Source: Deltaproteobacteria bacterium
Lineage (GTDB): Bacteria > Desulfobacterota > Syntrophia > Syntrophales > JACQWR01
Reading direction: 5' to 3'
Assembly: GCA_026388415.1 (NCBI GenBank)
Contig: JAPLJV010000043.1
Coordinates: 8,478 to 72,477, forward strand
DNA length: 64,000 nucleotides
Part shown: piece after piece, positions 1-64,000 of the stretch
How positions within the stretch are numbered: position 1 is the stretch's first letter
Layout: every line of letters starts with the position of its first letter
Position numbers and translations under genes: made by a program
The notes under the pieces: generated by a model
Told to the model about the DNA's origin: nothing
The model's database searches: none
Seen by the model: only the letters and a program-made list of their open reading frames with translations

Positions 1-120
1 TTGCAATCTTAAATCATCAATTTTACCTGATTTATGACGGGCAAGGACTATAAGGAAGGATTGATTTTGATTTTTGACATTGTCATATTGGTATCATCAT
101 AAATAATTGGGATATTACAG

Positions 121-768
121 TTAGTTATCCTCAAGTATGGTACTTTCTATGAGTTTTTTTAATACTTCATTGGGATTATTCGTAATCCCATAATACCTTT
201 CGTATGTATTAGGTTCTCCCCCGTCGTTTGTAAAGTGGCCTGTACATTCATACCTATAGTTATATTCACTCCCTTCAGGTAGAAACCAGATTTGAAAATA
301 TTCTGGAAATTCAAATCTTTTAAATACAAACTTCACTCCCCCTTCCCTTGTTTCTTGAACCTCTGGACAGTTATTTTGACTGAGATAATTATTTCTGTCC
401 ATAAGTTGTAAAAATCGTATTGACGTCATCACCGATAATTTGTCAATTGGTAATGACCCCCTACCATCCCAATTGTCTTGAAGAGATAAGAAAGATAATA
501 TTTTTTCTTTCAATTTTTGAAAATCTTCAGATGAAATATTTTTTTCTTTTGGGATATGAGACCAACTAATACTAATCTCATCCGGACATACTTTGGTTTT
601 AATATTATTGACCATTGAACGGATAGATTTTTCATTACCATCATCCGAACTGATCAGGATGTCTTCAATTTTATTAAGTTTATTCTCAACCCTGAGAATG
701 TCATTTTGAACATATCTAAGATATACGACGATTAACACCAATATAAGAATTACAATCGTGAAAAACAT
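121..768 (-). CDS. hypothetical membrane-anchored protein (AT-rich gene)
   Basis: ORF 121..816. The internal ATG at 768 has an AAGGATGG SD about 8 nt upstream and opens a hydrophobic helix FFTIVILILVLIVVYL. No family recognised. Contains motif LQDNWDGRGSLPI. Confidence 0.5.
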   Translation of the reverse strand: MFFTIVILILVLIVVYLRYVQNDILRVENKLNKIEDILISSDDGNEKSIRSMVNNIKTKVCPDEISISWSHIPKEKNISSEDFQKLKEKILSFLSLQDNWDGRGSLPIDKLSVMTSIRFLQLMDRNNYLSQNNCPEVQETREGGVKFVFKRFEFPEYFQIWFLPEGSEYNYRYECTGHFTNDGGEPNTYERYYGITNNPNEVLKKLIESTILEDN

Positions 769-1039
769 ATAATCACCATCCTTCTTTAACGATTGGAGTA
801 AAAGAAAACCCACCATCCCTCGTTTTGGGAAAGTGGGTCTATGTCATCTGAAATCCGTTCATCTTGAACCCTCTTTGAAGGAATAATGAAACATATTGAT
901 TTTCAATTGGTTTTTACATAGCAAAAAATACTAATGATTTCAAGGTATATTTTACAGGTATCAGGTACCGGCAGCACCCCACTCGTAAGCATGGAAAGAA
1001 GGCCGAGCAGGTTGTAAACTTAACGAAATAGAAAACACC

Positions 1040-1068
1040 TTGTTTTTGTATTTCGATTGTCATACAAT
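1040..1068 (+). promoter_or_regulatory. candidate sigma70 promoter/operator of the dinJ-yafQ module
   Basis: TTGTTT (1040-1045), 17-nt spacer, TACAAT (1063-1068). A 6-bp inverted repeat TTGTAT/ATACAA (1046-1051 / 1062-1067) overlaps the spacer and -10. Confidence 0.35.
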
Positions 1069-1093
1069 AGGAAAAAAGCAGTGAGGTGAAAAC

Positions 1094-1354
1094 ATGGCAA
1101 GAACGGCAATGATCAACGCACGGACAGAAATGGCATTAAAAGCCGAAGTAGAGGGAATCTTTAAGACTTTGGGAATGTCCACTACCGAGGCGATAAACAT
1201 CTTTTTCAAGCAAGTGAAGATGAGAAAGGGCCTGCCCTTCGCCGTAGAAATTCCGAATGCAGAAACCCTGCAAACATTCAAGGACAGCGAAGCCGGGCAG
1301 GGCCTCATATTATGCAAGAACGCCGATGATGTGTTTAAGAAGCTTGGTATCTGA
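1094..1354 (+). CDS. dinJ: RelB/DinJ-family type II antitoxin
   Basis: 86 aa. N-terminal ribbon-helix-helix-like MARTAMINARTEMALKAEVEGIFKTLGMSTTEAINIFFKQV is typical of DinJ. GTGAGGTG SD. 1-nt ATGA-type overlap with the downstream toxin gene. Confidence 0.85.
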   Translation: MARTAMINARTEMALKAEVEGIFKTLGMSTTEAINIFFKQVKMRKGLPFAVEIPNAETLQTFKDSEAGQGLILCKNADDVFKKLGI

Positions 1355-1623
1355 TGAGAATACCCGTCTATACAACACGGTTCAAAAAAGACCTGAAACG
1401 TATGCAGGCACGTGGCGGCGATGTTTTGAATATCAAGGCCGTCATGCAAGACCTGATGGAAAAAAAGCTGCTTGCCTTAAAATACCGAGATCATTTTTTA
1501 ATCGGTAATTTCAAGGATCGGCGGGAATGCCATATTGAACCAGACTGGCTTTTGATTTACCGGCTTGACGGGGACATGATCATCTTTGAACGGACGGGAA
1601 CACATGCCGACTTGTTTAAATAG
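1354..1623 (+). CDS. yafQ: YafQ-family mRNA interferase toxin (RelE superfamily)
   Basis: 89 aa. FKKDLKRM...LALKYRDHFLIGNFKDRRECHIEPDWLLIYR...FERTGTHADLF matches the YafQ pattern. Translationally coupled to dinJ. Confidence 0.85.
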   Translation: MRIPVYTTRFKKDLKRMQARGGDVLNIKAVMQDLMEKKLLALKYRDHFLIGNFKDRRECHIEPDWLLIYRLDGDMIIFERTGTHADLFK

Positions 1624-2029
1624 GGCAATATGAGGCAGACATCGGCGATGCAAGGCAGGCAGCCGTTTGAAGGTAAACTCCGGCAGATCGGCAAAGACAA
1701 AGGGCTGCCGGCCCTATAAATCCTGTTAGATATTTAAATCAATGCCTTGCATTTTGCATGACCATTCATTATTATTAGAAATTTAGTGCAGTTTTTCTGC
1801 TAAAAGACAAATCATTTTCCTGTCGTTTTGCCTTTTTCCCCCCTTTATACTGCAAGCTTTTTTGGCGGAACATGGCACGATTCTGTGGGGCATAAAGATG
1901 GTTTTATTTCCAAATCAAATTCATGCCATTATTAGATAAATGGTAGTAAATTCATTACATTGTAATGTAATCCCTGAAATCCCAGGAGACCTAATTTCCC
2001 GTTTCATTTCCACCTCGTTTCTCATAACA

Positions 2030-2215
2030 CTCCCCCGAAAGCGCGGTGCTGGAGGGAGGCAAAGAGGGAATCCATCTCAGCGAGTGAGGCGCGGTGAGCG
2101 TACGGGAATGACCCGGCATCCGTCGATAAGGGGCTGGTTATTCCAGTACCTGCCGCCATGGATGAAAAGGAAGTAAGCAGCCCCGGGACCGCGCGTTTCC
2201 GAAGCCCATTCCCAA
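2030..2215. other. GC-rich patch with long-range complementarity in an AT-rich intergenic region (ncRNA or gene remnant)
   Basis: GAAAGCGCGGT (about 2037-2048) pairs with ACCGCGCGTTTC (about 2188-2200). GGGGCTGGTTATTCC...GGAAGTAAGCAGCCCC forms a long bulged hairpin (about 2131-2185). No convincing ORF. Confidence 0.25.
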
Positions 2216-2295
2216 GTGCACGAAAGATGAATTAATTCCGTTAAATGGGCATCACGCCCACAGTTAGCCTTATAAGTTTCACTACGCCCATCACA

Positions 2296-2970
2296 TCATT
2301 GAAATCCAAGAAGAAGTCCCATATCATTCCAGCTTCCGTCTAAAGGAATTGTTTCAACAGCTTGTTCGGGCTGTTCGTAAGAATTAGCTTTTAAGGCTAC
2401 AGCCGCCAAGGGGCTCACGTAATCTCCAGTGAAGGGAGTGGTATAAGTACAAGTAATCCTATCATAATCGTTATATATTATATACTGGTAGTTACCACTC
2501 CATCCTGTCATACTGAAGTAGCCGGTTAAGTTATAGTTTATCGTGAACGTACCCGAAAAGGAAGAAAGTGTCCCGATAAGGGTTTGATTTAATATATAGT
2601 GCCCATTTCTTTCCACGTTCCCAGTAGTTCCAGTGGTTGACGTTAATGTAAATCCAGAACCCAACATAGAAGCTGTTGCCGCTGGATTACTTATACTCAA
2701 TTGATTCACGTTTTGCGTTACATCAAGGTTCAATGCCAAAGGTGCAATAGTTCCACTGCTACCATTGGTGCACGTGTACGAAACAGTGCTTGTGTTTAGG
2801 GCGTATTTGCCAGCAACATCAGGAAATCCAGAAGCATTGACAGGCCCAGTCCATGAAGATGCAGGTGCAGACGCATCGCCCCCTCCACCTCCGCCACCAC
2901 AGGCTGAGAGACATAAACTAATTACCAACGCTGAAACAAACATGCAAAACAAACCGCTTTTCCTCATCAT
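2296..2970 (-). CDS. predicted lipoprotein, function unknown
   Basis: ATG at 2970 is preceded by an AAAGGAG SD. Signal peptide with lipobox LSAC followed by a Gly7 linker. Thr/Ser/Asn-rich beta-type body. Confidence 0.6.
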   Translation of the reverse strand: MMRKSGLFCMFVSALVISLCLSACGGGGGGGDASAPASSWTGPVNASGFPDVAGKYALNTSTVSYTCTNGSSGTIAPLALNLDVTQNVNQLSISNPAATASMLGSGFTLTSTTGTTGNVERNGHYILNQTLIGTLSSFSGTFTINYNLTGYFSMTGWSGNYQYIIYNDYDRITCTYTTPFTGDYVSPLAAVALKANSYEQPEQAVETIPLDGSWNDMGLLLGFQ

Positions 2971-3142
2971 CTGCGCTCCTTTCGTCAAGTCGTAGTCCAG
3001 CCCATAGCAATCTGAAATTTACCCCCAGTTTTGACGAATATCGCATCACTACGACGAATAGTCAATCATTAATAATCATTGGCTCACAGTCACTTCCCTG
3101 ATGGTTTTTTATCATATATCCTGTTGGTAAAAGGGCGTGGAT

Positions 3143-3478
3143 ATGACAACCATCAAGAAAATTTTCGGGGCTCATCTTTTTCAACTACGCAATAAAGCTG
3201 GGCTTACCCAAGCAAGGCTGGCTGAAAAAACGGATCTCAGTGTTGATTCGATAAGCCGAATAGAAAGAGGCGACCGAGCGCCATCTTTGGAATCCATAGA
3301 AAAATTATCGAATGCCCTGAAAATAAGAATGCCAGAATTGTTCAATTTTGGGGGTGAAGAAATAGCGGCTTTATCGGAATGCCCTCCTGAATCTCTGCAA
3401 TTATGGAAACTTCTAAAAGGCAAACGACCAAGTCAGGTAAAAAAGCTAACCGAGATTGCCAAGATTGTCCTGGAATAA
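3143..3478 (+). CDS. XRE-family helix-turn-helix transcriptional regulator
   Basis: LFQLRNKAGLTQARLAEKTDLSVDSISRIERGDRAPSLESIEKLSNAL is a canonical Cro/C1 HTH. ATG at 3143 lies 7 nt after AAGGG. Confidence 0.8.
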   Translation: MTTIKKIFGAHLFQLRNKAGLTQARLAEKTDLSVDSISRIERGDRAPSLESIEKLSNALKIRMPELFNFGGEEIAALSECPPESLQLWKLLKGKRPSQVKKLTEIAKIVLE

Positions 3479-3819
3479 AAGCTACCTGCTTCTTAACCGT
3501 TATATTTCGTTCTTGCCAAAAAGGTGGGATATAATGCCATACTCGGTATTTAGTCTCCCTCGGCACTCGGTAGGCGGGGGGCATGGTCACAGGCTACACA
3601 CAGACCGCACCAGAGCCACCATGACAGGCGATCAAGGTCTCGGTAGGGCGCGGGCGTTATGCCTTTGCACCCGGCGCTCTGTTTATGTAGTTGCCCCTGT
3701 TGACCTTCAATACCTTGCCGACCATATCACGCTGCCGGATCTCCGGCATGAGATCAGAATAAAAAATAACGGTAAATAATCCCGAAGCGGTAAAGGAGCG
3801 GTAAAAAGTATAGCAGTAA

Positions 3820-3856
3820 AGAAAAAGGGGCTCACCGTAATTGGCTAACCCCTTGA
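3820..3856 (-). terminator. candidate rho-independent terminator after the tRNA cluster
   Basis: On the minus strand, GGGG...CCCC hairpin followed by TTTTTCTTT, immediately 3' of tRNA-Arg. The stem is short and imperfect. Confidence 0.35.
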
Positions 3857-3861
3857 TTTTA

Positions 3862-3938
3862 TGGTACGCCCAGGAGGATTCGAACCTCCGACATCCAGAT
3901 TCGTAGTCTGGCGCTCTATCCAGCTGAGCCATGGGCGC
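3862..3938 (-). tRNA. tRNA-Arg (anticodon ACG)
   Basis: Reverse complement GCGCCCATGGCTCAGCTGGATAGAGCGCCAGACTACGAATCTGGATGTCGGAGGTTCGAATCCTCCTGGGCGTACCA. Cloverleaf folds. Anticodon loop CT-ACG-AA. Encoded CCA. Confidence 0.95.
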
Positions 3939-3952
3939 AATATTTATTAAAT

Positions 3953-4046
3953 TGGCGGAGAGAGCGGGATTTGAACCCGCGGTACACCTTTAAGGGCGTA
4001 CAATCGCTTAGCAGGCGATCGCTTTCGGCCACTCAGCCATCTCTCC
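3953..4046 (-). tRNA. tRNA-Ser (anticodon GCT)
   Basis: Reverse complement GGAGAGATGGCTGAGTGG...ATCGC-CTGCTAA-GCGAT...long variable arm...GCGGGTTCAAATCCCGCTCTCTCCGCCA. Confidence 0.95.
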
Positions 4047-4058
4047 GTACATATAAAT

Positions 4059-4144
4059 TGGCGGAGGGAGCAGGATTCGAACCCGCGAACCTTTCGGTCA
4101 ACGGTTTTCAAGACCGCCGCCATAGACCACTCGGCCATCCCTCC
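4059..4144 (-). tRNA. tRNA-Ser (anticodon TGA)
   Basis: Reverse complement GGAGGGATGGCCGAGTGGTCTATGGCGGCGGT-CTTGAAA-ACCGT...variable arm...GCGGGTTCGAATCCTGCTCCCTCCGCCA. Confidence 0.95.
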
Positions 4145-4174
4145 GAATTACCTTTCCAGATGCCGCAGACCCCC

Positions 4175-5455
4175 TTACCTTGTGCGCGTGATCCTGTCAA
4201 TCCCTTTCGTGTAGGGTCGCAGCGCCTCCGGTATGATGACGCTGCCATCCGCCTGCTGGTAGTTTTCCAGGATAGCCACCAATGTCCTGCCGATCGCCAG
4301 ACCTGAACCATTCAGGGTGTGTACGAATTCCACCTTGCCGCTTTCCCTGCGGCGGAAACGGATGGCAGCGCGGCGGGCCTGAAAGGCCTCGAAATTGCTG
4401 CACGAGGATATCTCCCGATAGGTGTCCTGTCCCGGCAGCCAGGCCTCTATGTCAAAAGTTTTGGCAGCCGAAAATCCCAGGTCGCCGGTGCATAAGCTGA
4501 CCGTGCGGAAAGGGATCGCGAGCCTTTTCAGAATATCTTCGGCATTGGCGGTCAATTTCTCAAGCTCCTGATAGGAGGTCTCCGGGGTCGTAAACTTAAC
4601 GAGCTCTACCTTGTTAAACTGATGCTGCCGGATCAGTCCTCGCGTATCCTTACCATAGGATCCGGCCTCGGCGCGGAAGCAGGCCGACCAGGCCGCGTAA
4701 TAGAGTGGGAGATCCTGTTCCTCCAATATTTCGTCCCGGTGGATATTGGTCACGGGCACCTCTGCCGTGGGAATGAGAAAATAATCCATCCCCTCTATCT
4801 TAAACAGGTCTTCAGCAAACTTCGGCAACTGTCCAGTCGCCGTCATGCTTTCCCGGTTGACCAGAAAAGGGGGCAGGATCTCCGTATAACCATGTTCCGT
4901 GGTGTGCAGATCCAGCATGAAATTGATCAGCGCCCTTTCCAGCGTTGCACCCCAGCCGCGATACAGGGTGAAGCGCGCCCCGGTGATCTTGGCGCCCCGG
5001 GCAAAATCCAGGATGCCTAAGCTTTCGCCGATTTCCCAGTGGGGGCGGGGAAGAAAGTCAAAAGCCGGCTTTTCACCCCAGGTCCGGACTACGGGATTGT
5101 CTTCCGCACCGGCGCCACAGACAACCGAGGCATCGGGAATATTGGGTATCGTGAGCGCAAAGTCGCCCAGCTCGGCCTCGATATTCTTCAAGGAATCGTC
5201 AAGCTCTTTGATGCGGGCGGAAACCTCCGCCATGGCTGATAAAAGAGAGGCGCTGTCCTCATTATTTTTTTTCCGCGCGCCTATTTCCTTGGAGACGGTA
5301 TTGCGCTCACTGCGCAGATTCTCCACTGCCAGCAAGAGGTCCCTGCGGCCGGCATCCAGTTCGCTGAAACGATCGAGAGCGACTACCGCCTGTCGTTCGG
5401 TCATCTTCCCGCGCACAAAGTCCATGTTATTTCTGATAAATTTTATGTCGAGCAT
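4175..5455 (-). CDS. serS: seryl-tRNA synthetase
   Basis: 426 aa. N-terminal coiled-coil arm [10 protein letters not shown]... and class II core motifs ([43 protein letters not shown]). Confidence 0.97.
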
Positions 5456-5541
5456 GATCCGGCACTTCCTTCGGTCCCTGGTAAAGGGCAGATTCCCCTA
5501 CCATTTAGACCCTTTGAAGTCAATATCTTTATCCTGCATTA

Positions 5542-7137
5542 TCACGGTACCTTATGGGGCAATCTTCTTTTTACGGCGCCGATCAGCATCATCAGTTCCT
5601 GGTTCTTCAGCAAGCGGGAAGATAGCAGAAAAATGGCCAGTCCCACAGTGACGCCGATAATCAGAAAATAGAGGCGGGAATGCAGCGAGCCCGTATTATC
5701 CCACTTCGTGAGGAAGGGAACCAGGAGCAGCGCTCCGCCCATAAGCAGGGAGGCGATGATTGTCCTCCAAAGGGAGTGGTAAAATTCTCCATCCAGGAAG
5801 GCACCGATCTTATTCCGCAGGATAACCGCTAGGGTGATGACATTCACCGCCGAGGCCAGGGAGGTAGCCAGCGCGAGGCCGCCGTGTTTTAAGGGATACA
5901 TCAGGATGATGCTGCCCACCAGGTTTACGAAGAGAGACAAAAAGGCGACCTTCAGAGGCGATTTACGGTCCTGGATAGAAAAGAAGGCGGAGTCAATGAT
6001 CCGGATGGCGGAAAAGGCCCAAAGTCCAAGAGCATAGCACAAGAGCGCCTCGGCGGTGAGAAGGGTTGAACTGGCGTTGAACGCCCCGCGCTGAAAAAGT
6101 ACGGAAATAATGGGTACGCGCAGGATGATCAGGGCCACCGTGGCTGGAATGGCGATAAAGAGGATCAGCCTTAAGGAGAAAGAAATGGTTTTTTTCAGCC
6201 TGGTAAAATCTCCTGTGGCGACATGTTCTGAAAAGCTGGGCAGCGCCGCCGTGCCTACGGCGATGGCAAAGACTCCCAGCGGCAATTCGACGACCCGGTC
6301 GGCATAATACAGGAAGGAGACACTGCCGCGGGGCAGGAAGGAAGCCAGAATGGTGCCGATAAAGATGTTGATCTGATAGACTGCCGATCCCAGTATGGAG
6401 GGGATCATGAGGCGCCCGATCTGTTTCAGGCCGGGATGGGAAAACCGGAAATCCGGTCTCAGCCGCATACCCATCCGGACCAGAATTGGCCACTGCATGG
6501 CTAGCTGGAGCACCCCTCCGATGAGCACCCCTACGGCCAGAGCGGTGATGGGTTCCTGGAAAAAGCCGCGCAGGGTAAGCGTGGTCGTGATCATGGCAAT
6601 ATTTAAGACCACGGGCGACAGGGCCGGGACGGCAAAATGCCGCAGCGAATTCAGAATACCCATGCAAAGGGCCACCAGACAAATGAAGAAAACATAAGGA
6701 AACATCAGCCGGTTGAGAAATACCGTCAGTTCATACTGCTGCGGAAATTTTACGAAGCCCGGCGCCATGAACGTCACGATCAGCGGCGAAAACAGCATCC
6801 CCGCCAGGGCAACTATTACGAGCAGGGCGGAAAGAGCGGTGAAGGCGACATTGGCCAACTCGCCGGCCTCGCGAAATGATTTTTTTTTCAAGTATTCCGT
6901 GAAGACAGGAACGAAGGAGACCGTGAGCGACCCCTCCCCGAGCAGACGCCGCAGCAGGTTCGGAATACGGAAGGCGACAAAAAAGGCATCCGTGGTCAGA
7001 CCGGCGCCGAAACATCCGGCGACGACCATATCCCTGATGAAACCGAAGACCCGGGAAAGCATGGTTGCGGCGCCCACGACCCCGGCTGCCTTGGCAACCC
7101 GCGAATTTTCTCTGTTCGTTAAGTTCTCTTTGTCCAT
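5542..7137 (-). CDS. murJ: lipid II flippase MurJ (MviN)
   Basis: 531 aa polytopic protein. N-terminus AAGVVGAATMLSRVFGFIRDMVVAGCFGAG...DAFFVAFRIPNLLRRLLGEGSL is the MurJ signature. Confidence 0.95.
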   Translation of the reverse strand: MDKENLTNRENSRVAKAAGVVGAATMLSRVFGFIRDMVVAGCFGAGLTTDAFFVAFRIPNLLRRLLGEGSLTVSFVPVFTEYLKKKSFREAGELANVAFTALSALLVIVALAGMLFSPLIVTFMAPGFVKFPQQYELTVFLNRLMFPYVFFICLVALCMGILNSLRHFAVPALSPVVLNIAMITTTLTLRGFFQEPITALAVGVLIGGVLQLAMQWPILVRMGMRLRPDFRFSHPGLKQIGRLMIPSILGSAVYQINIFIGTILASFLPRGSVSFLYYADRVVELPLGVFAIAVGTAALPSFSEHVATGDFTRLKKTISFSLRLILFIAIPATVALIILRVPIISVLFQRGAFNASSTLLTAEALLCYALGLWAFSAIRIIDSAFFSIQDRKSPLKVAFLSLFVNLVGSIILMYPLKHGGLALATSLASAVNVITLAVILRNKIGAFLDGEFYHSLWRTIIASLLMGGALLLVPFLTKWDNTGSLHSRLYFLIIGVTVGLAIFLLSSRLLKNQELMMLIGAVKRRLPHKVP

Positions 7138-7169
7138 GTCTGTTTTTTCTATGAAGAGAATGCGTTTAT

Positions 7170-7226
7170 ATGAAAATCCCCCCCCATCCCCCCTTTACCA
7201 AAGGGGGGTTAAGGGGGGATTTTCAT
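7170..7226. repeat. nested G/C-tract palindrome (REP-like element, possible bidirectional terminator)
   Basis: Outer arms ATGAAAATCCCCCC (7170-7183) and GGGGGGATTTTCAT (7213-7226). Inner arms CCCCCC (7188-7193) and GGGGGG (7203-7208). Lies between the yggU stop and the murJ start. Confidence 0.6.
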
Positions 7227-7256
7227 GTTTCGTTGTGCCCGCGCCAGGCATGGGTG

Positions 7257-7559
7257 TTAGACGGCAGGAAGACAGGCGGCAAGTACCTCTTCCACAGCTT
7301 TTATTGTCAGCCCCTGGATCGCGATGATCTTTTTTTTGGCTTTGAGACCGCTTACGATCTGCACTTGATCCTTTTTAACTCCTAAAACGTCGGCCAGAAA
7401 ACGGATGCATTCCTCATTGGCACGACCGTCCACGGGAGGGGCGGTGATTTTAATTTTTAAAAAGTCACCCTGGCAGCCAACCAACTTGCATTGCGACGAC
7501 CGGGGAAGTACCTGGACGAGAAAAACAACTCTCCCCGCTTTCTCTTTGATCGGGATCAT
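7257..7559 (-). CDS. yggU: DUF167/YggU-family protein
   Basis: 100 aa. VLPRSSQCKLVGCQGDFLKIKITAPPVDGRANEECIRFLADVLGVKK matches the YggU pattern. Conserved yggT-yggU synteny. Confidence 0.85.
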   Translation of the reverse strand: MIPIKEKAGRVVFLVQVLPRSSQCKLVGCQGDFLKIKITAPPVDGRANEECIRFLADVLGVKKDQVQIVSGLKAKKKIIAIQGLTIKAVEEVLAACLPAV

Positions 7560-7586
7560 TGCTTGTCTCTCCCGTCGTCACTGTGC

Positions 7587-7886
7587 TTATTTCAGGTAAA
7601 AAGCCATTTCCATCATGCTCTTCAGCAGAAAACTCTGCAGAAAGATGATGGCCGCAATCACTATAATTGGTGAGATGTCAATGCCCATGTTCCTTAAGGG
7701 CAGCCACCGCCGTATCGGCGCCATCACGGGTTCTGTCACCCGGTAAAGAAACTGCACAATCGGATTGTAAGGGTCCGGGTTTACCCAGGAAATTAGCGAT
7801 CTGCCAATGATAATCCACATATAGAGCGTCAGACCCATATCAATGATCTTGGCCAGTGCCGCAATGAAGTTTCCCACTATGAACAT
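7587..7886 (-). CDS. yggT: YggT-family integral membrane protein
   Basis: 99 aa. LYMWIIIGRSLISWVNPDPYNPIVQFLYRVTEPVMAPIRR is the YggT signature. Confidence 0.85.
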   Translation of the reverse strand: MFIVGNFIAALAKIIDMGLTLYMWIIIGRSLISWVNPDPYNPIVQFLYRVTEPVMAPIRRWLPLRNMGIDISPIIVIAAIIFLQSFLLKSMMEMAFYLK

Positions 7887-7897
7887 GAATGCTCCCT

Positions 7898-7946
7898 AGT
7901 AAGTTAGAATTTGCTTTCTGGTAGAAAGCAAATTCGTAAACTTACT
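7898..7946. promoter_or_regulatory. 49-bp near-perfect palindrome in the yggT / Sir2 divergent intergenic region
   Basis: GAATTTGCTTTCT (7907-7919), GGT loop, AGAAAGCAAATTC (7923-7935) form a 13-bp perfect stem, extended by AGTAAGTT/AACTTACT. Begins 12 nt upstream of the yggT ATG. Confidence 0.4.
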
Positions 7947-8084
7947 TATCCCGCTCGTCGGGGTTGGTAATTTTATCGAGATCAGTTAGAAATTGCTTTA
8001 TAGTTTTTCAACTATCATATAAGAATACTGTGCGCAAATAAAGATTATTGACATCATCGGCAGGAACAAAAGGAAGGCAAGGCC

Positions 8085-8858
8085 ATGGAAAACCTCTACA
8101 AGAAAGCAGCGGATTTGATCTGTGATGCCAGTACGATAGTCGCTTTTACGGGCGCCGGCGTGAGCACCGAATCGGGCATCCCGGATTTTCGGAGCCCCGG
8201 CGGCATCTGGGAAAAGTATCAACCCGTCTATTATGATGATTTTTTATCCAGCGCCGCGGCGCGCCGCGAATACTGGCAGAGAAGCAGGGTTACCTACCCG
8301 CTCCTGCGGGATGCCAGACCCAATCCCACGCACTTGGCTCTCTGCGAACTGGAGCGGATGGGCAAACTGGAGGCGATCATTACCCAAAACATAGACCGCC
8401 TCCACCACAAGGCAGGCAGCTCGCCGGAGAGAGTTATTGAAATCCATGGCACCGTGGCCTATGCCGTCTGTCAGGATTGCCATAAAACCTATGACCGCGA
8501 TGAGCTGCAAGAGCAACTGGAAGCTCAGGAAGACATCCGGCCTCCTGCCTGTGCGGAATGTCATGGTCCCTTGAAGGACGCCACGATCTCTTTCGGCCAA
8601 TCTATGCCGGAGAAGGAAATGGCAGCGGCGGGTCAACATGCGCAGACCTGTGACCTGATGATCGTCTTGGGCTCATCGCTCGTGGTTTACCCGGCCGCCT
8701 ATCTGCCCCAGCAGGCCCATCAATCGGGCGCCAAGCTTATTATCATCAATCTCGACCCCACCCCCTGCGATCACCTGGCGGCGGTGGCCATCCAGGCCCG
8801 GACCGGGGAAACGCTAACGCAGATTGTCGCGCTGGTCAAACAACGGCTGGGGAAGTAG
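8085..8858 (+). CDS. cobB: NAD-dependent protein deacylase (Sir2 family)
   Basis: 257 aa. GAGVSTESGIPDFRSPGGIW, ITQNIDRLHHKAG, Zn ribbon CxxC...CxxC (CQDC...CAEC), VLGSSLVVYPAA. Confidence 0.93.
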   Translation: MENLYKKAADLICDASTIVAFTGAGVSTESGIPDFRSPGGIWEKYQPVYYDDFLSSAAARREYWQRSRVTYPLLRDARPNPTHLALCELERMGKLEAIITQNIDRLHHKAGSSPERVIEIHGTVAYAVCQDCHKTYDRDELQEQLEAQEDIRPPACAECHGPLKDATISFGQSMPEKEMAAAGQHAQTCDLMIVLGSSLVVYPAAYLPQQAHQSGAKLIIINLDPTPCDHLAAVAIQARTGETLTQIVALVKQRLGK

Positions 8859-8864
8859 ATTACA

Positions 8865-9530
8865 ATGCACGGGAATTGGCCACAGCAGCTTCTCCAGGCC
8901 GCGTCATTAATGGGAGTGCTTCTCGGAGAAAAACAGCTCGAACTTTTTAACCGTTATTATCAGGAGATCATGAGGTGGAATGAAAAAATCAACCTACTGT
9001 CGCGCAGTTCTGCTGAGGATACGTTACTGAAGAATTTCATTGATTCCCTGACGGCGGTCCAGTTTTTAACGGCGCGGGAAAGTCGCGTTCTGGATATGGG
9101 AAGCGGCGGCGGGTTTCCCGGCATCCCCTTGAAGATCGCCTGCCCTGCCCTGCAAGTATCTCTCCTGGAGGCTTCCCGGAAAAAAGCGTCTTTCCTGAAA
9201 CACATCCTCCGCACGCTGCAACTTGCAAAAATAACGGTCATTCATGAACGGGCGGAAAATCTCCGGGGCCAGGAGTCCTGCCGGAACAGCTTTGATACGG
9301 TCATATCCAAGGCCGCCTTCAAGCTCCCGCAGTTGCTTACCTTAGGCGCTGCTTTCCTCCGCCCGGGGGGAATCCTGATGGCCATGAAGGGCGCCGATAT
9401 CAGCGACGAACTGGCGGAGGCCCGGCCGGCCGCCGCTGCCGCAGAATTATTGTTAACCGCCTCCCACGCCTTGACTCTGCCCGTCACCGGAGATCGGCGC
9501 CAGATACTGATTTACACAAGGGCACAGTAA
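8865..9530 (+). CDS. rsmG: 16S rRNA (guanine527-N7)-methyltransferase RsmG (GidB)
   Basis: 221 aa. WNEKINLLS...DMGSGGGFPGIPLKI SAM-binding motif. Confidence 0.93.
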   Translation: MHGNWPQQLLQAASLMGVLLGEKQLELFNRYYQEIMRWNEKINLLSRSSAEDTLLKNFIDSLTAVQFLTARESRVLDMGSGGGFPGIPLKIACPALQVSLLEASRKKASFLKHILRTLQLAKITVIHERAENLRGQESCRNSFDTVISKAAFKLPQLLTLGAAFLRPGGILMAMKGADISDELAEARPAAAAAELLLTASHALTLPVTGDRRQILIYTRAQ

Positions 9531-9637
9531 AGAATGGGCGAGGGAACAATTGCCGATGTTGACGAAGTATGCTACTAATCAAAACCCATGATGGTATATT
9601 GATAAAAAATGAATTGGGCGAAAATAGGACATAATCT

Positions 9638-10450
9638 ATGGAAGAACATCTTTTGAGGAATGTTGTGGTGGGCATCAAGGGGGCGGGAGAAATGGCCAGC
9701 GGCGTAGCCTGGCGTCTCTGGCAGGCAAACATACGCCGGATATTCATGCTGGAGATACCCCGTCCCATGGCGGTCAGACGCCAGGTATCATTCTGTGAAG
9801 CCATCTACGAGAAAGATTTTAGTGTTGATGGCGTGCCCGCGGTTCGGGTCGAGAATGCAGCCGGTATTTATCAGGCCTGGGAGCAGGAGCGGCTTGCCGT
9901 AGCTGTTGACCCACGCTGGACGCTGATTGCCCGGATGCAGCCACAGATTGTGATTGATGCCATTTTGGCCAAGATTAATCTGGGCACGAGTATCAACGAA
10001 GCGCCTCTCGTCATCGGAATGGGCCCCGGTTTCCGGGCCGGTGTAGATGTGCACATGGTCATCGAGACCAACCGGGGGCATAATTTGGGACGGGTTCTCC
10101 TGGCCGGCGCCGCCGAGGCCAATACCGGCATCCCGGGAGATATCGGAGGGTATGCGCAAGAACGTGTGCTGAGGGCGACCTGCGGCGGCATTTTTACCAC
10201 GGGGGCACAAATCGGCGCTCTGGTGCGGCAGGGAGAGCAGATTGGTGCGGTCGCGGGGAAGCCAGTGGCGGCAGGGATCGCGGGGATCATCAGGGGCCTG
10301 CTCCGCGACGGGACGGAGGTAGAGCAAGGCGCCAAGCTCGGTGACATAGACCCACGCGGTGAGACCGGCTACTGCGCTACCGTCTCCGACAAGGCGCTGG
10401 CCATTGGCGGGGCAGCTTTGGAAGCAATTCTCCGGGTCTACAATGGATAA
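9638..10450 (+). CDS. selenium-dependent molybdenum hydroxylase system protein, YqeB/EF2563 family
   Basis: 270 aa. VVGIKGAGEMASGVAWRLWQANI...RRQVSFCEAIYE... resembles the short YqeB-type family. Followed by YqeC and MocA-like genes, the usual trio. Confidence 0.8.
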   Translation: MEEHLLRNVVVGIKGAGEMASGVAWRLWQANIRRIFMLEIPRPMAVRRQVSFCEAIYEKDFSVDGVPAVRVENAAGIYQAWEQERLAVAVDPRWTLIARMQPQIVIDAILAKINLGTSINEAPLVIGMGPGFRAGVDVHMVIETNRGHNLGRVLLAGAAEANTGIPGDIGGYAQERVLRATCGGIFTTGAQIGALVRQGEQIGAVAGKPVAAGIAGIIRGLLRDGTEVEQGAKLGDIDPRGETGYCATVSDKALAIGGAALEAILRVYNG

Positions 10451-10453
10451 TGT

Positions 10454-11230
10454 ATGACACCTCTGGCGGATATAATGGCCCTCCGTGGCGGTGGTGTGAT
10501 CAGCATTGTCGGCGGCGGCGGTAAGACTACCCTTATGGAGCGTCTGGCGCGCGAAATTCTGGTTCGTGGCGAAACCGTATTAGTGACCACGACTACCAGG
10601 ATTATGATGCCTAAGGGTGAAAGTCCGGAACGGGTTCTCATCTCCGGCCAGACCCGCGAAGTTCTGAGACTGGCGGAAGCCTTGCTCTCCGTGTCCGGGC
10701 GTTTGACGGCGGCCAGCGCCTGCCTTCCTGCCGAGGATAAACTGATCGGCTTTAGGGCTACGCAGATAGGGGAGCTGGAGAAGGGAAACCTGTTTGACTG
10801 GATACTGGTGGAAGCCGACGGAGCGCGACACCTGTCGCTCAAGGCGCCGGCTCCGCATGAACCGGTCGTCCCTCCCTCTTCGCGCTGGGTCGTCGCCGTG
10901 GTCGGTTTGGATGCGATTGGCAGACCACTAACGGATGAATGGGTTTTTCGCAGCCGCCTCTTTGCGGAAATAACCGGCCTGACGCCGGGAGCGGCCATTA
11001 CGGAAGAGTCGGTCGCGACCGCCCTAATACATGAAAAGGGCATCCTTAAAGATTGTCCCGCTGATGCCCTAAAATACGTTTTCCTCAACAAGGCCGAAAC
11101 GGAGGACCGTAGAATGAGGGGACGTCTGATCGCCCATATCTTGCAGGAAAAAGGGTTGATGCGACCGGAGCGGGTGATTATCGGCGCCCTGGAGCGGGAA
11201 ACAGAGCCGCTGGAATGTTATGTCCTGTAA
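10454..11230 (+). CDS. yqeC: putative selenium-dependent hydroxylase accessory protein YqeC
   Basis: 258 aa. P-loop-like ISIVGGGGKTTLMERLA, LVEADGARHLSLKAPAPHEPVVP. Confidence 0.8.
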   Translation: MTPLADIMALRGGGVISIVGGGGKTTLMERLAREILVRGETVLVTTTTRIMMPKGESPERVLISGQTREVLRLAEALLSVSGRLTAASACLPAEDKLIGFRATQIGELEKGNLFDWILVEADGARHLSLKAPAPHEPVVPPSSRWVVAVVGLDAIGRPLTDEWVFRSRLFAEITGLTPGAAITEESVATALIHEKGILKDCPADALKYVFLNKAETEDRRMRGRLIAHILQEKGLMRPERVIIGALERETEPLECYVL

Positions 11231-11897
11231 TAAACAGCATAATCCATTTGACCCTGTGCTCCTCTGTGAAGGGAATGATGCGGCTGGGATGGGAAAGCAC
11301 CCCACCGCCGGCATAGTCCTGGCGGCGGGAATGTCCACCCGGTTGGGCCAGCCCAAGCATCTCATCACCCTGGACGGAAAAACCCTCCTGGCCCGGGTAG
11401 TCGCTGCCGCTCTGGAATCGGAACTTGCCGAGGTAATCCTTGTCCTCGGCCACGAGGCGGGAAGAGTGCTGGCTGCCCTCGGTTCCCTGGGGTGTGAGGA
11501 GCGATTACGAACCGTTGTCAACGAGAGATATGAAGATGGTATGGCCGGTTCGCTGCAGGCCGGGTTGCTGACGGTAAAAGAGCAATATCCTGCGGTAATG
11601 TTTCTGCTGGGTGATCAACCGCTGATTGACGCCGACGTCATAAATCTTCTGCTCCACCGTTTCTGGTCAGCGGACAAAGATATCTGCGTGCCGGTGCAGG
11701 GTGAAAGGCGTGGCAATCCCGTCTGTTTCAGCCGCCGTTTCTACGAGCAGATCCTCGGTATCCAGGGCGACACGGGCGCCCGGGAAATCATCGTCAGACA
11801 TCCCGGGGATGTGCTTTTAGTCGAGATTGACAGTCCGTCCCTTTTTCTGGATATTGATCGTGCCGAGGATTTGGAAATGCTCCTTGCGCTTCTCTAA
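11220..11897 (+). CDS. MobA/MocA-like molybdenum cofactor nucleotidyltransferase
   Basis: GIVLAAGMSTRLGQPKHLITLDGKTLLARVV...FLLGDQPLI is the NTP_transf_3 signature. The start is uncertain (11220 or the ATG at 11289). Confidence 0.8.
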   Translation: MSCNKQHNPFDPVLLCEGNDAAGMGKHPTAGIVLAAGMSTRLGQPKHLITLDGKTLLARVVAAALESELAEVILVLGHEAGRVLAALGSLGCEERLRTVVNERYEDGMAGSLQAGLLTVKEQYPAVMFLLGDQPLIDADVINLLLHRFWSADKDICVPVQGERRGNPVCFSRRFYEQILGIQGDTGAREIIVRHPGDVLLVEIDSPSLFLDIDRAEDLEMLLALL

Positions 11898-12018
11898 TTT
11901 TTAATCTTGACTTTCATTCTGATATTAAATAATAACCAACCACCGTGAATAAACCTGCGTGGGGATCGTCTTACGGCGGCACCTTAATTTCTGACAGGTT
12001 GTAACCAAATAAGTCCAT

Positions 12019-12093
12019 GGTCCCATCGTCTAGTGGTTAGGACGCTGGCCTCTCACGCCGGTAGCAGGGGTTCAAATCCCCTTGGGACTACCA
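12019..12093 (+). tRNA. tRNA-Glu (anticodon CTC)
   Basis: GGTCCCATCGTCTAGTGGTTAGGACG-CTGGC-CTCTCAC-GCCGG-TAGC-AGGGGTTCAAATCCCCT-TGGGACT-ACCA. Typical Glu D-arm. Encoded CCA. Confidence 0.93.
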
Positions 12094-12096
12094 ATA
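12048..12096 (+). repeat. attL-type direct repeat (3' part of tRNA-Glu from the anticodon stem to CCA plus 3 nt)
   Basis: gcctctcacgccggtagcaggggttcaaatccccttgggactaccaata is identical (49/49, hand-aligned) to 20558-20606. Confidence 0.85.
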
Positions 12097-12116
12097 CTTA
12101 GCAGTACCAGAGTCAC

Positions 12117-12138
12117 CCGGACACAAGTCCGGACACAA
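12117..12138 (+). repeat. tandem CCGGACACAA repeats (candidate integrase arm-type sites)
   Basis: CCGGACACAA at 12117-12126 and 12129-12138. Related GGACACAC motifs recur near the other island end (20424-20499). Confidence 0.5.
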
Positions 12139-12142
12139 AATG

Positions 12143-12173
12143 CCCTCAGAGACATCACCTCTGAGGGTTTTTT
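12143..12173 (+). terminator. rho-independent terminator downstream of tRNA-Glu (island-borne)
   Basis: CCCTCAGAG (12143-12151), 7-nt loop, CTCTGAGGG (12159-12167), then TTTTTT. Confidence 0.6.
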
Positions 12174-12349
12174 CATCCAACATTTGCCTTATTGAATTCG
12201 ATCACCTGAGCCGGCCCTTTGAGACCTTCCTCAAGTGCTCCCCTTGTTTCTTCCAACCCAAGACTACGGATATACCGTGCGGTCGTATTCGGATTTGCAT
12301 GCCGCATAATTGCCTGGATTATTGCCAGTGTGTACCCTTTTTTTATCTT
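12173..12349 (-). pseudogene. tyrosine recombinase/integrase C-terminal remnant
   Basis: Hand translation of the minus strand gives KIKKGYTLAIIQAIMRHANPNTTARYIRSLGLEETRGALEEGLKGPAQVIEFNKANVG*. It contains the LGH..xxT..Y catalytic-Tyr box, is bounded upstream by TAA, has no start codon, and the N-terminal two-thirds is absent. Confidence 0.75.
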
Positions 12350-12424
12350 TTACCTCATGAGGTATTATCCTTAGTCTCTTTTTTCTGTATAATACAAAGC
12401 ACGTTAAAGTTGATTTCGTACTAA

Positions 12425-13771
12425 GTGAGGTGTTACCCATTGCGAAAGATATGTTGCTTCTCCCCTAAATACTACAGGCGTTCCCAGGAAACTCTCGAGA
12501 AAGCGCTAAAAGAGCTTTCAGCTTATAAATCATGGCAAACATTTGATCCAGGTACTCTGTATCATATCGACGCACGCTATGCTGCGATGCCGGTGCTTAC
12601 CAAGCATGAGATCCGCGAGCATTTCCCGGATGGATTCGTCCCGCCGGATAAGGACTTAAAACAGGGCCTTGAGAACCGTGAGGTTGAGTTTGTCAAGACG
12701 AGCGGAACAAGTGATGTCAGTGTGACCAATATATGGAACCAGCGATGGTGGGATGAATCGGAAAGGCTTTCCTGGGAGTTAAATTCCCATGCCAAAAAGT
12801 TGGCAACGGGAAGCCACAAAGAGGCAATCCTTGCTAATCCGCTTAACGTGGGTTTTATCTCGAATGACACCGATCTGGTGTTGGAAAAACGACGACTAGG
12901 CCGCTTCCTTTACCTTAATGAAAAGAGTGATCCGGCGTCTTGGACACAATCATTAATGGACAGGATGAGAGATGAACTTGATGAATTCAAGCCTGTGGTC
13001 TTTGAGGCAAATCCGTCACTTCTGGCCAAGCTGTGCCGTCACATTGCTGAGTGCCGTAAGGAGGTTTTCCAGCCAGGGCTGATAGTTCTCACATACGAGT
13101 ATCCTTCGGTTTTGCATTACCGGCAAATCCGGCGCGTTTTTGGTTCACCAATCGCCAGTTCTTACGGCTCAACAGAGACTGGCTACGTCTTTATGCAATG
13201 TGAAGCGGGGAAATTTCATCAGAACAGCAAGTCCTGTCGTGTTGATTTCCAACCACTCAAGCCAGAACACGGTGGACACGGGGTAGGCAGAATCCTTGTA
13301 AGTCCGCTTAACAATCCCTGGTACCACATCATACATTTTGACGTGGGAGACTTGGTAGCGCTTGACGATAGCGGTGATTGTTCTTGCGGACGAAACTCTG
13401 GTATCATCCTTTCAGCAATTATGGGACGTATGGCCACGACAACCCTGACATTGACGGGCAGATTGGTAACACTCCACGAGCTTGACAATATCATTGGCGG
13501 ACTATCCGGAATAGATGAGTATCGACTCGTACAGGCAGATAAGGAATCGTACCATTTATTTATAGCAAGCCAGGTGAATAACAAGGATGAGCTTGCCTGG
13601 GAAGCATCAAACAAGCTTAAAAAGCTCTATGGTGACGGGGCAAACATATCGGTAAGTTATGAAAATGCTATTTCCCCGGAAAGCACAGGTAAATACAGGC
13701 TAGCAAGGACTGATTTCCCAATAGAGGTAGAAGATTACCTTGATAAAAGCTACATCTGCGAAGGGATATAG
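12425..13771 (+). CDS. PaaK/F390-synthetase-like adenylate-forming enzyme (ANL superfamily)
   Basis: 448 aa. VKTSGTSDVSV (P-loop-like TSGT[ST]), SSYGSTETGYVF, C-terminal GKYRL. Start uncertain (GTG 12425, or TTG 12440 after GAGGTG). Confidence 0.85.
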   Translation: MRCYPLRKICCFSPKYYRRSQETLEKALKELSAYKSWQTFDPGTLYHIDARYAAMPVLTKHEIREHFPDGFVPPDKDLKQGLENREVEFVKTSGTSDVSVTNIWNQRWWDESERLSWELNSHAKKLATGSHKEAILANPLNVGFISNDTDLVLEKRRLGRFLYLNEKSDPASWTQSLMDRMRDELDEFKPVVFEANPSLLAKLCRHIAECRKEVFQPGLIVLTYEYPSVLHYRQIRRVFGSPIASSYGSTETGYVFMQCEAGKFHQNSKSCRVDFQPLKPEHGGHGVGRILVSPLNNPWYHIIHFDVGDLVALDDSGDCSCGRNSGIILSAIMGRMATTTLTLTGRLVTLHELDNIIGGLSGIDEYRLVQADKESYHLFIASQVNNKDELAWEASNKLKKLYGDGANISVSYENAISPESTGKYRLARTDFPIEVEDYLDKSYICEGI

Positions 13772-13789
13772 GCACAAGGTGGATGAATA

Positions 13790-14482
13790 ATGAGTGACAG
13801 AAAACCGGTATATCTCCTTGCTGGGGGCAGACCAGCAAATCGTGGGGAGAACAATTTGCTGATTCGCGAGGCTTTTCGCGAGAGTGATAAAAGTTCACCG
13901 TCAGTTGGCTACGTGGGAACGGCCAGCGATGATAACAAGGAGTTTTTTAACCTTATGGCAGCTATGCTAAGGGAAAACGGGGCTGTTGAGGTAAACCACG
14001 CCTTGCTCGCTCTTAACAACGCTGACATTTCAAAAGCCAAATACATTTTAAAACATTCGGATATTATTTATATCAGCGGAGGAGATGTAGACAAGGGGAT
14101 AGAAAAACTTAAAGAGCGGCATATGGTAAATTTCCTTGCTGAGCTTTATCAAGAGGGCAAACCCTTTTTCGGACTCTCTGCCGGGAGTATCATGCTGGCG
14201 AAGGAATGGGTGCGCTGGCGCAACCCCGCCGATGACACAACGGCTGAGAAATTTCCATGTCTGGGGTTCGCCCCTGTGCTTTGCGACACCCACGATGAGG
14301 ATAGCGGATGGGGGGAGCTTAAATTGCTTTTAATGCTAGAAAAAGAGGGTGCTACTGGGTATGGAATTACTAGCGGGACCGCACTGAGAGTATTCCCGGA
14401 TGGCAGAATAGAAGCGCTGGGAGGTGCAGTTCATCAGTACGTCAACCGAGGTGGTAAAGTTCATAAAAGAAAAAGTTTGTAA
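13790..14482 (+). CDS. peptidase S51 family (dipeptidase E/cyanophycinase-like) protein
   Basis: 230 aa. IYISGGDVDKGIEKLKE...GKPFFGLSAGSIMLAKEW contains the S51 nucleophile-elbow GxSAG. 18 nt downstream of the PaaK-like gene. Confidence 0.85.
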   Translation: MSDRKPVYLLAGGRPANRGENNLLIREAFRESDKSSPSVGYVGTASDDNKEFFNLMAAMLRENGAVEVNHALLALNNADISKAKYILKHSDIIYISGGDVDKGIEKLKERHMVNFLAELYQEGKPFFGLSAGSIMLAKEWVRWRNPADDTTAEKFPCLGFAPVLCDTHDEDSGWGELKLLLMLEKEGATGYGITSGTALRVFPDGRIEALGGAVHQYVNRGGKVHKRKSL

Positions 14483-14884
14483 ATATCAACATGCAATCCT
14501 CAGTTTCCGATTGACGGGAATAATTACCGACTGGTCAACTATAATCTTCTCGTTGGATAATCAATGACAACAAATTCTACTTGTATAAGATGTAAACAAA
14601 AAACAAAACATACGGTAAGAAGCAGAGAGAGTCGGTTGCGCAGCTTCTGGTTATATCAGAAGAATACCATCCCAGACCTTCCTATACCTTCTGGAATAGG
14701 AGATCTCCTGAGCCCTATACAACGCGCGGGAAGGGATCAGAAAACAACCGACTCAGAAGCGGTTTGATAAAAATCAGCTGATAAAAATCAATGGACTTTT
14801 CCTGAATATTCAATGATAATCAGCTAAGAGTTGTAGTTTATTAAGATTGATTTTTATGATTTCTAATAAAAGGAGACTAGAATA

Positions 14885-15370
14885 ATGAAAAGTTTTAGAC
14901 GTATATCTCTGTTACTAATGACGGTGCTAATTATATCTATTACTGCCATTATCGCGGCCATACCTCTCTATGCCCAAACCCCAGAATTGATTGTCGTACT
15001 TAAGAACGGTACACGTCAGACCTTTCCCCTCTCGAATGTGTCGCGCATAGAAGTTTTGGGAATGGAGGCGACCAGCCGCATTAATCCAGCGGGAACCTGG
15101 CGCAGAGGTCAAGAAGGTACCACCTGGACGTTCACAGCGGGTGCTGATGGACGCTACTTCGCCCAAGAGAACGGGTTTGCTCAGGTCAACGGAATGGCTT
15201 ACTTTACGCCTTCTGGCAGCTTCCGTATCGACTATAGGTCAAGGGATGGTGTCTACACGGGGTATACCGAGATGAATTTTGCACCTGATGGTAAGACGGC
15301 TGCCGGAACTTGGAATAGCTATACGCCAGATAAAGCAACCAGTCAAGTCACTTGGACTCGCGTGAATTGA
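14885..15370 (+). CDS. secreted hypothetical protein
   Basis: AAAGGAG SD. Signal peptide MKSFRRISLLLMTVLIISITAIIAAIPLYAQ. No family recognised. Confidence 0.6.
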   Translation: MKSFRRISLLLMTVLIISITAIIAAIPLYAQTPELIVVLKNGTRQTFPLSNVSRIEVLGMEATSRINPAGTWRRGQEGTTWTFTAGADGRYFAQENGFAQVNGMAYFTPSGSFRIDYRSRDGVYTGYTEMNFAPDGKTAAGTWNSYTPDKATSQVTWTRVN

Positions 15371-15754
15371 GCCGTGGTCCTCAGATAACCTAAATTGAGA
15401 TCCATCTCTTGTATCAGCACGGTATTGTCGATATCGGTGGCTCCATTACCATTCATACATTTTCCTTTTTGGGTCGGAAATTTGCTTAACCCCAAAACGG
15501 AGAGAATCGCCGGAAACGGCGGTTATTTTCACAGGAGAAATGCTAAAATCGGGTTTTGGAAAGATTGACACCCGTATCGTTTGTCGGGTAAAAGGGATCG
15601 ATTACGGGAGCAACCTTCATTCGTTCTACCTGCATCTTGACACACTCCTTTCTTTCTCGTTTCCGATTATTCGGGTTACTCATCAACTGTTTAACGAAGT
15701 AGATTCCTTTTCTAATTTATTTTCGGTTATCTTCTGTGATCATGATCTTTTTTG

Positions 15755-15922
15755 TTATCGTTTTGCTTTAACTGAGAGATATGCCGTTCCAATCGGTTTA
15801 ACATCAACAAAACTATAAGAAGCTGGTTTGAAGGAGTTTTCTATCATTTTAGTTAAAGTCATCGTGAACATCCACATTATCATGGATATAAATATAAAAC
15901 CTATCACCGTGTATGTCTTCAT
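15755..15922 (-). CDS. possible 55-aa small membrane protein
   Basis: Hand-translated as MKTYTVIGFIFISMIMWMFTMTLTKMIENSFKPASYSFVDVKPIGTAYLSVKAKR*. Strong AGGTGAGG SD 4 nt upstream. Too short to appear in the supplied ORF track. Confidence 0.3.
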   Translation of the reverse strand: MKTYTVIGFIFISMIMWMFTMTLTKMIENSFKPASYSFVDVKPIGTAYLSVKAKR

Positions 15923-16301
15923 AATCCTCACCTATCGTAACTAAATATTCCGTAATACAGCATCGCTCCTTCTGACCCATCCCTTTTGGTTAGATGACCA
16001 ATATCACGATTAGTAATAGCAAAGGGTTGACCAATACCTGAAAGATAATCATATTTATTATTTATCTTTTGGTAACAGATATTTAGATTAATAATAGGGA
16101 CAGCAGAAAAGTATGAAATGGTTCGTTAGACCTCAATATTTGGTGGAACCTCAAGATATTGAGGGATGCTCTGCTGGGAGAAATACCGGTTCAGACCTTC
16201 TCAGCGGTGAGTGGGTAGGAGATCTTCTGTTGCAAATATAAAAGGGTAAGGTAGAGATAACAAACGGTTAAAAGCTTCAATCATAAGACATTCTATAATA
16301 C

Positions 16302-16907
16302 CTACAACCTGACCATATTCTTCTTGTTCTTCGTGTATTCTGCGATCACGCGCTTTGTATAGGTTGTGTTGGGATCTTTATCTTCAGCCATTAGCCTCTT
16401 TGCCTTATTATGGCCAACATTGTAAGCAAAGAGCGCTGTTGGAAGATCATTAAATAGATCTATCATTTTGGAAATGTAGTAAATGCCCATACGGATATTC
16501 ATTTGGGGGTCACAAAGATCCTTTAAACCGCGATAGGGAATTCCTATTTCCTTGGCAATTTCACTGGCCGTAGAGGGTTGTATCTGCATAAATCCTCTGG
16601 CGCCATCTGGTGATATCACATTCTGGCGATAGTTACTTTCTGTCTTCATAATAGCCAAGATGAGACGGTAATCTACGCCATAATGCAGAGATTCCTTTAT
16701 CACCGTCTGCACAGCAAGAATAATATTCCCATTGCTCATTTTTGCATCTTCTGCCTTTATGTTTTGAGCAATGTGCTGAACTGTTACCGAATTCGTATCA
16801 TCAGCGCCCCAACAGAGCGTGTCAGACAAAGAAAAAACAGTAAACAGCGGAAAAATTAAAACCAGAATAATGAAAAAAAATCTGGTAGAAACCCGGAAGC
16901 GTTTCAT
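16302..16907 (-). CDS. lytic transglycosylase (SLT domain)
   Basis: 201 aa. N-terminal TM/signal. ILAIMKTESNYRQNVISPDGARGFMQIQPSTA (catalytic ES motif), AYNVGHNK. Confidence 0.88.
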   Translation of the reverse strand: MKRFRVSTRFFFIILVLIFPLFTVFSLSDTLCWGADDTNSVTVQHIAQNIKAEDAKMSNGNIILAVQTVIKESLHYGVDYRLILAIMKTESNYRQNVISPDGARGFMQIQPSTASEIAKEIGIPYRGLKDLCDPQMNIRMGIYYISKMIDLFNDLPTALFAYNVGHNKAKRLMAEDKDPNTTYTKRVIAEYTKNKKNMVRL

Positions 16908-16929
16908 AGATTTAAATCCTCCTTTCTCT

Positions 16930-17033
16930 TAGGATTATGAATACTCATTCATGATACATATAGTGTTCATAATCCTATAGCCGTCTGAACAAAGTCTGAT
17001 TGATAGAGTTTAATGAAGGGGATTTCAGACGGA
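16930..17033. promoter_or_regulatory. two inverted repeats upstream of the SLT gene (candidate operators)
   Basis: TAGGATTATGAA (16930-16941) / TTCATAATCCTA (16966-16977), 12 bp perfect. CCGTCTGAA (16982-16990) / TTCAGACGG (17025-17033), 9 bp perfect. Confidence 0.35.
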
Positions 17034-17166
17034 CTCAACCCCATAAAGGCTGAGATTTAATGATGTGAAACTGCTTAGCGGAATGGTATATATACGAAGA
17101 AGATATCTATAGCAAGAAAAAAACGATCAGGTGGCCAATAAGATAGGTAAATCAAGTTATTAGCTG

Positions 17167-17784
17167 GTGATTATGTTATCGGGGAAACCATTTTTCACAA
17201 AAGAACGGATAAGATTTCTTTTTCGGAAGATTATCCTCCCATTGCTTTTGATCTATGCTGTCCTCGGGATTGCCGCAACAATACGCAATATGACCGTAAA
17301 AAATAATGAATATGCCGCGGTTCTTCTTTCCGACTATGCATTCTGGCAATATGATTATTGGGTATCTCCCTGCGCCTTTCTCGGGTCCTATATCTCTTGG
17401 TCGCACTACTTTAACAACAGAAACATGAAGGTAAAATGGTTTCTTAGTGCCAAGAGCAATGACTTTGAGGAAGTTATTAAAGACAAAAATTGTCAGAGTA
17501 TTGTGCTGGTTGGACATGGAGATATAGACAGCTGGCAAGCAACGGATATGGAAATTTCAAATTCAGCCGTTAGCACGATGATGAAAGATGTGCCCAAGAA
17601 GAGAGGTGAGTGGCTGCAGTTGAGCTGTGGAGGGGATAGCAAATATTTCATGAGAATGGGCGAATTGGTGATGGAAAACAAAAAGAATGTCCACACATAC
17701 TCTACCGCTGTAACCACCTATTATTTCATTTTTGATACCCTATCTGGCTTCAGATATCTTAAATCCTTGAACCGTCAGCCTTAA
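17167..17784 (+). CDS. hypothetical membrane-anchored protein
   Basis: 205 aa. TM helix IILPLLLIYAVLGIAATI. Soluble part has SIVLVGHGD and LQLSCGGD motifs. Start is GTG 17167 or ATG 17173. Confidence 0.55.
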   Translation: MIMLSGKPFFTKERIRFLFRKIILPLLLIYAVLGIAATIRNMTVKNNEYAAVLLSDYAFWQYDYWVSPCAFLGSYISWSHYFNNRNMKVKWFLSAKSNDFEEVIKDKNCQSIVLVGHGDIDSWQATDMEISNSAVSTMMKDVPKKRGEWLQLSCGGDSKYFMRMGELVMENKKNVHTYSTAVTTYYFIFDTLSGFRYLKSLNRQP

Positions 17785-18214
17785 AAATCCCTACCATGGT
17801 TAAAACTGCCGGAAAGGCGATTATTTCCGCAGGAGGAATGCTGAAATCCAGGTTTTGAAATATCGCAGGGCAGAACTAATTTTCAGAAGGTTTAAAACAG
17901 GTTCGCAGAAATACAGCGGATGACAAGAGATCGACTTCCTTTGCTGATGCCTCCAATCCAATATTGCAAGCAGCACATCCCAAGACATTCATACCAAACA
18001 GAATACTGAAATTTGCCTCTAATCCCTTTGTAGGAGTCCTGTTGTCAAATCCTATGGGACCATTATCCGAGTAGAGTGGAAACATAATTTATCCTTTTCA
18101 TCATTTTTCTGAGATACTTACCTTCCTTGGGTGGATTAAAGCTTATCGCTTGAGAAGTACTTACATTATCGGTTTATAGCAGCTGGAACTGAAGATCCTA
18201 AAACGCACCGAGGT

Positions 18215-18547
18215 ATGTTTATTGACATTTGTCGTTCATGTAGATATATAGAAGACGCAAAATATCAGTGGGGAACGCTAATGGATACCAGCCATGATAC
18301 CAAACTTAAAGGATATTGTCCCATGTTGGGTGGTCAGGTTCCCTTCCTATATTGCAGGAAATGTGGAAACAATCAACAACCCTGCTGGAAAGTATTTGAT
18401 TGTTGGTGGGAAACATTCGACATCGTGGAATTCATGCAGAAGAACTTGTCGGAAGACGATTTCCGTCAATTGCTAACATTCCAACCGAAAGCAAAGATCA
18501 CGACTCTCCTCGAACTGATTGAAAAAACGAAAGAGTCATCACTCTGA
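18215..18547 (+). CDS. Cys-rich hypothetical protein
   Basis: 110 aa. CPMLGGQVPFLYCRKCGNNQQPCWKVFDCWW cysteine cluster. Alternative start at 18281. Confidence 0.5.
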   Translation: MFIDICRSCRYIEDAKYQWGTLMDTSHDTKLKGYCPMLGGQVPFLYCRKCGNNQQPCWKVFDCWWETFDIVEFMQKNLSEDDFRQLLTFQPKAKITTLLELIEKTKESSL

Positions 18548-18608
18548 ACATCTATTTATAAGGGGAAGGGATCGGAAAACAAACAAATATGAAGTTATTT
18601 TTTTAATG

Positions 18609-19295
18609 TCACTTTTTGCCAGATATTTTTGGAAGAGCACTAATTGATTGTATTTTACAGCTACCCTCGCAGCCACAGGATAAACCTTGCGACTTTTCAA
18701 ATGCCTCTTTCCCTTCTCGGTACGAAAAATATGCTATGAGAAGAGCGCCCGCTGAATCGAATATGTTTAATCCGGTGATTTCATAACCGAGACTGGCGAT
18801 CAGAAGTACTATGGACAAATAGAGGCAAGCTTTTGAACAAGCCGCATCTGCAAGAATTGCCGATGAATTGAGTGCTTTACCAACCTTGGTCTTGTAGTGA
18901 ATCAGAAGCCACATAAAGGACATGGAAATCAGTGAAACAATGATTCCCCAAAACGTTGAATTTGGTTTGTGCTGCTCATACAATGATAATCCCGCTGAAA
19001 GAACAAGACCAAGTGTCAGCACATAAAAAGCCCAACCGGTTATTTTTAGTGCTTGCTGCTCAAAATTATCCTTGGTTTCCATTCCGTTTGCTTGTATCCT
19101 TCTGACCATGTGCCAGATCCCGATTCCGGATATTACTTCGACGAAAGAATCCACTCCGAAACCGAATAGTGACAAGGTTTCATCAGCAGCGCCAAGCCAT
19201 ACAGAAATAATCCCTTCGATGATATTGTAACCAATAGTGATGATGGCCAGTAAGTTGGCGATGTAATAAAGTCGTTTTAGTGATGTATCGGTCAT
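18609..19295 (-). CDS. cation-efflux (CDF)-like membrane protein, short form
   Basis: 228 aa, about 6 TM. IEGIISVWLGAADETLSLFGFGVDSFVEVISG resembles the TM1-2 region of CDF transporters. Cys-rich tail CGCEGSC. Confidence 0.65.
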   Translation of the reverse strand: MTDTSLKRLYYIANLLAIITIGYNIIEGIISVWLGAADETLSLFGFGVDSFVEVISGIGIWHMVRRIQANGMETKDNFEQQALKITGWAFYVLTLGLVLSAGLSLYEQHKPNSTFWGIIVSLISMSFMWLLIHYKTKVGKALNSSAILADAACSKACLYLSIVLLIASLGYEITGLNIFDSAGALLIAYFSYREGKEAFEKSQGLSCGCEGSCKIQSISALPKISGKK

Positions 19296-19347
19296 CTTAT
19301 AACCTTATAATTTGAAAGTTATCCATGGGGGTATTATGATCCAATTC

Positions 19348-19584
19348 TCATCTACAATCAATAACATTCCAACATGCCATACGTGCAGGCTTCGCAGTTA
19401 ATCCGGGTTCTTTGAATTTGTCCACTTGATACCCGGAATGAAAGCCACCATAATAAACCTTTGCTTCCATGTCCTTTGTGGGAACATTAATGACAAATTC
19501 TTTTTCGCTTTCGATCAGCTTACAGGAATATGCGCTTCTTCCAATGGCACAGGCGATGAGAGGCGGTTCCTTTGATACGGGCAT
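19348..19584 (-). pseudogene. flavin reductase-like domain fragment
   Basis: VSKEPPLIACAIGRSAYSCKLIESEKEFVINVP matches the core of the flavin reductase family, but both the N- and C-terminal parts are missing. The upstream in-frame sequence has no start codon. Confidence 0.5.
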
Positions 19585-19734
19585 GCAATGGTCTTCAGTT
19601 ATTTTGATCCAGAGGAACGGAAGGAAAGGCGCAGAACTGTTTCCCCAGAGGATTGCAGAAAAGCTTTTGAATTGGGTGCCCGGTTAGCAAAAGGTTAAAA
19701 CGAGAACCAATGAAAGTGGAAAGTATTAAACCCT

Positions 19735-19763
19735 TTGACAATTGTTAACACGCAGGTTAACAT
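19735..19763 (+). promoter_or_regulatory. candidate promoter/operator of the HigBA-like module
   Basis: TTGACA (19735-19740), 17 nt, TAACAT (19758-19763). The palindrome TGTTAAC-n6-GTTAACA lies within the spacer. Confidence 0.4.
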
Positions 19764-19769
19764 ATACCT

Positions 19770-20126
19770 ATGATTGGGACGGTTGTTTTCTATAAGACTG
19801 TGAGTGGAGAATGTCCGGTTCAGGACTTTCTCGATTCCCTATCCGGGAAGGTAGCGCAGAAAATAGCGTGGGTGCCCCAACTCCTGGAGGATTTGGAAAG
19901 AGTACCCTCTGTATTCTTCAAGAAACTGACTGGGACTGAAGAAATATGGGAGTGCCGGATTCAATATGGTTCAAATATTTACCGGATATTCTGTTTTTTT
20001 GACAGTCATTCCGTCGTTGTTTTGACTCACGGATTGGTAAAGAAAACGCAAAAAACACCACCACAGGAGATCGAAAGAGCAGAATCCTATAGAAGGGATT
20101 ATTTGACCAGGAGGAAAAAGTCATGA
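19770..20126 (+). CDS. RelE/HigB-type toxin (phage Gp49-like family)
   Basis: 118 aa. ...EIWECRIQYGSNIYRIFCFFDSHSVVVLTHGLVKKTQKTPPQEIERAE... is typical of the Gp49/DUF891 family. 4-nt overlap with the downstream HTH gene. Confidence 0.85.
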   Translation: MIGTVVFYKTVSGECPVQDFLDSLSGKVAQKIAWVPQLLEDLERVPSVFFKKLTGTEEIWECRIQYGSNIYRIFCFFDSHSVVVLTHGLVKKTQKTPPQEIERAESYRRDYLTRRKKS

Positions 20127-20398
20127 GTGACCTGAAAAAATATATTGCTGACAGAAATAAGACAGATAAGGAATTCTCCAATGGGTTTGATGAAGGATAC
20201 GAACAGTTCAAAATTGGGATAGTTCTCCGTCAGGCGAGAGAAACTGCAGGGTTGACCCAGGAGGAGCTCGCACTTCGTCTCAAGACGAAAAAAACGGCTA
20301 TTTCAAGAATTGAAAACCACGCGGAGGATATTAAGCTGTCAACTTTAGATCGGGTTGCGAAAGCACTGGGGAGACGATTAGAGGTCCATATCGCATAG
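20123..20398 (+). CDS. XRE-family HTH antitoxin (HigA-like)
   Basis: 91 aa. LRQARETAGLTQEELALRLKTKKTAISRIENHAEDIKLSTLDRVAKALG. Confidence 0.85.
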   Translation: MSDLKKYIADRNKTDKEFSNGFDEGYEQFKIGIVLRQARETAGLTQEELALRLKTKKTAISRIENHAEDIKLSTLDRVAKALGRRLEVHIA

Positions 20399-20423
20399 CA
20401 ATTTATACAACTTACGAATGGTA

Positions 20424-20499
20424 GGTGTGTCCCGGTGTGTCCTTTACCTCTGAAATGGGTGTAAAACGGTTGTACACGGTTACACTCGGGGACACACAA
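20424..20499. repeat. GGACACAC-type repeats near attR (candidate arm-type sites)
   Basis: GGTGTGTCCC (20424-20433) and GGTGTGTCC (20434-20442) in tandem. Inverted copy CGGGGACACACAA (20487-20499), in the same orientation as the attL-side CCGGACACAA repeats. Confidence 0.5.
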
Positions 20500-20557
20500 A
20501 CTTTAATGAAAGCGAATAGTTGTAATAAAACAGGCGACTTAGATATCTTTTAAATTC

Positions 20558-20606
20558 GCCTCTCACGCCGGTAGCAGGGGTTCAAATCCCCTTGGGACTA
20601 CCAATA
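20558..20606 (+). repeat. attR-type direct repeat (copy of the tRNA-Glu 3' part)
   Basis: Identical 49-mer to 12048-12096. Not preceded by the 5' half of a tRNA. Confidence 0.85.
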
Positions 20607-20614
20607 ATAAAAAC

Positions 20615-20647
20615 AGGGACATAGATAGAAATCTCGGTCCCTTTTTT
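20615..20647 (+). terminator. rho-independent terminator just outside attR (probable native tRNA-Glu terminator)
   Basis: AGGGAC (20615-20620), 16-nt loop, GTCCCT (20637-20642), then a T-run TTTTTT. Confidence 0.55.
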
Positions 20648-20801
20648 ATTGGCTGAAAATCAAATCCCAATCCTATTTCCAACCTTGGCAACTGAAATTT
20701 TGTCCATTGGATGTTATGCATCTTCAGAGAATATCAAGTAAACTGTTTTTACATTCAACCTGTTTTATGGTATGCTCGCAACATCAAATAAAGGAGATGT
20801 T

Positions 20802-21161
20802 ATGAAAATACGTATTTATATCCTTGCACTGATTATGTTTTTTGTTTGTTTACCCGCCGTCAATGCCCAGGAATATGGTCGGATCCGCGCTCTGCAACAG
20901 AGAGCAGTTGCTGTAATCAAACAAAAGAATGATTTTGTTTCTAACGTGCTGACATCTTACAAGATCCCCCATGAACGTAATGTTGAGGGCGCCGTCGTGC
21001 GTATCCATAAAGACAACCAGTGGCTGGATGTGACCAGCATCGAAATTGTTCCCTTGCTCAAAGAAGCAGCCGGCGAACGCCAGCAAGTTGCCGCTCATCA
21101 ACTCTTGTTTTATACCTCCGGGGGGATACTGGAGTTGGTTACGGAAGTGATAATACGTTGA
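20802..21161 (+). CDS. secreted hypothetical protein
   Basis: ATG at 20802 lies 6 nt after AAAGGAG. Signal peptide MKIRIYILALIMFFVCLPAVNAQ. Confidence 0.55.
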   Translation: MKIRIYILALIMFFVCLPAVNAQEYGRIRALQQRAVAVIKQKNDFVSNVLTSYKIPHERNVEGAVVRIHKDNQWLDVTSIEIVPLLKEAAGERQQVAAHQLLFYTSGGILELVTEVIIR

Positions 21162-21172
21162 TCCGATGAATC

Positions 21173-22123
21173 TTATTTTCTGGAACTCTTCCCGCCCCGG
21201 ATCTTGCCGGCTACAGCCAGAACTGTGTTAACATAAACGGTGCTGTTGTTGTATGCAAAGACGGCCTGCCGCTTACCCTCTCTATCTATGTTGCATTTCC
21301 AGCCATGCTTGTTAAGGTAATTGGCTATGCTGTAAATGGCGTCCTTGGTGACAAAAGGATCAACCCGTCCGTCCTTATCGGCATCCACACCATAGGAAGA
21401 CAGATTTGAGGGCATGAACTGGCACAGACCGATGGCCCCATAAATTGAGCCGCGGATACCGAGGGGATCAACGCCTCTGTCACCGGCGTAGTTAAGCAGG
21501 GCTTTTAGTTCATTATAGGCCCAATCGGCTTTCTGACGGCACATAGTCCGGGCATAATCCTCATCAACGGGGCTCAGGGTGCGATTGAGATAAGGTTTGA
21601 TGGTTTCCAGGTCCGCGCAGGAGGCCATACTGGCCAGTCTGTTGAAGACGATGGACCGGCCTGTATTGTTGCCCAGCCGCGTCTCTACGAGCAAAATAGA
21701 TACGATGACTTCTGCCGGGACACAATAGCCGGCGCTGACTTCCTTCAGGATCTTTCTGTTCTCCAGCATGTAGGAACGCGCTTTGGTAATGGTCCTGAAT
21801 TTTAGAAAACCCTTATGGACATCGTTGTGATCAAGTGGACCCGAGACAGAGGGCCTTTCCTGATGATTTCTGACGAGAACCGCTATTTTACCCGCCATTA
21901 CCGTCGGTTCAAATTTAACCTCCGGGCGGGAAAAAAGTATCGAAAGGCGCTGCTCATCAAAGCCGTCCGCAAGAAGACGTTCTGTAAGGGGTCGCCAACT
22001 TGCACAGGCTACCGGCGTGAAGGCCAGAAAAACCGCTAAAAATACAACCAGGAAGCACCAGGGAGGAATGCTCGCGTCGGTTTTGTTTGCAGCCGGTAAA
22101 AGATACGCATCAGGTGCGCCCAT
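21173..22123 (-). CDS. mltB: lytic murein transglycosylase B family
   Basis: 316 aa. ILLVETRLGNNTG (catalytic Glu), GAIGLCQFMPSNLSSYGVDADKDGRVDPF. Confidence 0.88.
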   Translation of the reverse strand: MGAPDAYLLPAANKTDASIPPWCFLVVFLAVFLAFTPVACASWRPLTERLLADGFDEQRLSILFSRPEVKFEPTVMAGKIAVLVRNHQERPSVSGPLDHNDVHKGFLKFRTITKARSYMLENRKILKEVSAGYCVPAEVIVSILLVETRLGNNTGRSIVFNRLASMASCADLETIKPYLNRTLSPVDEDYARTMCRQKADWAYNELKALLNYAGDRGVDPLGIRGSIYGAIGLCQFMPSNLSSYGVDADKDGRVDPFVTKDAIYSIANYLNKHGWKCNIDREGKRQAVFAYNNSTVYVNTVLAVAGKIRGGKSSRK

Positions 22124-22536
22124 GGAGCCCCGCTCCTTTTTACGGTCGGATCAACAAATGCAGGTGTAGAAAAATCATACAGAGTGAGGTGGTTCATTGG
22201 TCTCCTTATCTCACATTCTTTTTACTATATCAAAACAAATCTGTCATGATCGGGCAATCAGTCTTGCCGCCAGATCCGTAATCAGTTGCTCCAGCGGACG
22301 GTCACGGTTACCCGGTCATCATCCCTTAAGAGTCTAAGGATAAATGGATGCGGGCTGCCAAGCAAAAATAGCCACAATCAACAACGGGCGCTGGTCGCCT
22401 CAGATTCATGAGAATTTCCTGAAAGCGTAATTGACGGATATCGAAAACTATGCAAGACTGCAATTTATCAAGGATGAGCCTAATGTGAAACCACGCTGCG
22501 AGAAGATGTTTTTGACAACATGGAAAGGAGAGACAA

Positions 22537-22650
22537 ATGGGAGACAAGGGCGGTAAGAAAGATAAGGAAAAGGGGCAGAAACAGAACACAGAAAAACAGA
22601 AACAAAAATCAAAAAACAAGATTGATAAGCAGCCCCAAAGAAAGCCTTAA
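22537..22650 (+). CDS. possible 37-aa Lys/Gln-rich micro-protein or leader peptide
   Basis: MGDKGGKKDKEKGQKQNTEKQKQKSKNKIDKQPQRKP*. AAAGGAGAG SD 6-7 nt upstream. Sits in a roughly 110-nt purine-rich tract 50 nt upstream of the protease gene. Confidence 0.3.
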   Translation: MGDKGGKKDKEKGQKQNTEKQKQKSKNKIDKQPQRKP

Positions 22651-22699
22651 TGGAAATCACGGTACGGAGACCGCCATCATGCAAAGATCGGGACGGAAT

Positions 22700-23809
22700 A
22701 TGCGCCATTTGTGGTTCTTGGTCTTGATGGCCTTGGCGCCTGCTGCCTGGGGCGCTGATTGGAAACCTCTGCCATCAACGGCAGCCTACCAATCACAGGT
22801 TGATCTCGACTCCGTCGGGATGTACGGCGTTTTCCTCCTGAACCGGGCGTATGTGCGCCCTCAGGCGCTGGCAGGGGGCAAAATCTATTCCACCATGCGC
22901 TCCCAGTATTACGTACTTTGCAATGAGGGGAAGGTCTCGTTGGAGACGGCTTTATACTTTGGCGAAGGCGGGAAACTGACGCACATAGATTTTCGGAGAG
23001 ACTGGAAGTCTAAATTTGCCGCGCCGGATAATAGTTCCGATATCGCTGGGGCCATGTCGCAGGTTTGCGACCGGCTCGCGGGGAACACCGACAGCGGAGC
23101 GGCACTGGTAGTGAAGAAAGCCGTGCCGGCGAGACCGACCGTTTCGACCGGGTCGGGCATCGTGATCACACCGAACGGTCTCATCTTGACCAATGAACAT
23201 GTAGTCCGGCAATTCGACTCCCTTCAGGTCGTTCTCGATTCCACCCGCACCGTGAAGGCCACCCTGCGGACTGCGGACACGGCGGGAGATCTCGCGCTGC
23301 TCGCGACTGAAGAATCATTTCCGCTGGCGGCGCCGGTCCGGCAGGATGCGGCCCCCAGATTGGGCGAACCGGTGGCGGTAATCGGGTACCCGCTGGTCAA
23401 TGTACTCAGCGCGCAACCCAATGTCAGTTTCGGTCACGTGAACTCGACGGTCGGGGTAAAGGGCAATCCCGCGCAGATGCAGATTGATGTCCCGATCCAG
23501 CGCGGCAGCAGCGGCGGGCCGGTGCTCGACGCGGCTGGCAATGTCATCGGCATCGTGGTCTCCAAGCTCGATGCCCTCAAACTAGCCAAAAACACCGGTG
23601 ATTTGCCGCAGAACATCAATTTTGCGATCCGCGGCGACGTCGTGCGATCGTTCCTCGAAGCTCAACATGTCGCTTTCACGGCTTCGTCCGTTTCCTCCAA
23701 GCTGGAGAATACTGAAATTGCCAAACGTGGCGCCGCGGTCACCGTACTCGTCCGCTGCATTCGCGAATCCGCTACGGCACAGCCCCCTGCAACCCCCGCG
23801 TCACCCTGA
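22700..23809 (+). CDS. secreted trypsin-like serine protease (S1 family) with an N-terminal accessory domain
   Basis: Start taken at MRHLWFLVLMALAPAAWGA (signal peptide). Catalytic region GSGIVITPNGLILTNEHVV...DLALL...GSSGGPVLDAAGNVIGIV. Confidence 0.85.
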   Translation: MRHLWFLVLMALAPAAWGADWKPLPSTAAYQSQVDLDSVGMYGVFLLNRAYVRPQALAGGKIYSTMRSQYYVLCNEGKVSLETALYFGEGGKLTHIDFRRDWKSKFAAPDNSSDIAGAMSQVCDRLAGNTDSGAALVVKKAVPARPTVSTGSGIVITPNGLILTNEHVVRQFDSLQVVLDSTRTVKATLRTADTAGDLALLATEESFPLAAPVRQDAAPRLGEPVAVIGYPLVNVLSAQPNVSFGHVNSTVGVKGNPAQMQIDVPIQRGSSGGPVLDAAGNVIGIVVSKLDALKLAKNTGDLPQNINFAIRGDVVRSFLEAQHVAFTASSVSSKLENTEIAKRGAAVTVLVRCIRESATAQPPATPASP

Positions 23810-23981
23810 CTTCAATAGCAAATAAAAGCGGCCGGCCAAGCATTGGTCAGCAGGAAGATATTTTGTTAAGTTATCTCATGGTCAGTTTCGCCCAAACGGC
23901 TGTGACTTGACAGAACGGGAGGAAGCCGGTATGCTTCCTGCGACGCGTCAGTGACAGCGAATTACGCAAGGAGGCGAAACA

Positions 23982-24719
23982 ATGGGGGCAGTGGTGCTGG
24001 CAATTTCCGGATCGCTCCGGAAGCGCTCCTTCACGGAGAAGATGCTTGTCCTGTGTATTGAGGGGATGGGCGACGGGATCGAGGTGCACAAGTTCTACCC
24101 GCACCGGATGAACATCGGACCGTGCGACAGTTGCTGGTCTTGCTGGGGCAGGAAGACCCCGGGCGAGTGCGTTCAGAAGGATGATTTTCAGGAAATTATT
24201 GAAGTCTATAAACGCGCCGACTACTTTCTGCTCGCAGCGCCGCTTTATGTCTTTGGTTTTCCGGCCACGGTCAAGAATATGCTGGACAGATTCTTTGTCA
24301 TCGTGGAACCGGCGCAGATTGAATCGGCCAGCGGCCATACCACACACCCCACGCGTTTCGGGCGCCATCCCCAAACGGCGCTGATATCATCTTGCGGCTT
24401 TCCCGAGCTTGATAACTTTGATATCTTGAGGCGGCATTTCCGGCTCATCTGTGAGCACATGGGCCTGACCTGGGCCGGCGAGATCCTCATCCCGGCTTCG
24501 GGGATCGCCAGAGCGCCCAAACTATTCGACAGGAAGTACGACCTGATCCGCGCCGCAGGCAAAGAACTGGTCCGGGGTAGCATCTCCCCGGAAACAACCG
24601 ATGCCATCGCGGCTCCCGTCATGCCGGCCGCAGACTACCGCCGGATGGCCACGCTGAGTTTCGAAGGCACTATGACGGCGAAGGCAAAAATGGCCATGAT
24701 CGCCATTAAGTCCCTATAA
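23982..24719 (+). CDS. flavodoxin-like NAD(P)H-dependent FMN reductase / iron-sulfur flavoprotein-like
   Basis: 245 aa. AISGSLRKRSFT, compact Cys motif CDSCWSCWGRKTPGEC, AAPLYVFGFPATVKNMLDRF. AAGGAGG SD. Confidence 0.8.
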   Translation: MGAVVLAISGSLRKRSFTEKMLVLCIEGMGDGIEVHKFYPHRMNIGPCDSCWSCWGRKTPGECVQKDDFQEIIEVYKRADYFLLAAPLYVFGFPATVKNMLDRFFVIVEPAQIESASGHTTHPTRFGRHPQTALISSCGFPELDNFDILRRHFRLICEHMGLTWAGEILIPASGIARAPKLFDRKYDLIRAAGKELVRGSISPETTDAIAAPVMPAADYRRMATLSFEGTMTAKAKMAMIAIKSL

Positions 24720-24797
24720 TTGATAAGAAATTCATTTTTCGTGGGGGGAGTATAGGGGGCTGTTTTTGCTTGTCAAGGGATATGTCGGGGTAAAAAT

Positions 24798-25178
24798 ATG
24801 CTCGAACGAAATTTGCAGTGCCGGCAAGGTTTTACCCTGCTGGAAGTGATGATTGCCATGGCGATCCTGGCGATCTCTCTGGTGGCGGTCTTTCGCTCCC
24901 AGTCGCAGAGCGTCTCCATGGCCAGTGAGGCACGTTTTCTTACTACGGCATCCCTGCTGGCCCAGGGTAAAATGGCGGAGATGGAAAGCCTGAAGCCGCA
25001 GGAGCTCAGCGATGGGAGCGGCGGCTTTGGGGAGGATTTCCCCGATTATCTATGGCGGGTTGAGGTTAAGGACACGGCTTTTCAATATCTAAAGAAGATT
25101 GATGTCATCGTCACCAACAGCATAATGGTAACCAATAATGCCTATCACCTCGAACTCTACAGGTTTGTCCGGAAATAA
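24798..25178 (+). CDS. gspI: type II secretion minor pseudopilin GspI-like
   Basis: 126 aa. Prepilin leader ...CRQG|FTLLEVMIAMAILAISL. Assignment based on size and position upstream of J and K. Confidence 0.78.
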   Translation: MLERNLQCRQGFTLLEVMIAMAILAISLVAVFRSQSQSVSMASEARFLTTASLLAQGKMAEMESLKPQELSDGSGGFGEDFPDYLWRVEVKDTAFQYLKKIDVIVTNSIMVTNNAYHLELYRFVRK

Positions 25179-25830
25179 AAGGGGCTTTACCCTGCTGGAG
25201 ATCCTGATTGCCGTTTTTATCCTGACTACGGTATTGTCCACCGTATATGCCGCCTATCGGGGCACCTTCCAGATTATTCATGATTCCGAAAGAGATGGTG
25301 AAATTTACGGGGTGGCGAGGAACACGATGCTCAGAATTATCAAAGATCTGAGCGCCGTGACGATGTCCGGCGGCACGTTTAGGTTTGTTTCCCGGGCGTC
25401 GGAGACCGCCGGCGCCAATTTCATGGATATTGCCTTTACCTCCCGGGCGCACCTGAGCTGGGTGGAAAATGAGAGCTCGGGCACACTGGCCGCAATCAGC
25501 TATTATGTGGATGAGGACGGGCCGGAAGGCAGTGTCAGGCTGTTGCGGAGGGATGTGCCCAGTGTCGAGGCGGGTAGCGAAGTACCGGAGAGACCGGGTT
25601 TTGTCATTTGTGAAGGGCTGTATTCCCTGACCTATAAATTTACCGACAGTTCAGGGCAGGGTCATGATTCCTGGGATTCCATCGCCGGTGCGACGGGCGA
25701 GAAAAACAAAATCCCGGCCATGGCCTCCATCGAATTGAAACTTGTAAATCCGCAGGACAAGGAGCGGCCTTACAGATTTGCTACCAGTGTTTTTCTGCCG
25801 GCTGGCGCTGCCGCTGCGGTACAACCATAA
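25138..25830 (+). CDS. gspJ: type II secretion minor pseudopilin GspJ-like
   Basis: 230 aa. Prepilin leader ...NKRG|FTLLEILIAVFIL. Positioned between the I- and K-like genes. Confidence 0.72.
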   Translation: MPITSNSTGLSGNKRGFTLLEILIAVFILTTVLSTVYAAYRGTFQIIHDSERDGEIYGVARNTMLRIIKDLSAVTMSGGTFRFVSRASETAGANFMDIAFTSRAHLSWVENESSGTLAAISYYVDEDGPEGSVRLLRRDVPSVEAGSEVPERPGFVICEGLYSLTYKFTDSSGQGHDSWDSIAGATGEKNKIPAMASIELKLVNPQDKERPYRFATSVFLPAGAAAAVQP

Positions 25831-25855
25831 AAGGGGAAATGAAATTATCACAACG

Positions 25856-26827
25856 ATGAGAAATATTCTCAATAACCGCGGTGTGGCCCTGATTGTAGTG
25901 ATCCTCATGGTCAGCGTCATTATCGCCCTGACGGTGGAATTTAACCGCTCGACCCGTGATGGGCTTTATGGCACAGCCAATTTAAGCGACGGCATCCGGC
26001 TTTATTATGTTGCCAAATCAGGATTCAACGGGGGGCAAGCCCTGCTTACGGAAGATCAGAACAACTTCGATGCCCTGACCGAGACTTGGGCGAGGCTGGA
26101 ACTTCTCTCCGCACAGTCGGAGGGGTTTTTTCGGCAAGGTTCTTTTCAGGTCCTGATTGAAGATGAAGCGGGCAAGATTCCCATCAATAAATTGATTGCC
26201 GGCAATGCTTATAACGCACCGGTCAAGGATTTGCTGGTCCGTCTCCTGAGCCTGCCCGAGTTCAAGCTGGAAGCGGGCCGGGTAAGTGAAATCGTGGATG
26301 CGATCAAGGATTGGTTAGACAAGGATGACGAGGTAACGGGGCTGGGCGCGGAAGGCTCCTATTACCATAACCTCGCCAACCCATATACTGCGAAGAACGG
26401 ATTTCTGGATTGCATTGACGAACTATTGATGGTAAGGGGGGTCACCAAAGAGTTGTACTACGGTACGAAAGAAATCCCCGCCCTGAAGGATTGCTTGACG
26501 GTGTATGGCGAGGGAGCAATAAATATCAATACGGCGCCTAAATTAGTGTTGCGAGCTCTTTCTCCTGATTTATCGGTGGAGAATATCGCAAAAATGGATA
26601 TCTACCGGAGGACGGAGGGCAATGATCTGGCCGACGTCAACTGGTACCGGAGGATACCGGGTCTGCAAGGGATCAACATGAGTTACAATTTATTGACCGT
26701 AAAAAGCAGTTATTTCACGGTTATTTCTACGGGGATGTTAGGCAAGATGAAGCAGACGGTCACCGGGACGATAAAGAGGGCTCAGGAGCGCGGCGCGGCA
26801 GAACTGATATCCTGGAATGTCGAGTAA
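25856..26827 (+). CDS. gspK: type II secretion protein GspK
   Basis: Start at MRNILNNRGVALIVVILMVSVIIAL. ...WLDKDDEVTGLGAEGSYY...INTAPKLVLRAL are GspK hallmarks. Confidence 0.85.
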   Translation: MRNILNNRGVALIVVILMVSVIIALTVEFNRSTRDGLYGTANLSDGIRLYYVAKSGFNGGQALLTEDQNNFDALTETWARLELLSAQSEGFFRQGSFQVLIEDEAGKIPINKLIAGNAYNAPVKDLLVRLLSLPEFKLEAGRVSEIVDAIKDWLDKDDEVTGLGAEGSYYHNLANPYTAKNGFLDCIDELLMVRGVTKELYYGTKEIPALKDCLTVYGEGAININTAPKLVLRALSPDLSVENIAKMDIYRRTEGNDLADVNWYRRIPGLQGINMSYNLLTVKSSYFTVISTGMLGKMKQTVTGTIKRAQERGAAELISWNVE

Positions 26828-28389
26828 TGACGGAGAAAATATTAGGCATTGATATTGGTAACAGCGCCCTGAAGGCAGTTCTTGTATCTAACAGCCTGCG
26901 CGCCGGATTCAGGGTCGAAATGGCTGAGAACATGGCTTTTGACGATAGCGGGGCTATTGCCGGGAGCGTAGCGCAGGCGCTGGCATCTCTGGGAGAAAAG
27001 ATTGACTATCGCCAGGTACGGATCAACCTTTCACTGCCGGCAAATGCGGTTTCCTTTCACAACGTTAAACTCCCGTTCCGGGAGGAAAAGAAGATCCGCC
27101 AGACAATTGCTTTTGAACTGGAAACCATGCTCCCCCAGGGCATGGATGATTCCCTCCTGGACTACAATATTATCAGGCAGTTCCAACATTCGGACCATCA
27201 TTCGGAAATACTGGCCGCGGTGGTTCCGCGCGCCGTTGTGCAGGGACGACTCGCCCTTTTTGGAGAAAATCCCCCCGAAATCAATGTGATCGGTATCGCT
27301 ACCCTGGCGGTGGCCTCCCTGCTGGCGACCCGCAAGGCACTGACCGGTTCCGGCCTGCTGCTGGATGTAGGAGCCGGACAAACAGTGGCCGTCTTTCTAA
27401 AACGGGATAAAATATTGCAGGTGCGGCGCTATAATTTTGGCGAAGCCTTATTGGCACGTAAGAATGACTCCCTACTGTCATCTCGACCGGAGGGAGAGGT
27501 CTCGGCGGCAGGCCGGCACAGCGAACAAGGCCCTGATGACAAAGCGGCCGGTGGCGCTTGCCGAAAACTATGTCAGGAGCTCGCCAATACTATGGAATTC
27601 ATGCAATGGGGCGGGAGTATGGAGGATGGTCTGGAGCGGATCATACTGACCGGCGGCGGTTCGCTCCAGCGCGGCCTCAAGGAGGAAATGGCGCGTTCAT
27701 TTTCCCTGCCCGTGGAAACAATGGATGTGGCGGAAAGCGAAGGGGTAACGCTGCCGGAAGGAATCAGGGAGGCTTGGCAGCCGGTCATAATGAATCAGGC
27801 CCTGGCCCTGGCAATCCACCGACCTGCAACCGGACGGGGGTTCAACTTTCCGCTGCAAAAGTCGGCCGGCATGGCCAACCGGACCGAATTCAGCCTGGCC
27901 CTGAAGAGGGGGGCTGCCGTCCTGGCCTGCGCCGTATTCCTTCTGGCCATGGACTCTTATCTGGATTATCGTTATGCCCGACTGCGTCTTGATAACTTGA
28001 AAAAGGAGATAAGTGCGGTATTCAAGGGTGCGTCGCCAGAGATTACCCGCATTGTTGATCCCGTGCAGCAGCTTAAGGTGAAGATTGCGGAGGCCAGGAA
28101 AATATCCGCCGGCCTGGGGGGGATGGAAGGCAGTGCAACCGTTTTGGACCTTTTAAAAGATATTTCCGCGCTGGCGCCGCCGCCGACAGAGTTGCTGATT
28201 ACGGGCTTCAATCTTGACGATGACCGGCTGACCATCAAAGGGACGGTAAAAAATTTTGACGCTGTAGATGCACTGAAAAGAGAGCTGGCCAAATCAAAGT
28301 ATTTCACTGACCTGCAGATCGGCGCTACCAACTTAGTAAAACAGGGCGATAAGGTGGAATTCGATCTGAGAATGAAGGCGCAAAGATGA
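26827..28389 (+). CDS. gspL: GspL-like assembly protein (PilM-type actin-like ATPase fold, TM, periplasmic domain)
   Basis: 520 aa. ILGIDIGNSALKAVLV N-terminus, TM AAVLACAVFLLAMDSYL, C-terminal ferredoxin-like region. ATGA-type coupling to its neighbours. Confidence 0.78.
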   Translation: MTEKILGIDIGNSALKAVLVSNSLRAGFRVEMAENMAFDDSGAIAGSVAQALASLGEKIDYRQVRINLSLPANAVSFHNVKLPFREEKKIRQTIAFELETMLPQGMDDSLLDYNIIRQFQHSDHHSEILAAVVPRAVVQGRLALFGENPPEINVIGIATLAVASLLATRKALTGSGLLLDVGAGQTVAVFLKRDKILQVRRYNFGEALLARKNDSLLSSRPEGEVSAAGRHSEQGPDDKAAGGACRKLCQELANTMEFMQWGGSMEDGLERIILTGGGSLQRGLKEEMARSFSLPVETMDVAESEGVTLPEGIREAWQPVIMNQALALAIHRPATGRGFNFPLQKSAGMANRTEFSLALKRGAAVLACAVFLLAMDSYLDYRYARLRLDNLKKEISAVFKGASPEITRIVDPVQQLKVKIAEARKISAGLGGMEGSATVLDLLKDISALAPPPTELLITGFNLDDDRLTIKGTVKNFDAVDALKRELAKSKYFTDLQIGATNLVKQGDKVEFDLRMKAQR

Positions 28390-28937
28390 AGGTTTTCTGG
28401 GATAGATTATCGAAGCGGCAGCAGTTGACTGTTGCGGGCGGTGCCGGGCTGGTTTTGGTTATGCTTCTTATTCAGTTACTTATTCTGCCATTTGTGGATG
28501 CCCAAAAAACGCTTAATCAGGCAATTCGCAACAACGAAAAGATGCTCAGGGAAATGATGCTGTTGGCCAGGGATTATCAAGTCCTCAAACGACAGGCGGG
28601 AAGGATTCCACAGGCGCTGGCGCGGCGGCCTCAGAATTTTTCTCTTTATTCGCATCTGGAGAAGATCGCTGGAGACGCCGGCGTGAAAGCCAACATAAAA
28701 AGCATCAATGCCGCCAAGGGAGCCATCTCCGGGCCCTACGAAGAATTGCCTGCAGATATAAGGCTGGAGAAAATCACCTTGAAACAAATCACGGATTTTC
28801 TTTATCTGCTGGAAGCACCACAGGAACTAATCCGGGTAAAGAAGATCGCGCTGGCAAAAATGCCGGAAAGCCCCGAGTACCTGTCCGCCCAGGTTCAGGC
28901 GGTGACGTTTCAGTTAACGAAAGTTGCCGGCCAGTAG
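28386..28937 (+). CDS. gspM: GspM-like protein
   Basis: 183 aa. Single N-terminal TM (VAGGAGLVLVMLLIQLLILPF). Position after gspL, with a 4-nt overlap. Confidence 0.68.
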   Translation: MKVFWDRLSKRQQLTVAGGAGLVLVMLLIQLLILPFVDAQKTLNQAIRNNEKMLREMMLLARDYQVLKRQAGRIPQALARRPQNFSLYSHLEKIAGDAGVKANIKSINAAKGAISGPYEELPADIRLEKITLKQITDFLYLLEAPQELIRVKKIALAKMPESPEYLSAQVQAVTFQLTKVAGQ

Positions 28938-28938
28938 A

Positions 28939-29748
28939 ATGATGGAAAAAAGCAAGAGCATTGTATTATATATATTGTTTACCTTTGTTGTCCTGGGTTT
29001 CTTCCTCTACGTCCGTTTCCCCGACCAGGCGGTGCGGAGTTACCTGCTGGACACCATGACGGAGCGCTATCCCGCGGCGTCTCTGTCCCTCACATCAGTA
29101 TCACCGAGTTTCCCGCCCGGTCTGAAAATGGCAAACGTCCTCCTGAGTTTCAAGGACAACCAGGCGTCGGACGTCCGCCTGGAAAGCTTGAGAGTGAGGC
29201 CGCGCCTGACAGGCTATCTAGTCGGACGTTCATCTTTCGCAATGAATGCCGTGGCTTACGGTGGCGTTATGCAGGGGCGGGTAAATTTCCCCAATTTACT
29301 GCCGGATAAGATTCCGACCAGCGCCGAGATAAAGCTGGAAAACTTGAATCTGGAAAAAATCGCCTATCTGAAGGAAAGATTAGGCCGCCAGATCAGCGGG
29401 AAGTTGAGCGGCGTCTATACATACCGCGGATCTGACAGCCAGTTCGATTTTAATGTCCAAAACGGAACTTATCAACTGGTGGAGAAAATCTCTGGTTTCG
29501 ACAGGATTGATTTCAGCCGGGCCGAGGGTCAGATAACGCTCAAAGGCGGACTGCTGAAGATCAACAAACTTAAATTGACGGGTGACAAGATAAATCTTTC
29601 CCTGAAGGGCGATATAGTCTTGAACCCCGATTTTAAAAACAGCGAAATTAGCCTGACCGGCACGATGGAACTTGCGGCCATGAATAACAAGAAGATGACC
29701 CTGACGATTACCGGTACCATCGGTAATGCGAAAACCAGGTATCTATGA
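28939..29748 (+). CDS. gspN: GspN-like protein
   Basis: N-terminal TM (IVLYILFTFVVLGFFLYV) followed by a beta-rich periplasmic body. Assignment rests on position and architecture only. Confidence 0.5.
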   Translation: MMEKSKSIVLYILFTFVVLGFFLYVRFPDQAVRSYLLDTMTERYPAASLSLTSVSPSFPPGLKMANVLLSFKDNQASDVRLESLRVRPRLTGYLVGRSSFAMNAVAYGGVMQGRVNFPNLLPDKIPTSAEIKLENLNLEKIAYLKERLGRQISGKLSGVYTYRGSDSQFDFNVQNGTYQLVEKISGFDRIDFSRAEGQITLKGGLLKINKLKLTGDKINLSLKGDIVLNPDFKNSEISLTGTMELAAMNNKKMTLTITGTIGNAKTRYL

Positions 29749-30611
29749 GAATAGTTGAAAAATACCATTACCTGCTCGTCCTGCTCGCGATTACCGCGAT
29801 CACCTATGCCCTGGTGGGGGTGGGCTACGACTTATTGAGCTTCAAATTGCTGAAGAGCGGAATAACCCCCCGGCCGGCGGTGGAGGAAGCCGCGTCCTTA
29901 AACACCTCCAAGAAAGAGCCGGCTGATGCTTATACGGTTATTCCCCAGCGCAATCTTTTTGGTTCGACTGAAAAAGCAGCCGCCAATAAAAATTATGGTG
30001 CGGCGGCGCCCGCGGAAGGGCTTTATTTAGCTACCGTTCTGGAGGTAAAAGGCACCGTGGCGGGCACGGGGAAGGACGGTTTTGCCATCATTGAAGAGAA
30101 AGGGAAAAACAAACAACTGCTCTACAAGGTGGGCAACGTTGTAGCCGGCGCCAAAGTTGTCAAGATCACCCGTAATGCCGTTACTTTTCTGGTCGGCGAT
30201 AAAGAGAGAGTATTGAAGATGGCCGATACCAATCAAGCCCCCCTGCTGCCGCCGCGCCCCAGTGGGCCGCCGGCGGCGGGCTCCCTGAGCGCCGCGCCCA
30301 TGGTCGTCACCCGCAGTGAAGTTGACGCTTCGCTTAAAGATATGGGCACCATGCTCAGCCAGGCCCAGATCAGACCCTACTATGCCGATGGCGTACCGGA
30401 CGGCTTCATGGTTACCAATATCAAACCCGGCAGCATTTACGAAAGAATAGGATTGACCGAAGGCGACATTGTCCAGGGAACCAACGATCGCCGGTTGGTG
30501 ACCGCCGATGATATGACGGCGCTTTACAATTCCATGAAGGCGGGGTCTTCCCTGACACTCAAGATCAAGAGGGGCGGCCAGCAGCAAAACATTCAATACG
30601 TTTTCCAATAG
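29745..30611 (+). CDS. gspC: GspC-like protein with C-terminal PDZ domain
   Basis: 288 aa. N-terminal TM. PDZ-like GFMVTNIKPGSIYERIGLTEGDIVQGTNDRRL...LTLKIKRGGQ. Confidence 0.75.
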   Translation: MRIVEKYHYLLVLLAITAITYALVGVGYDLLSFKLLKSGITPRPAVEEAASLNTSKKEPADAYTVIPQRNLFGSTEKAAANKNYGAAAPAEGLYLATVLEVKGTVAGTGKDGFAIIEEKGKNKQLLYKVGNVVAGAKVVKITRNAVTFLVGDKERVLKMADTNQAPLLPPRPSGPPAAGSLSAAPMVVTRSEVDASLKDMGTMLSQAQIRPYYADGVPDGFMVTNIKPGSIYERIGLTEGDIVQGTNDRRLVTADDMTALYNSMKAGSSLTLKIKRGGQQQNIQYVFQ

Positions 30612-30621
30612 CGGTGTGGGT

Positions 30622-31551
30622 ATGTACGCGTCATATTACGGCATGCAGGAAAACCCGTTCAATTTAAATCCGGACCCGCACTATTTCTACCTGAGTCCCC
30701 AACATCAGGAGGCGCTGAATTGTCTCATCTACGGCATCAATGAAAAAAAAGGGTTCATGCTCATTACGGGCGGCATCGGCAACGGCAAAACTACTCTCTG
30801 CCGCACGCTGCTGACTAAGCTCGACGGGTCCGTAGAGAGCGCGCTGATCTTCAATTCGGCCCTTTCCGACCTGGAGCTTCTGCAAACCATTAATCAGGAA
30901 TTCGGCATTGTCATGAAGAGGGGGCGACAGACGAAAAAACGCTGTCTTGATGCCTTGAACGAATTTCTTTTGAAAAACTATGCGGCCGGCAAGCAGGCCC
31001 TGCTCATGATTGACGAGGCGCAAAATCTCTCTCTGAGTGTCCTGGAGCAGATCCGCATGCTTTCCAACCTGGAAACGGACCGGGAAAAGCTGCTTTCGAT
31101 CGTTCTCACGGGGCAGCCGGAACTGGGTGAACTCCTTGCCCTGCCATCGCTGCGGCAGTTGAACGAACGTATTACTGTCCGCTACGATCTGAAGCCGCTG
31201 AATCGGGCCAACGTGCAGATTTACATTGAATACCGCCTGACTATGGCGGGCGGCATGGATAAGGTCAAATTTTCTCAAGGGGCATATAATTTGATCTATC
31301 GTTGTTCAGAGGGCAATCCGCGGCGCATTAACGCCCTTTGCGACCGGGCGCTTTTGATTGCTTACACGGAAGATGTCAGCGCCATTGACCGGAAGATCGT
31401 AAAAAAGGCCGTCAAAGATGTAGGAGAAACTTTTTTTTTCAGAAAAGGGAGGCGAGCTGCGTTAAATCGCTTTGCACCGACATCCCTTTGGATCATCTTG
31501 TCGCTGGCGCTGCTACTGACGGGGTTGCTTATTCTTAACTTCCTTAAATGA
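30622..31551 (+). CDS. gspA: ExeA/GspA (MshM-like) AAA ATPase
   Basis: YYGMQENPFNLNPDPHYFYLSPQHQEAL...ITGGIGNGKTTLCRTLL (Walker A), LLMIDEAQNL (Walker B). C-terminal TM. No periplasmic peptidoglycan-binding domain. Confidence 0.88.
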   Translation: MYASYYGMQENPFNLNPDPHYFYLSPQHQEALNCLIYGINEKKGFMLITGGIGNGKTTLCRTLLTKLDGSVESALIFNSALSDLELLQTINQEFGIVMKRGRQTKKRCLDALNEFLLKNYAAGKQALLMIDEAQNLSLSVLEQIRMLSNLETDREKLLSIVLTGQPELGELLALPSLRQLNERITVRYDLKPLNRANVQIYIEYRLTMAGGMDKVKFSQGAYNLIYRCSEGNPRRINALCDRALLIAYTEDVSAIDRKIVKKAVKDVGETFFFRKGRRAALNRFAPTSLWIILSLALLLTGLLILNFLK

Positions 31552-31567
31552 CTTGACACAGAGGAAA

Positions 31568-32272
31568 ATGAGTTATATCAACAACGCCTTAAGAAAGGTT
31601 CAGAAAGAGAGGGACAGCCGCTACGCCGTATACGGCGACTTTATTTCTTTGCGCCGGGATGGGATCTCTGTGGCCAGGAGTTGGCGGGTATTCGCTTTCC
31701 CGGCGACGGTCGTACTTATCCTGGGAATACTGGCGGTTGCGGGCTGGTTTTTTTACCCGGCAACAACCCCGACGGTTAAAAGCTCTGTGGCTGTGTCTCC
31801 TCCGCAGGCAGCAACTGTTGCAGAGCAGTTAACATGGCCGGCAGCAGCCGCTGGGGAGGATTCGGCCCGCAGAGACCGGTCGGCGAAGGTTTACGAGTTA
31901 GCACTGGCCGCTCAGCGCGGCAAGCGATGGAAGGAAGCGGAGAGTCTGTATCAACAGGCCATCTCCTACGATCCGCGGCATGTACAGGCCCTGAATAATC
32001 TGGGAGTGCTTTATATGACGCAAAAGCGCCCGGAAGAAGCCATGGAACTTTTTGTCAAAGCGCTGGCGATCCAGGCTGGCTATGTTGATCCTTACTACAA
32101 TTTAGCCTGCCTTTACTCCCAGTCAGGCAACGTCCGGGCCAGCCTGAGTTATTTAGAAAGGGCGGTTAAAATTGACGTTCAGGTCAAGAAATGGGCTAAA
32201 CAGGATAATGATTTCAAGAAGATGCAGTCATTACCGGAATTTATTAAAATAACGGAAGAATTGGTAAAGTGA
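31568..32272 (+). CDS. GspB/ExeB- or MshN-like TPR protein
   Basis: MSYINNALRKVQKERD N-terminus is typical of GspB. TM at about residues 40-60. C-terminal TPR repeats (YQQAISYDPRHVQALNNLGVLY...). Confidence 0.65.
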   Translation: MSYINNALRKVQKERDSRYAVYGDFISLRRDGISVARSWRVFAFPATVVLILGILAVAGWFFYPATTPTVKSSVAVSPPQAATVAEQLTWPAAAAGEDSARRDRSAKVYELALAAQRGKRWKEAESLYQQAISYDPRHVQALNNLGVLYMTQKRPEEAMELFVKALAIQAGYVDPYYNLACLYSQSGNVRASLSYLERAVKIDVQVKKWAKQDNDFKKMQSLPEFIKITEELVK

Positions 32273-34497
32273 TGGCATACAAACTGAAAAAAACAATGAT
32301 GCTGGCAGCTTTCTTTTGGGCGGCGCACTTTATCGGCCCCTCTCTTTTACCGGCGGCCCGTGTGGCCGGCGAGGATGTGCCGGTTCCGACCATGACTGCG
32401 CCGGCCGCCGCAGCGCCCCGTCCTGACCAGAGCCCTCCGGTTGTCAAACGTCAGGAAAAAAAGGATGCCCCCGCGGTGCCGCCTCCGGGAACCTTCCCCG
32501 CCAGACTTGGGCAGACGCCTGCCGTCAAGGCTTCCGGCAATGCGGCTCTGCCTCCTGCGGCTGTTGCTGCAACCGAGACCAAGAAACCGGCAGCCAAATC
32601 CACACCGTATGTGACCATAGATTTTGACAATGTAGATATCCAGGTTTTCGTCAAGTTTGTCAGCGAACTCACTGGCAAGAATTTTGTCATTGACGAAAAG
32701 GTCAAGGGTAAGGTTACCATCATCTCGCCGCGAAAAATTTCCCTAGATGAGGTTTACAAAGTATTTGAGTCGGTGCTCGAAGTATACGGGTTTGCCACGG
32801 TGACCGCCGCCGACGTGATCAAGATCGTGCCGGCCCTGCAGGCGAGAGAAAAACAGTTGGAAACCCTGGTAGGCAAGCAGGACGGCAACCAGGGAGACAA
32901 GATCGTGACGCAGATAATCTCCCTGGAGAATGCCAACCCCGATGAGGTCAAAAAGGTGCTCGACCCGCTCATCTCGCGAACCAGCATTATCATGTCCTAT
33001 CCTCCCACAGGGATGCTCGTAATAACCGATTATCTTTCCAACATTCAAAAAATAATGGAGATTATTGCCGCCCTGGATGTGGAAGGAATGGCGGGCCAGA
33101 TTTCCTATGTGCCCCTCAATAAGGCCTTAGCTGCGGATGTTGTCAAATCGCTGACGTTGCTCTTCCAACCACAGCCCGGAAGGACTTCTCTATCCCCGAT
33201 AAGGCTGGTGGCCGATGAACGGGCGAATGCCGTTATCCTGGCGGCCAGCGCGATGGATTCGGATCGGATTAAAAAACTAATTGAGTTTATGGATAAAGAG
33301 ATTCCCAAGGGAGCGGCTACACTGAAGGTTTACCGGCTCCAGAATGCTGTGGCCGAAGATTTGGCCAAGGTGTTAATGAATATACCCAAGGGTACAACCG
33401 GCGCACCGGGCATACCGGGCCAGGCGGCGGCGGGAAAATCGCCGCTGCTGTCCAAAGATGTGCAGATAGTGGCCGATAAGGCCACCAATACGCTCATCAT
33501 TACGGCTACCAGTGATGATTATAAGGTCTTGGAAGACGTCATCCAGAGCCTGGATGTATCCCGTCCCATGGTCTATATCGAAGCCCTGATCATGGAAGTA
33601 AAAGTCTCCAAGAACTTTCAGGTGGGAGTAGAATGGCGCGGTATCAAGGACACTACCAGCACCACCGCCCTGGGAGGACTCGGCAGTGCGGCCTTTATCG
33701 GTTCCGGCGGCATGGGGACGTCCGGCGCTTACAACGCGATTCCCAACGTGAACATCGGTACTACCGGCAGCTCCGTGTCTTTTCCGCCAGGTTTCTCCCT
33801 GGGTATGCTTGGAGCAGGCATCACCATCGGCGGCGTTATGTTCCCCAGCATCGGGGCGGTGCTCCAGGCCTACCAGAATGATACCGATATCTCTATTCTT
33901 TCCACGCCCCAGATCATGACCTTGGACAATGAAGAGGCGGAGATAAACGTGGGAGAAAACGTTCCCTATCTTTCCCGGCAGGACACTACTTCGGGCATTT
34001 CGACAGTGGCGGGAGGCATCAACTACAGCAGTTATGAATACAAGGATGTGGGTGTGACGCTCAAAATTACGCCCCATATCAACGCCGAGGACTTCGTGCG
34101 CCTGAAGCTCGACCAGAAGGTTGATAAGGTTAGCTCCGGAGCGGCTGAAGCGCGTCCTACAACCCTGAAGAGACAGGCGAAGACGACCGTGGTCGTGAAA
34201 GATAAGGAAACCATCGTCATCGGAGGCCTGGTGGGAGACGAAACCACTGATACCACCTACCAGCTTCCCTGTCTGGGCAGCATCCCGATCCTGGGTTGGC
34301 TTTTCAAGTCCGCTTCCCAGAATCGGGCCAAAACCAATCTCTACGTGTTTATCACCCCCCACATCATCAGGACGCAAAAAGACGCCGCCGAGTTCTACAA
34401 GGTGAAGAAAGATCAGATGGGGGAGGTTAAAGACGGGGTTATCAAAATGAATGAAAAGGCGACGCCGAAAGCCCCTGATGCTGAGAGTAAAAAGTAA
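32269..34497 (+). CDS. gspD: type II secretion secretin GspD
   Basis: 742 aa. N0/N1-N3 domains (YVTIDFDNVDIQVFVKFVSELTGKNFVID) and secretin core (VVKDKETIVIGGL...LPCLGSIPILGWLFK...NLYVFITPHI). Unusual Pro/Ala-rich linker after the signal peptide. Confidence 0.95.
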   Translation: MMAYKLKKTMMLAAFFWAAHFIGPSLLPAARVAGEDVPVPTMTAPAAAAPRPDQSPPVVKRQEKKDAPAVPPPGTFPARLGQTPAVKASGNAALPPAAVAATETKKPAAKSTPYVTIDFDNVDIQVFVKFVSELTGKNFVIDEKVKGKVTIISPRKISLDEVYKVFESVLEVYGFATVTAADVIKIVPALQAREKQLETLVGKQDGNQGDKIVTQIISLENANPDEVKKVLDPLISRTSIIMSYPPTGMLVITDYLSNIQKIMEIIAALDVEGMAGQISYVPLNKALAADVVKSLTLLFQPQPGRTSLSPIRLVADERANAVILAASAMDSDRIKKLIEFMDKEIPKGAATLKVYRLQNAVAEDLAKVLMNIPKGTTGAPGIPGQAAAGKSPLLSKDVQIVADKATNTLIITATSDDYKVLEDVIQSLDVSRPMVYIEALIMEVKVSKNFQVGVEWRGIKDTTSTTALGGLGSAAFIGSGGMGTSGAYNAIPNVNIGTTGSSVSFPPGFSLGMLGAGITIGGVMFPSIGAVLQAYQNDTDISILSTPQIMTLDNEEAEINVGENVPYLSRQDTTSGISTVAGGINYSSYEYKDVGVTLKITPHINAEDFVRLKLDQKVDKVSSGAAEARPTTLKRQAKTTVVVKDKETIVIGGLVGDETTDTTYQLPCLGSIPILGWLFKSASQNRAKTNLYVFITPHIIRTQKDAAEFYKVKKDQMGEVKDGVIKMNEKATPKAPDAESKK

Positions 34498-34511
34498 ATA
34501 GTGAAAAGTGA

Positions 34512-36302
34512 ATGGCACACTCAGAAATAATAAACGAAACGGTGGATCAGAAACCGCTGGCAATAAGAAGTGGTGCCGCATCACTGTCTCTCGATGCCCG
34601 TCTCATCCAGGCCGGCCTGACGGAGGAAGCCCTGGCGGAAATCAAGACCGCCTGCCGCGCTAATGGTTCCGGATTGTTGGAACTGCTCCTGCAGAAAAAA
34701 TTACTCACGGAGGCGCAGGTACTGGATATCTTCAGCGCTCATTTCCATCTCCCCCTCTGGTCCGATCTGCCCGTGGAAAACATCAACCCGGAGTTTACTA
34801 ATTTCTTTCCTATTCAGTATCTCAAAAAGTACAAGATGGTGCCCCTGGCGGCCCCCGATGACAACCGGTTCGTCGTCGCCGTCAACGATCCCTTTCGTTT
34901 TCAGTTTGTTGATGACCTTTGCCGGGTACTCGGCAAAGACAATGCCCTTTGGGTACTCTCCAGCCAGGAGGCGATTATCGCCGCCATTAATCTGGCCTAC
35001 GATCTGAGTCGCAGTTCGGCGAAAGAATTTTTCCAGGAAATGACGGACGAGACCCCGGAGCGTCTTATCTCCGAGATTGAGGAGACGGCGGACCTGCTCG
35101 ATGAGACGAGCGAGGCGCCGATAATCAAGTTAGTCAACCTGCTCGTTTCCGGGGCCATCAGAGACCGGTCCAGCGACATTCACATCGAACCTTACCAGAA
35201 TGCCCTTAAGATACGCTATCGTATTGACGGTATTTTGTACGATATTTTGAGCCTGCCCCGTAGGATTCAATCCCCCTTGGTTTCCCGGGTCAAGATCATG
35301 GCCAAGCTCAATATTGCCGAGAAGAGGATGCCGCAGGACGGCCGGATTGAAATAAAGATTGCCGATCGCAACGTGGATATCCGCGTTTCCGTCATTCCCA
35401 CCGCCTTTGGGGAGCGGGTAGTTCTCCGTCTGCTCGATAAAACATCGTCCATCATGCAACTCGCTGATCTGGGCATGGATGCCAAGTCCATCCGGCTTTT
35501 TAATCGCCTGATCAAGTCGCCCTACGGCATCGTTCTCGTTACCGGTCCGACGGGGAGCGGCAAGTCCACCACCCTTTACGCCGCCCTTACCACGATCAAT
35601 CAACCGGAGATAAACATCATCACGATCGAGGACCCGATCGAGTATCAGATCGAGGGCATCGGGCAGATCCAGGTTAATCCCAAGATTGATCTGACCTTTG
35701 CCGCGGGTCTGCGATCCATCGTCCGCCAGGATCCGGACGTCATTCTCGTCGGGGAAGTCCGCGACCGCGAGACGGCGGAGATCGCCATTCAATCATCCTT
35801 GACGGGCCATCTGGTCTTTTCCACACTGCACACCAATGATGCGGCGAGCGCCGTAACGCGTTTGATAGATATGGGCATTGAGCCCTTTCTGGTCACCTCT
35901 GCCGTCATCGCCGTGGTAGCCCAGCGGTTAGTACGGCTCCTGTGTCCGAAGTGCAAACAGGCCTATACCCCCGATGACGAATCCCTGACCAATGTCGGTA
36001 TCAGTAAGGAGATGCTTCGCAACCATGTCCTTTACATCCGGAAGGGCTGTCCGGCCTGCATGAACACGGGCTACCGGGGACGGTCGGCCATCTTTGAGAT
36101 CATGATTATGGATGAAGACATCAAGCGGCTGGTTCTGAAGACTTCCGACTCCAATCAGATCAGCGATCTGGCCATCAGGAGAGGGATGACTACCTTGCTG
36201 CAAAACGGTGCCGAGAAGGTTTTGCAGGGGGTGACGACCCTGGAGGAAGTACTCCGGGTGACCAGGATTATTATCAGACGGGAAACGGATCTGGAAAATT
36301 AA
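34512..36302 (+). CDS. gspE: type II secretion ATPase GspE
   Basis: 596 aa. Walker A GPTGSGKSTT, Asp/His boxes, Walker B ILVGEVRD, tetracysteine CPKC...CPAC. T2SSE_N-type N-terminal domain. Confidence 0.95.
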   Translation: MAHSEIINETVDQKPLAIRSGAASLSLDARLIQAGLTEEALAEIKTACRANGSGLLELLLQKKLLTEAQVLDIFSAHFHLPLWSDLPVENINPEFTNFFPIQYLKKYKMVPLAAPDDNRFVVAVNDPFRFQFVDDLCRVLGKDNALWVLSSQEAIIAAINLAYDLSRSSAKEFFQEMTDETPERLISEIEETADLLDETSEAPIIKLVNLLVSGAIRDRSSDIHIEPYQNALKIRYRIDGILYDILSLPRRIQSPLVSRVKIMAKLNIAEKRMPQDGRIEIKIADRNVDIRVSVIPTAFGERVVLRLLDKTSSIMQLADLGMDAKSIRLFNRLIKSPYGIVLVTGPTGSGKSTTLYAALTTINQPEINIITIEDPIEYQIEGIGQIQVNPKIDLTFAAGLRSIVRQDPDVILVGEVRDRETAEIAIQSSLTGHLVFSTLHTNDAASAVTRLIDMGIEPFLVTSAVIAVVAQRLVRLLCPKCKQAYTPDDESLTNVGISKEMLRNHVLYIRKGCPACMNTGYRGRSAIFEIMIMDEDIKRLVLKTSDSNQISDLAIRRGMTTLLQNGAEKVLQGVTTLEEVLRVTRIIIRRETDLEN

Positions 36303-36378
36303 TCCCCGCTTTCTCTAACTTACTAAATGTCGGCTCCCGGACAGATAAAAATTTGACTGAGCGGAAGACAAGAGAGCT

Positions 36379-37146
36379 ATGACAAACCTTAACAGGCAAA
36401 TTACTCTTTCCATAGTGTTGCTGGGCCTGCTGTTTTGCAGCCCTGCTCTCGGCGCCGAAGCCGGTTTCCCGAAGCCTCGGGGCGCGGTCAATGATTTTGC
36501 CGGGATCATTGATGCAGCTTCGGTGCAGACGATGGAAAATGTGTCCCGCGAGGTGCTGGAAAAAACGGGCACTTCCATTGTCGTGGCCGTGCTGGCCAGC
36601 ATCGGCGACAATTCCCCCGATGATTACGCAAATCGCCTCTACCAGGCCTGGGGAATAGGAGCAAAGGGGAAGGACCGGGGAGTGCTTGTTTTTCTGGCCC
36701 AGAAGGAACGCAAGGTCCGCATTGAAACCGGCTATGGAGTAGAGGGTATTCTTCCCGACGGCCTGACGGGAGAGATTCTCGATAAATATGTGCTTCCCGA
36801 CCTCAAGGCCGGGCGTTACGGTCAAGGGCTGACTAAGGGCGTTGCCGCAGTGGCGTCGGTGATAGCGAGAGACGCCCGGGTCACCCTTACGGGAGTTCCG
36901 TCCTTATCGGCGCCTCGGGAAACCGCACCCCGGCGGGGCATAAATCTTTTCACGGTGATCCTGATAATCATCGTTTTGGCTCTGCTGATCGGTACGAGAC
37001 CTGGCCGGGAATTATTGCCCTACCTGATCATAATGTTGATGAGCGGCGGTGGCAGAGGTGGGGGCTCCGGCGGTTTTGGCGGGGGGGGATTCGGGGGGTT
37101 TGGCGGTGGCTTTAGCGGTGGTGGTGGCTCAAGCAGGGATTTTTAA
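36379..37146 (+). CDS. TPM-domain (YgcG-like) protein with Gly-rich tail
   Basis: 255 aa. Signal peptide, VNDFAGIID...GVLVFLAQKERKVRIETGYG TPM motifs, TM, C-terminal GGGRGGGSGGFGGGGFGGFGGG. Confidence 0.85.
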   Translation: MTNLNRQITLSIVLLGLLFCSPALGAEAGFPKPRGAVNDFAGIIDAASVQTMENVSREVLEKTGTSIVVAVLASIGDNSPDDYANRLYQAWGIGAKGKDRGVLVFLAQKERKVRIETGYGVEGILPDGLTGEILDKYVLPDLKAGRYGQGLTKGVAAVASVIARDARVTLTGVPSLSAPRETAPRRGINLFTVILIIIVLALLIGTRPGRELLPYLIIMLMSGGGRGGGSGGFGGGGFGGFGGGFSGGGGSSRDF

Positions 37147-37164
37147 TAGGGAAGGAGGCTGCTC

Positions 37165-37893
37165 ATGTTAGGGAAGATCAATAAGCCGGAGGATATATTT
37201 GCTGAAATAACGGCAGATTTTCAGAATGCTCTGGGAAAGGATCTGGTTTCGCTTATCCTATACGGAAGCGCTGCTACGGGCCATTATGTGCCCGGGAAAT
37301 CGGACGTTAATGTTCTGATTACCCTTACCGAGGCCGGACTCAACGATCTGGAACGGGTCATTTACGTGGTCGGGAAATGGCGGAAAAAGAAGGTGGCCAC
37401 GATTTTCATGTCCCAGGCTTCTATTGCCTCCTCCGTTGACGCCTATCCCGTGGAATTGTTAACGATGAAGCTTAATTATCGTCTGCTTTTCGGCGTTGAT
37501 GTGTTGGCCGGGCTGACGCTTCTTCCCTGTGATTTGCGTTTGCAGTTGGAAAGGGAGCTGCAGGGAAAGATGTTCCATCTAAGGCAGGGTTTTCTGGAGT
37601 GCGAGGGCGGGGAAAGGGGACTCAAGCAGCTAATCGGCCTTTCCCTCGGTGCCTTTATGCACTTATTCAAGGCCTTACTGTTTCTCAAGGGTGCTGAAAT
37701 TCCGTCCGGCCGGCGGGAGGTGATCACGGCTCTCTCGAAAGCCTATTCGATTAATTCCAATGTACTTCTTCGGTGCATTGATCTTCGGGAAGGAAAGGGC
37801 CGGTTTTCAGCCGGGGAAGTCAAGCAACTATTTAAATCCTATCAGGGGGAGATGGCTGAAATCTCGGCCCTGATCGACAGGATGAAAGTCTGA
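37165..37893 (+). CDS. nucleotidyltransferase-domain protein
   Basis: 242 aa. LILYGSAATGHYVPGKSDVNVLI is the pol-beta-type NTase G[SG]...D.D motif. Confidence 0.6.
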   Translation: MLGKINKPEDIFAEITADFQNALGKDLVSLILYGSAATGHYVPGKSDVNVLITLTEAGLNDLERVIYVVGKWRKKKVATIFMSQASIASSVDAYPVELLTMKLNYRLLFGVDVLAGLTLLPCDLRLQLERELQGKMFHLRQGFLECEGGERGLKQLIGLSLGAFMHLFKALLFLKGAEIPSGRREVITALSKAYSINSNVLLRCIDLREGKGRFSAGEVKQLFKSYQGEMAEISALIDRMKV

Positions 37894-37908
37894 AAAAGGA
37901 GGTAGCAC

Positions 37909-38484
37909 ATGACTACATTCAAAAGAAATCTGATTATTGCCGGTGTTGTTGTACTTGTTGTCGTTTTCATTCTCTATTCATTGTTTCAGGGGAATTACAA
38001 TAAATTCGTGACCCTTGATGAAACGGTCAAGAGCTCCTGGGCGCAGGTGGAAAACCAGTTGCAGCGACGCTATGACCTGATTCCCAATCTCGTGGAGACG
38101 GTAAAAGGTTATGCCAAGCAGGAGAAGGATGTCCTGATTGAGGTGACGAATGCCCGGGCCAGGGTCGGCGGGGCGGGGAAGATACCCGATAAGATCGCGG
38201 CCAATAATGAACTGTCGAGCGCCTTGAGTCGCCTGCTGGTGGTGGTGGAAAAATATCCTGATCTGAAATCGAATCAGAATTTCCTGCGCCTGCAGGATGA
38301 GCTGGCAGGGACTGAAAACAGGATTGCCGTAGAAAGACGACGTTACAACGAAGCTGTGCAGTTCTACAACGTTGCCGTTCGCTCTTTCCCCGCGAGCATT
38401 GTGGCCGGCATCTTCGGGTTTGAGCAAGCGGCTTTCTTTGCGGCTCCGGCTGCGGCAAAAGCTGTCCCGCAGGTGAAATTTTAA
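37909..38484 (+). CDS. lemA: LemA family protein
   Basis: 191 aa. N-terminal TM, WAQVENQLQRRYDLIPNLVETVKGYAKQE...RRRYNEAVQFYN. Confidence 0.92.
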   Translation: MTTFKRNLIIAGVVVLVVVFILYSLFQGNYNKFVTLDETVKSSWAQVENQLQRRYDLIPNLVETVKGYAKQEKDVLIEVTNARARVGGAGKIPDKIAANNELSSALSRLLVVVEKYPDLKSNQNFLRLQDELAGTENRIAVERRRYNEAVQFYNVAVRSFPASIVAGIFGFEQAAFFAAPAAAKAVPQVKF

Positions 38485-38525
38485 AAAGAAGTGGTAATTG
38501 CAAAAGTCGTATAAATGCAAACTAT

Positions 38526-38552
38526 GTCATTCCAGCGAAAGCCGGAATCCAG
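38526..38552. repeat. REP-like hairpin GTCATTCCAGCGAAAGCCGGAATCCAG
   Basis: ATTCCAGC-GAAA-GCCGGAAT stem-loop. A related GTCATTCT...GAATCCAG element occurs at 61813-61873. Confidence 0.5.
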
Positions 38553-38624
38553 AATTTCAATGCGTTACAAAAATACTGGACACCGGTTTTTCCCCGTCAA
38601 GCGAGGACTAAACAGAGCACCGGC

Positions 38625-40364
38625 GTGACGACTTTTGCAATTACCACGATAGAAGAGAGGAAAAAGATAGTGACGGGAATAACGGGTAAGCTTCTGATTC
38701 TGTTCATTATGCCGCTTTTCCTCTACGTAGGCCTCCTGCCCGTCATGCCGCTCATGGAGCCGGACGAAGGACGCTACAGCGCGATCCCCAGCTCCATGAA
38801 TAAATCCGGCGACTACATCACGCCCCGCCTGAAAGAAGCCGTCTATATAGAGAAGCCGCCCCTCGCTTACTGGGCAACCGCCCTGTCGTTTAAAATCTTT
38901 GGCGAAAATGAATTTTCTTCCCGGCTCTTTGCGGGTCTGTGCGCTTGGGGCTGCATTCTCATCGTCTATAGCATGGGGCGTTTCCTGCACGATGAAAAGA
39001 CCGGCCTCTATGGTGCGGCGGTATTAACGACCTCGCTATTTCACTTTGCCATCGGACGGATCAATATCCTGGATATGCCCGTGGCCTTTTTTCTGAGCCT
39101 GGCCATCTGGTCAGGTTACCGCTTTTGCGCGGCGGCCGGAAGGAAGGAGTGGCTCTATCTGTGCTATCTGGCAAGCGCCCTGGCCTTTCTCACCAAGGGA
39201 TTGATCGGCATTGTTTTCCCTGCGGCGATTATCGTCATCTGGCTCGTTTCCGTGGGCAGATGGCGCGATATTATCAAACTGATTTCATCCCTGGGGATTC
39301 TCATCTTTTTTACCGTTACTCTGCCCTGGCTTATTTTGATCCAACAGGCCCACAGCGATTTCTTCAGATTTTTTTTCGTGCAGGAGCATTTTCAGCGTTA
39401 TACCACGACGATTCATCACCGCAACCAACCGGTCTATTTTTTTCTGCCGATCATCGTTGCCGGAACGTTGCCTTGGTGCGCCTTCCTATATAAAGCTTTG
39501 CGTAAGAAAGAGACCTCCCCTGTCTGCGACGGCGGCGGGCAGATGAGCGTCTGGCATAAGTTCCCCTGGTTCCGCCGGGAAGACGCCCGGTATCTCCTGG
39601 TCTGGGCGGGTTTCATGTTCCTTTTCTTTTCCCTTTCCTCGTCCAAACTGATACCTTATATTGCCGCCGTCTTTCTGCCCCTGTCGTTGTTTCTGGGGAG
39701 CATCTTCCGCCTTTACGATGAGCAGAAAAAAGACTCCAACCTTCCCGCCCCCCTCAGCCGGTATGACTTGCCGATCATATTTCAGTCTTTGCTCTTCATC
39801 GCGGTATTGGCAGTTGCCCCGTTTATTGAAAAGCGCCCGCTGAATCTTTGGGTGCCCTTGATTGTTGTACCCGTCATCATGCAGATTTTGCTGGTTTTTA
39901 TGCCCGGTTTCGTGCGGCGCAGAACAGGCGCCCACTGGTTTCTGACGATTTATTTCTTGGCGGCGCTATTCCTGGGGGCATTGGTTTTTCCCCTTTCCCA
40001 GTTTTTGACCCCCTATAAGTCTGCCTATGTTCTGGTTCAGGCCATCAAGGACAACCTGCCCGCCGGTCAGGAACTCTATCAATATGATATGTGTCTTTAC
40101 GGCGTAGATTTTTATGGTAAAATCAGGACGCCAATTGTAGATGATATCGGCGAGGTGCGATATGGCAGCGAATTTTTGCCGGCCGCCGAAAAAAAGCATT
40201 ACTTCATGAATTCTGACGAGTTTTTCAAGCTTGTCGGACAGCGCCCGATAACGTACTGCGCCACCAAGGGTCAGGAACGGGTGGAAAGGCTCAGAAAAGT
40301 GGTTCCCAATCTTACGGTTATATGGGACAATAAGGAGTATTATCTGGTAAAACTGCAATCCTGA
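38625..40364 (+). CDS. arnT: ArnT-like GT39/PMT_2 family glycosyltransferase (L-Ara4N transferase-like)
   Basis: 579 aa, polytopic. EPDEGRYSAIPSSMNKSGDYITPRL...EKPPLAYW signature. GTG start assumed. Confidence 0.82.
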   Translation: MTTFAITTIEERKKIVTGITGKLLILFIMPLFLYVGLLPVMPLMEPDEGRYSAIPSSMNKSGDYITPRLKEAVYIEKPPLAYWATALSFKIFGENEFSSRLFAGLCAWGCILIVYSMGRFLHDEKTGLYGAAVLTTSLFHFAIGRINILDMPVAFFLSLAIWSGYRFCAAAGRKEWLYLCYLASALAFLTKGLIGIVFPAAIIVIWLVSVGRWRDIIKLISSLGILIFFTVTLPWLILIQQAHSDFFRFFFVQEHFQRYTTTIHHRNQPVYFFLPIIVAGTLPWCAFLYKALRKKETSPVCDGGGQMSVWHKFPWFRREDARYLLVWAGFMFLFFSLSSSKLIPYIAAVFLPLSLFLGSIFRLYDEQKKDSNLPAPLSRYDLPIIFQSLLFIAVLAVAPFIEKRPLNLWVPLIVVPVIMQILLVFMPGFVRRRTGAHWFLTIYFLAALFLGALVFPLSQFLTPYKSAYVLVQAIKDNLPAGQELYQYDMCLYGVDFYGKIRTPIVDDIGEVRYGSEFLPAAEKKHYFMNSDEFFKLVGQRPITYCATKGQERVERLRKVVPNLTVIWDNKEYYLVKLQS

Positions 40365-40366
40365 TC

Positions 40367-40387
40367 GCCCCGATTGAACCCTGCCCC
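40367..40387 (+). repeat. partial, permuted copy of the islet repeat core, abutting the arnT stop codon
   Basis: GCCCCGATTGAACCCTGCCCC. It contains the CCCCGATTG and GAACCC(t)G(c)CCC halves of the core GAACCCGTCCCCGATTG in swapped order. Confidence 0.4.
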
Positions 40388-40427
40388 ACCCGACTCACTG
40401 ATGAAGCGTTAATCGGGATAAAAATAT

Positions 40428-40456
40428 TTGCATAACATACGCCAGAAGGGTATGGT
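40428..40456 (+). promoter_or_regulatory. candidate sigma70 promoter for the orphan antitoxin gene
   Basis: TTGCAT (40428-40433), 17 nt, TATGGT (40451-40456). Confidence 0.3.
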
Positions 40457-40482
40457 ATGAAAGTAGTCGAAAGGTGGTAGCA

Positions 40483-40815
40483 ATGGCAAAGACAGAGCAA
40501 AAACCCAGACTGTCTAACGAACTGATGGAGGCTGCCGAAGACATCAACCAATGGCGTGAAGACAAGATCACACTGAAAACATACACTGTTGATCCGCAAC
40601 CTAAGATCGAGGTAACACCCGAGATCATCCGCGAGACACGGGAAAATCTGCATTTATCCAGGCCGGTATTCGCCCATGAACTGCATGTTTCACCCCGGAC
40701 ATTGGAGAAGTGGGAACAGGGACGAACCAAACCCAACGATCAAGCCGCCACGCTGATCATGCTCGTCCGCAAGTTTCCCGATACCCTCCGGCGCTTGAAA
40801 GAGTTGGCGGTTTGA
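40483..40815 (+). CDS. HTH (COG2944/YiaG-like) antitoxin-type regulator with no adjacent toxin
   Basis: ATG at 40483 follows GAAAGGTGG. IIRETRENLHLSRPVFAHELHVSPRTLEKWEQGRTKPNDQAATLIMLVRKFPD. Only about 110 bp of non-coding DNA lies upstream. Confidence 0.8.
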   Translation: MAKTEQKPRLSNELMEAAEDINQWREDKITLKTYTVDPQPKIEVTPEIIRETRENLHLSRPVFAHELHVSPRTLEKWEQGRTKPNDQAATLIMLVRKFPDTLRRLKELAV

Positions 40816-40823
40816 CCATGCAC

Positions 40824-40881
40824 GCGATATTCCGGGGCGGGAAATATAGTTGCCATCAATCATAATTTGAATCCGTCCCCG
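40824..40881 (+). repeat. islet intergenic repeat, copy A (58 bp)
   Basis: gcgatattccggggcgggaaatatagttgccatcaatcataatttgaatccgtccccg. Aligns by hand to copy B with 8 substitutions and a 1-nt indel. Confidence 0.7.
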
Positions 40882-40930
40882 GTTCAAGGCGTGGGAATTA
40901 TTGGACAGATAGGAATTAAGGGGTGACAGG

Positions 40931-41155
40931 ATGGAAACCATAAAATTTGAAACGGATATTGACTCTCAAGGAGGCATTCATCTTCCGGAGGAGTTTCGCC
41001 ATGCCTACGGTAAGCATGCCCGGCTGGTTTTGTCGTTGCCGGCACTTGAGTTAACACGGAAAAAAGGACGGCAACCCGGAAGCGCCAGAGGAATACTCAA
41101 GGTACTTTCCGAAGATGACGAACACCTGAATGATTTCAAGGAATACATGCCATGA
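40931..41155 (+). CDS. vapB: VapB-type antitoxin (AbrB/SpoVT-like N-terminus)
   Basis: 74 aa. ...GGIHLPEEFRHAYG... 4-nt overlap with the PIN toxin gene. Confidence 0.7.
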   Translation: METIKFETDIDSQGGIHLPEEFRHAYGKHARLVLSLPALELTRKKGRQPGSARGILKVLSEDDEHLNDFKEYMP

Positions 41156-41538
41156 AACTCTTACTGGACACGCAGGCCATTCTCTGGTTTCTTCTCGACG
41201 ATCATCGTTTGAGCGGCAGAGCGAGGGAGAATATTTCGGGTCCCGATGCCTTGATTTTTGTCAGTCCCGCCAGCCTTTGGGAGATCGCCATCAAGATCAG
41301 CCTTGGTAAGTATGAGCTCCCTGCGCCTTTCGAGGCATTCTGGGATGAACAATTTATTACCAACGACTTTGCGCTTTTGCCCGTGTCAGTGTCACATGCC
41401 GCACAGGTTGTCAATTTACCCTTCCATCATCGCGATCCATTCGACCGTTTGATCATTGCCCAGTCGCTCGTTGAAGGGATGCCGCTCGTAAGCAGTGACA
41501 TCATATTTGATCGTTATGGCGTCGAACGGGTTTGGTGA
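41152..41538 (+). CDS. vapC: PIN-domain toxin VapC
   Basis: 128 aa. LLLDTQAILWFL (first acidic residue), ASLWEIAIK, HRDPFDRLIIAQS. Confidence 0.9.
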   Translation: MKLLLDTQAILWFLLDDHRLSGRARENISGPDALIFVSPASLWEIAIKISLGKYELPAPFEAFWDEQFITNDFALLPVSVSHAAQVVNLPFHHRDPFDRLIIAQSLVEGMPLVSSDIIFDRYGVERVW

Positions 41539-41673
41539 AAGATGCTGTGAGGATGAAAACGGGGAGCAATGTCGTCAGTTAATGATTTGCATCAGATAGT
41601 TAACCTCTGCCGGAGCTCCGGCAGAGATTTGGGATGGTGGAGTAAAGAACCATGAAACACAAATTATTGCTTG

Positions 41674-41700
41674 AATAAAATGTGAACCCGTCCCCGATTG
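41674..41700 (+). repeat. islet intergenic repeat, copy C (right half only)
   Basis: aataaaatgtgaacccgtccccgattg. Shares the core (A)ATGT(G/A)AACCCGTCCCCGAT with copies A and B. Confidence 0.5.
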
Positions 41701-41875
41701 TTCTCTGGATGCTGCAACGACGCAAGCTGAATTCGGCTTGGCAGAGATGGCGGCCAATAAATTAGCAACCCGGAAACTGACCAACTGGCCTTGGATTAGT
41801 GCCATCTTGAAAACGTAATGGAATTAGTAAGGTCCCAAGATTAGTGCATTTTGTAGATAAAGAGGTGCAAGAGCC

Positions 41876-42094
41876 ATGAGTAATTCAAGTATTGCCGAAT
41901 ATGTAAAATTGAGCGTTCCTGAACGGATTCAACTTGTTGAAGATATTTGGGACAGCATCGCCGCGATACCGGAAGAGATGCCGCTCACGGAGGCGCAGCA
42001 GGCAGAATTGGATCGGCGTCTTAACGCCTATCGTTTAAATCCCGAAGAAGGATCTCCGTGGGAATACGTGCGAGAGGCCATCCGTCGCTCATGA
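41876..42094 (+). CDS. addiction-module antitoxin (TIGR02574-like)
   Basis: 72 aa. ERIQLVEDIWDSIAAIPEEMPLTEAQQAELDRRLNAYRLNPEEGSPWEYV. Confidence 0.8.
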   Translation: MSNSSIAEYVKLSVPERIQLVEDIWDSIAAIPEEMPLTEAQQAELDRRLNAYRLNPEEGSPWEYVREAIRRS

Positions 42095-42387
42095 AACGCA
42101 TGATATTCATCCGCCCCGAAGCGGAACAAGACATGCGTGATGCCTATGGCTGGTATGAAACACAAATGCCGGGCCTAGGAGCTAATTTTCTCCTGCATGT
42201 TGACGCTCAGTTGAGATCGCTCCAGAGGAACCCGTCACAATATCCGATCGTTCACCGAGAAGTTAGGCGTTGCCTGGTCCGTCGTTTTCCTTATGGCATT
42301 TTCTATATGGTTGAAGATAAACGGATTGTTGTTCTGGCTGTATTCCATGCCAAACGCAACCCCAAATCATGGCAGGCAAGGTCATGA
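42091..42387 (+). CDS. ParE/RelE-family toxin
   Basis: ATG at 42091 overlaps the antitoxin stop (ATGA). MKRMIFIRPEAEQDMRDAYGWYE...RRFPYGIFYMVEDKRIVVLAVFHAKRNP. Confidence 0.85.
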   Translation: MKRMIFIRPEAEQDMRDAYGWYETQMPGLGANFLLHVDAQLRSLQRNPSQYPIVHREVRRCLVRRFPYGIFYMVEDKRIVVLAVFHAKRNPKSWQARS

Positions 42388-42552
42388 ACAGAATCCGGTC
42401 AAGAGCAAAGGTAATTACCTTTTTATCCCAACGAGTTTTTTGCAGCTATCAGGCTACCGGCTCAGACAAGAAGCAGAATAGTCAAGAAAGCCGCGTGATT
42501 AATCTGGGAAGTGTCCCTGGTTTTTTTGGTATGGTGTCCCGGGATTTCCCAG

Positions 42553-42611
42553 GCGATATCCCGGGGCTGGAATGAATAGGTGCCATCAATCATAATGTAA
42601 ACCCGTCCCCG
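42553..42611 (+). repeat. islet intergenic repeat, copy B (59 bp)
   Basis: gcgatatcccggggctggaatgaataggtgccatcaatcataatgtaaacccgtccccg. Confidence 0.7.
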
Positions 42612-42636
42612 ATAGAGTCAAAAGAATAAGGATTTT

Positions 42637-43719
42637 ATGACCCTTCCAAAGCATCTTTACCATTATACATCCCAGAAAGGTATTCTCGGTATTCTGGAAA
42701 GTAATAAATTGTGGATGACCAACATCCTTTATCTGAATGATTCAAGTGAATTTACATATACCTTAGAATTGGTAAGATCAAAATTGAAGAAACTGAAAGA
42801 ACAAAAACAAAACATAGGGATACTTACACCGAATGATGTAAAATATGAACAGGTTGAGAGGGTATTGGATGGATTTTTCAATGATAAAAGGACTGAAAGT
42901 TATGTATTTTCACTTTCAAATTCAAAAAAAAAGGATGACGACCTAAATCAATGGAGAGGGTATTGTCCAAGAGAAGGTGGGTTCTGTATTGAATTTGATT
43001 CTGGGAGATTGTTCTCCATAATAGAGAAAATGAATAAAATGAGTAAAGGGAAGTATGAAATAAGTGAATGTATATATCATCATAAAGATGAACCAATAGA
43101 ATCAGTGGAATCGTTGATACGTAAAATAACAGAAGCCGACTTTTATAAAGAATTAGTAGAAATTTCTTCATACATAAAAGATAACTCCTTTGAAGATGAA
43201 AAGGAATACCGTATAATATATCAAGGGGTTCCTAACGAAATAAATTTTCGCGGAGGAATTTCAATGATAATACCTTATATTGAATTACCTCATATCCAAT
43301 TTTCACCTGTAGATGATGTTCTGCCTATCACAACTAAAGAAAAAAATGACAGATGGATTTACTATGGAAAAACAATGTCAGGTGATTTTTATTATAACAA
43401 TAGTTCTATTGTAAATGTAAGTCCCCAGATTTCCAAGGTATGGTTCAAGATAAAACTTTCAAAGTTAGAAAAAGATAACACTCTTCAACAATTCAGAAAA
43501 TTTGGACAATCAATGGATTATTGGGAAAAATTAGATAACCAGATAATGTTATATGAATTGGATTGTGTCAATAAAACGGGAAAAACTCTAAAGTTGGTAT
43601 ATTATGATATTAAGGGAAAAACATTGCTCAATCACGACTATTCAGACCCCACGACAGATCAAATAATACCTGGGTCAATGAATGATATATTACTCAATAA
43701 AGTTTGTCCGAATAAGTAA
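42637..43719 (+). CDS. DUF2971-like protein fused to a C-terminal adhesin-E-like domain (AT-rich gene)
   Basis: 360 aa. LYHYTSQKGILGILESNKLWMTNILYLNDSSEF, YVFSLS...LNQWRGYCPREGGFCIEFD and EKEYRIIY match my recollection of DUF2971. C-terminal roughly 130 aa: W.YYG...VWFKI...LYELDC...LVYYDIKGK...IIPGS...NKVC. Confidence 0.72.
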   Translation: MTLPKHLYHYTSQKGILGILESNKLWMTNILYLNDSSEFTYTLELVRSKLKKLKEQKQNIGILTPNDVKYEQVERVLDGFFNDKRTESYVFSLSNSKKKDDDLNQWRGYCPREGGFCIEFDSGRLFSIIEKMNKMSKGKYEISECIYHHKDEPIESVESLIRKITEADFYKELVEISSYIKDNSFEDEKEYRIIYQGVPNEINFRGGISMIIPYIELPHIQFSPVDDVLPITTKEKNDRWIYYGKTMSGDFYYNNSSIVNVSPQISKVWFKIKLSKLEKDNTLQQFRKFGQSMDYWEKLDNQIMLYELDCVNKTGKTLKLVYYDIKGKTLLNHDYSDPTTDQIIPGSMNDILLNKVCPNK

Positions 43720-43814
43720 GTTATAAAAAAGTGACGAAACGAGAAAAACCAAGAGTAAATCAGGGGGACACCTTACTAGTTTTTCTGTAAAATAAGAAAG
43801 GCACCCATTAAAGT

Positions 43815-43838
43815 CAATCGGTGACGGGTTCAGATATT
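43815..43838 (-). repeat. islet repeat core, copy D (inverted orientation)
   Basis: Reverse complement aatatctgaacccgtcaccgattg matches copy C aaaatgtgaacccgtccccgattg at 21/24 positions (by hand). Confidence 0.4.
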
Positions 43839-44050
43839 GGTGGATGGAACGGGTCAGGCTGATTCGAAAATGCCGGCGTGACCTGCGGGCGCTGGCAGCG
43901 AGGATTAACAGTGGGGGTATTCCGGTGCCATAATACGGCTTTATCACAAGAAAATTTTTCCCGGTTCAATCCGCTAGATTGAATTATTACAGTAATAGTG
44001 AGGTGCAGTCTTATATATCGAACCAACAGGAACTGAACGAGGAGTTTAAC

Positions 44051-44383
44051 ATGGGCACCATGAAACTGACAGATAATGAAAAAAAGTCCTTAGATGCGCT
44101 GCACAAGGTTTTATTTGAGAGATATCCGGTCGTTGACTTCCGTCTTTTCGGCTCAAAGGCAAGGGGTGAAGGCGTAGATGATTCCGATATGGACGTCATG
44201 ATTGAAATTCCTGAATATGATCCGGTCATGGTTGCCGAGATAGACGATCTCATCTACCGGTTCAACCTGGAATACGATGTTTTTATTTCAGCGCTTTTTT
44301 TCGGCAAGAATGAACTGGAAGAAGGCCCGTTGTCCGAAGCGCCGATCTATAAAGCGATTCAGCGCGAAGGGGTTCCGCTATGA
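44051..44383 (+). CDS. MNT-type nucleotidyltransferase antitoxin (type VII TA)
   Basis: ATG at 44051 lies 7 nt after GAGGAG. FRLFGSKARGEGVDDSDMDVMIEI is the minimal NTase motif. 4-nt overlap with the HEPN gene. Confidence 0.85.
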   Translation: MGTMKLTDNEKKSLDALHKVLFERYPVVDFRLFGSKARGEGVDDSDMDVMIEIPEYDPVMVAEIDDLIYRFNLEYDVFISALFFGKNELEEGPLSEAPIYKAIQREGVPL

Positions 44384-44790
44384 GTATAGACGAGAAGAAG
44401 AAGTCCCTCGCCGAGCACAGGTTGATTCAAGCCGCGGAAAGTCTGGAAGAAGCCCGCTATCTTATTGAAGGTGGCAAGAGCCTTCGTTCCGTTGCGAACC
44501 GGATTTACTATGGCATGTTCTACGCGGTCTTAGCCCTCCTCATTTATGAGCCTTTTTCGTCCTCAAAACATACCGGTGTTATTGCCTATTTCAATAAGAA
44601 TTTCGTAAAACAAGGTATCATCCCGGAAGCATTGGGACGTTGCCTAAACAAGGCATTCGATTTGAGGCAGCGCGGTGATTACCGGGAATATTTTGAACTG
44701 ACTAAAGACCAGGTGGAACCGCTTCTTGATGTGGCAGAAGAATTTATTACCGCCATCAGGACGTATTTGCATGAAGGTGGCAAAATCTGA
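44380..44790 (+). CDS. HEPN-domain toxin
   Basis: 136 aa. ...SVANRIYYGMFYAVLALL...AFDLRQRGDY (Rx4-6H-like region). Confidence 0.82.
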   Translation: MSIDEKKKSLAEHRLIQAAESLEEARYLIEGGKSLRSVANRIYYGMFYAVLALLIYEPFSSSKHTGVIAYFNKNFVKQGIIPEALGRCLNKAFDLRQRGDYREYFELTKDQVEPLLDVAEEFITAIRTYLHEGGKI

Positions 44791-44810
44791 CTAATGGGGA
44801 TATTGCACAG

Positions 44811-44939
44811 AGACATAACACCGAGCGTGGCGTATTCGGTGGGCTGATTGGCAGGGGGCAAGGGATTCATTGGGATGATATAGACGAGGACATCAGCATA
44901 GAAGGGCTATTAGCAGGAAAACAATCTGGGGAAAGCTAA
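44811..44939 (+). pseudogene. DUF2442-like C-terminal remnant
   Basis: Hand translation ...ERGVFGGLIGRGQGIHWDDIDEDISIEGLLAGKQSGES* resembles the conserved C-terminus (..NWRLIG.G.GIHWPDLDEDISV..LLAG..SGES) as I recall it. No start codon, and the N-terminal half is absent. Confidence 0.4.
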
Positions 44940-44977
44940 GCATCATATAAAAAATGGCTTGAAGTAAGAGGCAACAA

Positions 44978-46123
44978 ATGAATATCCGTGAAGATTTTTT
45001 ACCATTGAGCAGGCCGGCGATCGGGGAGGAAGAAATCAGACAGGTGGTCGCCTGTCTGAAGTCCGGCTGGATCACCACCGGCCCTCTCTGTCAGAAATTT
45101 GAGGCGCAGTTTTGCGAACTTACGGGCGCCGGTCAGGCGGTTTCCGTCACTTCCGGGACCGCCGGCATGCATTTAGTGCTGCTGGCGCTCGGTATCGGGC
45201 CGGGGGACGAAATAATCACTCCTTCGATGACCTTTGCCTCCACCATCAATATGATTGTTATGCTGGGCGCGAAACCGGTTTTCGTTGACATTGATTACGA
45301 AACTCTCAACATTAATGCGGACCTCATCGAAGCAAAGATTACCGGCAATACAAAGGCCATTATCCCGGTTCATTTCGCCGGTGCGCCGGCCGATATGGAC
45401 AAGATTCTGGATATAGCCGGCAGGCACGGACTTACGGTCATTGAAGACGCCGCCCACGCCGTGGGAACCTGGTATAAGGGCATTCATGCGGGCGGGTTCG
45501 GGCAGATCGCGATTTTTTCCTTTCATCCGATCAAGAATATTACGACGGGTGAAGGCGGGATGATTGTCCATAACGACGGCAAAATGGAGCAGCAGCTTCG
45601 GCAGCTCAGATTTCACGGTTTGGAACGGGATGCCTGGAAACGCTACGGCAAAGGCGGCAACCCGGAATACGATATTCAGACCCCCGGCTTCAAATATAAC
45701 CTCACGGACATGCAAGCGGCCCTTGGGCTGGCCCAGTTGTCGCGACTCGAGGAATTGAACAAGCGCCGGGCTCATCTTGCCAAACTCTATATGGAGAGTC
45801 TCAAGGGTCTGAAGCGAATCGACCTTCCGGGTGTACCCGGTTATCGTCATATCCATTCCTGGCACCTTTTTATCATCAAGTTGCTCGATATGGACAGGAG
45901 GATTTTCATGGAAAAACTGTCGGAATATAATGTAGGGTATGGTCTCCATTTCCCGGCCAATCACCTGCTTGCCTACGTGCAGGAGCGCTTCACGATCCCT
46001 GCCGGATCTCTACCCGAGACGGAGCGGGCGGCGGCGGGCATCATTTCCCTGCCGCTCTTTCCGGACATGGCGGATGCCGACGTCCATTATGTGGGCGAGG
46101 CCATAAGGGAGATAATGAAATGA
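44978..46123 (+). CDS. arnB: UDP-4-amino-4-deoxy-L-arabinose--oxoglutarate aminotransferase (DegT/DnrJ/EryC1 family)
   Basis: 381 aa. FLPLSRPAIGEEEI..., ...SFHPIKNITTGEGGMI (PLP Lys). Context with arnC/A/D. Confidence 0.92.
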   Translation: MNIREDFLPLSRPAIGEEEIRQVVACLKSGWITTGPLCQKFEAQFCELTGAGQAVSVTSGTAGMHLVLLALGIGPGDEIITPSMTFASTINMIVMLGAKPVFVDIDYETLNINADLIEAKITGNTKAIIPVHFAGAPADMDKILDIAGRHGLTVIEDAAHAVGTWYKGIHAGGFGQIAIFSFHPIKNITTGEGGMIVHNDGKMEQQLRQLRFHGLERDAWKRYGKGGNPEYDIQTPGFKYNLTDMQAALGLAQLSRLEELNKRRAHLAKLYMESLKGLKRIDLPGVPGYRHIHSWHLFIIKLLDMDRRIFMEKLSEYNVGYGLHFPANHLLAYVQERFTIPAGSLPETERAAAGIISLPLFPDMADADVHYVGEAIREIMK

Positions 46124-47052
46124 TTTCTTTGGTTATTCCTGTTTATAATGAAGAAAAGAACATCAAGACGCTCATGAAGCGGCTCACACCCATTATGCAG
46201 GGAATAGGCTCTCCCTATGAGATTATCCTGGTTGATGACGGCAGCTCCGATGGTTCGCTTGCCCTTTTGCGGAAGTTTGCCGACCGCCCGGAGGTCAGGG
46301 TGGTGGAGCTGACCAGAAACTATGGGCAGCACGCGGCCATCATGGCCGGTTTTTCTCTCGTCAAGGGAGAAATTGTTATCACCCTCGATGCAGACCTGCA
46401 GAATCCGCCCGAAGAGATACCCCGGCTGGTCGCCAAAATGACGGAGGGGAACTTTGATGTAGTAGGCACCATCAGGAGGGGGCGCAAGGATTCTCTTTTC
46501 CGGATACTCCCGTCCAAGGTCGTCAATATGATTACCCGCAGGATTACGGGCGTGAAACTGAGGGACTGGGGCTGTATGTTGCGGGCCTACCGCCGTCCTG
46601 TAGTCGAACGTATGATTTCCTGTCACGAGCACGCGACTTTTATCCCCGCTCTGGCCACCTATTTCGGGAAGCGGGTCACAGAGATAGAAGTAGCCCACGA
46701 GGAAAGATACGGTGGAAAATCAAACTATCCCTTGCGAAAATTGATCAACCTGCAGTTCGATCTGGTAGCCTCTTTTTCCGATTTCCCCTTGAAATTGCTC
46801 CTGTATGGCGGCGTCGGCATGGCCTTGCTGGGGACTGTTTTCGGTCTGGTTCTGGCCGTGGCCCGCCTGTCCTATGGTGCGGCCTGGGCGGCGGAAGGCG
46901 TTTTTACCTTGTTTGCTATCCTCTTTCTATTCGTGGGCATGCAATTTTTTGCCCTCGGGCTGATCGGGGAGTATATTGGCCGCATCTACCGGGAAGTGCG
47001 CAAGCGACCCGAATATGTTATTGAACAAATTTATTCTTCTGATAAATTATGA
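46120..47052 (+). CDS. arnC: undecaprenyl-phosphate 4-deoxy-4-formamido-L-arabinose transferase (GT2)
   Basis: 310 aa. SLVIPVYNEEKNI, ILVDDGSSDGS, TLDADLQNPPEEI, C-terminal TM pair. Confidence 0.92.
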   Translation: MISLVIPVYNEEKNIKTLMKRLTPIMQGIGSPYEIILVDDGSSDGSLALLRKFADRPEVRVVELTRNYGQHAAIMAGFSLVKGEIVITLDADLQNPPEEIPRLVAKMTEGNFDVVGTIRRGRKDSLFRILPSKVVNMITRRITGVKLRDWGCMLRAYRRPVVERMISCHEHATFIPALATYFGKRVTEIEVAHEERYGGKSNYPLRKLINLQFDLVASFSDFPLKLLLYGGVGMALLGTVFGLVLAVARLSYGAAWAAEGVFTLFAILFLFVGMQFFALGLIGEYIGRIYREVRKRPEYVIEQIYSSDKL

Positions 47053-47972
47053 AGACTGTCGTTTTTGCCTACCATGACATGGGTCTTACGGGGCTTACGG
47101 CCCTGCAGCGGGCCGGTCTGGAGATCGCGGCCGTTTTTTCTCATGCCGACGACCCCAAGGAGAATTGCTGGTTTGGTTCTGTGCCCGACTGGGCCCAAGA
47201 AAATAACGTTCCCCTTTTCTGTCCGGAAAACGTGAACACGGAAGCGTGGTTCGCAAAGATTTCCTGCTTGGCCCCGGAGGTAATATTCTCATTTTATTAC
47301 CGCCACCTCCTGGCAGGAGAAATTCTGACCATTCCTCCTTTAGGGGCATTCAATCTACACGGCTCCCTTTTGCCTTATTATCGTGGCCGCTGTCCCGTCA
47401 ACTGGGTGCTGGTCAACGGTGAGACGCAGACGGGCGTCACTCTGCATCGCATGGTGGATAAGGCGGATGCCGGCGCTATTGTTGCCCAACAGGCAGTGCC
47501 CATCGCCTTTGCAGATACGGCGCGAAGCCTCTATGGAAAGCTTTGCCGACAGGCAGCAGTGTTGCTAGACGAGGTCCTGCCCCTGATAAAAACGGGAACG
47601 GCCCCGCGTATCCCGCAGGATTGGCGGCAAGGAAGCTATTACGGCCGCCGCACCCCGGCGGATGGCCGTATTGACTGGCACTGGCCGGCGCTCACCATCT
47701 ACAATCTCGTCCGGGCGGTAACGGCGCCTTATCCGGGAGCCTTTACTTTTACCGCCGGTGGTGACATGATTACCATCTGGTGGGCGCAACCGGAAGACGG
47801 GGCGAGCATCGCCGGGCAGGCAGGTCAATTGCAATTAGAAAAGGGCGCCGTCCTGGTCTGTGCCGGCGAGGGACGTCTCAAACTGCTTGATGTGGAAATT
47901 AACGGTAAGCATTTGAAAAACGCTGAGATAGAAAATTATTTTACGGAAAGAGAAGGGGAAGTATTACTATGA
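47049..47972 (+). CDS. UDP-L-Ara4N formyltransferase (stand-alone ArnA N-terminal domain equivalent)
   Basis: 307 aa. [42 protein letters not shown] formyltransferase motif. Confidence 0.9.
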
Positions 47973-49006
47973 ATGTCCTGATATTAGGGGTAAACGGGTT
48001 TATCGGTCACCATTTGACGAAGTGCATCCTGGCCGAGACGGATTGGAGCGTCTATGGCATGGACCTCTCCGACGATCGGCTCGGGAAGGCCCTGGATAAT
48101 TCCCGCTTCCATTTTATTGAAGGCGATATATCCATAAACCGGGAATGGATCGAGTATCACATCAAAAAATGCCACGTGGTCCTGCCTCTGGTCGCCATTG
48201 CCACGCCGAAGCTCTATGTTGAAGACCCGCTGGCCGTTTTTCATCTTGATTTCGAGATGAACCTGAACATTATTAGACAGTGTGTAAAGTATCATAAAAG
48301 GGTGGTCTTTCCCTCCACATCGGAGGTCTATGGCGCCTGCCCGGATGACGAGTTTAGGGAAGATGAAAGTTTCCTCGTGGTCGGACCGATCAGGAAGGAA
48401 CGCTGGATCTATTCCGCCTCCAAACAGCTTCTGGACCGGGTTATCTACGCCTATGGCACACGCGGCAACTTTGATTTTACCCTTTTCCGCCCCTTCAACT
48501 GGGTCGGGCCGCGCCTCGATTCCCTCTACGCCGCAAAGGAGGGGAGCTCCCGGGTGGTCACCCAGTTTATTGCGGAGTTGCTGCTGAAGCGTCCGCTCAA
48601 GTTGGTGGACGGAGGCCTGCAAAAACGCTGCTTTACCTACGTGGACGATGGCATCGCCGCCTTGCTGAAAATACTGGAGAACAAGGACAACCTCTGTAAA
48701 AACGAGATCATCAATATCGGCCATCCCGATAACGAATGTTCCGTGAAAGAGCTCGCCACCCTTCTGAAAAATATATTCATGGCCCATCCCGATCATGTCA
48801 ATGACCCTGAATACTCGGAGATTGTGCAAATTCCCTCGGAGACTTACTACGGGAAGGGTTATCAGGACATTTATTCTCGTAAGCCAAGCATTGTCAAGGC
48901 CCGGAAACTTCTCGGCTGGACGCCATCCGTCGGGCTGGAAGACGCGTTAAAGCGGACCCTCTATTCCTTTCTGGAAGAAAATGCCGCGGAAGTCCGCTCA
49001 TCCTGA
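47969..49006 (+). CDS. UDP-glucuronate oxidative decarboxylase (stand-alone ArnA C-terminal domain equivalent, SDR)
   Basis: 345 aa. [30 protein letters not shown] (YxxxK). Confidence 0.9.
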
Positions 49007-49030
49007 GCTGGTCGAAGGAGGCATGCTCCC

Positions 49031-49891
49031 TTGAAAAAACTGCTGGGCCTGAAGATTGATGTGGATACCTACGTGGGAATGGAAAAAGGTGTGCCTTCCC
49101 TCCTTAAGGTATTGGCAAAATCGGGCTTTAAAGCAACGTTCTACCTCAGTATCGGACCAGACGCCTCCGGTCGGGCGATGCTGACGCTCTTGCGCAACCC
49201 GCTTTTTTTGAAAAAGATGTGGCGCACCAACGCCGTTGGCCTCTATGGCCTGAAAACCGCCCTCTACGGGACCCTGCTGCCTTCGCCCCTCATTGCCCTT
49301 TCCTTCCCGGACCTGGTCAAGGAGATCATTGCGCAGGGTCACGAAGTACAGTTCCATGCCTGGGATCACCGGCGCTGGCAGGATGACATTGATCGCCATT
49401 CCGCCGCCTGGATCGGCGAGTGGTTTGCCCGGGGGGTGGAAGGATTCATCAAGCTGACCGGTCAGGCGCCGACGTCCTTCGGGGCGCCGGCCTGGTTGGT
49501 GGACGAGCGGGTTATGGAGATCGTGAAGGCTTACAATTTCTTATATTTAAGCTGCACCCGGGCTAAAGAACCGTTCATCCATGAAGGTTGCGGCCTCGTC
49601 GAGATACCTTCCGATTTGCCCTGTCTGGAGGAGATGGGTGCGGAGCGCGGCGCCGACATCATCGCCGGTATATTGCAGTCGGGGGGCATGCACGTCTTGC
49701 CCCTCCATGCCGAGGTGGAAGGCGGCATCCGGCAGGACTGGTTTGTTAAGCTAATGGAGAAGGTCGTGGCGATGGACTATCGGGCCGTACCCCTCGGCGT
49801 CATCCATGCCGAGCTGGCGCAGGAGACCCTGCCAATCCGCAAATACCGGATTGCGATGCTGGCCGGACGGGCCGCCCCCTGCGCCATTTGA
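49031..49891 (+). CDS. arnD: 4-deoxy-4-formamido-L-arabinose-phosphoundecaprenol deformylase (polysaccharide deacetylase family)
   Basis: 286 aa. LKIDVDTYVG..., GHEVQFHAWDH. TTG start assumed. Confidence 0.88.
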   Translation: MKKLLGLKIDVDTYVGMEKGVPSLLKVLAKSGFKATFYLSIGPDASGRAMLTLLRNPLFLKKMWRTNAVGLYGLKTALYGTLLPSPLIALSFPDLVKEIIAQGHEVQFHAWDHRRWQDDIDRHSAAWIGEWFARGVEGFIKLTGQAPTSFGAPAWLVDERVMEIVKAYNFLYLSCTRAKEPFIHEGCGLVEIPSDLPCLEEMGAERGADIIAGILQSGGMHVLPLHAEVEGGIRQDWFVKLMEKVVAMDYRAVPLGVIHAELAQETLPIRKYRIAMLAGRAAPCAI

Positions 49892-49950
49892 AGGCTGGAA
49901 TTCGGCATATAAGGGACATAATTCAGGAGTAAATAGGAAAGGAGTCAAAC

Positions 49951-50223
49951 ATGGCAGTCAAGGTGCACGTTCATACCACTCATACGCAATTTACCGATGG
50001 CCTGGAGATTGTTGCCACAGAAGGAAAAACAGTGGCCGAATGTCTGGCACAGCTAATCAGGCAGTTCCCCGGCATGGAGAAGGCGCTTTTTGCAAAAAGA
50101 GATAAACTGCTAAACACGGTTGAAATTTATGTAAATAATGCCAGCGCATACCCCGATGAACTCGGCAAGGCCGTTAACGATGGCGACGATATCCACCTTT
50201 TTGTCATGCTTTCGGGAGGATAG
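49951..50223 (+). CDS. MoaD/ThiS-family ubiquitin-like small protein ending in Gly-Gly
   Basis: 90 aa. ...IYVNNASAYPDELGKAVNDGDDIHLFVMLSGG*. AAAGGAG SD. Confidence 0.75.
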   Translation: MAVKVHVHTTHTQFTDGLEIVATEGKTVAECLAQLIRQFPGMEKALFAKRDKLLNTVEIYVNNASAYPDELGKAVNDGDDIHLFVMLSGG

Positions 50224-50259
50224 GGGCAATGACGCTGCTTGCGCCGCCCCTATTCTGCA

Positions 50260-51975
50260 CTAGGATCGCGCCTTATTGGTCTCCGGCCAATCAATCGCCA
50301 GTGTCTCCGGGTTGATGATAACGCCATAGTCGGCACCGGCGCTTGCTATGCTGACATAACCCTCGGTCACATCGCTTAACACCATCTCGGGATCGCGGGC
50401 GAGCGGATTGCCGTAGCCGCCGCCGCCGGGGGCGTCAATGGTCACCACGTCGCCCGGTTGCAACCGCGTTAATCCATAGGCATTACCTGATTCTCCGTTG
50501 ACCAGGAACTGTGCCCTGGCGCCGGGCTTGCCGTCAAAAAGCCCTTCCGCCGCGTAGACAAACCGGCCCGCCTGGATACCCAGATTGACGGGCGGGAGGG
50601 GGGCATATTCGTCGTCGGGCACGCGGAATAGTTCCCTTTTGCCGAGGCCGCCCTTCATCTTGCCGGGGCCGCCCGAATCGGCGAGCAGTTCTCTCTTCTC
50701 CACAATCAGCGGGGTGTCGCTTTCAAAGATCTCCACGGGCGTATTGGCGCCGTTGGCCGGGAAGATGTAGACGTAATTCCCGTCATTGCTGGCGCCTGCC
50801 CCCATGCCGCCTCCCCGGATGATCACGGAATGCCAGGGCTTACCGTCTTTCCTTTTCCCGTAAAACACGTTCATGGCCGCCGGCGTGCCGCCTGATCCGG
50901 CAATGACGCTGCCGGGCAGGACACCGGAAAGGCCCCGGTAAATGACTTCCGTGATGAAATGACCAACCACGAGACGTGCAGCCACGGCGGCCGGAAATTT
51001 GCAGTTGACCACGCTGCCCTCCGGGGCGCGCAGGCGTATCGGCTTGGCGCAGCCTTCGTTATTGGGGATATCGGGGGCAAACATGCTCTTGATCGCCATG
51101 AAGACATAGGCATAGGTGAAATTATAAACCACGTTGCCGCCCCAATTCACCTGCCCCGAAGAGCCGGTGAGGTCCACGCTGATGTCGCTTCCCTTGACCT
51201 CGATCTTGGCCTGAATAATAATGTCTTCCTTGGCCTTCATCTGCTCGACAATGCCTTGGGCCGGATAGATGCCGTCAGGGATTTTCTCGATTTCCTTGCG
51301 CATGCTTTTCTCGGTGAGGCTGATAATCTGGTCCGCCAGGTCATCGAGGCTGGCAAGGCCGCTTTCTTTGAGCATCTGGCAAATCTTATCCGCACAGACG
51401 TGATTTGCCGCGATCTGCGACCGGATATCCCCGATCACCTCATCGGGCGTCCGGACATTCCACCGGATCATATCCATGACTGACTCGTTCAGTACTCCCC
51501 GGTCATAGAGCTTCACGACGGGAATAAACAAGCCTTCTTCAAAAACATCCTGATTATCGGACGATACACGGCCGCCGATGTCGGAGTGGTGAAAAACGCA
51601 GGCCGTGAAGGCGGCCAGTTTACCCTCGTAAAAGATGGGGCTCATGACACAGACATCATTAAGATGGCCCGCCAGTGCCCAGGGGTCATTCGTGATGAAG
51701 GCATCGCCGGGTTGGTAGTAGTCCACGGGGAACCGGTTGACGAGATTCTTGACCCCCAGGGCCATGGCGCCTGACTGGCCCGGTGTGGCAAAGCTACCCT
51801 GGGCCAGTTCCCGTCCTTTCCGGTCGGTAAACATGCAGGTGTAATCATGGGCATCCCGGAGCAGGCTCGAAAAGGCCGTCCGGGCGACGCTGCCGTCAGC
51901 CTCATCTACAATGGAAATAAGCCGGCGCCATAATATCTCTAACGTGATGGGATCGAAAGTCTGCCCCATTTTCAT
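50260..51975 (-). CDS. hyuB: hydantoinase B/oxoprolinase-family protein
   Basis: 571 aa. DPITLEILWRRLISIVDEA..., RDAHDYTCMFTD..., GGGYGNPLARDPEMVLSDV. Confidence 0.92.
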   Translation of the reverse strand: MKMGQTFDPITLEILWRRLISIVDEADGSVARTAFSSLLRDAHDYTCMFTDRKGRELAQGSFATPGQSGAMALGVKNLVNRFPVDYYQPGDAFITNDPWALAGHLNDVCVMSPIFYEGKLAAFTACVFHHSDIGGRVSSDNQDVFEEGLFIPVVKLYDRGVLNESVMDMIRWNVRTPDEVIGDIRSQIAANHVCADKICQMLKESGLASLDDLADQIISLTEKSMRKEIEKIPDGIYPAQGIVEQMKAKEDIIIQAKIEVKGSDISVDLTGSSGQVNWGGNVVYNFTYAYVFMAIKSMFAPDIPNNEGCAKPIRLRAPEGSVVNCKFPAAVAARLVVGHFITEVIYRGLSGVLPGSVIAGSGGTPAAMNVFYGKRKDGKPWHSVIIRGGGMGAGASNDGNYVYIFPANGANTPVEIFESDTPLIVEKRELLADSGGPGKMKGGLGKRELFRVPDDEYAPLPPVNLGIQAGRFVYAAEGLFDGKPGARAQFLVNGESGNAYGLTRLQPGDVVTIDAPGGGGYGNPLARDPEMVLSDVTEGYVSIASAGADYGVIINPETLAIDWPETNKARS

Positions 51976-54068
51976 ACCTCCTTAAGATCAATCCACAGAA
52001 ATCCGAACTCATCCGTCGTTGCGCGGGCATCCTCGCCCACAATGAGGGTTGACTCCTTCTCTTCGATAATGGCCGGACCTTGAAACTGAGCGCCGGGAAA
52101 GAGTTGATAACGATCGTAAACCGTATAGGGGATAAAATCCTTAGCCAGCGGCGAGTAGGCCTGGCGTTTTCCCTTAATCGCCTTGCTTAACGTCTGCCCT
52201 TTAGTTACCGCAAGTTTGGGCAGTTGCAGGAGCCGCTCCGGCAGGCTGGCCCGCACCTTGAAATTGATGAACTCCACCTCCGATTCCGGATAGGTCCGGC
52301 CGTAGAGCTTCTCATAGACATCGTCGAATAATCTCCGCACGTCCGTTCGCTGGAGTTTAGTGAAGTCACCGGCCGGCACAGGAACATTGATCTCCGCCCC
52401 CTGTCCCACAAAGCGCATGTCGAGAGATCGTTCATAGCGGATAATATCGTCGGCGGCTTCCTTCTTGAGTATTTTCGCCGCCTCCGCCTCCAGCCCCCGG
52501 AAGATGGCCTCTATCTCCGGAAAGGCGACGCCGGACAGGGAAACCTTGTGGCTGCGGAGGAGGTCAAAGGCCCGGGGGGCGGTGAAAAAGCCCATGGCCG
52601 AACCAACCCCGGCATTCGGCGGGATCAGCATCCGGGGGGCGCCGAGTTTCTTCGCCAGACCGTAGGCGTGAACCGGACCTGCCCCGCCAAAGGCGGATAT
52701 CGTTACGATCCTCGGGTTTCCGCCTTTTTCCGCAATATGCGTCTTGGCGGCCCCCGTCATCGTCTCGTTGATGAGATCATGGATCCCCCAGATAGCCTGG
52801 ATAAAGGAAACTCCGAGTGGCTTGGCAATTTTTTCTTCCACGCCGCGCCGGGCCGCCTCCTTGTCTAACTTCATCCCGCCGCCGAGGAAATATTTCTCGT
52901 CCAAATAACCAAGCAGCAGATCGGCATCGGTCACGCAGGGATCAGTTCCCCCTCTCCCGTAACAGATGGGTCCGGGCGCCGCGCCGGAACTTTCCGGCCC
53001 CACCTGCAGCGTGCCCATCTTGCTTACCTTCGCGATGCTGCCGCCGCCCGCTCCGATCTCCATCAAATCAACAACCGGCACCTGGATAGTGATACCACTG
53101 CCCTTCATGAAACGCTGGACACGTCCGACCTCGAAGGTCGGCACAACGCCGGCGACGCCTTTCTGGATCAGGCAGGACTTGGCCGTCGTGCCCCCCATAT
53201 CGAAACAGAACATCTCCGAGATATTGAAGTGCTTGCCATAGTATTGGCCGGCAATGACCGCCGCGGTCGGTCCCGACTCGATGATGCGGACGGGAAACTC
53301 GGCCGCCGTTTCAACCGATGTCACCCCACCGCTCGAAAGCATGATAAAGAGCTTGCCCTGAAAGCCGATGGACTTCAGCCGGCCGGCCAGCTTGGACAGA
53401 TATCGCCCCGTCAGGGGCTTGACGTAGGCATTGGTAACGGTGGTAGAGGTTCTCTCATACTCCTTGATCTGCGGCAGTACGCGGTAGGAAATCGACACGG
53501 AAACCCCTGGCGCTTCACTCGCGATGATCTCTTCGAGCATCAGCTCATGGGTTGGATTTTCAAAGGAGTTAATGAGACAGACGGCAATAGACTCGACACC
53601 CATCTTGAGGAGGGCGCGGATGGTCTGTCTTGCTTCTTCCGGGTCCAGGGCTTTGATAACGCTCCCATCGCTGCGGACCCTCTCGTCCACTTCCAGGCGA
53701 TACCTTCTGGGAACCAGCGGCTGGGGAAACTCGGCAAATACGTCATAGGGGGCGTAGCGCATCTCGCGGCCAATTTCCAGGATGTCCCGGAAGCCCTTGG
53801 TCGTGATGAGCCCTGTCCGGGCGCCCTTTCTCTCGATGATGGAATTGATGACTAAGGTTGTGCCATGAATCAGCTCCTCCAACCGGGCGATAAAGTCCGG
53901 CGCCGTCTTTTCCAGCTCTCTGATCCCCTCTTCCACGGCATCGGAGGGATCACCAGGAGTGGTCAGGCACTTGCCGGTCTTGATCTCCCCGGTTTGATCG
54001 TTCAGCAGGACAAAGTCGGTAAACGTGCCGCCGATGTCACAGCCCAGCCGGTAATGCTTGTCTTTCAT
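51972..54068 (-). CDS. hyuA: hydantoinase A/oxoprolinase-family protein
   Basis: 698 aa. YRLGCDIGGTFTDFVLL..., FDMGGTTAKSCLI... 4-nt overlap with hyuB. Confidence 0.92.
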   Translation of the reverse strand: MKDKHYRLGCDIGGTFTDFVLLNDQTGEIKTGKCLTTPGDPSDAVEEGIRELEKTAPDFIARLEELIHGTTLVINSIIERKGARTGLITTKGFRDILEIGREMRYAPYDVFAEFPQPLVPRRYRLEVDERVRSDGSVIKALDPEEARQTIRALLKMGVESIAVCLINSFENPTHELMLEEIIASEAPGVSVSISYRVLPQIKEYERTSTTVTNAYVKPLTGRYLSKLAGRLKSIGFQGKLFIMLSSGGVTSVETAAEFPVRIIESGPTAAVIAGQYYGKHFNISEMFCFDMGGTTAKSCLIQKGVAGVVPTFEVGRVQRFMKGSGITIQVPVVDLMEIGAGGGSIAKVSKMGTLQVGPESSGAAPGPICYGRGGTDPCVTDADLLLGYLDEKYFLGGGMKLDKEAARRGVEEKIAKPLGVSFIQAIWGIHDLINETMTGAAKTHIAEKGGNPRIVTISAFGGAGPVHAYGLAKKLGAPRMLIPPNAGVGSAMGFFTAPRAFDLLRSHKVSLSGVAFPEIEAIFRGLEAEAAKILKKEAADDIIRYERSLDMRFVGQGAEINVPVPAGDFTKLQRTDVRRLFDDVYEKLYGRTYPESEVEFINFKVRASLPERLLQLPKLAVTKGQTLSKAIKGKRQAYSPLAKDFIPYTVYDRYQLFPGAQFQGPAIIEEKESTLIVGEDARATTDEFGFLWIDLKEV

Positions 54069-54084
54069 TGATACCTCCCCCTAC

Positions 54085-55713
54085 CTAAAATAAACCCGGT
54101 TCTGCAAACTCCCCAAATACATTCCGGAAAATACTTGTCATCTCGCCTACCGTAGCGTAGGCCTTGCAGCAACCTACCAGATAGGGCATGACGTTTTTGC
54201 CCGCCCGGGTCGCTTTCTCCAGCTCCTGAAGGGTGCGGGTCGTCTCGCGCTGGTCGCGTTCCCGCTTGACCCGCCTTAATTCCTCAATCTGCTTCTCGGC
54301 TGTCTCCCCGGTATATTCGTGCAGTTCCACGTCCTTCGACTCTCCCTCGGTATAGATATTGACGCCCACCTTGAGGAGCTCCCCGGACTGGATTCCCTTT
54401 TCGAATTCGTAGGCCTGCTGAGAGACAAGCTTTTGGATATAGCCCGTGGCGACTGCCGGGACAATCCCGCCCACCTTCTCGATTTTTGCCATTTCCTCCT
54501 CGATCTTCCCTTCCATCTCCTTCGTCAGCGTCTCGATAAAGTAGCTTCCCGCCAGCGGATCAACGGTATCCCGCAGGCCGATCTCGTCCATGAGGAGCTG
54601 CAGGGTCCGCAGCGAGATAACGGCCGAGTGGGGGGTCGGAATGGTATAGGCCTCGTCGTAGCTGCACAGGGCGGTAGTCTGAGCCCCGGCCAGGGCAGCG
54701 GAGAGGGCGTAATAGGCGCCGCGCATGATGTTGTTCTCGGGCTGCGCCTTGGTAAGGCCGTAGCCGCCGCCGCCGAAGAGCCCGCGCATGAACATGTTGG
54801 CTTCCTTCTTGACGCCGTATTTTTCTTTCAGGTTCCTCGCCCAGAGTTTCCGGGCGGCCCGGAACTTCGCTACCTGTTCCCAGATATTGCCGAAGACATT
54901 AAAATTAAAGGAGAACCGGCCCACAAATTCGTCAACATCATAGCCGCGCGGCAGGACATTATCAATGTAGGCATTGGCAATCAAAATGGCATAGCCGATC
55001 TCCTGCGCGGGAGTAGCCCCCGATTCCCGGATGTGATACCCGCAGATGGAAACCGGATTGGTGCGCGGCATGGTGGTCATGGAATATTCGATGGTATCGC
55101 CGATAAGCTTCACCGCCGGCTCAACGGGGAAAACCCAGGCCCCCCGGCCGATCATTTCCTTCAAGATATCGTTTTGCGGCGTCGCGGAAATCACCTTGGC
55201 GTCATAGCCGTACTTTTCGGCCACGGCCTGGTACATGGCCAGCATAATCGAGGCCACGGCGTTGATGGTCAAACCGGAGCCGATCTCGGCCAGATTGATG
55301 TCCTTGAAGGCGACTTCAAAGTCGCGCAGGGAATCAACCGCCATGCCCACACGCCCCACCTCTCCTTCCGCCATGGGGTCATCAGAGTCATAGCCCATCT
55401 GGGTGGGCAGATCAAAGGCTACGTTCAAACCTGTCTGGCCGTGGGCGATCATCAATTTGAAACGTTCGTTCGTCTCGTAGGACGTCCCGAAACCCGTGTA
55501 TTGTCGAGTTGTCCAGGCCCGGCTGCGGTAGCCCTGGCGATGGATGGCCCGCGTAAAGGGGTAGGCGCCGGGATCGGCCAGGTCTTTTTCATAGGAAAAA
55601 CCGACCCGCTCCAGATCCCCGGGACCGTAGAACGGTTTGACATGGATGCCCGACTGCAGGGTCACATCAGTAATCTGGCCTTTCGCATCCTTGGTATACT
55701 TTGCTACGCCCAT
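54085..55713 (-). CDS. B12-dependent acyl-CoA mutase, large (substrate-binding) subunit
   Basis: 542 aa. PFTRAIHRQGYRSRAWTTRQYTGFGTSYETNERFKLMIAHGQTGLNVAFDLPTQMGYDSD is the MCM-family TIM-barrel signature. No fused B12 domain. Confidence 0.92.
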   Translation of the reverse strand: MGVAKYTKDAKGQITDVTLQSGIHVKPFYGPGDLERVGFSYEKDLADPGAYPFTRAIHRQGYRSRAWTTRQYTGFGTSYETNERFKLMIAHGQTGLNVAFDLPTQMGYDSDDPMAEGEVGRVGMAVDSLRDFEVAFKDINLAEIGSGLTINAVASIMLAMYQAVAEKYGYDAKVISATPQNDILKEMIGRGAWVFPVEPAVKLIGDTIEYSMTTMPRTNPVSICGYHIRESGATPAQEIGYAILIANAYIDNVLPRGYDVDEFVGRFSFNFNVFGNIWEQVAKFRAARKLWARNLKEKYGVKKEANMFMRGLFGGGGYGLTKAQPENNIMRGAYYALSAALAGAQTTALCSYDEAYTIPTPHSAVISLRTLQLLMDEIGLRDTVDPLAGSYFIETLTKEMEGKIEEEMAKIEKVGGIVPAVATGYIQKLVSQQAYEFEKGIQSGELLKVGVNIYTEGESKDVELHEYTGETAEKQIEELRRVKRERDQRETTRTLQELEKATRAGKNVMPYLVGCCKAYATVGEMTSIFRNVFGEFAEPGLF

Positions 55714-55721
55714 TTCGCCTC

Positions 55722-56120
55722 CTATCCTCTTCTCACATTTTCCTTGATTACACTGACAATCTCCGCGAACGGCGTCCCGCCCGGGAAGACGCCCTGCACC
55801 CCCAGTTCCTTGAGCTTCGGGATGTCGCGGCCGGGGATTACCCCCCCTACAACAACCATCTTATCGCCAATTCCCGCCGCGCGGGCCTTCTGTACGAGTT
55901 TCTCCGCGATGGGGATATGGGCGCCGCTCATGATGGAAAGCCCGATTACATCCACATCCTCCTGGAGGGCAACCGTAACAATCTGATCCACCGTTCTATG
56001 CAGGCCCGTGTAGATGACCTCCATACCCGCCTCCATGAGCGCATGCGCCACGACTTTTGCCCCGCGGTCATGCCCGTCAAGTCCCGGTTTCGCTATGAGT
56101 ATCCTGATATTTCTTGCCAC
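55722..56120 (-). CDS. acyl-CoA mutase small subunit (cobalamin-binding domain)
   Basis: GTG at 56120 lies 8 nt after AAGGAGG. RILIAKPGLDGHDRGAKVVA contains the DxHxxG B12-binding motif. Confidence 0.88.
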   Translation of the reverse strand: MARNIRILIAKPGLDGHDRGAKVVAHALMEAGMEVIYTGLHRTVDQIVTVALQEDVDVIGLSIMSGAHIPIAEKLVQKARAAGIGDKMVVVGGVIPGRDIPKLKELGVQGVFPGGTPFAEIVSVIKENVRRG

Positions 56121-56146
56121 TGTTATCGCCTCCTTACCCCGATGAA

Positions 56147-56422
56147 CTATCCGTATCTGTACTGGACGCCGCATCCATCGGCCGGGTAAACCCAGTCTAC
56201 TGACTTATAGATGCACGCAATCTTGCAGCTTCCGCATTCCAGGCAGCCCGCATATTCCACGACCATTTCGCCTGTCTCCTCATTCAAGGAATAGAGGTGC
56301 CCCGGACACACGGGGATGCACATCCGCTCCGGGCAGGTACCGCAGATTTTCTGGTCGAGTTTGATATGGCTCTCGCGATCGTTTTTCATCGCGTTAAGCG
56401 CTATCTTTTCTGCCACTTTCAT
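56147..56422 (-). CDS. fixX: ferredoxin-like protein FixX
   Basis: ATG at 56422 lies 2 nt after the fixC stop. CPERMCIPVCPGHLY...GCLECGSCKIAC. Confidence 0.88.
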   Translation of the reverse strand: MKVAEKIALNAMKNDRESHIKLDQKICGTCPERMCIPVCPGHLYSLNEETGEMVVEYAGCLECGSCKIACIYKSVDWVYPADGCGVQYRYG

Positions 56423-56424
56423 GA

Positions 56425-57714
56425 CTACATTTTCCTCATGCTTAACAAGTCCTTGCACGCTTCCCAGTTGAGGATATATTTCCTGGCGACCGCCTTGGCG
56501 CTTGCGTACAAGGGCTCTTTTTTACCCGGGCCGATGGTGAACAATGCCGCGAGCAGTTCGGAAATGAATTTGGGATAAACGGTGAAGAGTCTTTTATTTT
56601 CGAGCACATCTCTGGTGTGACGGAAGGTCTCCATATCAGCAAGCACAAAACTAGCCCGGAGCTTCTGCTCGTAGCGGGAGAGGAAAGCTGCCGACAGGTC
56701 CCCCTGGGTCAGGGCTTCATCGGCCACCCCGGCGGCTATTGCCCCCGAGGCAACGGCAAATTCCATGCCCCTTACCGTCAACCCGAGATTGAGTGAGAAA
56801 CCGGCGGCATCGCCGGTGACGAGCATTCCGCCCGTGTAAAGCTTTGGAACACCCCCTGCTCCGGCCTCAGAAATGATATGGGCCGCGTATTCCTTCAGCT
56901 CACCCCCTCGTATCCATCGCTGCACCTCCGGCCGCGCTGAAAACTCCTCCATGAGCTGGGAGGCGGCAACAGGATTCTTCTGCTTGATCAAGTCGCCAAT
57001 GCTTACGACGATCCCCAGGGAGAGCGTATCGCGATTCGTATAGAGAAACCCGCCTCCGAACATGCCCTTGGTAATGGCGCCGACAAAGAGATTGGCGGCC
57101 CCTTCCCCCGGTTGCAGGCCGAAACGATCTTCGATGGTCTTTGCGTCCAGCCGGTAAATTTCCTTGACGGCCACGGCGTAGTTGCGCGGTTCCAAGGGCT
57201 CTCTGAGACCGGCCTTTTCCGCCAGGAAGGAGAGCGCCCCGTCGGCTGCGATGACGATATGGGCACCGATCTCTTCGTCCCCCGCCTTGATCCCCGCCAC
57301 GCGGCCATCTTCCCACAGGAGTGCATCAACCTTCTTTTTCGGGATAACAAAGGCACCCTTTTCGCCCACTTTTTCCGCGAGCCAACTGTCGAAGGTCGCC
57401 CGCAGCACGGTATAGCTCATGTAGGGCTCGCGGCGCCAACTGTCATTGGCATATTCTAACTGCACGGATGCGTCCTCATCGAGCACCGTGATGATCTCTT
57501 TCACGACATGCCGTTCAAATGGCGCCTCCGCAATGATCCCGGGAAGATATTCCCTGATGGGCTCTACATACATTCTGCCGCCCGTCACATTTTTACTCCC
57601 CGGAACGTCTCCCCGCTCCAGGAGTATTACCTGCCGACCGGCATCGGCGAGATGGTAGGCCGCCGTTAATCCGGCCAATCCCCCACCTACGATGATTGCA
57701 TCCACTTTGTCCAT
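56425..57714 (-). CDS. fixC: FAD-dependent ETF:quinone-type oxidoreductase FixC
   Basis: 429 aa. DAIIVGGGLAGLTAAYHLA dinucleotide fold. Context etfBA-fixCX. Confidence 0.9.
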   Translation of the reverse strand: MDKVDAIIVGGGLAGLTAAYHLADAGRQVILLERGDVPGSKNVTGGRMYVEPIREYLPGIIAEAPFERHVVKEIITVLDEDASVQLEYANDSWRREPYMSYTVLRATFDSWLAEKVGEKGAFVIPKKKVDALLWEDGRVAGIKAGDEEIGAHIVIAADGALSFLAEKAGLREPLEPRNYAVAVKEIYRLDAKTIEDRFGLQPGEGAANLFVGAITKGMFGGGFLYTNRDTLSLGIVVSIGDLIKQKNPVAASQLMEEFSARPEVQRWIRGGELKEYAAHIISEAGAGGVPKLYTGGMLVTGDAAGFSLNLGLTVRGMEFAVASGAIAAGVADEALTQGDLSAAFLSRYEQKLRASFVLADMETFRHTRDVLENKRLFTVYPKFISELLAALFTIGPGKKEPLYASAKAVARKYILNWEACKDLLSMRKM

Positions 57715-57737
57715 TGAGTATATCTATGGGAATCAGT

Positions 57738-58715
57738 CTATTTCCCGCGCCTTTTTCTCAGTTCCTCAGTCATCGCCGGCAACACCTCAAAGAGGTCTCC
57801 CACGATACCGTAATTTGCGTAGTTAAAAATGATAGCATTCGGATCATTATTGACGGCCAGGACGACCTTGGAGGTGTCCATTCCCATGATATGGTGGATC
57901 GCACCCGAAATGCCCGCCCCCAGATAAAACTTCGGCGAAACGGTTTTCCCGCTTTTGCCGATCTGGTCGGCCTGATCCCGCCACTTGGCATCCACGATGG
58001 ACCTCGTTGCCCCTACGGTGGCGCCGATAGTAGCGGCCAACTCTTCGATGAGCCGGAAATTCTCGGCGGCTTTCAGCCCCCGGCCACCGGCCACAATCAG
58101 GTCTGCCTCCGTCAGGTCAACTTTGCCCAGGGTGGTCTCCTCGGTCTTGATGACTGTCGTCTTTAACTGCGCAGGTGTGATGCCGGCCTGAAATTCTGCC
58201 AACTCCCCTTTTTTGGCAAGAGGTTCACCCACTGCGAAGCTATTGGGCCGCGTCGTCACGATAATTGGAGAAGCGGAAAAAGAGACCTCGGCCAGGACCC
58301 TGCCGCCGTACATGGGTCGGACAAACGTCAGGGGGTCTTTGTCCCAGTTGGCTGCGGTCACATCCGAGGCAATGCCCGTCTCCAGGAGCACTGCCACCCG
58401 TGGCAGGAAGTCGCGCCCCCGCTGCGTAGCCCCGGCCAGGATCAGCTTCGCGCCTGCCTCCCGCGCGTAACCGGCCAGCGCCAGTGCATAGCCCTCGGCC
58501 GTGTAGCTCTCCAGCACGGGGTCCGTAACGTGGATGAGCTTTTCCGTATAATTAAGAACCTTTTCCTTTACCGTGCCGGACAGCTTCCCCAGAAACACGG
58601 CTTCCATGCTGAACCGCCCGCTTCCGGCAAGCTTCAAACCTTCCGAAAGCATTTCCAGGGAAACCTTCCGCGGCTCGTCACCCTTGGCCTCTACAAATAC
58701 CAGTATCTTATCCAT
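57738..58715 (-). CDS. etfA: electron transfer flavoprotein alpha subunit
   Basis: 325 aa. [11 protein letters not shown]..., [27 protein letters not shown] FAD-binding signature. Confidence 0.93.
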   Translation of the reverse strand: [325 protein letters not shown]

Positions 58716-58720
58716 ATATT

Positions 58721-59503
58721 TTATAATACCCTTTCTACGTCCATCAAAATCCTTACCGCTTCCACAGCGGCCTCGGCAGGCGTACCGGGAATGAGCTGCA
58801 CGGCGGGTTTTTTCTTCGGCAGCGAGTATTGCACCACCTTTACCTTCGACCCTGTCCGGCCGGTCTGATCAGCCGTAAGCCCCAGGTCGGCGGCCTTTAC
58901 TCTCGCTACCTGAACCTTCATGGCCTTCATAACACCCGTAATCAGAGGGACTCGCGGTTCGTTCAGTCCCTTCTGAGCGGTAAATACTGCGGGCAACTGC
59001 ACTTGCACCGTCTCTTTGCCCCCCTCTACAGCAACCTCCGCGATGGCCTTACCATCAGCCACATCAAGCTTCACAATCCCGCCTACATGCGGCAGTCCCA
59101 GCAACTGGGCTACCATCTGCCCGACTTCTCCGCGATCAGCGTCAATAGCCTGCCTGCCACAGAGAATGATATCAAAGGGTTCTTTGGCTATGGCCCGACT
59201 CAAGGCAAGCGCCGTCGCATACCCGTCGCCGTCTAAAAAAGCCTCGTCCTCCAGGAGCACCGCTTCGTCGGCTCCCATGGCAATGCCGGTCCTCAAGGCC
59301 TCAATTGCCTTCCCGCTCCCCAGGGCCACAACCTTCACTTTTCCAGGGTGTTTCGCTTTGATCCGCAGTGCTTCTTCAATGGCAAATTCGTCAAACAGGT
59401 TCAAGGCAAACTTCTGTTCTATATCGAGACTTACCCCGTCGCCGCCGATAGCCACCAAAGCTTCCGGGTCCGGGATCTGTTTTACCAGAACAACAACGTT
59501 CAT
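58721..59503 (-). CDS. etfB: electron transfer flavoprotein beta subunit
   Basis: 260 aa. MNVVVLVKQIPDPE..., FDIILCGRQAIDADRGEVG. Confidence 0.93.
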   Translation of the reverse strand: MNVVVLVKQIPDPEALVAIGGDGVSLDIEQKFALNLFDEFAIEEALRIKAKHPGKVKVVALGSGKAIEALRTGIAMGADEAVLLEDEAFLDGDGYATALALSRAIAKEPFDIILCGRQAIDADRGEVGQMVAQLLGLPHVGGIVKLDVADGKAIAEVAVEGGKETVQVQLPAVFTAQKGLNEPRVPLITGVMKAMKVQVARVKAADLGLTADQTGRTGSKVKVVQYSLPKKKPAVQLIPGTPAEAAVEAVRILMDVERVL

Positions 59504-59736
59504 AACCGTCTCCTCCTGATTCAGGACAATTATCTTAACCAGTAATCTTCTTGCGGTGCTCCTAACATTTTTACCTTAAAGTGACAACAAAAAACTATGA
59601 AGCCTTGATAAATTTTTATAAATGCTTAAATTTTAGTCACGTAGGATTTAGATCACCAACCGCAGGCTGGTCGAGGAAGCGCTGGAAGAAGATAATGATT
59701 ATCTGAAATTGTTTGCCGAGTGCGGGTAGGGAGGCG

Positions 59737-61737
59737 TCACATCTCCAGCAGTAAAGCGGAAAGTTCCTTGATCCGATCCCGGAGCTCGGCCGCCTTTTCG
59801 AAATTGAGCTCCCCGGCGGCTTCCTTCATTTCTGCCTTCAGCTTGCGGATGATTTCCGGCAGTTCCTTTTCCGACATATAGGCGGCGTTTTTTTCGTCCA
59901 CTGTGGGCACTTTGAGATAGTCGGCTTCATAGACGGAAGCGAGGATATTATGGATTGACTTGCGGATGCTCTCGGGCGTAATGCCGTTTTGCCTGTTATA
60001 GTTAGCCTGGATATTCCGTCTTCTTTCCGTCTCCCGCAGGCAAACCGCGATGGAATCCGTTATCTTATCGGCGTACATGATCACCTGACCGGCAACGTTT
60101 CGCGCTGCCCGGCCACTGGTCTGGATCAGCGAGCGGGCGGAACGGAGGAAGCCCTCCTTGTCCGCATCCAGGATCGCGACGAGCGATACCTCCGGGATGT
60201 CCAGCCCTTCCCGGAGCAGATTCACCCCGATCAGGGCATCGAACTTGCCCAGCCTCAGGTCACGGATGATGTCCACCCGGTCCAGCGTATGCACATCGGA
60301 ATGGAGATACTTGACCTTGACGCCCAAGCCCTCGTAGTAGGAGGTCAGATTTTCCGCCATCCTCTTGGTCAGCGTCGTAACTAGTACGCGTTCGCTCTTT
60401 GTTGCCCGTTCCCTGATCTCGCCCAGGAGATCGTCCACCTGGCCCTCGACGGGCCTGATCAAAATAACCGGATCCATGAGCCCGGTCGGCCGGATGATCT
60501 GCTCCACCACGGTTCCCCCGGCTTTATCCAATTCCAGGACGGCCGGGGTGGCGGAGACATAGATCCTCTGATTCGGCAGCGCTTCATATTCTTCAAAGCG
60601 GAGCGGCCTGTTGTCCAGCGCCGAAGGCAGGCGAAAACCGTATTCCACAAGCGTCGTCTTGCGGGACCGGTCACCCCGGTACATGCCGATCAATTGGGGG
60701 AGAGTGGCGTGGCTTTCGTCAATGACGACCAAAGCGTCGGCCGGAAAATATTCCATCAGGGTGGGCGGCGGCTCGCCGGGCTTTCTGCCCGTCAGGTGGC
60801 GGGAATAATTCTCGATACCCTGACAGTAGCCCATCTCCTCCATCATTTCGATATCGAAATGCGTGCGCTGCTCCAGGCGCTGGGCCTCGACGAGTTTGTT
60901 GAGCCCGTTTAATTCCCGGAGCCGGAGCCCCAGCTCATCCTGGATCGCCACAATGGCCCTTTTAAGATTATCCTTCGTCGTCACATAATGGCTGCTGGGG
61001 TAGAGGGCAATCTTGGTCAGGCGGTCCAGCTTTCTGCCGCGCAGCGGGTCAATCAGAGAAATAGCCTCAATGTTGTCTCCGAAGAACTCGATCCGGATCG
61101 CCCTTTCCTGTTCGTAAGGGGGGAAGATCTCGACGATGTCTCCGCGCACCCGAAAAGTGCCGCGGTGAAAATCAATGTCGTTGCGTTCATACTGCATTTC
61201 AACGAGACGGTGGAGCATGGTATCGCGGGCTATATCCATTCCTTCCGCCAACGCCAGCAGCATGCCGTGGTAGGTCTCGGGGGAACCGAGCCCGTAGATG
61301 CAGGAAACGCTCGCGACAATGATGACATCGCGGCGTTCCAGGAGGGAATGCGTGGCGCTGTGGCGCAGCTTGTCAATTTCGTCATTGATGGCCGAGTCTT
61401 TTTCGATATACGTATCCGTGCTGGGAAGATAGGCCTCGGGCTGGTAGTAATCGTAGTAACTCACGAAATACTCGACGGCATTTTCGGGAAACAGCAGCTT
61501 GAATTCACCGTAAAGCTGGGCAGCCAGAGTCTTGTTGTGGGCGATGATCAGGGCCGGCCGCTGTACCGCCTCAATGACATTGGCGATCGTGAAGGTCTTG
61601 CCCGAGCCAGTGACGCCGAGGAGCACCTGATGGCCCGCGCCCCCCTCTATCCCGGCCACCAGCTTGGCAATCGCCTGGGGTTGATCGCCACTGGGTTTAT
61701 ATTCGGAAAAAATTTTAAATTTCTGCATTCTCGTCAC
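59737..61737 (-). CDS. uvrB: excinuclease ABC subunit B
   Basis: 666 aa. [12 protein letters not shown] Walker A, DESH box, beta-hairpin [11 protein letters not shown]-terminal UVR domain. Confidence 0.97.
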
Positions 61738-61812
61738 GCTTAAACGTAAATAATCGTTTAGTCAAGCAGTGTTTCCATATATTGGTTGAGTCCATTATCA
61801 ACCCCCAATTCT

Positions 61813-61921
61813 GTCATTCTCGCGACGTTTCCCCGACAAATAACTTCGGGGACGTGTCTGGGCGTGAATCCAGCTTGTCACTGCCTAAAATCATGGATGC
61901 CCGATAGGAGCATTCGGGCAT
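61813..61921. repeat. cluster of REP-like hairpins in the uvrB / hybA-like intergenic region
   Basis: GTCATTCT...GAATCCAG element (61813-61873) enclosing TCCCCGA-n9-TCGGGGA. Second hairpin ATGCCCGA-n9-TCGGGCAT (61897-61921). Confidence 0.45.
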
Positions 61922-62030
61922 GACAAAACGTATTGCAAATTATCTCGGTTGTTTATATTGTTAACACTAATATTCATAATGGCGTTGATGGGGCTGCAAC
62001 TTTTTGTAGTTAGAGAGGAACTAAATAGTT

Positions 62031-62918
62031 ATGGGAATGGATCGAAGGACTTTTCTAAAGGGAATGGGAGCAGGGATCGCGGCGGCAGTACCGGGCAGTT
62101 CCCTGCTGACAGGCAGCCTGGAGGCCAAAGAGGTTGCCGCCGGTAAGAAATTTATGGGAGTTCTTGTTGATACCACGCGGTGTATCGGCTGCCGCAGTTG
62201 CGAGGCGGCCTGCGCTGAGGTGAATGCGCTGCCGATCCCGGATATAGGTGATACATCGGCATTGAATAAAATCCGTAAGACATCTGTAACGCAATTGACC
62301 GTGGTCAATCGCTACAAAACGGACAAAGGAGAGGTTTTTGCGAAGAAGCAATGTATGCACTGCAATCAGCCCGGCTGTGTCTCGGCCTGCCCGGTTAATG
62401 CGATGAAAAAGAGGGTGGACGGAGCGGTTACCTGGGACACCAATTGCATGGGTTGCCGGTTTTGCATGGTTTCCTGCCCCTTTGACATTCCCAAGTTTGA
62501 ATATCAGAGCGCTACCCCCAAAATCCTGAAATGCACCCTCTGCTGGGAGAGACTTAAGAAAGGACAAAAGCCTGCCTGCGTGGAAGCCTGTCCGGCGGAG
62601 GCCCTCACCTTCGGCGCCCGGAGGCAGCTCATTGAAGAGGCAAATCACCGAATCTACACGGAATCAGGGAAATATATCTCCCACATTTACGGAGAGCACG
62701 AGGTAGGCGGCACCGGGTATCTTTATATTTCCGCGGTTCCATTTGAACAGATCGGCTTCCGGACCGATCTGGGGACAACCTCTTATCCAGAGTTCAGCAA
62801 GGGATTTCTCTATTCTGTTCCCATTGTCCTGCTTCTCTGGCCTGCATTTTTGATCGGAGTAAAAACCATGACCAGTCGGAAAGATGAACTTCAAAGCAGG
62901 GAAGGAAGGGAAAAATGA
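62031..62918 (+). CDS. Tat-exported 4x[4Fe-4S] ferredoxin subunit, HybA/NrfC/DsrO-like
   Basis: 295 aa. Twin-arginine MGMDRRTFLKGMG, CIGCRSCEAAC, CMHCNQPGCVSACP, CMGCRFCMVSCP, CTLC...CVEACP. C-terminal TM. Confidence 0.85.
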   Translation: MGMDRRTFLKGMGAGIAAAVPGSSLLTGSLEAKEVAAGKKFMGVLVDTTRCIGCRSCEAACAEVNALPIPDIGDTSALNKIRKTSVTQLTVVNRYKTDKGEVFAKKQCMHCNQPGCVSACPVNAMKKRVDGAVTWDTNCMGCRFCMVSCPFDIPKFEYQSATPKILKCTLCWERLKKGQKPACVEACPAEALTFGARRQLIEEANHRIYTESGKYISHIYGEHEVGGTGYLYISAVPFEQIGFRTDLGTTSYPEFSKGFLYSVPIVLLLWPAFLIGVKTMTSRKDELQSREGREK

Positions 62919-64000
62919 ATACAGTGATCGCAACAGAAGAAAAACGGGAGTTAAGAGATATTCTGGCCTTCATTCACAGTGAATTGAAGCCCCAGGGGAA
63001 GCTCTTAACACCCTTCAATATAATCTCCGGCGCGATAATCATTCTGGGCGCTATCCTTGTTGTTTACCGGCTTGTCAATGGTCTGGGCGCCGTGACCAAT
63101 CTTTCCCAGGAATTCCCCTGGGGGATATGGATCGGATTTGATGTCATGGTAGGCGTCGCCTTTTCCGGGGGGGCATATGTTCTGACCTTTGTGGTCTATA
63201 TTCTGCAGGTGGAAAAATATCATTCCATCATCAGGGCCACCGTCTTAAACGGCCTCCTGGCCTATGTCTTTTATGGCGGCGCCGTCTTCCTTGATCTCGG
63301 TCGCTGGTGGAACATAGCAAACCCGTTCTATGGAAATGAATTCGGCGTTAATTCCGTGCTTTTCCTTTTTGCCTGGTACTTTTTGCTTTATACGATCACC
63401 GAGTTTGTCGAATTCTCCCCGACCATTGCCGAGTGGCTCGGCATGAGAAAACTCAGAAAGTTCCTTAGCTCGCTTACCGTAGCAGCAGCAGTCGTTGGCA
63501 TTGCCCTCTCCACACTGCATCAGGCAGGTATCGGGGCATTGTTCATGATGGCTAAAGGGAAGATCCATCCTATCTGGTACACGGAGTTCATCCCCGTTCT
63601 GTTCTTTGTTTCCAGCATCTTTGCGGGACTGTCCATGGTGATATTTGAAGGAACCATCAGCCATCGGGTCTTCAGCGATCAGATCGCCCATGAAGATCAT
63701 GCTGCTTATGATGATATCATCATCGGCTTAAGCAAGGGATGTGCGGTGGCCATGTTAGTTTACTTCTTTGCGCAAGTTCTCGTCTTCATTCATGGCTGGC
63801 ACTGGGCGCTCTTAAACACCCCCCTGGGCTACTGGTATCTTGTCGAGATCATTGGTCTCGTAGCGATCCCCTGCCTCATGTTTTTCCGGGGTGTTCGATA
63901 CAGAAACCTGCTTCTCATCCGGATAGCAGCCATCCTGGCGATGATCGGAATTATCATCAACCGGCTTAATATTTCCATCATCGCGTATAAATGGTGGATA
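62915..64000 (+). CDS. NrfD/HybB/DsrP-like polytopic membrane subunit (3' end outside the window)
   Basis: ATGA overlap with the upstream stop. Hand translation is open to the window end: MNTVIATEEKRELRDILAFIH...FPWGIWIGFDVMVGVAFSGGAYVLTF... Absent from the ORF track because no stop codon is reached. Confidence 0.85.
   Translation, partial: MNTVIATEEKRELRDILAFIHSELKPQGKLLTPFNIISGAIIILGAILVVYRLVNGLGAVTNLSQEFPWGIWIGFDVMVGVAFSGGAYVLTFVVYILQVEKYHSIIRATVLNGLLAYVFYGGAVFLDLGRWWNIANPFYGNEFGVNSVLFLFAWYFLLYTITEFVEFSPTIAEWLGMRKLRKFLSSLTVAAAVVGIALSTLHQAGIGALFMMAKGKIHPIWYTEFIPVLFFVSSIFAGLSMVIFEGTISHRVFSDQIAHEDHAAYDDIIIGLSKGCAVAMLVYFFAQVLVFIHGWHWALLNTPLGYWYLVEIIGLVAIPCLMFFRGVRYRNLLLIRIAAILAMIGIIINRLNISIIAYKWWI

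Follow-up and report, generated by a model that had tools for sequence, protein, structure and literature searches.

The window analysed here is a stretch of 64,000 nucleotides (64 kb) from a Desulfobacterales-like bacterium in which the 3' part of a tRNA-Glu gene occurs a second time, 8.5 kb downstream. What lies between the two copies, and can it still move? ARAGORN and Rfam agree on a tRNA-Glu(CTC) gene at 12019-12093 (+), and the features of the target are as follows:

12019-12093, plus strand: tRNA-Glu(CUC), the integration target (ARAGORN; Rfam RF00005, 64.2 bits)
12048-12096, plus strand: attL identity block, tRNA nt 30-75 plus ATA (exact 49-nt direct repeat)
20558-20606, plus strand: attR identity block, comprising the displaced tRNA 3' part (exact repeat of 12048-12096)

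An earlier sequence-only reading had noted that the 3' 49 nt of the tRNA-Glu(CUC) region recur at 20558-20606. The two copies are exact and form a unique pair in the window. The 49-mer, GCCTCTCACGCCGGTAGCAGGGGTTCAAATCCCCTTGGGACTACCAATA, consists of the last 46 nt of the tRNA plus ATA, and attL includes the 3' part of the gene from nt 30 onward. No degenerate third copy was found in the 64 kb by blastn-short, and such a repeat was absent from all 100 shuffles with three mismatches tolerated (chance expectation 0). Neither ARAGORN nor Rfam called a tRNA in the partial copy at 20558-20606. The 49-mer is not a sequence found at many unrelated loci: its 30-nt core matched 17 metagenome loci, every one of them either a tRNA-Glu gene or an att copy with a partial tRNA.

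Just inside attL there are three features:

12117-12140, plus strand: left arm-type repeats CCGGACACAAGTCCGGACACAAAA (2 x GGACACA; position kept in relatives)
12142-12174, both strands: bidirectional hairpin terminator (terminator scan of both strands; fold z = -6.0 and -5.0)
12173-12349, minus strand: tyrosine integrase remnant (translation; sub-threshold PF00589 match; tblastn; alignment to full-length relatives)

The stop-to-stop frame at 12173-12349 (-), which translates as KIKKGYTLAIIQAIMRHANPNTTARYIRSLG..., had been read as the C-terminal Tyr box of a tyrosine recombinase. The PF00589 profile proposed as a check did match it (E = 0.014, profile positions 141-168 of 172), but at 15.7 bits the match was under the cut-off of 27.1 bits, and tblastn was decisive. 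Positions 12176-12343 (-) correspond to residues 319-374 of a 374-aa integrase with 85.7% identity (E = 1e-26; tblastn, P0162), which confirms the assignment. In the remnant, the histidine of LRH and the tyrosine of RY are present; the upstream HGIRH box is gone, with all sequence N-terminal to it. When full-length 374-aa relatives were used as tblastn queries, residues 1-318 had no match anywhere in the window. The loss of N-terminal codons suspected earlier (roughly 250-300) is thus real; 318 are missing.

The hairpin that the same reading placed just inside the left copy was recovered as well. Its stem-loop (12142-12168) is followed by a T-run and is called as a terminator on each strand. 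In intact relatives, the integrase stop codon is immediately followed by a homologous hairpin. On the minus strand the left hairpin is predicted to terminate the integrase gene, and on the plus strand to be able to terminate transcription of the tRNA. Relatives, whether intact or decayed (L010-L014, L036-L038, L044, L052), have the arm repeats at the corresponding position, and of the ten TGTGTCC/GGACACA sites that a motif search found in the 64 kb, five are no more than 132 nt away from one or the other 49-mer.

In three related loci (L036, L037, L038), a full-length integrase occupies this position in this orientation, and next to it come the same hairpin, TTTGTGTCCGGACTTGTGTCCGG and tRNA-Glu(CTC). 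The order in intact members is a phage-like replication module (exonuclease, Sak4-like, O/DnaD-like, DnaC-like), an excisionase, the 374-aa integrase, the hairpin, the same two CGGACACAA repeats and the tRNA. These sequence relationships place the island in a large family of tRNA-Glu-specific elements in Desulfobacterota/Syntrophia-like bacteria. Islands are stacked in tandem at the same att core in related contigs (L011, L012, L044, L052). Moreover, at least two unrelated integrase lineages use one core, each with its own paired arm motif: type A (374 aa) and type B (396 aa), with about 26% identity over 158 aa.

The site is unoccupied in five relatives (L040, L046, L049, L051, L056), where a MobA-like gene and the full tRNA are followed directly by a homologue of 20604-20711. 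Their tRNA-Glu genes are 100% identical to 12019-12093, and the left-flank homology includes MobA (63-75% aa identity) and YqeC (60-78%). The empty site to be looked for in relatives does exist, therefore, at five loci whose left flanks have about 70-79% identity. No same-species genome with an empty site was found, and the exact empty-junction 69-mer had no match in metagenome contigs. Another locus, L055, is differently occupied: it is 94.8% identical to 20559-21434, but on the left side of its att copy the sequence is unrelated and forms the end of a different island. Since the identity stops at the att copy, the island boundary coincides exactly with the repeat, and since the right flank of L055 follows a partial and not a full tRNA, the site in this lineage is truly occupied by an island.

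The features around attR are:

20425-20499, no strand assigned: right arm region with TGTGTCC x2 (20426-20442, inverted) and GGACACA (20490-20496) (motif search, right-end alignment)
20615-20647, plus strand: hairpin with T-run, AGGGAC...GTCCCT (fold z = -5.4; homologous hairpins in relatives)
20662-20684, plus strand: paired repeats AAATCCCAATCCTATTTCCAACC, beyond the island (flank comparison)

The hairpin with a T-run just outside the right copy had been noticed before and was taken for the original tRNA terminator. It is indeed present, and its homologues lie directly 3' of a full tRNA in eight relatives (L040, L041, L046, L049, L050, L051, L053, L056) with compensatory changes in the stem, which is consistent with displacement. 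The AAATCCCAATCCTATTTCCAACC repeats are of the same motif class as those adjoining the type-B integrases (TGTTGGGAATA twice in L011, GTGGGGGA twice in L052). Because the right flank looks like element DNA, with these type-B-style pairs and a GC content of 0.47 to about 22750, the chromosome may not start at 20607, and this flank may itself be what is left of an older element, not untouched chromosome. On the island side, L055, L048, and L012 show the canonical right end, CGGACACAAGGGCGGACACAAAAC, from which the right arm region has diverged. It has one canonical GGACACA and an inverted pair, unlike the right end of the family, and attR may therefore be no longer a good substrate.

The interior had been described as AT-rich, and this was borne out. 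The 8.46 kb between the repeats has a GC content of 0.425, against 0.507 in the left flank and 0.53 in the right flank, and the tetranucleotide composition is an outlier over 13-22 kb. The island itself falls into two parts, 12.1-15.4 kb (GC 0.46) and 15.4-20.6 kb (GC 0.40). The cargo is as follows:

12425-13771, plus strand: adenylate-forming enzyme, CapK/PaaK/F390-synthetase-like (weak AMP-binding, BagE/FlxY and F390-related matches)
13790-14482, plus strand: S51 peptidase, cyanophycinase/PepE-like (PF03575, 69.8 bits, profile 3-198 of 206)
14885-15370, plus strand: 161-aa protein with a hydrophobic N-terminal stretch (ORF list)
15371-16301, no strand: 930-nt stretch without a convincing gene (ORF list; GC down to 0.36-0.38)
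16302-16907, minus strand: lytic transglycosylase, SLT domain (PF01464, 94 bits)
17167-17784, plus strand: 205-aa protein with a hydrophobic N-terminal segment (ORF list)
18215-18547, plus strand: 110-aa Cys-rich protein (ORF list)
18609-19295, minus strand: cation-diffusion-facilitator-like membrane protein, 228 aa (PF01545, 34.3 bits, profile 36-184 of 198)
19348-19584, minus strand: flavin-reductase remnant (PF01613, 42.9 bits, profile 28-101 of 153)
19770-20398, plus strand: toxin-antitoxin pair, HigB-like (Gp49, 19770-20126; PF05973, 70.1 bits) and HigA-like (HTH_3, 20123-20398; PF01381, 44.6 bits)

Among the cargo genes that had been called intact, the S51, SLT and HigBA-like domains were recovered, while the PaaK-like gene is a weak adenylating-enzyme match (15.6 bits for AMP-binding; a weak CapK_C match for the identical Logan gene) with its likely start at a TTG at 12440. 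The S51 peptidase scored under the cut-off of the NCBIfam cyanophycinase model, and the transglycosylase also matches PHROG endolysin/transglycosylase families. For the cation-diffusion-facilitator-like protein, the match is limited to the Cation_efflux domain and TIGR01297 stayed under its cut-off. The 161-aa, 205-aa and 110-aa proteins had no significant family match in Pfam, NCBIfam or PADLOC. The flavin-reductase ORF, already suspected to be a remnant, is one because both ends of the domain are missing. Thus there is at least one gene fragment among the cargo, together with several long gene-free gaps. The HigBA-like genes overlap by 4 nt and have 76% and 87% aa identity to a pair in the L015/L018 islands, which also have a type-A integrase fragment at tRNA-Glu. 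HigBA is the only cargo shared with intact family members, so the cargo may stem from a different or composite element.

Taken together, the repeats, the integrase remnant, the kinship with the family, the composition, and the unoccupied sites, differently occupied sites and tandem arrays in relatives make it very probable that 12097-20557 is what remains of an integrative element inserted into tRNA-Glu(CUC) by site-specific recombination of a tyrosine integrase. From the identity block, which extends from tRNA nt 30 to 3 nt beyond CCA, we infer a crossover in or near the anticodon loop. Williams, writing in Nucleic Acids Res in 2002, is said to have classed integration sites in tRNA genes by sublocation, with an anticodon-loop class among them. 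The incoming element would have given the tRNA a new 3' half and the hairpin terminator at attL, and the original 3' half with its terminator would have been displaced by 8.5 kb, to attR. An internal deletion or replacement would later have taken away the excisionase and integrase codons 1-318, leaving the cargo (adenylating enzyme, S51 peptidase, SLT, cation-diffusion-facilitator-like protein, and HigBA-like pair).

This history might have had one more step. The 8.5 kb could be a composite of at least two islands accreted in tandem, with an internal att copy later lost, and its left part (12.1-15.4 kb) and right part (15.4-20.6 kb, with HigBA) would then be of different origin. The two compositional blocks break at the 930-nt gene-free stretch, the left end is canonical while the right end is unlike the canonical type-A end, and different islands do stand in tandem at the att core in L011, L012, L044, and L052. 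However, there is no internal partial tRNA copy, not even a degenerate one, and no pair of arm-type repeats inside the island. Moreover, the HigBA pair of the right part is common to islands with type-A integrase fragments, which ties both ends to the same family. We consider this refinement possible but rather doubtful. An assembly artefact is much less probable still. The assembler could have crossed the tRNA or the 49-nt copy between organisms and joined an island foreign to this genome. The organism is known from metagenome-type data alone, the window is probably a metagenome assembly, several related genomes have an identical tRNA-Glu, the GC content of the island is unlike that of its flanks, and the linkage hangs on a repeat of 49-75 nt, beyond a check by sequence alone; short-k Logan contigs all end near the tRNA or the arm repeats (12044, 12118, 20729). 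Nevertheless, both junctions are as expected for a real insertion, and each is found on separate contigs in relatives (attL-type in L052 and L044; attR-type in L055, L048, and L042), while in L055, a 95% relative, it is a partial tRNA that precedes the same right flank. Even a chimera would be the tRNA-Glu island of a close relative.

The island is unable to move by itself. That its att cores are identical and its left arm repeats undamaged might suggest autonomous mobility through an integrase encoded at another place in the island or close by, but tblastn with type-A and type-B integrases returned the 56-codon remnant alone in the 64 kb, and domain searches found no recombinase, excisionase, relaxase or replication domains in the cargo ORFs. 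We regard such mobility as extremely unlikely. On the whole the sequence-only reading is supported: all of its proposed checks, carried out or approximated, favoured it. It had called the element immobilised and eroding. The decay is evident, but immobilisation goes further than the evidence: the core repeats are identical and the left arm repeats undamaged, so that they could still be substrates for an integrase provided in trans.

Similar to tRNA-integrated islands and prophages with tyrosine integrases, this locus has a duplicated tRNA 3' part as direct repeat, an integrase gene adjoining the intact tRNA, arm-type repeats flanking the core, an element-supplied terminator, deviant composition, and variable occupancy among relatives. 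Unlike those elements, this island has an integrase reduced to the last 56 codons and no excisionase. In the literature searched, we found no description of a tRNA-Glu(CUC/UUC) target in Desulfobacterota/Syntrophia-like bacteria or of this 374-aa integrase clade. In Klebsiella pneumoniae, asparagine tDNAs are integration hot spots (PMC4891358). The two cases are alike in that one tRNA species receives different islands and occupancy differs between strains, and they differ in that at least two unrelated integrase lineages (types A and B) here use one core.

Cis-mobilizable elements (CIMEs) keep their att sites and have lost the recombination genes, and they are known, with tandem accretion, from elements such as those related to ICESt1/ICESt3 in Streptococcus thermophilus (PMC5704250). 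Since the island has kept both att sites and lost its recombination genes, it fits this definition. The accretion picture is matched by remnants in tandem with full-integrase islands in L011 and L052. Unlike CIMEs derived from ICEs or IMEs, the ancestor here looks phage-like, with a replication module and no conjugation genes seen; the right arm of the island is also partly degenerate, and cis-mobilization here is putative. The island is thus a genomic island remnant of an ordinary and well-understood type, and with a related integrase and an excisionase it could in principle be excised or gain another island beside it.

The sequence between the two repeats at tRNA-Glu(CTC) is an ordinary decayed tDNA island, which belongs to a large tRNA-Glu-specific family at a multi-lineage integration hot spot. 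The sequence-only reading had proposed a decayed island in this tRNA gene, and the observation is confirmed and this interpretation supported by the repeats, the integrase remnant, the composition and the corresponding sites in relatives. The features of the locus are as follows.

12019-12093, plus strand: tRNA-Glu(CTC), found by ARAGORN, with Rfam in agreement
12048-12096: attL, first copy of the 49-mer GCCTCTCACGCCGGTAGCAGGGGTTCAAATCCCCTTGGGACTACCAATA
12119-12137: left arm, GGACACA twice (12119, 12131)
12142-12168: left hairpin, followed by a T-run
12173-12349, minus strand: integrase remnant, stop-to-stop frame KIKKGYTLAIIQAIMRHANPNTTARYIRSLGLEETRGALEEGLKGPAQVIEFNKANVG
20426-20496: right arm, three motif sites (20426, 20436, 20490)
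20558-20606: attR, second copy of the 49-mer
20615-20647: right hairpin
20662-20684: paired repeats AAATCCCAATCCTATTTCCAAC (also given as AAATCCCAATCCTATTTCCAACC)

The 49-mer is formed of the 3' part of the tRNA. Its first base, tRNA nt 30, belongs to the 5' strand of the anticodon stem, and it spans the anticodon loop through CCA plus three bases, and the att identity blocks of different islands begin at tRNA nt 29-33. The direct repeats had been described as exact, and indeed the two copies are identical at 49 of 49 positions. Such a repeat was absent from 100 shuffles, giving a chance expectation of 0. There were no further copies with up to three mismatches in the window, and low-stringency blastn-short found no degenerate third att copy in the 64 kb. 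The idea that a third copy bounds another island near 22.7 kb was therefore rejected. When 30 nt from the tRNA 3' end were used as query, the 17 loci retrieved were all tRNA-Glu genes or partial-tRNA att copies; therefore, the 49-mer does not belong to a dispersed repeat. The two hairpins noticed earlier are also real: the left one was predicted to be a terminator on each strand and has a fold z of -6.0, and the right one has a fold z of -5.4.

The 58-codon frame had been taken as the C-terminal fragment of a tyrosine recombinase. Its score against PF00589 was 15.7 bits (E = 0.014, profile positions 141-168 of 172), below the 27.1-bit gathering cut-off, as is expected for a piece of this length. 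Although the Pfam check did not reach its cut-off, homology to integrases was established by full-length relatives: residues 319-374 of the 374-aa integrase P0162 align to 12343-12176 at 85.7% identity (tblastn against the window, E = 1e-26). No other part of a P0162-like integrase was found by tblastn anywhere in the 64 kb, and thus the fragment is the C-terminal end of a 374-aa integrase with the rest missing. In the alignment, the remnant retains the LRH histidine and the RY tyrosine; the HGIRH box is gone together with all residues that precede it, and the catalytic set R-K-H-R-H/W-Y is incomplete. The catalytic roles given to these positions are those generally assigned in the family. Since 318 integrase codons are gone, the remnant cannot act as a recombinase.

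In an initial word-indexed search, the 58-aa piece matched 13 clusters, each of 44-90 aa. An exhaustive profile search returned 2,295 proteins at E <= 0.001, including full-length integrases of about 360-410 aa. A longer relative, P0016, retrieved many 374-aa integrases that were 73-79% identical to it. Some of the 374-aa integrases are annotated from Smithella, Deltaproteobacteria, and Desulfobacterales MAGs. We rejected the idea that the 58-aa tail is conserved in its own right because there are many full-length 374-aa relatives, including P0162, which is 86% identical to the window fragment. Public data contain hundreds of 374-aa integrases of this family (type A), and no description of this tRNA-Glu-specific element family was found in the literature searched.

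Beside one att site, the island has the integrase remnant only and no functional gene, in the same placement and orientation and with the same downstream sequence as the full gene on three contigs of relatives (L036, L037, and L038). On these contigs the 374-aa integrase P0166 converges on tRNA-Glu(CTC) and is followed 3' by the same hairpin, the same TTTGTGTCCGGACTTGTGTCCGG, a short spacer and the tRNA. Upstream of it are genes for an HTH_17 excisionase-like protein, a DnaC-like loader, an O/DnaD-like initiator, a Sak4-like protein and a PD-(D/E)XK exonuclease, which together are a phage-type replication/recombination module. L038 and another contig, L010, share a chromosomal site (gltX, yceD, acpP, fabF); L038 has the full integrase and L010 has only a 71-aa fragment, and thus decay of the integrase to its tRNA-proximal tail recurs. 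Truncation points vary among loci. L052 has a longer integrase pseudogene with a TAA nonsense codon, and P0015 (175 aa, from the profile search) is a close relative of the tail into which about 40 residues are inserted (VITPASKHAKGCHSGLDPESS...); the integrase gene may there have taken up a small mobile insertion. We infer that deletions can take all but the tRNA-proximal piece and the terminator on which the tRNA now depends.

The 71-aa fragment (P0010) is identical in L010, L011, and L012, which come from three metagenomes and share this island end but continue differently: with the full tRNA and then gltX, with a partial tRNA and then an island carrying a 396-aa integrase, or with a partial tRNA and then an island carrying a C11 peptidase and an SLT. 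These three contigs are a population-level picture of accretion at one tDNA.

tRNA-Glu sites in relatives (MobA, identity to the MobA-like gene of the window)
L049, L056, L040: MobA 73-75% aa, left flank 78-79% nt; unoccupied arrangement, identical full tRNA followed by a homologue of 20604-20711
L046, L051: MobA 63-64% aa; unoccupied arrangement as in L049, L056, and L040
L045: MobA 63% aa; full tRNA, then another hairpin, like the flank in L054
L055: 94.8% identical to window 20559-21434, where a 129-aa protein is 91% and an MltB-like protein 95% identical (aa); left of its att copy unrelated, with a canonical type-A right end
L011, L012, L044, L052: tandem arrays, in which a partial tRNA copy separates two islands

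An empty site had been predicted in which the left flank and the tRNA run directly into the right flank. It is matched in five relatives (L049, L056, L040, L046, and L051), which have a MobA-like gene, the identical tRNA and the homologue of 20604-20711, and which are distant (70-79% nt). In the first three of them the tRNA runs straight into AATAA and a hairpin whose stem has compensatory changes, and a T-run and paired repeats come next. In metagenome contigs, the exact empty junction of the same species had no match. In the scan of reference-genome contigs, the closest MobA relatives were 47-53% identical and had no adjoining tRNA, and the search of viral contigs gave a single match at 46% identity. 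Eleven Logan contigs (L001-L009, L034, and L035) are 99.8-100% identical to the window. All nine fetched with the MobA-like gene (L001-L009) stop at 12043-12044, just inside the tRNA; the contig of the island stops at 12118 in the arm repeats, and that of the right flank begins at 20729. We rejected the breaks at 12044, 12118, and 20729 as island polymorphism, and they are uninformative on occupancy, because they are explained by k = 31 branching where co-occurring relatives share sequence, at the tRNA and its CATG leader, at the arm repeats and at the conserved flank. A further contig, L050, has two tRNA-Glu genes (6340-6537 and 9030-9187) about 2.6 kb apart in opposite orientation, with a DEAD/DSHCT helicase gene between them, and each is followed by a similar hairpin-plus-repeat flank.

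GGACACA/TGTGTCC occurs at 10 sites in the 64 kb, five of which are within 132 nt of the two 49-mers. Judged from their position beside the core, these are putative arm-type integrase-binding repeats, and CGGACACAA x2 is a candidate arm site for the N-terminal domain of the integrase. The left pair is invariant in relatives. In relatives such as L055, L048, and L012, the right end has the canonical form CGGACACAAGGGCGGACACAAAAC some 110 nt ahead of the att copy. The right end in the window has one canonical copy, some degenerate copies and an inverted pair, and therefore it is recognizable as related yet diverged.

A second integrase lineage uses the same tRNA. In L011 and L052, the island past the partial tRNA opens with an integrase of the 396-aa type (type B), which is about 26% identical to type A over 158 aa. 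Paired repeats adjoin this integrase, TGTTGGGAATA x2 in L011 and GTGGGGGA x2 in L052. Their reverse complements, TTCCCAAC and TCCCCCAC, fall in one motif class with the repeat pairs after the tRNA hairpin in the unoccupied relatives, and the paired repeats at 20662-20684 in the window also belong to this class. Both copies of each pair change together, locus by locus, as would be expected of protein-binding sites, and TTCCCAAC x2 is a candidate arm site for the type-B integrase. The flank right of attR (20607-22750) begins with a hairpin, and its GC of 0.47 stays under that of the host to about 22750. We suspect that this flank is a relic of an older type-B element. A type-B integrase within the window was rejected, as sequence search found none; since there is also no third att copy, the older relic remains a side observation.

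The interior had been described as AT-rich, and GC between the repeats is 0.425 vs 0.507 in the left flank and 0.53 in the right flank. Tetranucleotide composition is outlying in every 4-kb window covering 13-22 kb. The ORFs encode a weakly matched adenylate-forming enzyme (the PaaK-like gene of the sequence-only reading), an S51 peptidase, an SLT transglycosylase, a CDF-like membrane protein and a HigB(Gp49)/HigA(HTH_3) pair, and three have no family assignment. The flavin-reductase ORF spans profile positions 28-101 of 153 only, and thus it is a remnant. Stretches of 930, 430, and 400 nt between ORFs are gene-free, and Rfam found no ncRNA in them, its only hit being the tRNA. A PHROGs scan of two ORFs, those for the SLT protein and the Gp49-like protein, matched both. 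Apart from SLT, Pfam gave the island ORFs no domain for virion structure, packaging or lysis, and this gene content is not that of a prophage. Defense-system cargo was rejected, as the PADLOC matches were TA-like proteins only.

The HigBA-like genes (PF05973, 70.1 bits; PF01381, 44.6 bits) overlap by 4 nt. As adjacent Gp49 and XRE HTH genes, they are predicted to be a type II toxin-antitoxin pair (HigB/HigA-like). Their counterparts in the L015/L018 islands, which also end in a type-A fragment at tRNA-Glu, are 76% and 87% identical to them; attR is absent from these two contigs as fetched. No other cargo is in common with the fetched relatives. A paired palindromic motif, GTTAACACGCAGGTTAACA, lies at 19744-19762 just upstream of the HigB-like start and is a plausible operator of the TA operon.

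Two other blocks of the window have low GC. Positions 1-3861 (GC 0.42, tetranucleotide outlier) contain an HTH_3 ORF and several ORFs without a Pfam match. This block adjoins tRNA-Arg(ACG) (3862-3938, minus strand) and ends at the tRNA 3' end, where a hairpin and three copies of CGGTAAA (about 3770-3806) stand. It resembles a second island at a tRNA gene, one that continues beyond the window start. Positions 40000-46000 are a tetranucleotide-outlier patch of GC about 0.43 with a PIN-domain gene (41152-41538), a DUF2971/Adhesin_E gene (42637-43719) and a nucleotidyltransferase and HEPN pair (43979-44790), and this is probably another acquired segment.

The island most likely arose when a tyrosine integrase inserted an element into the tRNA by crossover in or near the anticodon loop, and a later internal deletion then took out the excisionase and most of the integrase. 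By its published definition, a cis-mobilizable element (CIME) has lost its recombination genes and kept attL and attR (PMC5704250). The island has lost these genes and kept both att sites, and therefore it falls under this definition; its att cores are identical, the left arm is canonical and the right arm is present but off the family consensus. That the island is still autonomously mobile is extremely unlikely: no recombinase, excisionase, relaxase or replication domain was found among its ORFs. As to possible excision of this copy, the divergence of the right arm calls for caution. An assembly chimera joined at the tRNA repeat is very improbable; L055 shows that the island boundary lies exactly at the repeat and that the site in this lineage accepts different occupants.

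A composite of accreted islands is compatible with a decayed tDNA island, and we regard it as possible if doubtful. The island has two compositional parts, with GC 0.46 to 15.4 kb and 0.40 beyond, and accretion shows in relatives (L011, L012, and L052) only as static tandem arrays. A broader proposal is rather unlikely. Rather than dead cargo, the island would be a working CIME, and the tRNA-Glu locus of these Desulfobacterota/Syntrophia-like bacteria would be an accretion hot spot for at least two unrelated integrase lineages, each recognizing its own co-varying arm-repeat pair (GGACACAA; T(T/C)CCC(A/C)AC; possibly others) round one shared tRNA core. A functional relative that lands alongside would then mobilize integrase-less remnants, in cis or in trans, through excision, reshuffling and transfer.

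For annotation, 12097-20557 should be marked as horizontally acquired and the 58-codon ORF as a pseudogene remnant. The current understanding of how such islands work is unchanged. The tRNA now relies on a 3' half and a terminator supplied by the element, and this uncultured lineage of anaerobic-digester/sediment type joins the organisms in which a single tDNA gathers serial islands.

Follow-up and report, generated by a model that had tools for sequence, protein, structure and literature searches.

The stretch analysed here, a window of 64,000 nucleotides, carries at 40365–44977 (plus strand, between arnT and arnB) what we take, with a probability of roughly 70%, to be a lineage-specific, fast-turnover islet of accessory genes. 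Both neighbours belong to lipid A modification, and in one uncultured Syntrophales clade the islet has parted them, at the arnT|arnB junction, within an arn operon that is otherwise uninterrupted. The islet is a real gene-insertion hotspot of the ordinary kind. The ancestral state was arnT directly abutting arnB, and the module sets that related lineages carry at this junction differ, with some modules in common. The modules decay in place through deletion, and the spacers have been colonised by REP/REPIN elements (RAYT family) and IS debris.

An islet within the arn operon

The left core flank is an arnT-like GT39/PMT_2 glycosyltransferase gene (38625–40364, plus strand; Pfam PMT_2, E 1e-25). 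Homologues of ArnT that are 45–93% identical adjoin arnB-like genes in Syntrophales. The right core flank starts with arnB (44978–46123, plus strand; Pfam) and continues through arnC, formyltransferase, decarboxylase/epimerase and arnD to 49891, as assigned from precomputed Pfam families of an identical contig (L001). These genes overlap or nearly overlap throughout, so that the L-Ara4N genes are otherwise contiguous, as the earlier note had it. Between 22.5 and 50.2 kb every gene lies on the plus strand, which makes a 28-kb one-strand neighbourhood. Every gene that the earlier note had listed for a one-directional 4.6-kb islet was recovered between arnT and arnB on this strand. As for the compositional heterogeneity noted earlier, only 42.6–43.8 kb deviates strongly (GC 0.30–0.34 vs about 0.50), and the MNT-HEPN genes are mildly low (0.44–0.46).

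The junction in relatives

The relatives are uncultured Syntrophales, and the comparison contigs are mostly short metagenome fragments. In four to five of them (45–80% ArnT identity) the junction is empty, with an overlap or a gap of 2–22 nt. ArnT and arnB overlap by 4 nt in L008, lie 2 nt apart in L085, L086 and L087, and adjoin each other in P0005; in P0008, which like P0001 was compared from gene tables, the gap is 22 nt with full TPM-LemA-arnT-arnBCA-D synteny. The two genes were thus once adjacent, which the earlier note had offered as an inference, and where the site is empty they are linked.

Occupied sites hold other genes. The relative with 93% ArnT identity (P0001) has a different co-oriented 5.7-kb islet with DUF433, Unstab_antitox, NucS_C-like and 448-aa genes, and the relative with 82% (L077/L043) has a different co-oriented 8.0-kb islet of about 14 genes. 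The islet is therefore not vertically conserved without variation, since its gene content differs even from that of the closest relatives. The three occupied lineages have three different sequences directly after arnT, and roughly 29 genes across the three independent islets are co-oriented. New content seems to build up on the arnT side, with the arnB-proximal DUF2442 gene shared, which recalls attI-proximal insertion in integrons.

Common to the window and the 82% relative, in a different order, are two toxin–antitoxin (TA) modules and the DUF2442 gene on the arnB side. These shared blocks are 91–94% identical in DNA, compared with 80–85% for the flanks. The VapBC block (40905–41541) is 94.3% identical to L077, the Unstab-ParE block (41833–42387) 91.4% to L077/L043 and the DUF2442 tail (44842–44933) 93.5% to L077, against 80.2% for the arnT flank (39829–40362) and 85.1% from arnB onwards (44948–46500). 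As the shared modules are closer than the core flanks and are reordered, their exchange postdates the split of the lineages. L088 has the 2.5-kb block 41862–44331 as well (99.5–100% identical), there downstream of a larB-like gene. Near-identical strains differ by small segments: in L093, a 392-nt ORF6N-like relic follows the repeat R2 and replaces the IS630-type relic described below.

It is improbable that these islets derive from a single larger element (a transposon, IME or prophage) that entered the arnT–arnB junction once and then decayed along different paths in the separate lineages. The IS630 relic in the window, the phage-type ORF6N-like relic and the foreign AT-rich block would fit such an element, and the shared DUF2442 gene suggests one old founding insertion. 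However, neither an integrase nor a tRNA was found at the site, the islet edges lack att-like direct repeats, and P0001 has few or no families in common with the window. The modules stand in a different order and are closer in sequence than the flanks, which erosion alone cannot explain.

Modules and their relics

The TA modules of the islet, VapBC, TIGR02574-ParE and an orphan antitoxin, are of type II. The first is the orphan, an HTH (MqsA C-terminal-like) antitoxin gene (40474(40483)–40815, plus strand; Pfam HTH_3 8.5e-6, MqsA_antitoxin 7e-4), which also matches TIGR03830 at 2e-9, under the family cut-off. It is 95.8% identical in DNA to a module in L066, where the context differs. The gene had been described as an antitoxin with no toxin, and it is an orphan, but the fused start and stop of a deleted PF06296 RelE-type toxin gene persist at 40457–40480 (plus strand). 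Of this toxin gene, 23 codons are left in L066, and in L077/L043 the full 119-aa version precedes the homologous antitoxin.

The VapBC module reported earlier consists of a VapB-like antitoxin gene (40931–41155; weak DUF2281/TA_VapB C-terminal match) that overlaps a PIN toxin gene (41152–41538; E 4e-16) by 4 nt, both on the plus strand. A perfect 14-bp hairpin 3' of vapC (41602–41629, plus strand; inverted repeat I18, fold) is a possible terminator. It is followed by a 34-nt relic (41638–41671, plus strand) of the junction in another two-gene module, a 94% match to the stop/start junction between two L066 ORFs (79 aa and 73 aa). The antitoxin of the next pair (41876–42094, plus strand; Unstab_antitox, Pfam E 2e-19) scores 91 bits against the TIGR02574 cut-off of 32, and its partner is ParE (42091–42387, plus strand; Pfam E 9e-12), so both families named earlier were matched. 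A second terminator-like hairpin with a T-run lies at 42504–42520. Because of these two hairpins, simple read-through from arnT to arnB is uncertain.

On the arnB side, the MNT nucleotidyltransferase gene (44051–44383, plus strand; NTP_transf_2 2e-6) has a GSX10DXD motif visible in its sequence and is paired with HEPN (44380–44790, plus strand; 1.5e-17), as had been proposed; the pair matches the PADLOC candidate PDC-S09 (1e-13). The start-less DUF2442 gene (44793–44940, plus strand; Pfam E 3e-8, profile positions 46–71 of 72) is indeed a 5'-truncated remnant of the C-terminal about 26–48 codons, and in L077 an intact 111-aa counterpart lies at the corresponding place on the arnB side. Decay within the islet is visible in the relics of a toxin gene, of another TA pair and of an IS.

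A DUF2971 fusion in a foreign AT-rich block

The AT-rich block with DUF2971 and small Adhesin_E-like genes is foreign. What had been read as one AT-rich DUF2971-like gene is AT-rich (GC 0.31) and does contain DUF2971, but it is an in-frame fusion of two genes. The 360-aa ORF (42637–43719, plus strand) joins DUF2971 (residues 1–232; PF11185 1e-11) to an Adhesin_E-like domain (PF16747 4e-8). Separate 272-aa DUF2971 and 153-aa Adhesin_E-like genes occur in 12 contigs that are 100% identical to the window bar 210 nt, and the fusion results from a 210-nt deletion at 43333/43334 relative to them. The ORF matches the PADLOC candidate PDC-S31 (3e-7), so that a PADLOC check, as the earlier note had suggested, yields two candidate models in the region. 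The DUF2971 family is ART-like and related to DarT/AbiGi (PMC12522546). From its sequence, the DUF2971 protein is an ADP-ribosyltransferase-like candidate anti-phage protein.

Repeats between the modules

Repeat elements between modules had been noted and are present: a repeat with the core AAYCCGTCCCCG has four copies there and none in the remaining 59 kb of the 64 kb. Judged by sequence, these are REP/REPIN elements of the REP-associated tyrosine transposase (RAYT) family and not cassette recombination sites. They comprise R1 (40824–40882), a REPIN or short inverted REP doublet (GGGGCGGG...CCGTCCCC); R2 (41676–41699, plus strand; TAAAATGTGAACCCGTCCCCGATT), the canonical copy, whose exact 21-mer occurs at 40 unrelated metagenome loci; R3 (42552–42613), an inverted-doublet REPIN of the R1 subtype; and R4 (43814–43838, minus strand), a single copy in inverted orientation. 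By eye, a short match to a truncated REP right end (tcgCCCCGATTGA; 40365–40377, plus strand) directly follows the arnT stop codon, and a full REP precedes the same HTH module in L066.

After R2 comes an approximately 117-nt 3' relic of an IS630-type DDE transposase gene (41705–41820, plus strand), 91.8% matching the end of a 229-aa ORF in L073. From its sequence, we take that ORF to be IS630/DDE_3-like. The earlier statement that the islet lacks integrase and transposase stands for integrase but, because of this relic, is not strictly true for transposase; no intact gene of either kind was found in the window islet, the L077 islet or the P0001 contig.

The repeats raise the possibility that REP/REPIN copies are the actual joints, with Y1 transposase or REP-REP recombination moving or deleting the modules between them. 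In the window islet as in L077, L043 and L066, most modules are separated by REPs. Of about 10 mapped breakpoints, three lie within a REP or at its end: 40365, where arnT meets the islet; 40841 in R1, where the HTH block ends on the right; and 41704/5, where L093 switches. With REPs making up about 5–7% of the islet, a rough binomial p is about 0.03, but this count is confounded because REP insertion itself makes apparent breakpoints. Y1 transposases act on single strands and could bias orientation. Most breakpoints are nevertheless away from REPs (40905, 41541, 41833, 41862, 42387), the DUF2971 block is outside and not inside the inverted pair R3(+)/R4(−), and REPs of the islet family also adjoin housekeeping and other ordinary genes. 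RAYTs are not known to mobilise anything but REPINs. We consider REP-driven shuffling unlikely.

The islet could also be an integrase-less integron array (CALIN) of promoter-less cassettes caught by attC x attI recombination; co-orientation and polarity would then follow. Its small genes run in one direction, are TA-rich and are separated by imperfect palindromes; the sequences beside arnT differ and the distal DUF2442 is common. Chromosomal integrons typically carry TA and defence cassettes (PMC13108822; bioRxiv 10.1101/2024.07.02.601686). However, motif-pair searches found no attC-like sites: there are zero RYYYAAC...GTTRRRY pairs at 45–145 nt in the whole window or L077, and none of the AAC/GTT R-box pairs comes with a complementary inner arm. 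Blocks shared with L077 stop 0–3 nt past the stop codon and thus carry no 3' site along with the gene. The palindromes are REPs, which at unrelated loci flank housekeeping genes and a RAYT gene as well, and none of the three islets has an integrase gene. Together, the missing sites and integrase and the block ends at stop codons largely refute this reading, which we hold to be very improbable. The stepwise cassette acquisition proposed earlier thus stands as a hotspot with gain, shuffling and decay, but 'cassette' holds only loosely.

A proposed model for turnover

In the preferred reading of a fast-turnover hotspot, modules would arrive and be swapped by recombination, probably homologous exchange through the conserved arnT and arnB flanks, with additional joints that may be illegitimate or short-repeat-mediated and probably no dedicated site-specific recombinase. 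Recombination is read here from end-states, and no insertion event was observed. Strict co-orientation could reflect selection that keeps transcription aligned with the arn operon and its 28-kb neighbourhood, and not a constraint set by the way modules insert. Co-orientation of roughly 29 genes is equally expected of a strand-specific insertion mechanism. The TA modules may help the islet to persist, and some modules might provide abortive-infection-type phage defence.

Comparison with known systems

Aristaios, a single-gene DUF2971 system of lactococcal plasmids, has been demonstrated experimentally to act against phages (PMC11381338). The window ORF has the same DUF2971/ART-like domain, also found in PDC-S31, and the intact allele is likewise a stand-alone gene (about 270–316 aa). 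The window protein is only distantly related, its function is predicted, and its last 40 residues have been replaced by the Adhesin_E-like domain via the deletion.

REP/REPIN elements and RAYTs have reportedly been studied by Bertels and Rainey (2011), Nunvar (2010) and Ton-Hoang (2012). As in known REP/RAYT (Y1/HUH) systems (PMC5581495), the islet repeat is about 24 nt long, forms hairpins as inverted doublets, is found both singly and in inverted doublets (spacers of 13–210 nt), is intergenic without target duplication, and flanks a 231-aa Y1 transposase above the NCBIfam RAYT cut-off. It differs in coming from uncultured Syntrophales and relatives, in its clustering within an accessory islet (4 copies in 4.6 kb vs 0 in 59 kb), and in several mini-elements that hold a RAYT 3' relic between REPs.

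Sedentary chromosomal integrons and CALINs (PMC4889954; PMC13108822) resemble the islet in their one-directional, small, mostly promoter-poor modules, many of them TA modules, which are reordered in relatives and variable at one flank end. The islet differs from them by having neither attC-like sites nor IntI, by shared modules without a 3' recombination site and by palindromes that belong to a REP/RAYT family.

Hotspots of horizontal gene transfer have reportedly been described by Oliveira et al. in 2017. The closest counterparts are the core defense hotspots of Pseudomonas aeruginosa, which are chromosomal and flanked by core genes (PMC10250203). The arn islet differs in lying inside an operon whose flanking genes, at empty sites, overlap or all but touch, in the co-orientation of every inserted gene with that operon, and in its small size (4.6–8 kb) and dominance by two-gene TA modules. 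It is like them in its fixed position between conserved core genes, in being empty in some relatives, in requiring no integrase at the site, and in a TA- and defence-rich content that varies among close relatives.

Gene content of the islet

ORF listing and family searches recovered every gene that the earlier note had named between arnT and arnB (window 40365-44977), all on the plus strand. arnT (38625-40364, +, PMT_2) is followed by an HTH/MqsA-like antitoxin gene (40483-40815), a VapB-like gene with a PIN gene (40931-41538), a TIGR02574/Unstab_antitox gene with parE (41876-42387), an AT-rich DUF2971 ORF (42637-43719), MNT and HEPN genes (44051-44790) and a DUF2442 tail that lacks a start codon (44793-44940; matching positions 46-71 of the 72 in the Pfam profile, E 3e-8). 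After these comes arnB (44978-46123, +), with the arnC, formyltransferase, decarboxylase and arnD genes packed tightly behind it. Within the islet, a GC dip to 0.30-0.34 is confined to 42.6-43.8 kb. Exact look-up of ArnT (GTG start) gave no match in the collection. Inside arnT (39752-39803, minus strand), Rfam gave a match resembling the C/D-box sR10 at 25.4 bits (E 0.004), short of the gathering score of 45; it was read as chance.

In VapBC type II toxin-antitoxin (TA) systems, a small antitoxin gene and a PIN-domain toxin gene behind it form an operon. The pair at 40931-41538 fits this layout, and its toxin activity is predicted: the PIN-domain toxin matches at E 4e-16, and the 74-aa ORF upstream, which overlaps the PIN gene by 4 nt, has a weak C-terminal VapB/DUF2281 match. 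ParE type TA systems place a ParE/RelE-fold toxin after a PF09720/TIGR02574 antitoxin. The genes at 41876-42387, which overlap by 4 nt, are a ParE with a TIGR02574 antitoxin in type II layout (ParE_toxin 9e-12; TIGR02574 91 bits, cut-off 32). MNT-HEPN (type VII-like) TA systems comprise a minimal nucleotidyltransferase with GSX10DXD beside a HEPN protein with Rx4-6H. Both domains were found as neighbours in the islet and GSX10DXD is visible in the MNT protein; no clear Rx4-6H was identified in the HEPN protein sequence, and the MntA equivalog match of the MNT protein fell far under its cut-off. Among the PADLOC models, PDC-S31 matches the DUF2971 protein and PDC-S09 the MNT protein.

Elsewhere in the window, a TA pair at 19770-20398 consists of a Gp49/HigB-like toxin (PF05973, E 2e-19) and then an XRE-type HTH antitoxin. 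The region ~12100-20800 has small unassigned ORFs and a GC of 0.38-0.48, against 0.50-0.60 around it, and begins right after tRNA-Glu (12019-12093); it may be a tRNA-linked island. At the window edge, a 231-aa ORF (121-816, minus strand; GC 0.32) is compositionally foreign, like the DUF2971 block.

The arnT-arnB junction in relatives

The earlier note had inferred a former adjacency of arnT and arnB and proposed comparing their spacing and content in related genomes; in that comparison, the junction was empty in some relatives and differently filled in others. Among species representatives, Smithella and Syntrophus are the closest (ArnB 67-69%), and the ArnT homologues form a graded identity series from 93% downwards. 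The contigs of the protein homologues P0001, P0008 and P0002/P0005 were compared through gene tables only: by these, P0001 (ArnT 93%) has a 5.7-kb islet, all on the plus strand (DUF433, Unstab_antitox, a 99-aa ORF, a NucS_C-like 295-aa gene and a 448-aa gene), the following gene abuts arnT in the P0005 contigs (80%), and in P0008 (79%) the junction is empty with a 22-nt gap, within the same T2SS-TPM-LemA-arnT-arnBCA-D synteny as in the window. The junction is also empty in L085-L087 (ArnT 70%; 2-nt gap) and in the Smithella stretch L008 (45%; 4-nt arnT/arnB overlap), and the contig L084 (83%) stops 34 nt past arnT. In L077/L043 (82%), an 8.0-kb islet, all on the plus strand, holds in order Unstab_antitox and a ParE gene with a premature stop, PF06296 RelE and an MqsA-like HTH, a further Unstab_antitox, VapB/PIN, a TPR protein, a UDG-superfamily protein, a second PIN and two DUF2442 genes, then arnB.

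These junction states therefore support the former adjacency of arnT and arnB. In relatives, this fixed junction of two core genes either stands empty or has other contents, and the islet is not conserved vertically; it is a core-gene-flanked variable hotspot or defence islet. Directly after arnT, three occupied lineages have three different sequences; the arnB-proximal DUF2442 is shared with L077. In a Syntrophus aciditrophicus MAG (L007, 6860-10000), arnT and arnB are separated by 3.1 kb that hold a DUF3313 gene and, on the opposite strand, an ABC-F ATPase. We set this arrangement aside as a hotspot allele because the relative is distant (45% identity to the window ArnT) and the genes in between do not form a TA islet.

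The L043 islet also contains a second palindromic repeat family (11113-11160 and 11907-11955; also in L077). It reads ccgctcatggtgagcYtgtcgaaccatga, followed by a GGTTCA...TGAACC hairpin in which compensatory changes are seen, and one copy adds 9 codons to the arnT reading frame.

Exchange and decay of modules

DNA comparison of the window with L077 revealed that the blocks common to both are more similar than the flanks and differ in their order along the islet. Identity was 94.3% for the VapBC block (40905-41541), 91.4% for the Unstab-ParE block (41833-42387) and 93.5% for the DUF2442 tail (44842-44933), as against 80.2% for the arnT flank (39829-40362) and 85.1% for the flank from arnB onwards (44948-46500). 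Modules were therefore swapped between these lineages after they had diverged. A larger block (41862-44331; Unstab-ParE, REPIN, DUF2971, Adhesin_E-like, REP and MNT) recurs at 99.5-100% identity in L088 (556-3236), downstream of a housekeeping gene (1-555) that we recognised as larB-like by its sequence only. This multi-module block thus exists in a second genomic context.

Modules also decayed in place, and REP/REPIN elements and IS debris colonised the islet. The HTH module was found again in L066 at 95.8%, after a full REP copy; 23 codons of the PF06296 toxin upstream of the HTH gene are left there, and only its fused start and stop in the window (40457-40480). Positions 41638-41671 are a relic of the junction of another two-gene module, and 41705-41820 are what is left of an IS630-type transposase gene, its 3' end. 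The earlier note had reported neither integrase nor transposase: the islet genes indeed include no integrase, but this transposase relic is present. In L093, a 99.2% identical contig, a 392-nt ORF6N-like relic replaces the IS relic, with the switch at the outer end of R2, one of four REP/REPIN copies in the islet (R1-R4).

Independent Logan assemblies (L001-L006 and L089-L092) end at the same two points, ~41795 in the IS630 relic and ~44325-44339 in the MNT gene. The coincidence suggests assembly-graph branches, from repeats or from alternative neighbours in the populations.

A fused DUF2971 ORF

Twelve Logan contigs from other samples are 100% identical to window 41795-44339, bar 210 nt (L089 1540-1749) without counterpart in the window at 43333/43334. 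These contigs carry two separate genes, a DUF2971 gene of 272 aa and an Adhesin_E-like gene of 153 aa, the latter possibly encoding a lipoprotein. The window joins them in frame into a 360-aa ORF, in which the DUF2971 protein has lost its last 40 residues and the second protein its N-terminus. This loss of 210 nt may reflect genuine strain variation or an error of assembly. Exact look-up of the fusion ORF in the collection gave no match because the form found in other samples is the undeleted one with two genes.

The DUF2971 family is DarT/AbiGi-like (PMC12522546), and Aristaios, a DUF2971 protein, shields lactococci from phage (PMC11381338). Defence proteins of the Aristaios/PDC-S31 type are marked by a DUF2971 ART-like domain whose catalytic core is intact, and by anti-phage activity. 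The domain is likewise found in the window protein, but the native C-terminal 40 residues are gone. By analogy, the intact DUF2971 protein may act as an ART-type abortive-infection toxin.

Repeats between the modules

The repeat core AAYCCGTCCCCG has four copies between the modules and none elsewhere in the 64 kb, and the 21-mer TAAARTGTGAACCCGYCCCCG occurs at 40 metagenome loci with unrelated flanks. Copies are singlets or inverted doublets (minus, then plus; at least 8 doublets) with spacers of 13-210 nt and no target duplication. In the islet, R1 (40824-40882) and R3 (42552-42613) are short doublets of one subtype, R2 is a canonical copy, R4 is an inverted singlet, and a 13-nt REP tail adjoins the arnT stop codon. 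In L044, the repeat stands directly after the stop of a Y1-transposase ORF. A full-length homologue of this ORF (P0221, 231 aa, PF01797, 96% identical) scores 81.5 bits against the NCBIfam REP-associated tyrosine transposase (RAYT) model NF047646, whose cut-off is 80. RAYT 3' relics lie between inverted REP copies in L064, L073 and L069; an intact RAYT gene with REP on both sides was on no single contig seen, and tblastn detected no RAYT in the 64-kb window. The islet repeats belong to a REP/REPIN family, a dispersed palindrome with a cognate RAYT-type Y1 transposase. The earlier note was right that repeats lie between the modules, but they are REP/REPIN elements rather than cassette sites.

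Two other readings of the repeat were considered. A Tn3-type or pdif/Xer site (GGGG ends, ATCATAAT) was dropped on the RAYT link. R3 and R4 as transposon ends around the DUF2971 block were rejected, as they face outward relative to REP/RAYT element ends and have no target duplication.

ORFs adjacent to REP copies at 39 metagenome loci (L044-L083) include many accessory genes of TA and defence type: as raw counts, four Bro-N, three PIN, two ParE and two MqsA-HTH, with DUF4143/AAA_14, SLFN/AlbA_2, Fic and type ISP RM further among them. Housekeeping genes (LpxK, DnaJ, AI-2E transporter) also lie beside REP copies.

Integron signatures

A complete integron requires an integron integrase, which a CALIN is without. 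Integrons and CALINs are recognised by at least two attC sites within 4 kb, imperfect palindromes whose R''/R' boxes carry AAC/GTT triplets, and an integron cassette is an ORF with its own 3' attC, moving as one (PMC4889954). Our search used our own pattern scans and Rfam. The strict scan found no RYYYAAC...GTTRRRY (R''/R') pair at attC spacing in the 64-kb window or L077, the relaxed scan no AAC/GTT R-box pair with a complementary inner arm, and Rfam (E<=10) nothing relevant. The VapBC and Unstab-ParE blocks common to the window and L077 stop 3 and 0 nt past the stop codon, and the spacers beyond are unrelated, which is not the pattern of an ORF-plus-attC cassette. None of the islet genes in the window, L077 or the P0001 contig is an integrase gene, the rest of the 64 kb being judged by eye from ORF starts, and the islet site has no tRNA and no flanking direct repeat. 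We reject the attC reading, as all these scans were empty: the islet is very probably not an integron or CALIN.

Discussion

The observation of the earlier note is confirmed and its hotspot interpretation supported, with the corrections described here. Turnover would proceed by recombination, with homologous exchange through the arnT and arnB flanks and illegitimate or short-repeat joints, and the TA modules may stabilise the islet. Co-orientation is probably kept by selection; every gene from 22.5 to 50.2 kb of the window is on the plus strand, and the islet lies inside an operon. Downstream of vapC lies a perfect 14-bp hairpin, and parE has a terminator-like site after it; the promoter/terminator scan is too unspecific in AT-rich DNA to settle read-through into arn.

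A bolder reading makes the junction in this Syntrophales clade a cassette platform that has neither integrase nor attC, where co-oriented TA and defence modules are captured, reordered and deleted through REP/REPIN elements, by RAYT or by REP-REP recombination. Three of about 10 mapped breakpoints fall at REPs, which make up ~5-7% of the islet (rough binomial p ~0.03), an excess confounded by REP insertion itself. We consider this reading improbable. If true, it would be a new, non-integron way to build ordered gene-cassette arrays and the first cellular role of RAYT/REP beyond REPIN spread; unless REP-mediated shuffling is true, current concepts are unchanged.

The locus is a clean case of a within-operon accessory-gene hotspot in an uncultured syntrophic Desulfobacterota, with empty, differently filled and decaying alleles in hand. 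It also prompts one to ask how expression of an envelope-modification operon is maintained across an interruption by 5-8 kb of selfish modules. Such sites can be mined for new TA or anti-phage genes, such as the DUF2971 ART-like gene with its Adhesin_E-like partner and several unassigned genes of the relatives, and the REP/RAYT family newly defined here offers a useful marker for this genome group. The islet is another example of the known core-gene-flanked TA/defence hotspots, slightly unusual among them in lying within an operon and in being strictly co-oriented.

Follow-up and report, generated by a model that had tools for sequence, protein, structure and literature searches.

An eight-gene hydrolase-mutase-ETF block in a Syntrophales-type deltaproteobacterium is probably a trimmed iaa cluster for anaerobic indoleacetate degradation

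Results

A minus-strand block resembling the iaa cluster

We analyzed a 64-kb stretch of DNA from a deltaproteobacterium (hereafter, the window) and found that eight minus-strand genes at positions 50260-59503 probably constitute a trimmed version of the iaa cluster, which is responsible for the oxygen-independent degradation of indole-3-acetate (auxin). ORF analysis combined with Pfam and NCBIfam searches gave the 5'->3' order etfB, etfA, fixC, fixX, B12-binding small mutase subunit, mutase large subunit, hyuA and hyuB. In Aromatoleum aromaticum, a HyuAB-type enzyme, a B12 mutase, an acyl-CoA dehydrogenase, a CoA-transferase and a ligase together make up the iaa cluster, through which indoleacetate is degraded anaerobically (PMC8360864; PMC8453981). 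IaaCE (IaaC, 707 aa; IaaE, 564 aa) is the hydantoinase-like ATP-dependent hydrolase of 2-oxoindoleacetate (PMC8453981), and IaaGH serves as the arylsuccinyl-CoA/benzylmalonyl-CoA mutase, with IaaL as CoA-transferase and IaaB as ligase (PMC8360864); the activities of IaaCE and IaaGH are described in the literature as proposals and do not come from purified enzyme (PMC8360864; PMC8453981). The preliminary description of the window had regarded the gene combination as an unrecognised pathway. This claim was not borne out, because the same arrangement has already been assigned to the iaa pathway and because two close relatives, L086 and L087, carry the genes missing here.

The iaa clusters of A. 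aromaticum EbN1 and A. evansii KB740 (iaaABCDEFGHIJKLMPQR; Ebenau-Jehle 2012; Schuehle 2016, 2021) share with the window the two-subunit hydantoinase-like hydrolase and the two-subunit B12 mutase. In contrast to the A. aromaticum cluster, the window contains only four catabolic genes and adds EtfAB and FixCX, whereas the cluster of the denitrifier is devoid of ETF; furthermore, the host is a Syntrophales-type deltaproteobacterium rather than a betaproteobacterium. A second parallel comes from strict anaerobes, namely Desulfatiglans anilini, other sulfate reducers and Ferroglobus placidus (Schuehle 2016/2021), in whose predicted iaa operons the catabolic genes are linked to their own etfBA; an ETF of their own has been noted for D. 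anilini and other sulfate reducers (PMC8360864).

Organization and conservation of the block

The preliminary description had placed eight minus-strand ORFs here, and all of them were recovered at those positions with the domains it had named (Pfam, NCBIfam). The leading gene, etfB (58721-59503), encodes the small (beta) ETF subunit (260 aa; Pfam ETF, 1.7e-39) and is followed by etfA (57738-58715; 325 aa; Pfam ETF and ETF_alpha), the product of which is a large (alpha) ETF subunit without ferredoxin domain. Next come fixC (56425-57678; 417 aa from the called start, with the ORF reaching 57714), for an ETF:quinone-oxidoreductase-like FAD flavoprotein, and fixX (56147-56422; 91 aa from the called start, ORF to 56458), for a ferredoxin-like protein (NCBIfam FixX, 1.7e-12). 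The IaaH-like, B12-binding small mutase subunit (55722-56120; 132 aa from the called start, ORF to 56174) and the IaaG-like acyl-CoA mutase large subunit (54085-55713; 542 aa; PF01642, MM_CoA_mutase, 575 bits) are encoded immediately before hyuA, which starts 16 nt past the large-subunit gene. The products of hyuA (51972-54068; 698 aa; Hydant_A_N, Hydantoinase_A and Hydant_A_C) and hyuB (50260-51975; 571 aa; Hydantoinase_B, 489 bits) are the IaaC-like large and IaaE-like small subunits of a predicted ATP-dependent lactam hydrolase. The starts of fixC and the other genes so marked were taken from gene calls on identical contigs. With these starts, the intergenic gaps from etfB to hyuB are 5, 59, 2, 26, 8, 16 and -4 nt, close to the range of -4 to 26 nt given earlier.

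The AT-rich 233-nt intergenic region between uvrB and etfB (59504-59736, minus strand) is presumed to contain the promoter; this assignment is made from position, because a consensus scan of the minus strand turned up no convincing sigma-70 site. DNA homology to relatives sets in only 33 nt ahead of etfB, at 59536. At the opposite end, an 11-bp inverted repeat (50217-50256; 91% complementary, 18-nt loop; repeat search) sits just past the hyuB stop codon, between the convergent hyuB and a ThiS-like ORF, and may be a terminator, a role suggested by its location since the repeat is not followed by a T-run on the minus strand. Promoter and terminator scans of the block stayed at chance level, and Rfam searches detected neither riboswitches nor other RNAs within or beside it.

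The block is colinear with loci L086 (86% DNA identity) and L007 (83%) over 9.3 kb, and the association of its eight genes exceeds chance. All eight are under purifying selection, with dN/dS of 0.05-0.13 in comparison with L086; the upper value is that of etfB, the product of which is 84.6% identical to its L086 counterpart at the amino acid level.

Relatives carry the remaining iaa-type genes

Gene linkage was counted in the 31 loci in which 8 kb or more of sequence flanks the mutase orthologue in each direction; these were taken from the best 80 loci, all deltaproteobacterial. Conservation across genomes had been proposed as a check on the operon, and the link between mutase and hyuA was indeed kept in 29 of the 31 loci, in several orders. 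A PaaK-like CoA ligase was present in 23 loci, an acyl-CoA dehydrogenase and a family III CoA-transferase in 22 each, an XDH-family Mo enzyme in 21 and ETF genes in 15-16; a three-subunit molybdenum hydroxylase and a TRAP transporter were also among the usual neighbours. The iaa parts found in close relatives of the window comprise the IaaF, IaaL and IaaB types, the XDH-family Mo enzyme, a solute-binding protein/transporter and regulators. The loci include those of NaphS2 and Desulfatiglandales (L074, L028), where, as in Desulfobacteraceae, the catabolic genes are linked to etfBA in the layout known from the iaa operons of strict anaerobes.

Replacement of the catalytic YEG by GGG is diagnostic of the IaaF (benzylmalonyl-CoA dehydrogenase) subclass, all members of which are encoded in indoleacetate-metabolism clusters (PMC8360864). 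The motif xGGG(T/S) was found in all 42 full-length mutase-linked dehydrogenases but one, which has AGG, the 43rd sequence being an N-terminal fragment; the GGG aligns with YEG of Clostridioides difficile Bcd. Gene inventory, protein sizes and this IaaF motif are the basis on which we propose orthology to A. aromaticum IaaC (Q5P602), IaaE (Q5P600), IaaG/H and IaaF (WP_011236983). NCBIfam holds no Iaa-specific models, and the ligase, transferase, dehydrogenase and Mo enzyme of the relatives all scored below the equivalog cut-offs. For the Mo enzyme, 4-hydroxybenzoyl-CoA reductase was considered because of the subunit sizes and rejected (alpha subunit, 661 bits; cut-off, 995).

In the closest relative, L086 (95% mutase identity), a CoA-transferase and a GGG dehydrogenase are encoded directly upstream of the eight genes, the dehydrogenase just before etfB. 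L087 (90% mutase identity; named Syntrophus) adds MeaB, GntR, a ligase and a Mo enzyme, the latter two directly downstream of hyuB. None of these functions is represented in the window: searches of the entire 64 kb yielded no iaaF-type (GGG) acyl-CoA dehydrogenase, no iaaL family III CoA-transferase, no PaaK-like ligase (iaaB), no XDH-family Mo enzyme, and no MeaB, transporter or regulator of iaa type. The preliminary description was therefore correct that the operon lacks a CoA ligase or transferase, an acyl-CoA dehydrogenase and MeaB, and the statement holds for the whole window. Because of these absences, the iaa pathway in the window cannot be read as complete, and the remaining genes are either encoded at another place in the genome or absent.

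The trimmed content invites a different reading, which we regard as improbable: that the block applies the same chemistry to a related substrate, such as plant-derived 2-oxindole-3-acetate imported as such, another acid bearing an oxindole or lactam, or an arylsuccinate. A substrate of this kind would require neither ligase nor Mo hydroxylase, consistent with the finding that neither is encoded within 10 kb in the window, L086 or L007. Furthermore, in L008 and L016 the mutase and GGG dehydrogenases occur without HyuAB, beside an aminotransferase and a saccharopine-dehydrogenase-like gene; since these loci use the mutase/dehydrogenase module without HyuAB, it can serve another substrate. However, L087 has both ligase and Mo enzyme next to hyuB, the 82-95% identity between window proteins and those of complete clusters argues for the same substrate, and the missing genes may simply be located elsewhere in the genome.

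The mutase combines methylmalonyl-CoA mutase residues with a distinct glycine-rich segment

The small subunit matches Pfam B12-binding and TIGR00640 (144.7 bits), carries the DxHxxG motif as DGHDRG, and adjoins the large subunit in 69 of the best 80 related loci. Across 78 orthologues of the large subunit, Tyr72, Arg190 and Tyr226 never vary and 99% have His227; in alignment, these residues are equivalent to Tyr89, Arg207 and Tyr243-His244 of methylmalonyl-CoA mutase (MCM; Propionibacterium shermanii 1REQ, human 2XIJ), with which the protein shares fold and B12 chemistry. Because these equivalents are conserved, the substrate is likely to be a carboxyl-bearing acyl-CoA; the Tyr and Arg are those needed for a dicarboxyl-CoA substrate. 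The enzyme differs from MCM in its split subunits, in QM for HR after 'FDLPT', and in the segment LFGGGGYGL, which replaces HCQTSGWSL; the core of this segment, F313-GGGG-x-G319, is invariant among the orthologues and stands where MCM has HCQTSGW.

Among solved structures, HcmA (4R3U) is the best match to the large subunit (438 bits), and IcmF scores only 167-209 bits. The subunit had been described as IcmA/HcmA-like, with a comparison of active-site residues across mutase types suggested as a check. The split architecture stands, and the residue comparison gave an MCM-like Tyr72/Arg190 pattern, not the Phe/Gln or Ile/Asp/Gln of the other types. Isobutyryl-CoA mutase (ICM/IcmF), which needs Phe and Gln at MCM positions 89 and 207, was rejected on these grounds and on the low IcmF score. 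So was 2-hydroxyisobutyryl-CoA mutase (HCM): its substrate-site residues, Ile90, Asp117 and Gln208 in the numbering of the HcmA structure paper, with positions read off the 4R3U alignment, correspond to Tyr72, Ala99 and Arg190 here.

Orthologues with 71-95% identity sit in iaa-type clusters. A collection of plasmids contained nothing above 46% identity, and no named Aromatoleum protein was among the 150 representatives listed in a search of 1.84 billion. A cluster look-up of ten mutase representatives returned only generic 'methylmalonyl-CoA mutase' names, the label that source annotations also give to the large subunit.

Taken at face value, that annotation, together with the MCM Tyr, Arg and Tyr-His, would fit a juxtaposition of three unrelated functions, namely an ordinary methylmalonyl-CoA mutase of propionate/succinate metabolism, a 5-oxoprolinase/hydantoinase and a FixABCX bifurcating complex. 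We consider this very unlikely: the large subunit scores 436.6 bits, far below the MCM equivalog cut-off of 876 (NF006944), and has GGGGYG for QTSGWS; the neighbours are IaaF-type dehydrogenases and not propionyl-CoA carboxylase; and the recurrent mutase-hyuA linkage, the gaps down to -4 nt and the colinear synteny all argue against a chance assembly.

HyuAB is closer to lactam hydrolases than to carboxylases

Comparison of HyuA and HyuB with characterised carboxylases and lactamases, also suggested earlier, favoured the hydrolases. The structures nearest to HyuA are N-methylhydantoinase (7HK5, 416 bits) and caprolactamase (6YRA_A, 355 bits), ahead of carboxylases at 310 and 235 bits; for HyuB the corresponding scores are 237 (7HK5), 187 (6YRA_B) and, for carboxylases, at most 95. 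By sequence scores, HyuAB is nearer to lactam/hydantoin hydrolases than to carboxylases. It shares the two-module architecture of caprolactamase CapAB (6YRA) and N-methylhydantoinase (7HK5) and, as proposed, their chemistry of ATP-driven hydrolysis of a lactam C-N bond, the substrate here presumably being an oxindole lactam. HyuA and HyuB fall below the caprolactamase equivalog cut-offs (527 and 237 bits; cut-off, 1000 each) and likewise below those of ApcC (321 bits) and ApcD (107 bits; 1500 each; NCBIfam), and their lengths of 698 and 571 aa are close to the 707 and 564 aa of IaaC and IaaE.

A ketone route, with a carboxylase of the acetone/acetophenone type feeding a 2-hydroxyisobutyryl-CoA-type mutase, could draw on the HcmA match and on the distant kinship of HyuAB with such carboxylases, but it is the least credible of the alternatives given the substitution of all three HCM substrate-site residues, the absence of a gene for a carboxylase gamma or epsilon subunit, the higher hydrolase scores and the ApcC shortfall. 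A nicotinate-type fermentation and a 4-hydroxybenzoyl-CoA reductase paired with a ligase were also considered and rejected.

A FixABCX-type electron-transfer module

The preliminary description had correctly identified the genes and their broad chemistry: a HyuAB-type enzyme that depends on ATP, a split B12 acyl-CoA mutase, and EtfAB-FixCX as an electron outlet. The best solved relatives of EtfA are those of bifurcating complexes (CarE 6FAH, 210 bits, then 5OL2, 4KPU and 7KOE), which align over the full length; with human and Paracoccus ETF, alignment begins only at residues 63-84. EtfA belongs to the bifurcating lineage. FixC matches the NCBIfam PRK10015/FixC subfamily (389 and 354 bits) and, weakly, Pfam ETFQO_UQ-bd, with Thermotoga FixC (7KOE_C, 234 bits) as best structure, and FixX is Cys-rich (CxxCxxxxCxxxCP and CxxCxxCxxxC). 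The four subunits and the order EtfB-EtfA-FixC-FixX are those of EtfABCX/FixABCX from Thermotoga maritima (7KOE) and diazotrophs. Two differences set the module apart from these complexes: its predicted partner is a catabolic acyl-CoA dehydrogenase pathway instead of nitrogenase or NADH oxidation, and the flavin/AMP-site motif of its EtfB departs from DGDTAQVG. In the window this motif reads GRQAIDADRGEVGQ (DADRGEVGQ), compared with DGDTAQVG at the second FAD site of the bifurcating CarD and A. fermentans EtfB and DNDMNATG or DDDCNQTG in non-bifurcating ETFs.

Two types of ETF accompany the iaa-type loci. Those of sulfate reducers encode an EtfA with an N-terminal 2x[4Fe-4S] domain and an EtfB with DGDTAQIGP, and have no FixCX. 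A short EtfA followed by FixCX is found in the window, in Syntrophorhabdaceae and in one Desulfarculaceae locus; the DADRGEVGQ-type motif occurs in the window and in Syntrophales/Syntrophorhabdaceae loci; in the Desulfarculaceae locus L049 no motif was found. As a speculative extension, to which we give a low probability, the auxin route of Syntrophales and Syntrophorhabdaceae may have taken on a FixABCX-type complex where sulfate reducers use an ETF with a ferredoxin domain, with the hydrolase, mutase and EtfABCX forming here a stand-alone transcription unit apart from IaaF and IaaL. A still bolder reading would have the block act on external 2-oxindole-3-acetate, dispensing with ligase and Mo hydroxylase.

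Proposed pathway

For the iaa assignment, enzyme roles were taken from the Aromatoleum literature and transferred by orthology and synteny. Our data establish gene content, synteny, orthology, signature residues and selection; the substrates, the electron path and the completeness of the pathway in the organism are what we infer. Indoleacetate would be taken up and activated by the PaaK-like ligase (IaaB), and a Mo hydroxylase would then hydroxylate C2 of the pyrrole ring, yielding 2-oxoindoleacetate, a lactam, or the corresponding CoA ester. The first step of indoleacetate degradation was reportedly described as Mo-dependent by Ebenau-Jehle in 2012, a result also summarized in PMC8453981. HyuAB (50260-54068) would open the lactam at the expense of ATP, yielding (2-aminophenyl)succinate or its CoA ester, and the family III CoA-transferase (IaaL) would place CoA on the right carboxyl. 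The B12 mutase (54085-56120) would convert (2-aminophenyl)succinyl-CoA into (2-aminobenzyl)malonyl-CoA, a reaction that parallels, for an aryl substrate, the one between succinyl-CoA and methylmalonyl-CoA; the free carboxylate would be bound by Tyr72 and Arg190, with the Gly-rich segment 313-319 probably leaving space for the ring. The GGG-type dehydrogenase IaaF would then oxidize and decarboxylate the product to 2-aminocinnamoyl-CoA, its electrons passing through the dedicated EtfAB and FixCX to menaquinone, and beta-oxidation would lead to 2-aminobenzoyl-CoA. Of this sequence, the window appears to encode only the lactam opening, the mutase step and the electron outlet of the IaaF reaction. 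Because IaaF of A. aromaticum did not use ETF in vitro (PMC8360864), the role of ETF is proposed for strict anaerobes.

Discussion

The trio of HyuAB, B12 mutase and ETF would serve as a signature of anaerobic auxin/indoleacetate breakdown, which accounts for an apparent mystery operon, and the Tyr, the Arg and the Gly-rich F-GGGG-x-G would provide a sequence signature for IaaG-type mutases. The window also offers an example of an iaa cluster split into modules. The two ETF solutions attached to IaaF-type dehydrogenases bear on how IaaF is re-oxidized. If EtfABCX does oxidize IaaF, this would explain how benzylmalonyl-CoA dehydrogenase is re-oxidized without oxygen and how a syntroph disposes of the electrons, with IaaF oxidation either going directly to menaquinone or proceeding by confurcation with ferredoxin or NADH. 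The assignment would also extend the iaa pathway to Syntrophales and Syntrophorhabdaceae. Both typically act as syntrophic partners in sediments, groundwater and digesters that are methanogenic, so indoleacetate formed from tryptophan may be regularly consumed in such habitats.

Gene content and surroundings of the block

Eight successive ORFs occupy positions 50260-59503 of the minus strand in the ORF listing of the window. Pfam and NCBIfam assigned them, exactly as named in the preliminary description, to ETF beta (etfB), ETF alpha (etfA), a FixC-type FAD oxidoreductase (fixC, start 57678), a FixX-type ferredoxin (fixX, start 56422), a B12-binding mutase small subunit with the motif DGHDRG (mutS, start 56120), a 542-aa MM_CoA_mutase large subunit (mutL), Hydantoinase_A (hyuA) and Hydantoinase_B (hyuB). 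With the fixC, fixX and mutS starts taken from gene calls of identical public contigs, the intergenic gaps are 5, 59, 2, 26, 8, 16 and -4 nt. CoA ligase, CoA transferase, acyl-CoA dehydrogenase and MeaB genes, already described as missing from the operon, were found neither in the block nor elsewhere in the 64-kb window. Upstream, an AT-rich spacer of 233 nt (59504-59736) separates etfB from uvrB (59737-61737, same strand); the downstream side holds a ThiS-like ORF that converges on hyuB, together with an arnB/C/A/D-like operon. Just past the hyuB stop is an 11-bp inverted repeat. Consensus scans for promoters and terminators gave chance-level results, and an Rfam search found no match inside the block.

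The arn-like set for lipid A aminoarabinose modification (44978-49891, plus strand) encodes a DegT aminotransferase, a GT2 glycosyltransferase, a formyltransferase, an NAD epimerase/dehydratase and a polysaccharide deacetylase, with a PMT_2 (ArnT-like) glycosyltransferase further upstream (38625-40364, plus). At 43979-44790 (plus), in a stretch of GC 0.38, adjoining ORFs with nucleotidyltransferase (134 aa) and HEPN (136 aa) domains resemble a HEPN/MNT toxin-antitoxin pair. GC is 0.38-0.47 at 1-2000, 12000-20000 and 42000-44000, against 0.52-0.58 in the remaining window, and these stretches may be islands; one starts beside a tRNA gene (12019-12090) and holds a 448-aa ORF (12425-13771) for which Pfam gave no hit at a cut-off of 1e-08. 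Three tandem tRNA genes (3865-4144, minus) adjoin seryl-tRNA synthetase (4175-5455) and MurJ (5542-7137). Type II secretion or type IV pilus-like genes at 25138-38484 (plus) include a PilM-like gene, a secretin (32269-34497) and a T2SSE ATPase (34512-36302). A TAT-signal Fe-S protein (62031-62918, plus) scored best with HmcB of the sulfate-respiration Hmc complex (349.5 bits, under the 420 cut-off), which agrees with a Thermodesulfobacteriota host.

Related loci carry the gene inventory of the iaa cluster

Among the best 120 matches listed, mutL homologues were 83-95% identical; most were nameless, and the source names given were Syntrophales, Syntrophus, Syntrophorhabdaceae and Deltaproteobacteria. 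One search of representative genomes yielded, as the best 80, loci at 71-95% mutase identity from Syntrophaceae, Syntrophorhabdus, Desulfatiglandales, strain NaphS2, Desulfobacteraceae, Desulfobacula, Desulfomonilaceae and Desulfarculaceae. We mapped the window's proteins onto these loci, clustered all ORFs of the loci and typed the recurring neighbours by Pfam and NCBIfam. These included a family III CoA-transferase, one to three acyl-CoA dehydrogenases, MeaB, EtfBA, a GntR/FCD regulator, a PaaK-like CoA ligase, a TRAP transporter and a three-subunit Mo enzyme of the xanthine-dehydrogenase family (FAD, 2x[2Fe-2S], MoCo). In the 31 loci whose mutase is flanked by 8 kb or more on each side, hyuA was present in 29, CoA ligase in 23, acyl-CoA dehydrogenase and CoA-transferase in 22 each, the Mo enzyme in 21, ETF genes in 15-16 and fixC in 8; no locus lacked all five of hyuA, dehydrogenase, CoA-transferase, ligase and Mo enzyme. 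This is the inventory of the iaa cluster for anaerobic degradation of indole-3-acetate (auxin) in Aromatoleum aromaticum and A. evansii. Its first step was reportedly assigned by Ebenau-Jehle et al. (2012) to a molybdenum dehydrogenase that yields 2-oxo-IAA.

The locus is listed as iaaABCDEFGHIJKLMPQR (PMC9613470). It encodes indoleacetate-CoA ligase (IaaB), phenylsuccinyl-CoA transferase (IaaL), a proposed phenylsuccinyl-CoA/benzylmalonyl-CoA mutase (IaaGH) and the decarboxylating benzylmalonyl-CoA dehydrogenase IaaF (PMC8360864), as well as IaaCE, a hydantoinase-like heteromeric hydrolase (707 + 564 aa) proposed to open the 2-oxoindoleacetate ring with ATP (PMC8453981). According to Schuehle et al. 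2021, GGG always replaces the catalytic YEG of other acyl-CoA dehydrogenases in the IaaF subclass, whose members are without exception encoded within indoleacetate clusters (PMC8360864). All 42 full-length mutase-linked dehydrogenases carry LL(Y/F/N)GGG(T/S), except one with AGG; a 43rd listed sequence is an N-terminal fragment without this region. When the dehydrogenase from L086, a JGI metagenome locus, was aligned pairwise with C. difficile Bcd, its GGG coincided with the Bcd YEG.

Thus, the combination, initially regarded as uncharacterised, has the gene inventory of a known system. By gene inventory, protein sizes and the IaaF motif of the linked dehydrogenases, we consider the block a probable new member of the iaa system, in trimmed form, from a bacterium of the Syntrophales type; the IaaCE and IaaGH roles are themselves proposed.

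Five related loci (L011, L013, L008, L016 and L087) have two or three tandem GGG-type (IaaF-like) paralogues of two sequence types, LLFGGGTSEILKTII and LLYGGGTHEIIKDFLGR. L008 (5815-19769) and L016, alike in layout, combine the same mutase (86-87%) with MeaB and two dehydrogenases of the GGG type; HyuAB, ligase and Mo enzyme are all absent within 10 kb. In their place, these loci encode a glyoxalase-fold protein, a saccharopine-dehydrogenase-like protein, a class III aminotransferase, two Fe-S proteins, GntR and a TRAP binding protein; the substrate may be another arylsuccinate-type compound.

Mutase and hydrolase

The best solved match of MutL was HcmA (4R3U, 438 bits), followed by human MCM (336 bits), P. 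shermanii MCM (293) and IcmF (167). Its specificity positions agree with MCM, whereas HCM has Ile in place of Y72 (RQ-Y72-TGF), Asp117 in place of A99 and Gln in place of R190 (IG-R190-GAW). MutL also carries the MCM-type Y226-H227. Y72, R190 and Y226 do not vary across 78 orthologues, and 99% of these have H227, so a free-carboxylate substrate is expected; (2-aminophenyl)succinyl-CoA and (2-aminobenzyl)malonyl-CoA would fit. Where MCM has HCQTSGWSL, the MutL clade has LFGGGGYGL, with F313, G314-317 and G319 invariant in the same orthologues. Of 150 family representatives at 50% clustering, none but the three nearest (P0121, P0122 and P0126) shares a poly-Gly segment. In MutL this segment would probably give space for the aryl group. 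MCM, ICM and HCM in the strict sense do not fit MutL, which scores under the MCM equivalog cut-off.

HyuA and HyuB matched N-methylhydantoinase 7HK5 (416 and 237 bits), caprolactamase 6YRA (355 and 187), acetophenone carboxylase (311 and 95) and acetone carboxylase (235 and 64). NCBIfam ranked caprolactamase first, under its cut-off, and no carboxylase accessory subunit is encoded with HyuAB. These similarities are best read as those of a lactam hydrolase, the role proposed for IaaCE.

A split operon and its electron module

L086 (95% mutase identity) has, beside a divergent TRAP transporter, CoA-transferase, GGG dehydrogenase, etfB, etfA, fixC, fixX, mutS, mutL, hyuA and hyuB; L087, from a Syntrophus sp. 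assembly (90%), additionally has MeaB, further dehydrogenases, GntR, PaaK-like ligase and the Mo enzyme. DNA homology between window and L086 (86%) is confined to 59536-50267, starting 33 nt upstream of etfB and finishing at the end of hyuB, and its left end in L086 lies directly after the dehydrogenase stop. Thus, the window holds eight of the ten genes of such an operon, those at its distal end, attached to unrelated flanks. All eight are intact, with dN/dS of 0.05-0.13 against L086 (dS about 0.46-0.78), indicating that selection has kept them, including ETF and FixCX without a local dehydrogenase partner. L006, an independent contig at 95% identity, also starts 33 nt before etfB; rearrangements or assembly breaks may recur at this point.

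FixC matched Thermotoga FixC (7KOE_C) with 234 bits; its match to the quinone-binding domain of ETF-QO was weak. EtfA aligned over its full length to EtfA of bifurcating complexes, whereas only its C-terminal part aligned to human and Paracoccus ETF. The EtfB motif, DADRGEVGQ, differs both from DGDTAQVG of bifurcating CarD and Acidaminococcus EtfB and from DNDMNATG or DDDCNQTG of non-bifurcating ETFs. The deviant motif is common to all FixCX-linked loci with a readable motif; in L049, which has fixC, no EtfB motif was found. In the simplest mechanism, electrons would pass from IaaF through EtfAB and FixCX to menaquinone; since Aromatoleum IaaF did not use ETF in vitro (PMC8360864), the step from IaaF to EtfAB is only inferred here.

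Schuehle et al. (2021; PMC8360864) state that iaa operons predicted in Desulfatiglans anilini, other sulfate reducers and Ferroglobus placidus come with their own ETF genes, a layout seen also in the NaphS2, Desulfatiglandales and Desulfobacteraceae loci. In 11 sulfate-reducer-type loci (L030, L036, L039, L042, L043, L045, L050, L056, L058, L074 and L079), etfB/etfA lie upstream of the mutase and EtfB has the canonical bifurcating-type motif DGDTAQ(I/V)GP; EtfA (not recovered in L045), of about 396 aa, bears a 2x[4Fe-4S] ferredoxin domain at its N-terminus, like CarE and LctC. These sequence features sit uneasily with the published description of such ETFs as 'non-bifurcating ETF paralogues' (PMC8360864). 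The FixCX-linked ETF variant, the cluster split and the mutase signature go a little beyond the literature consulted.
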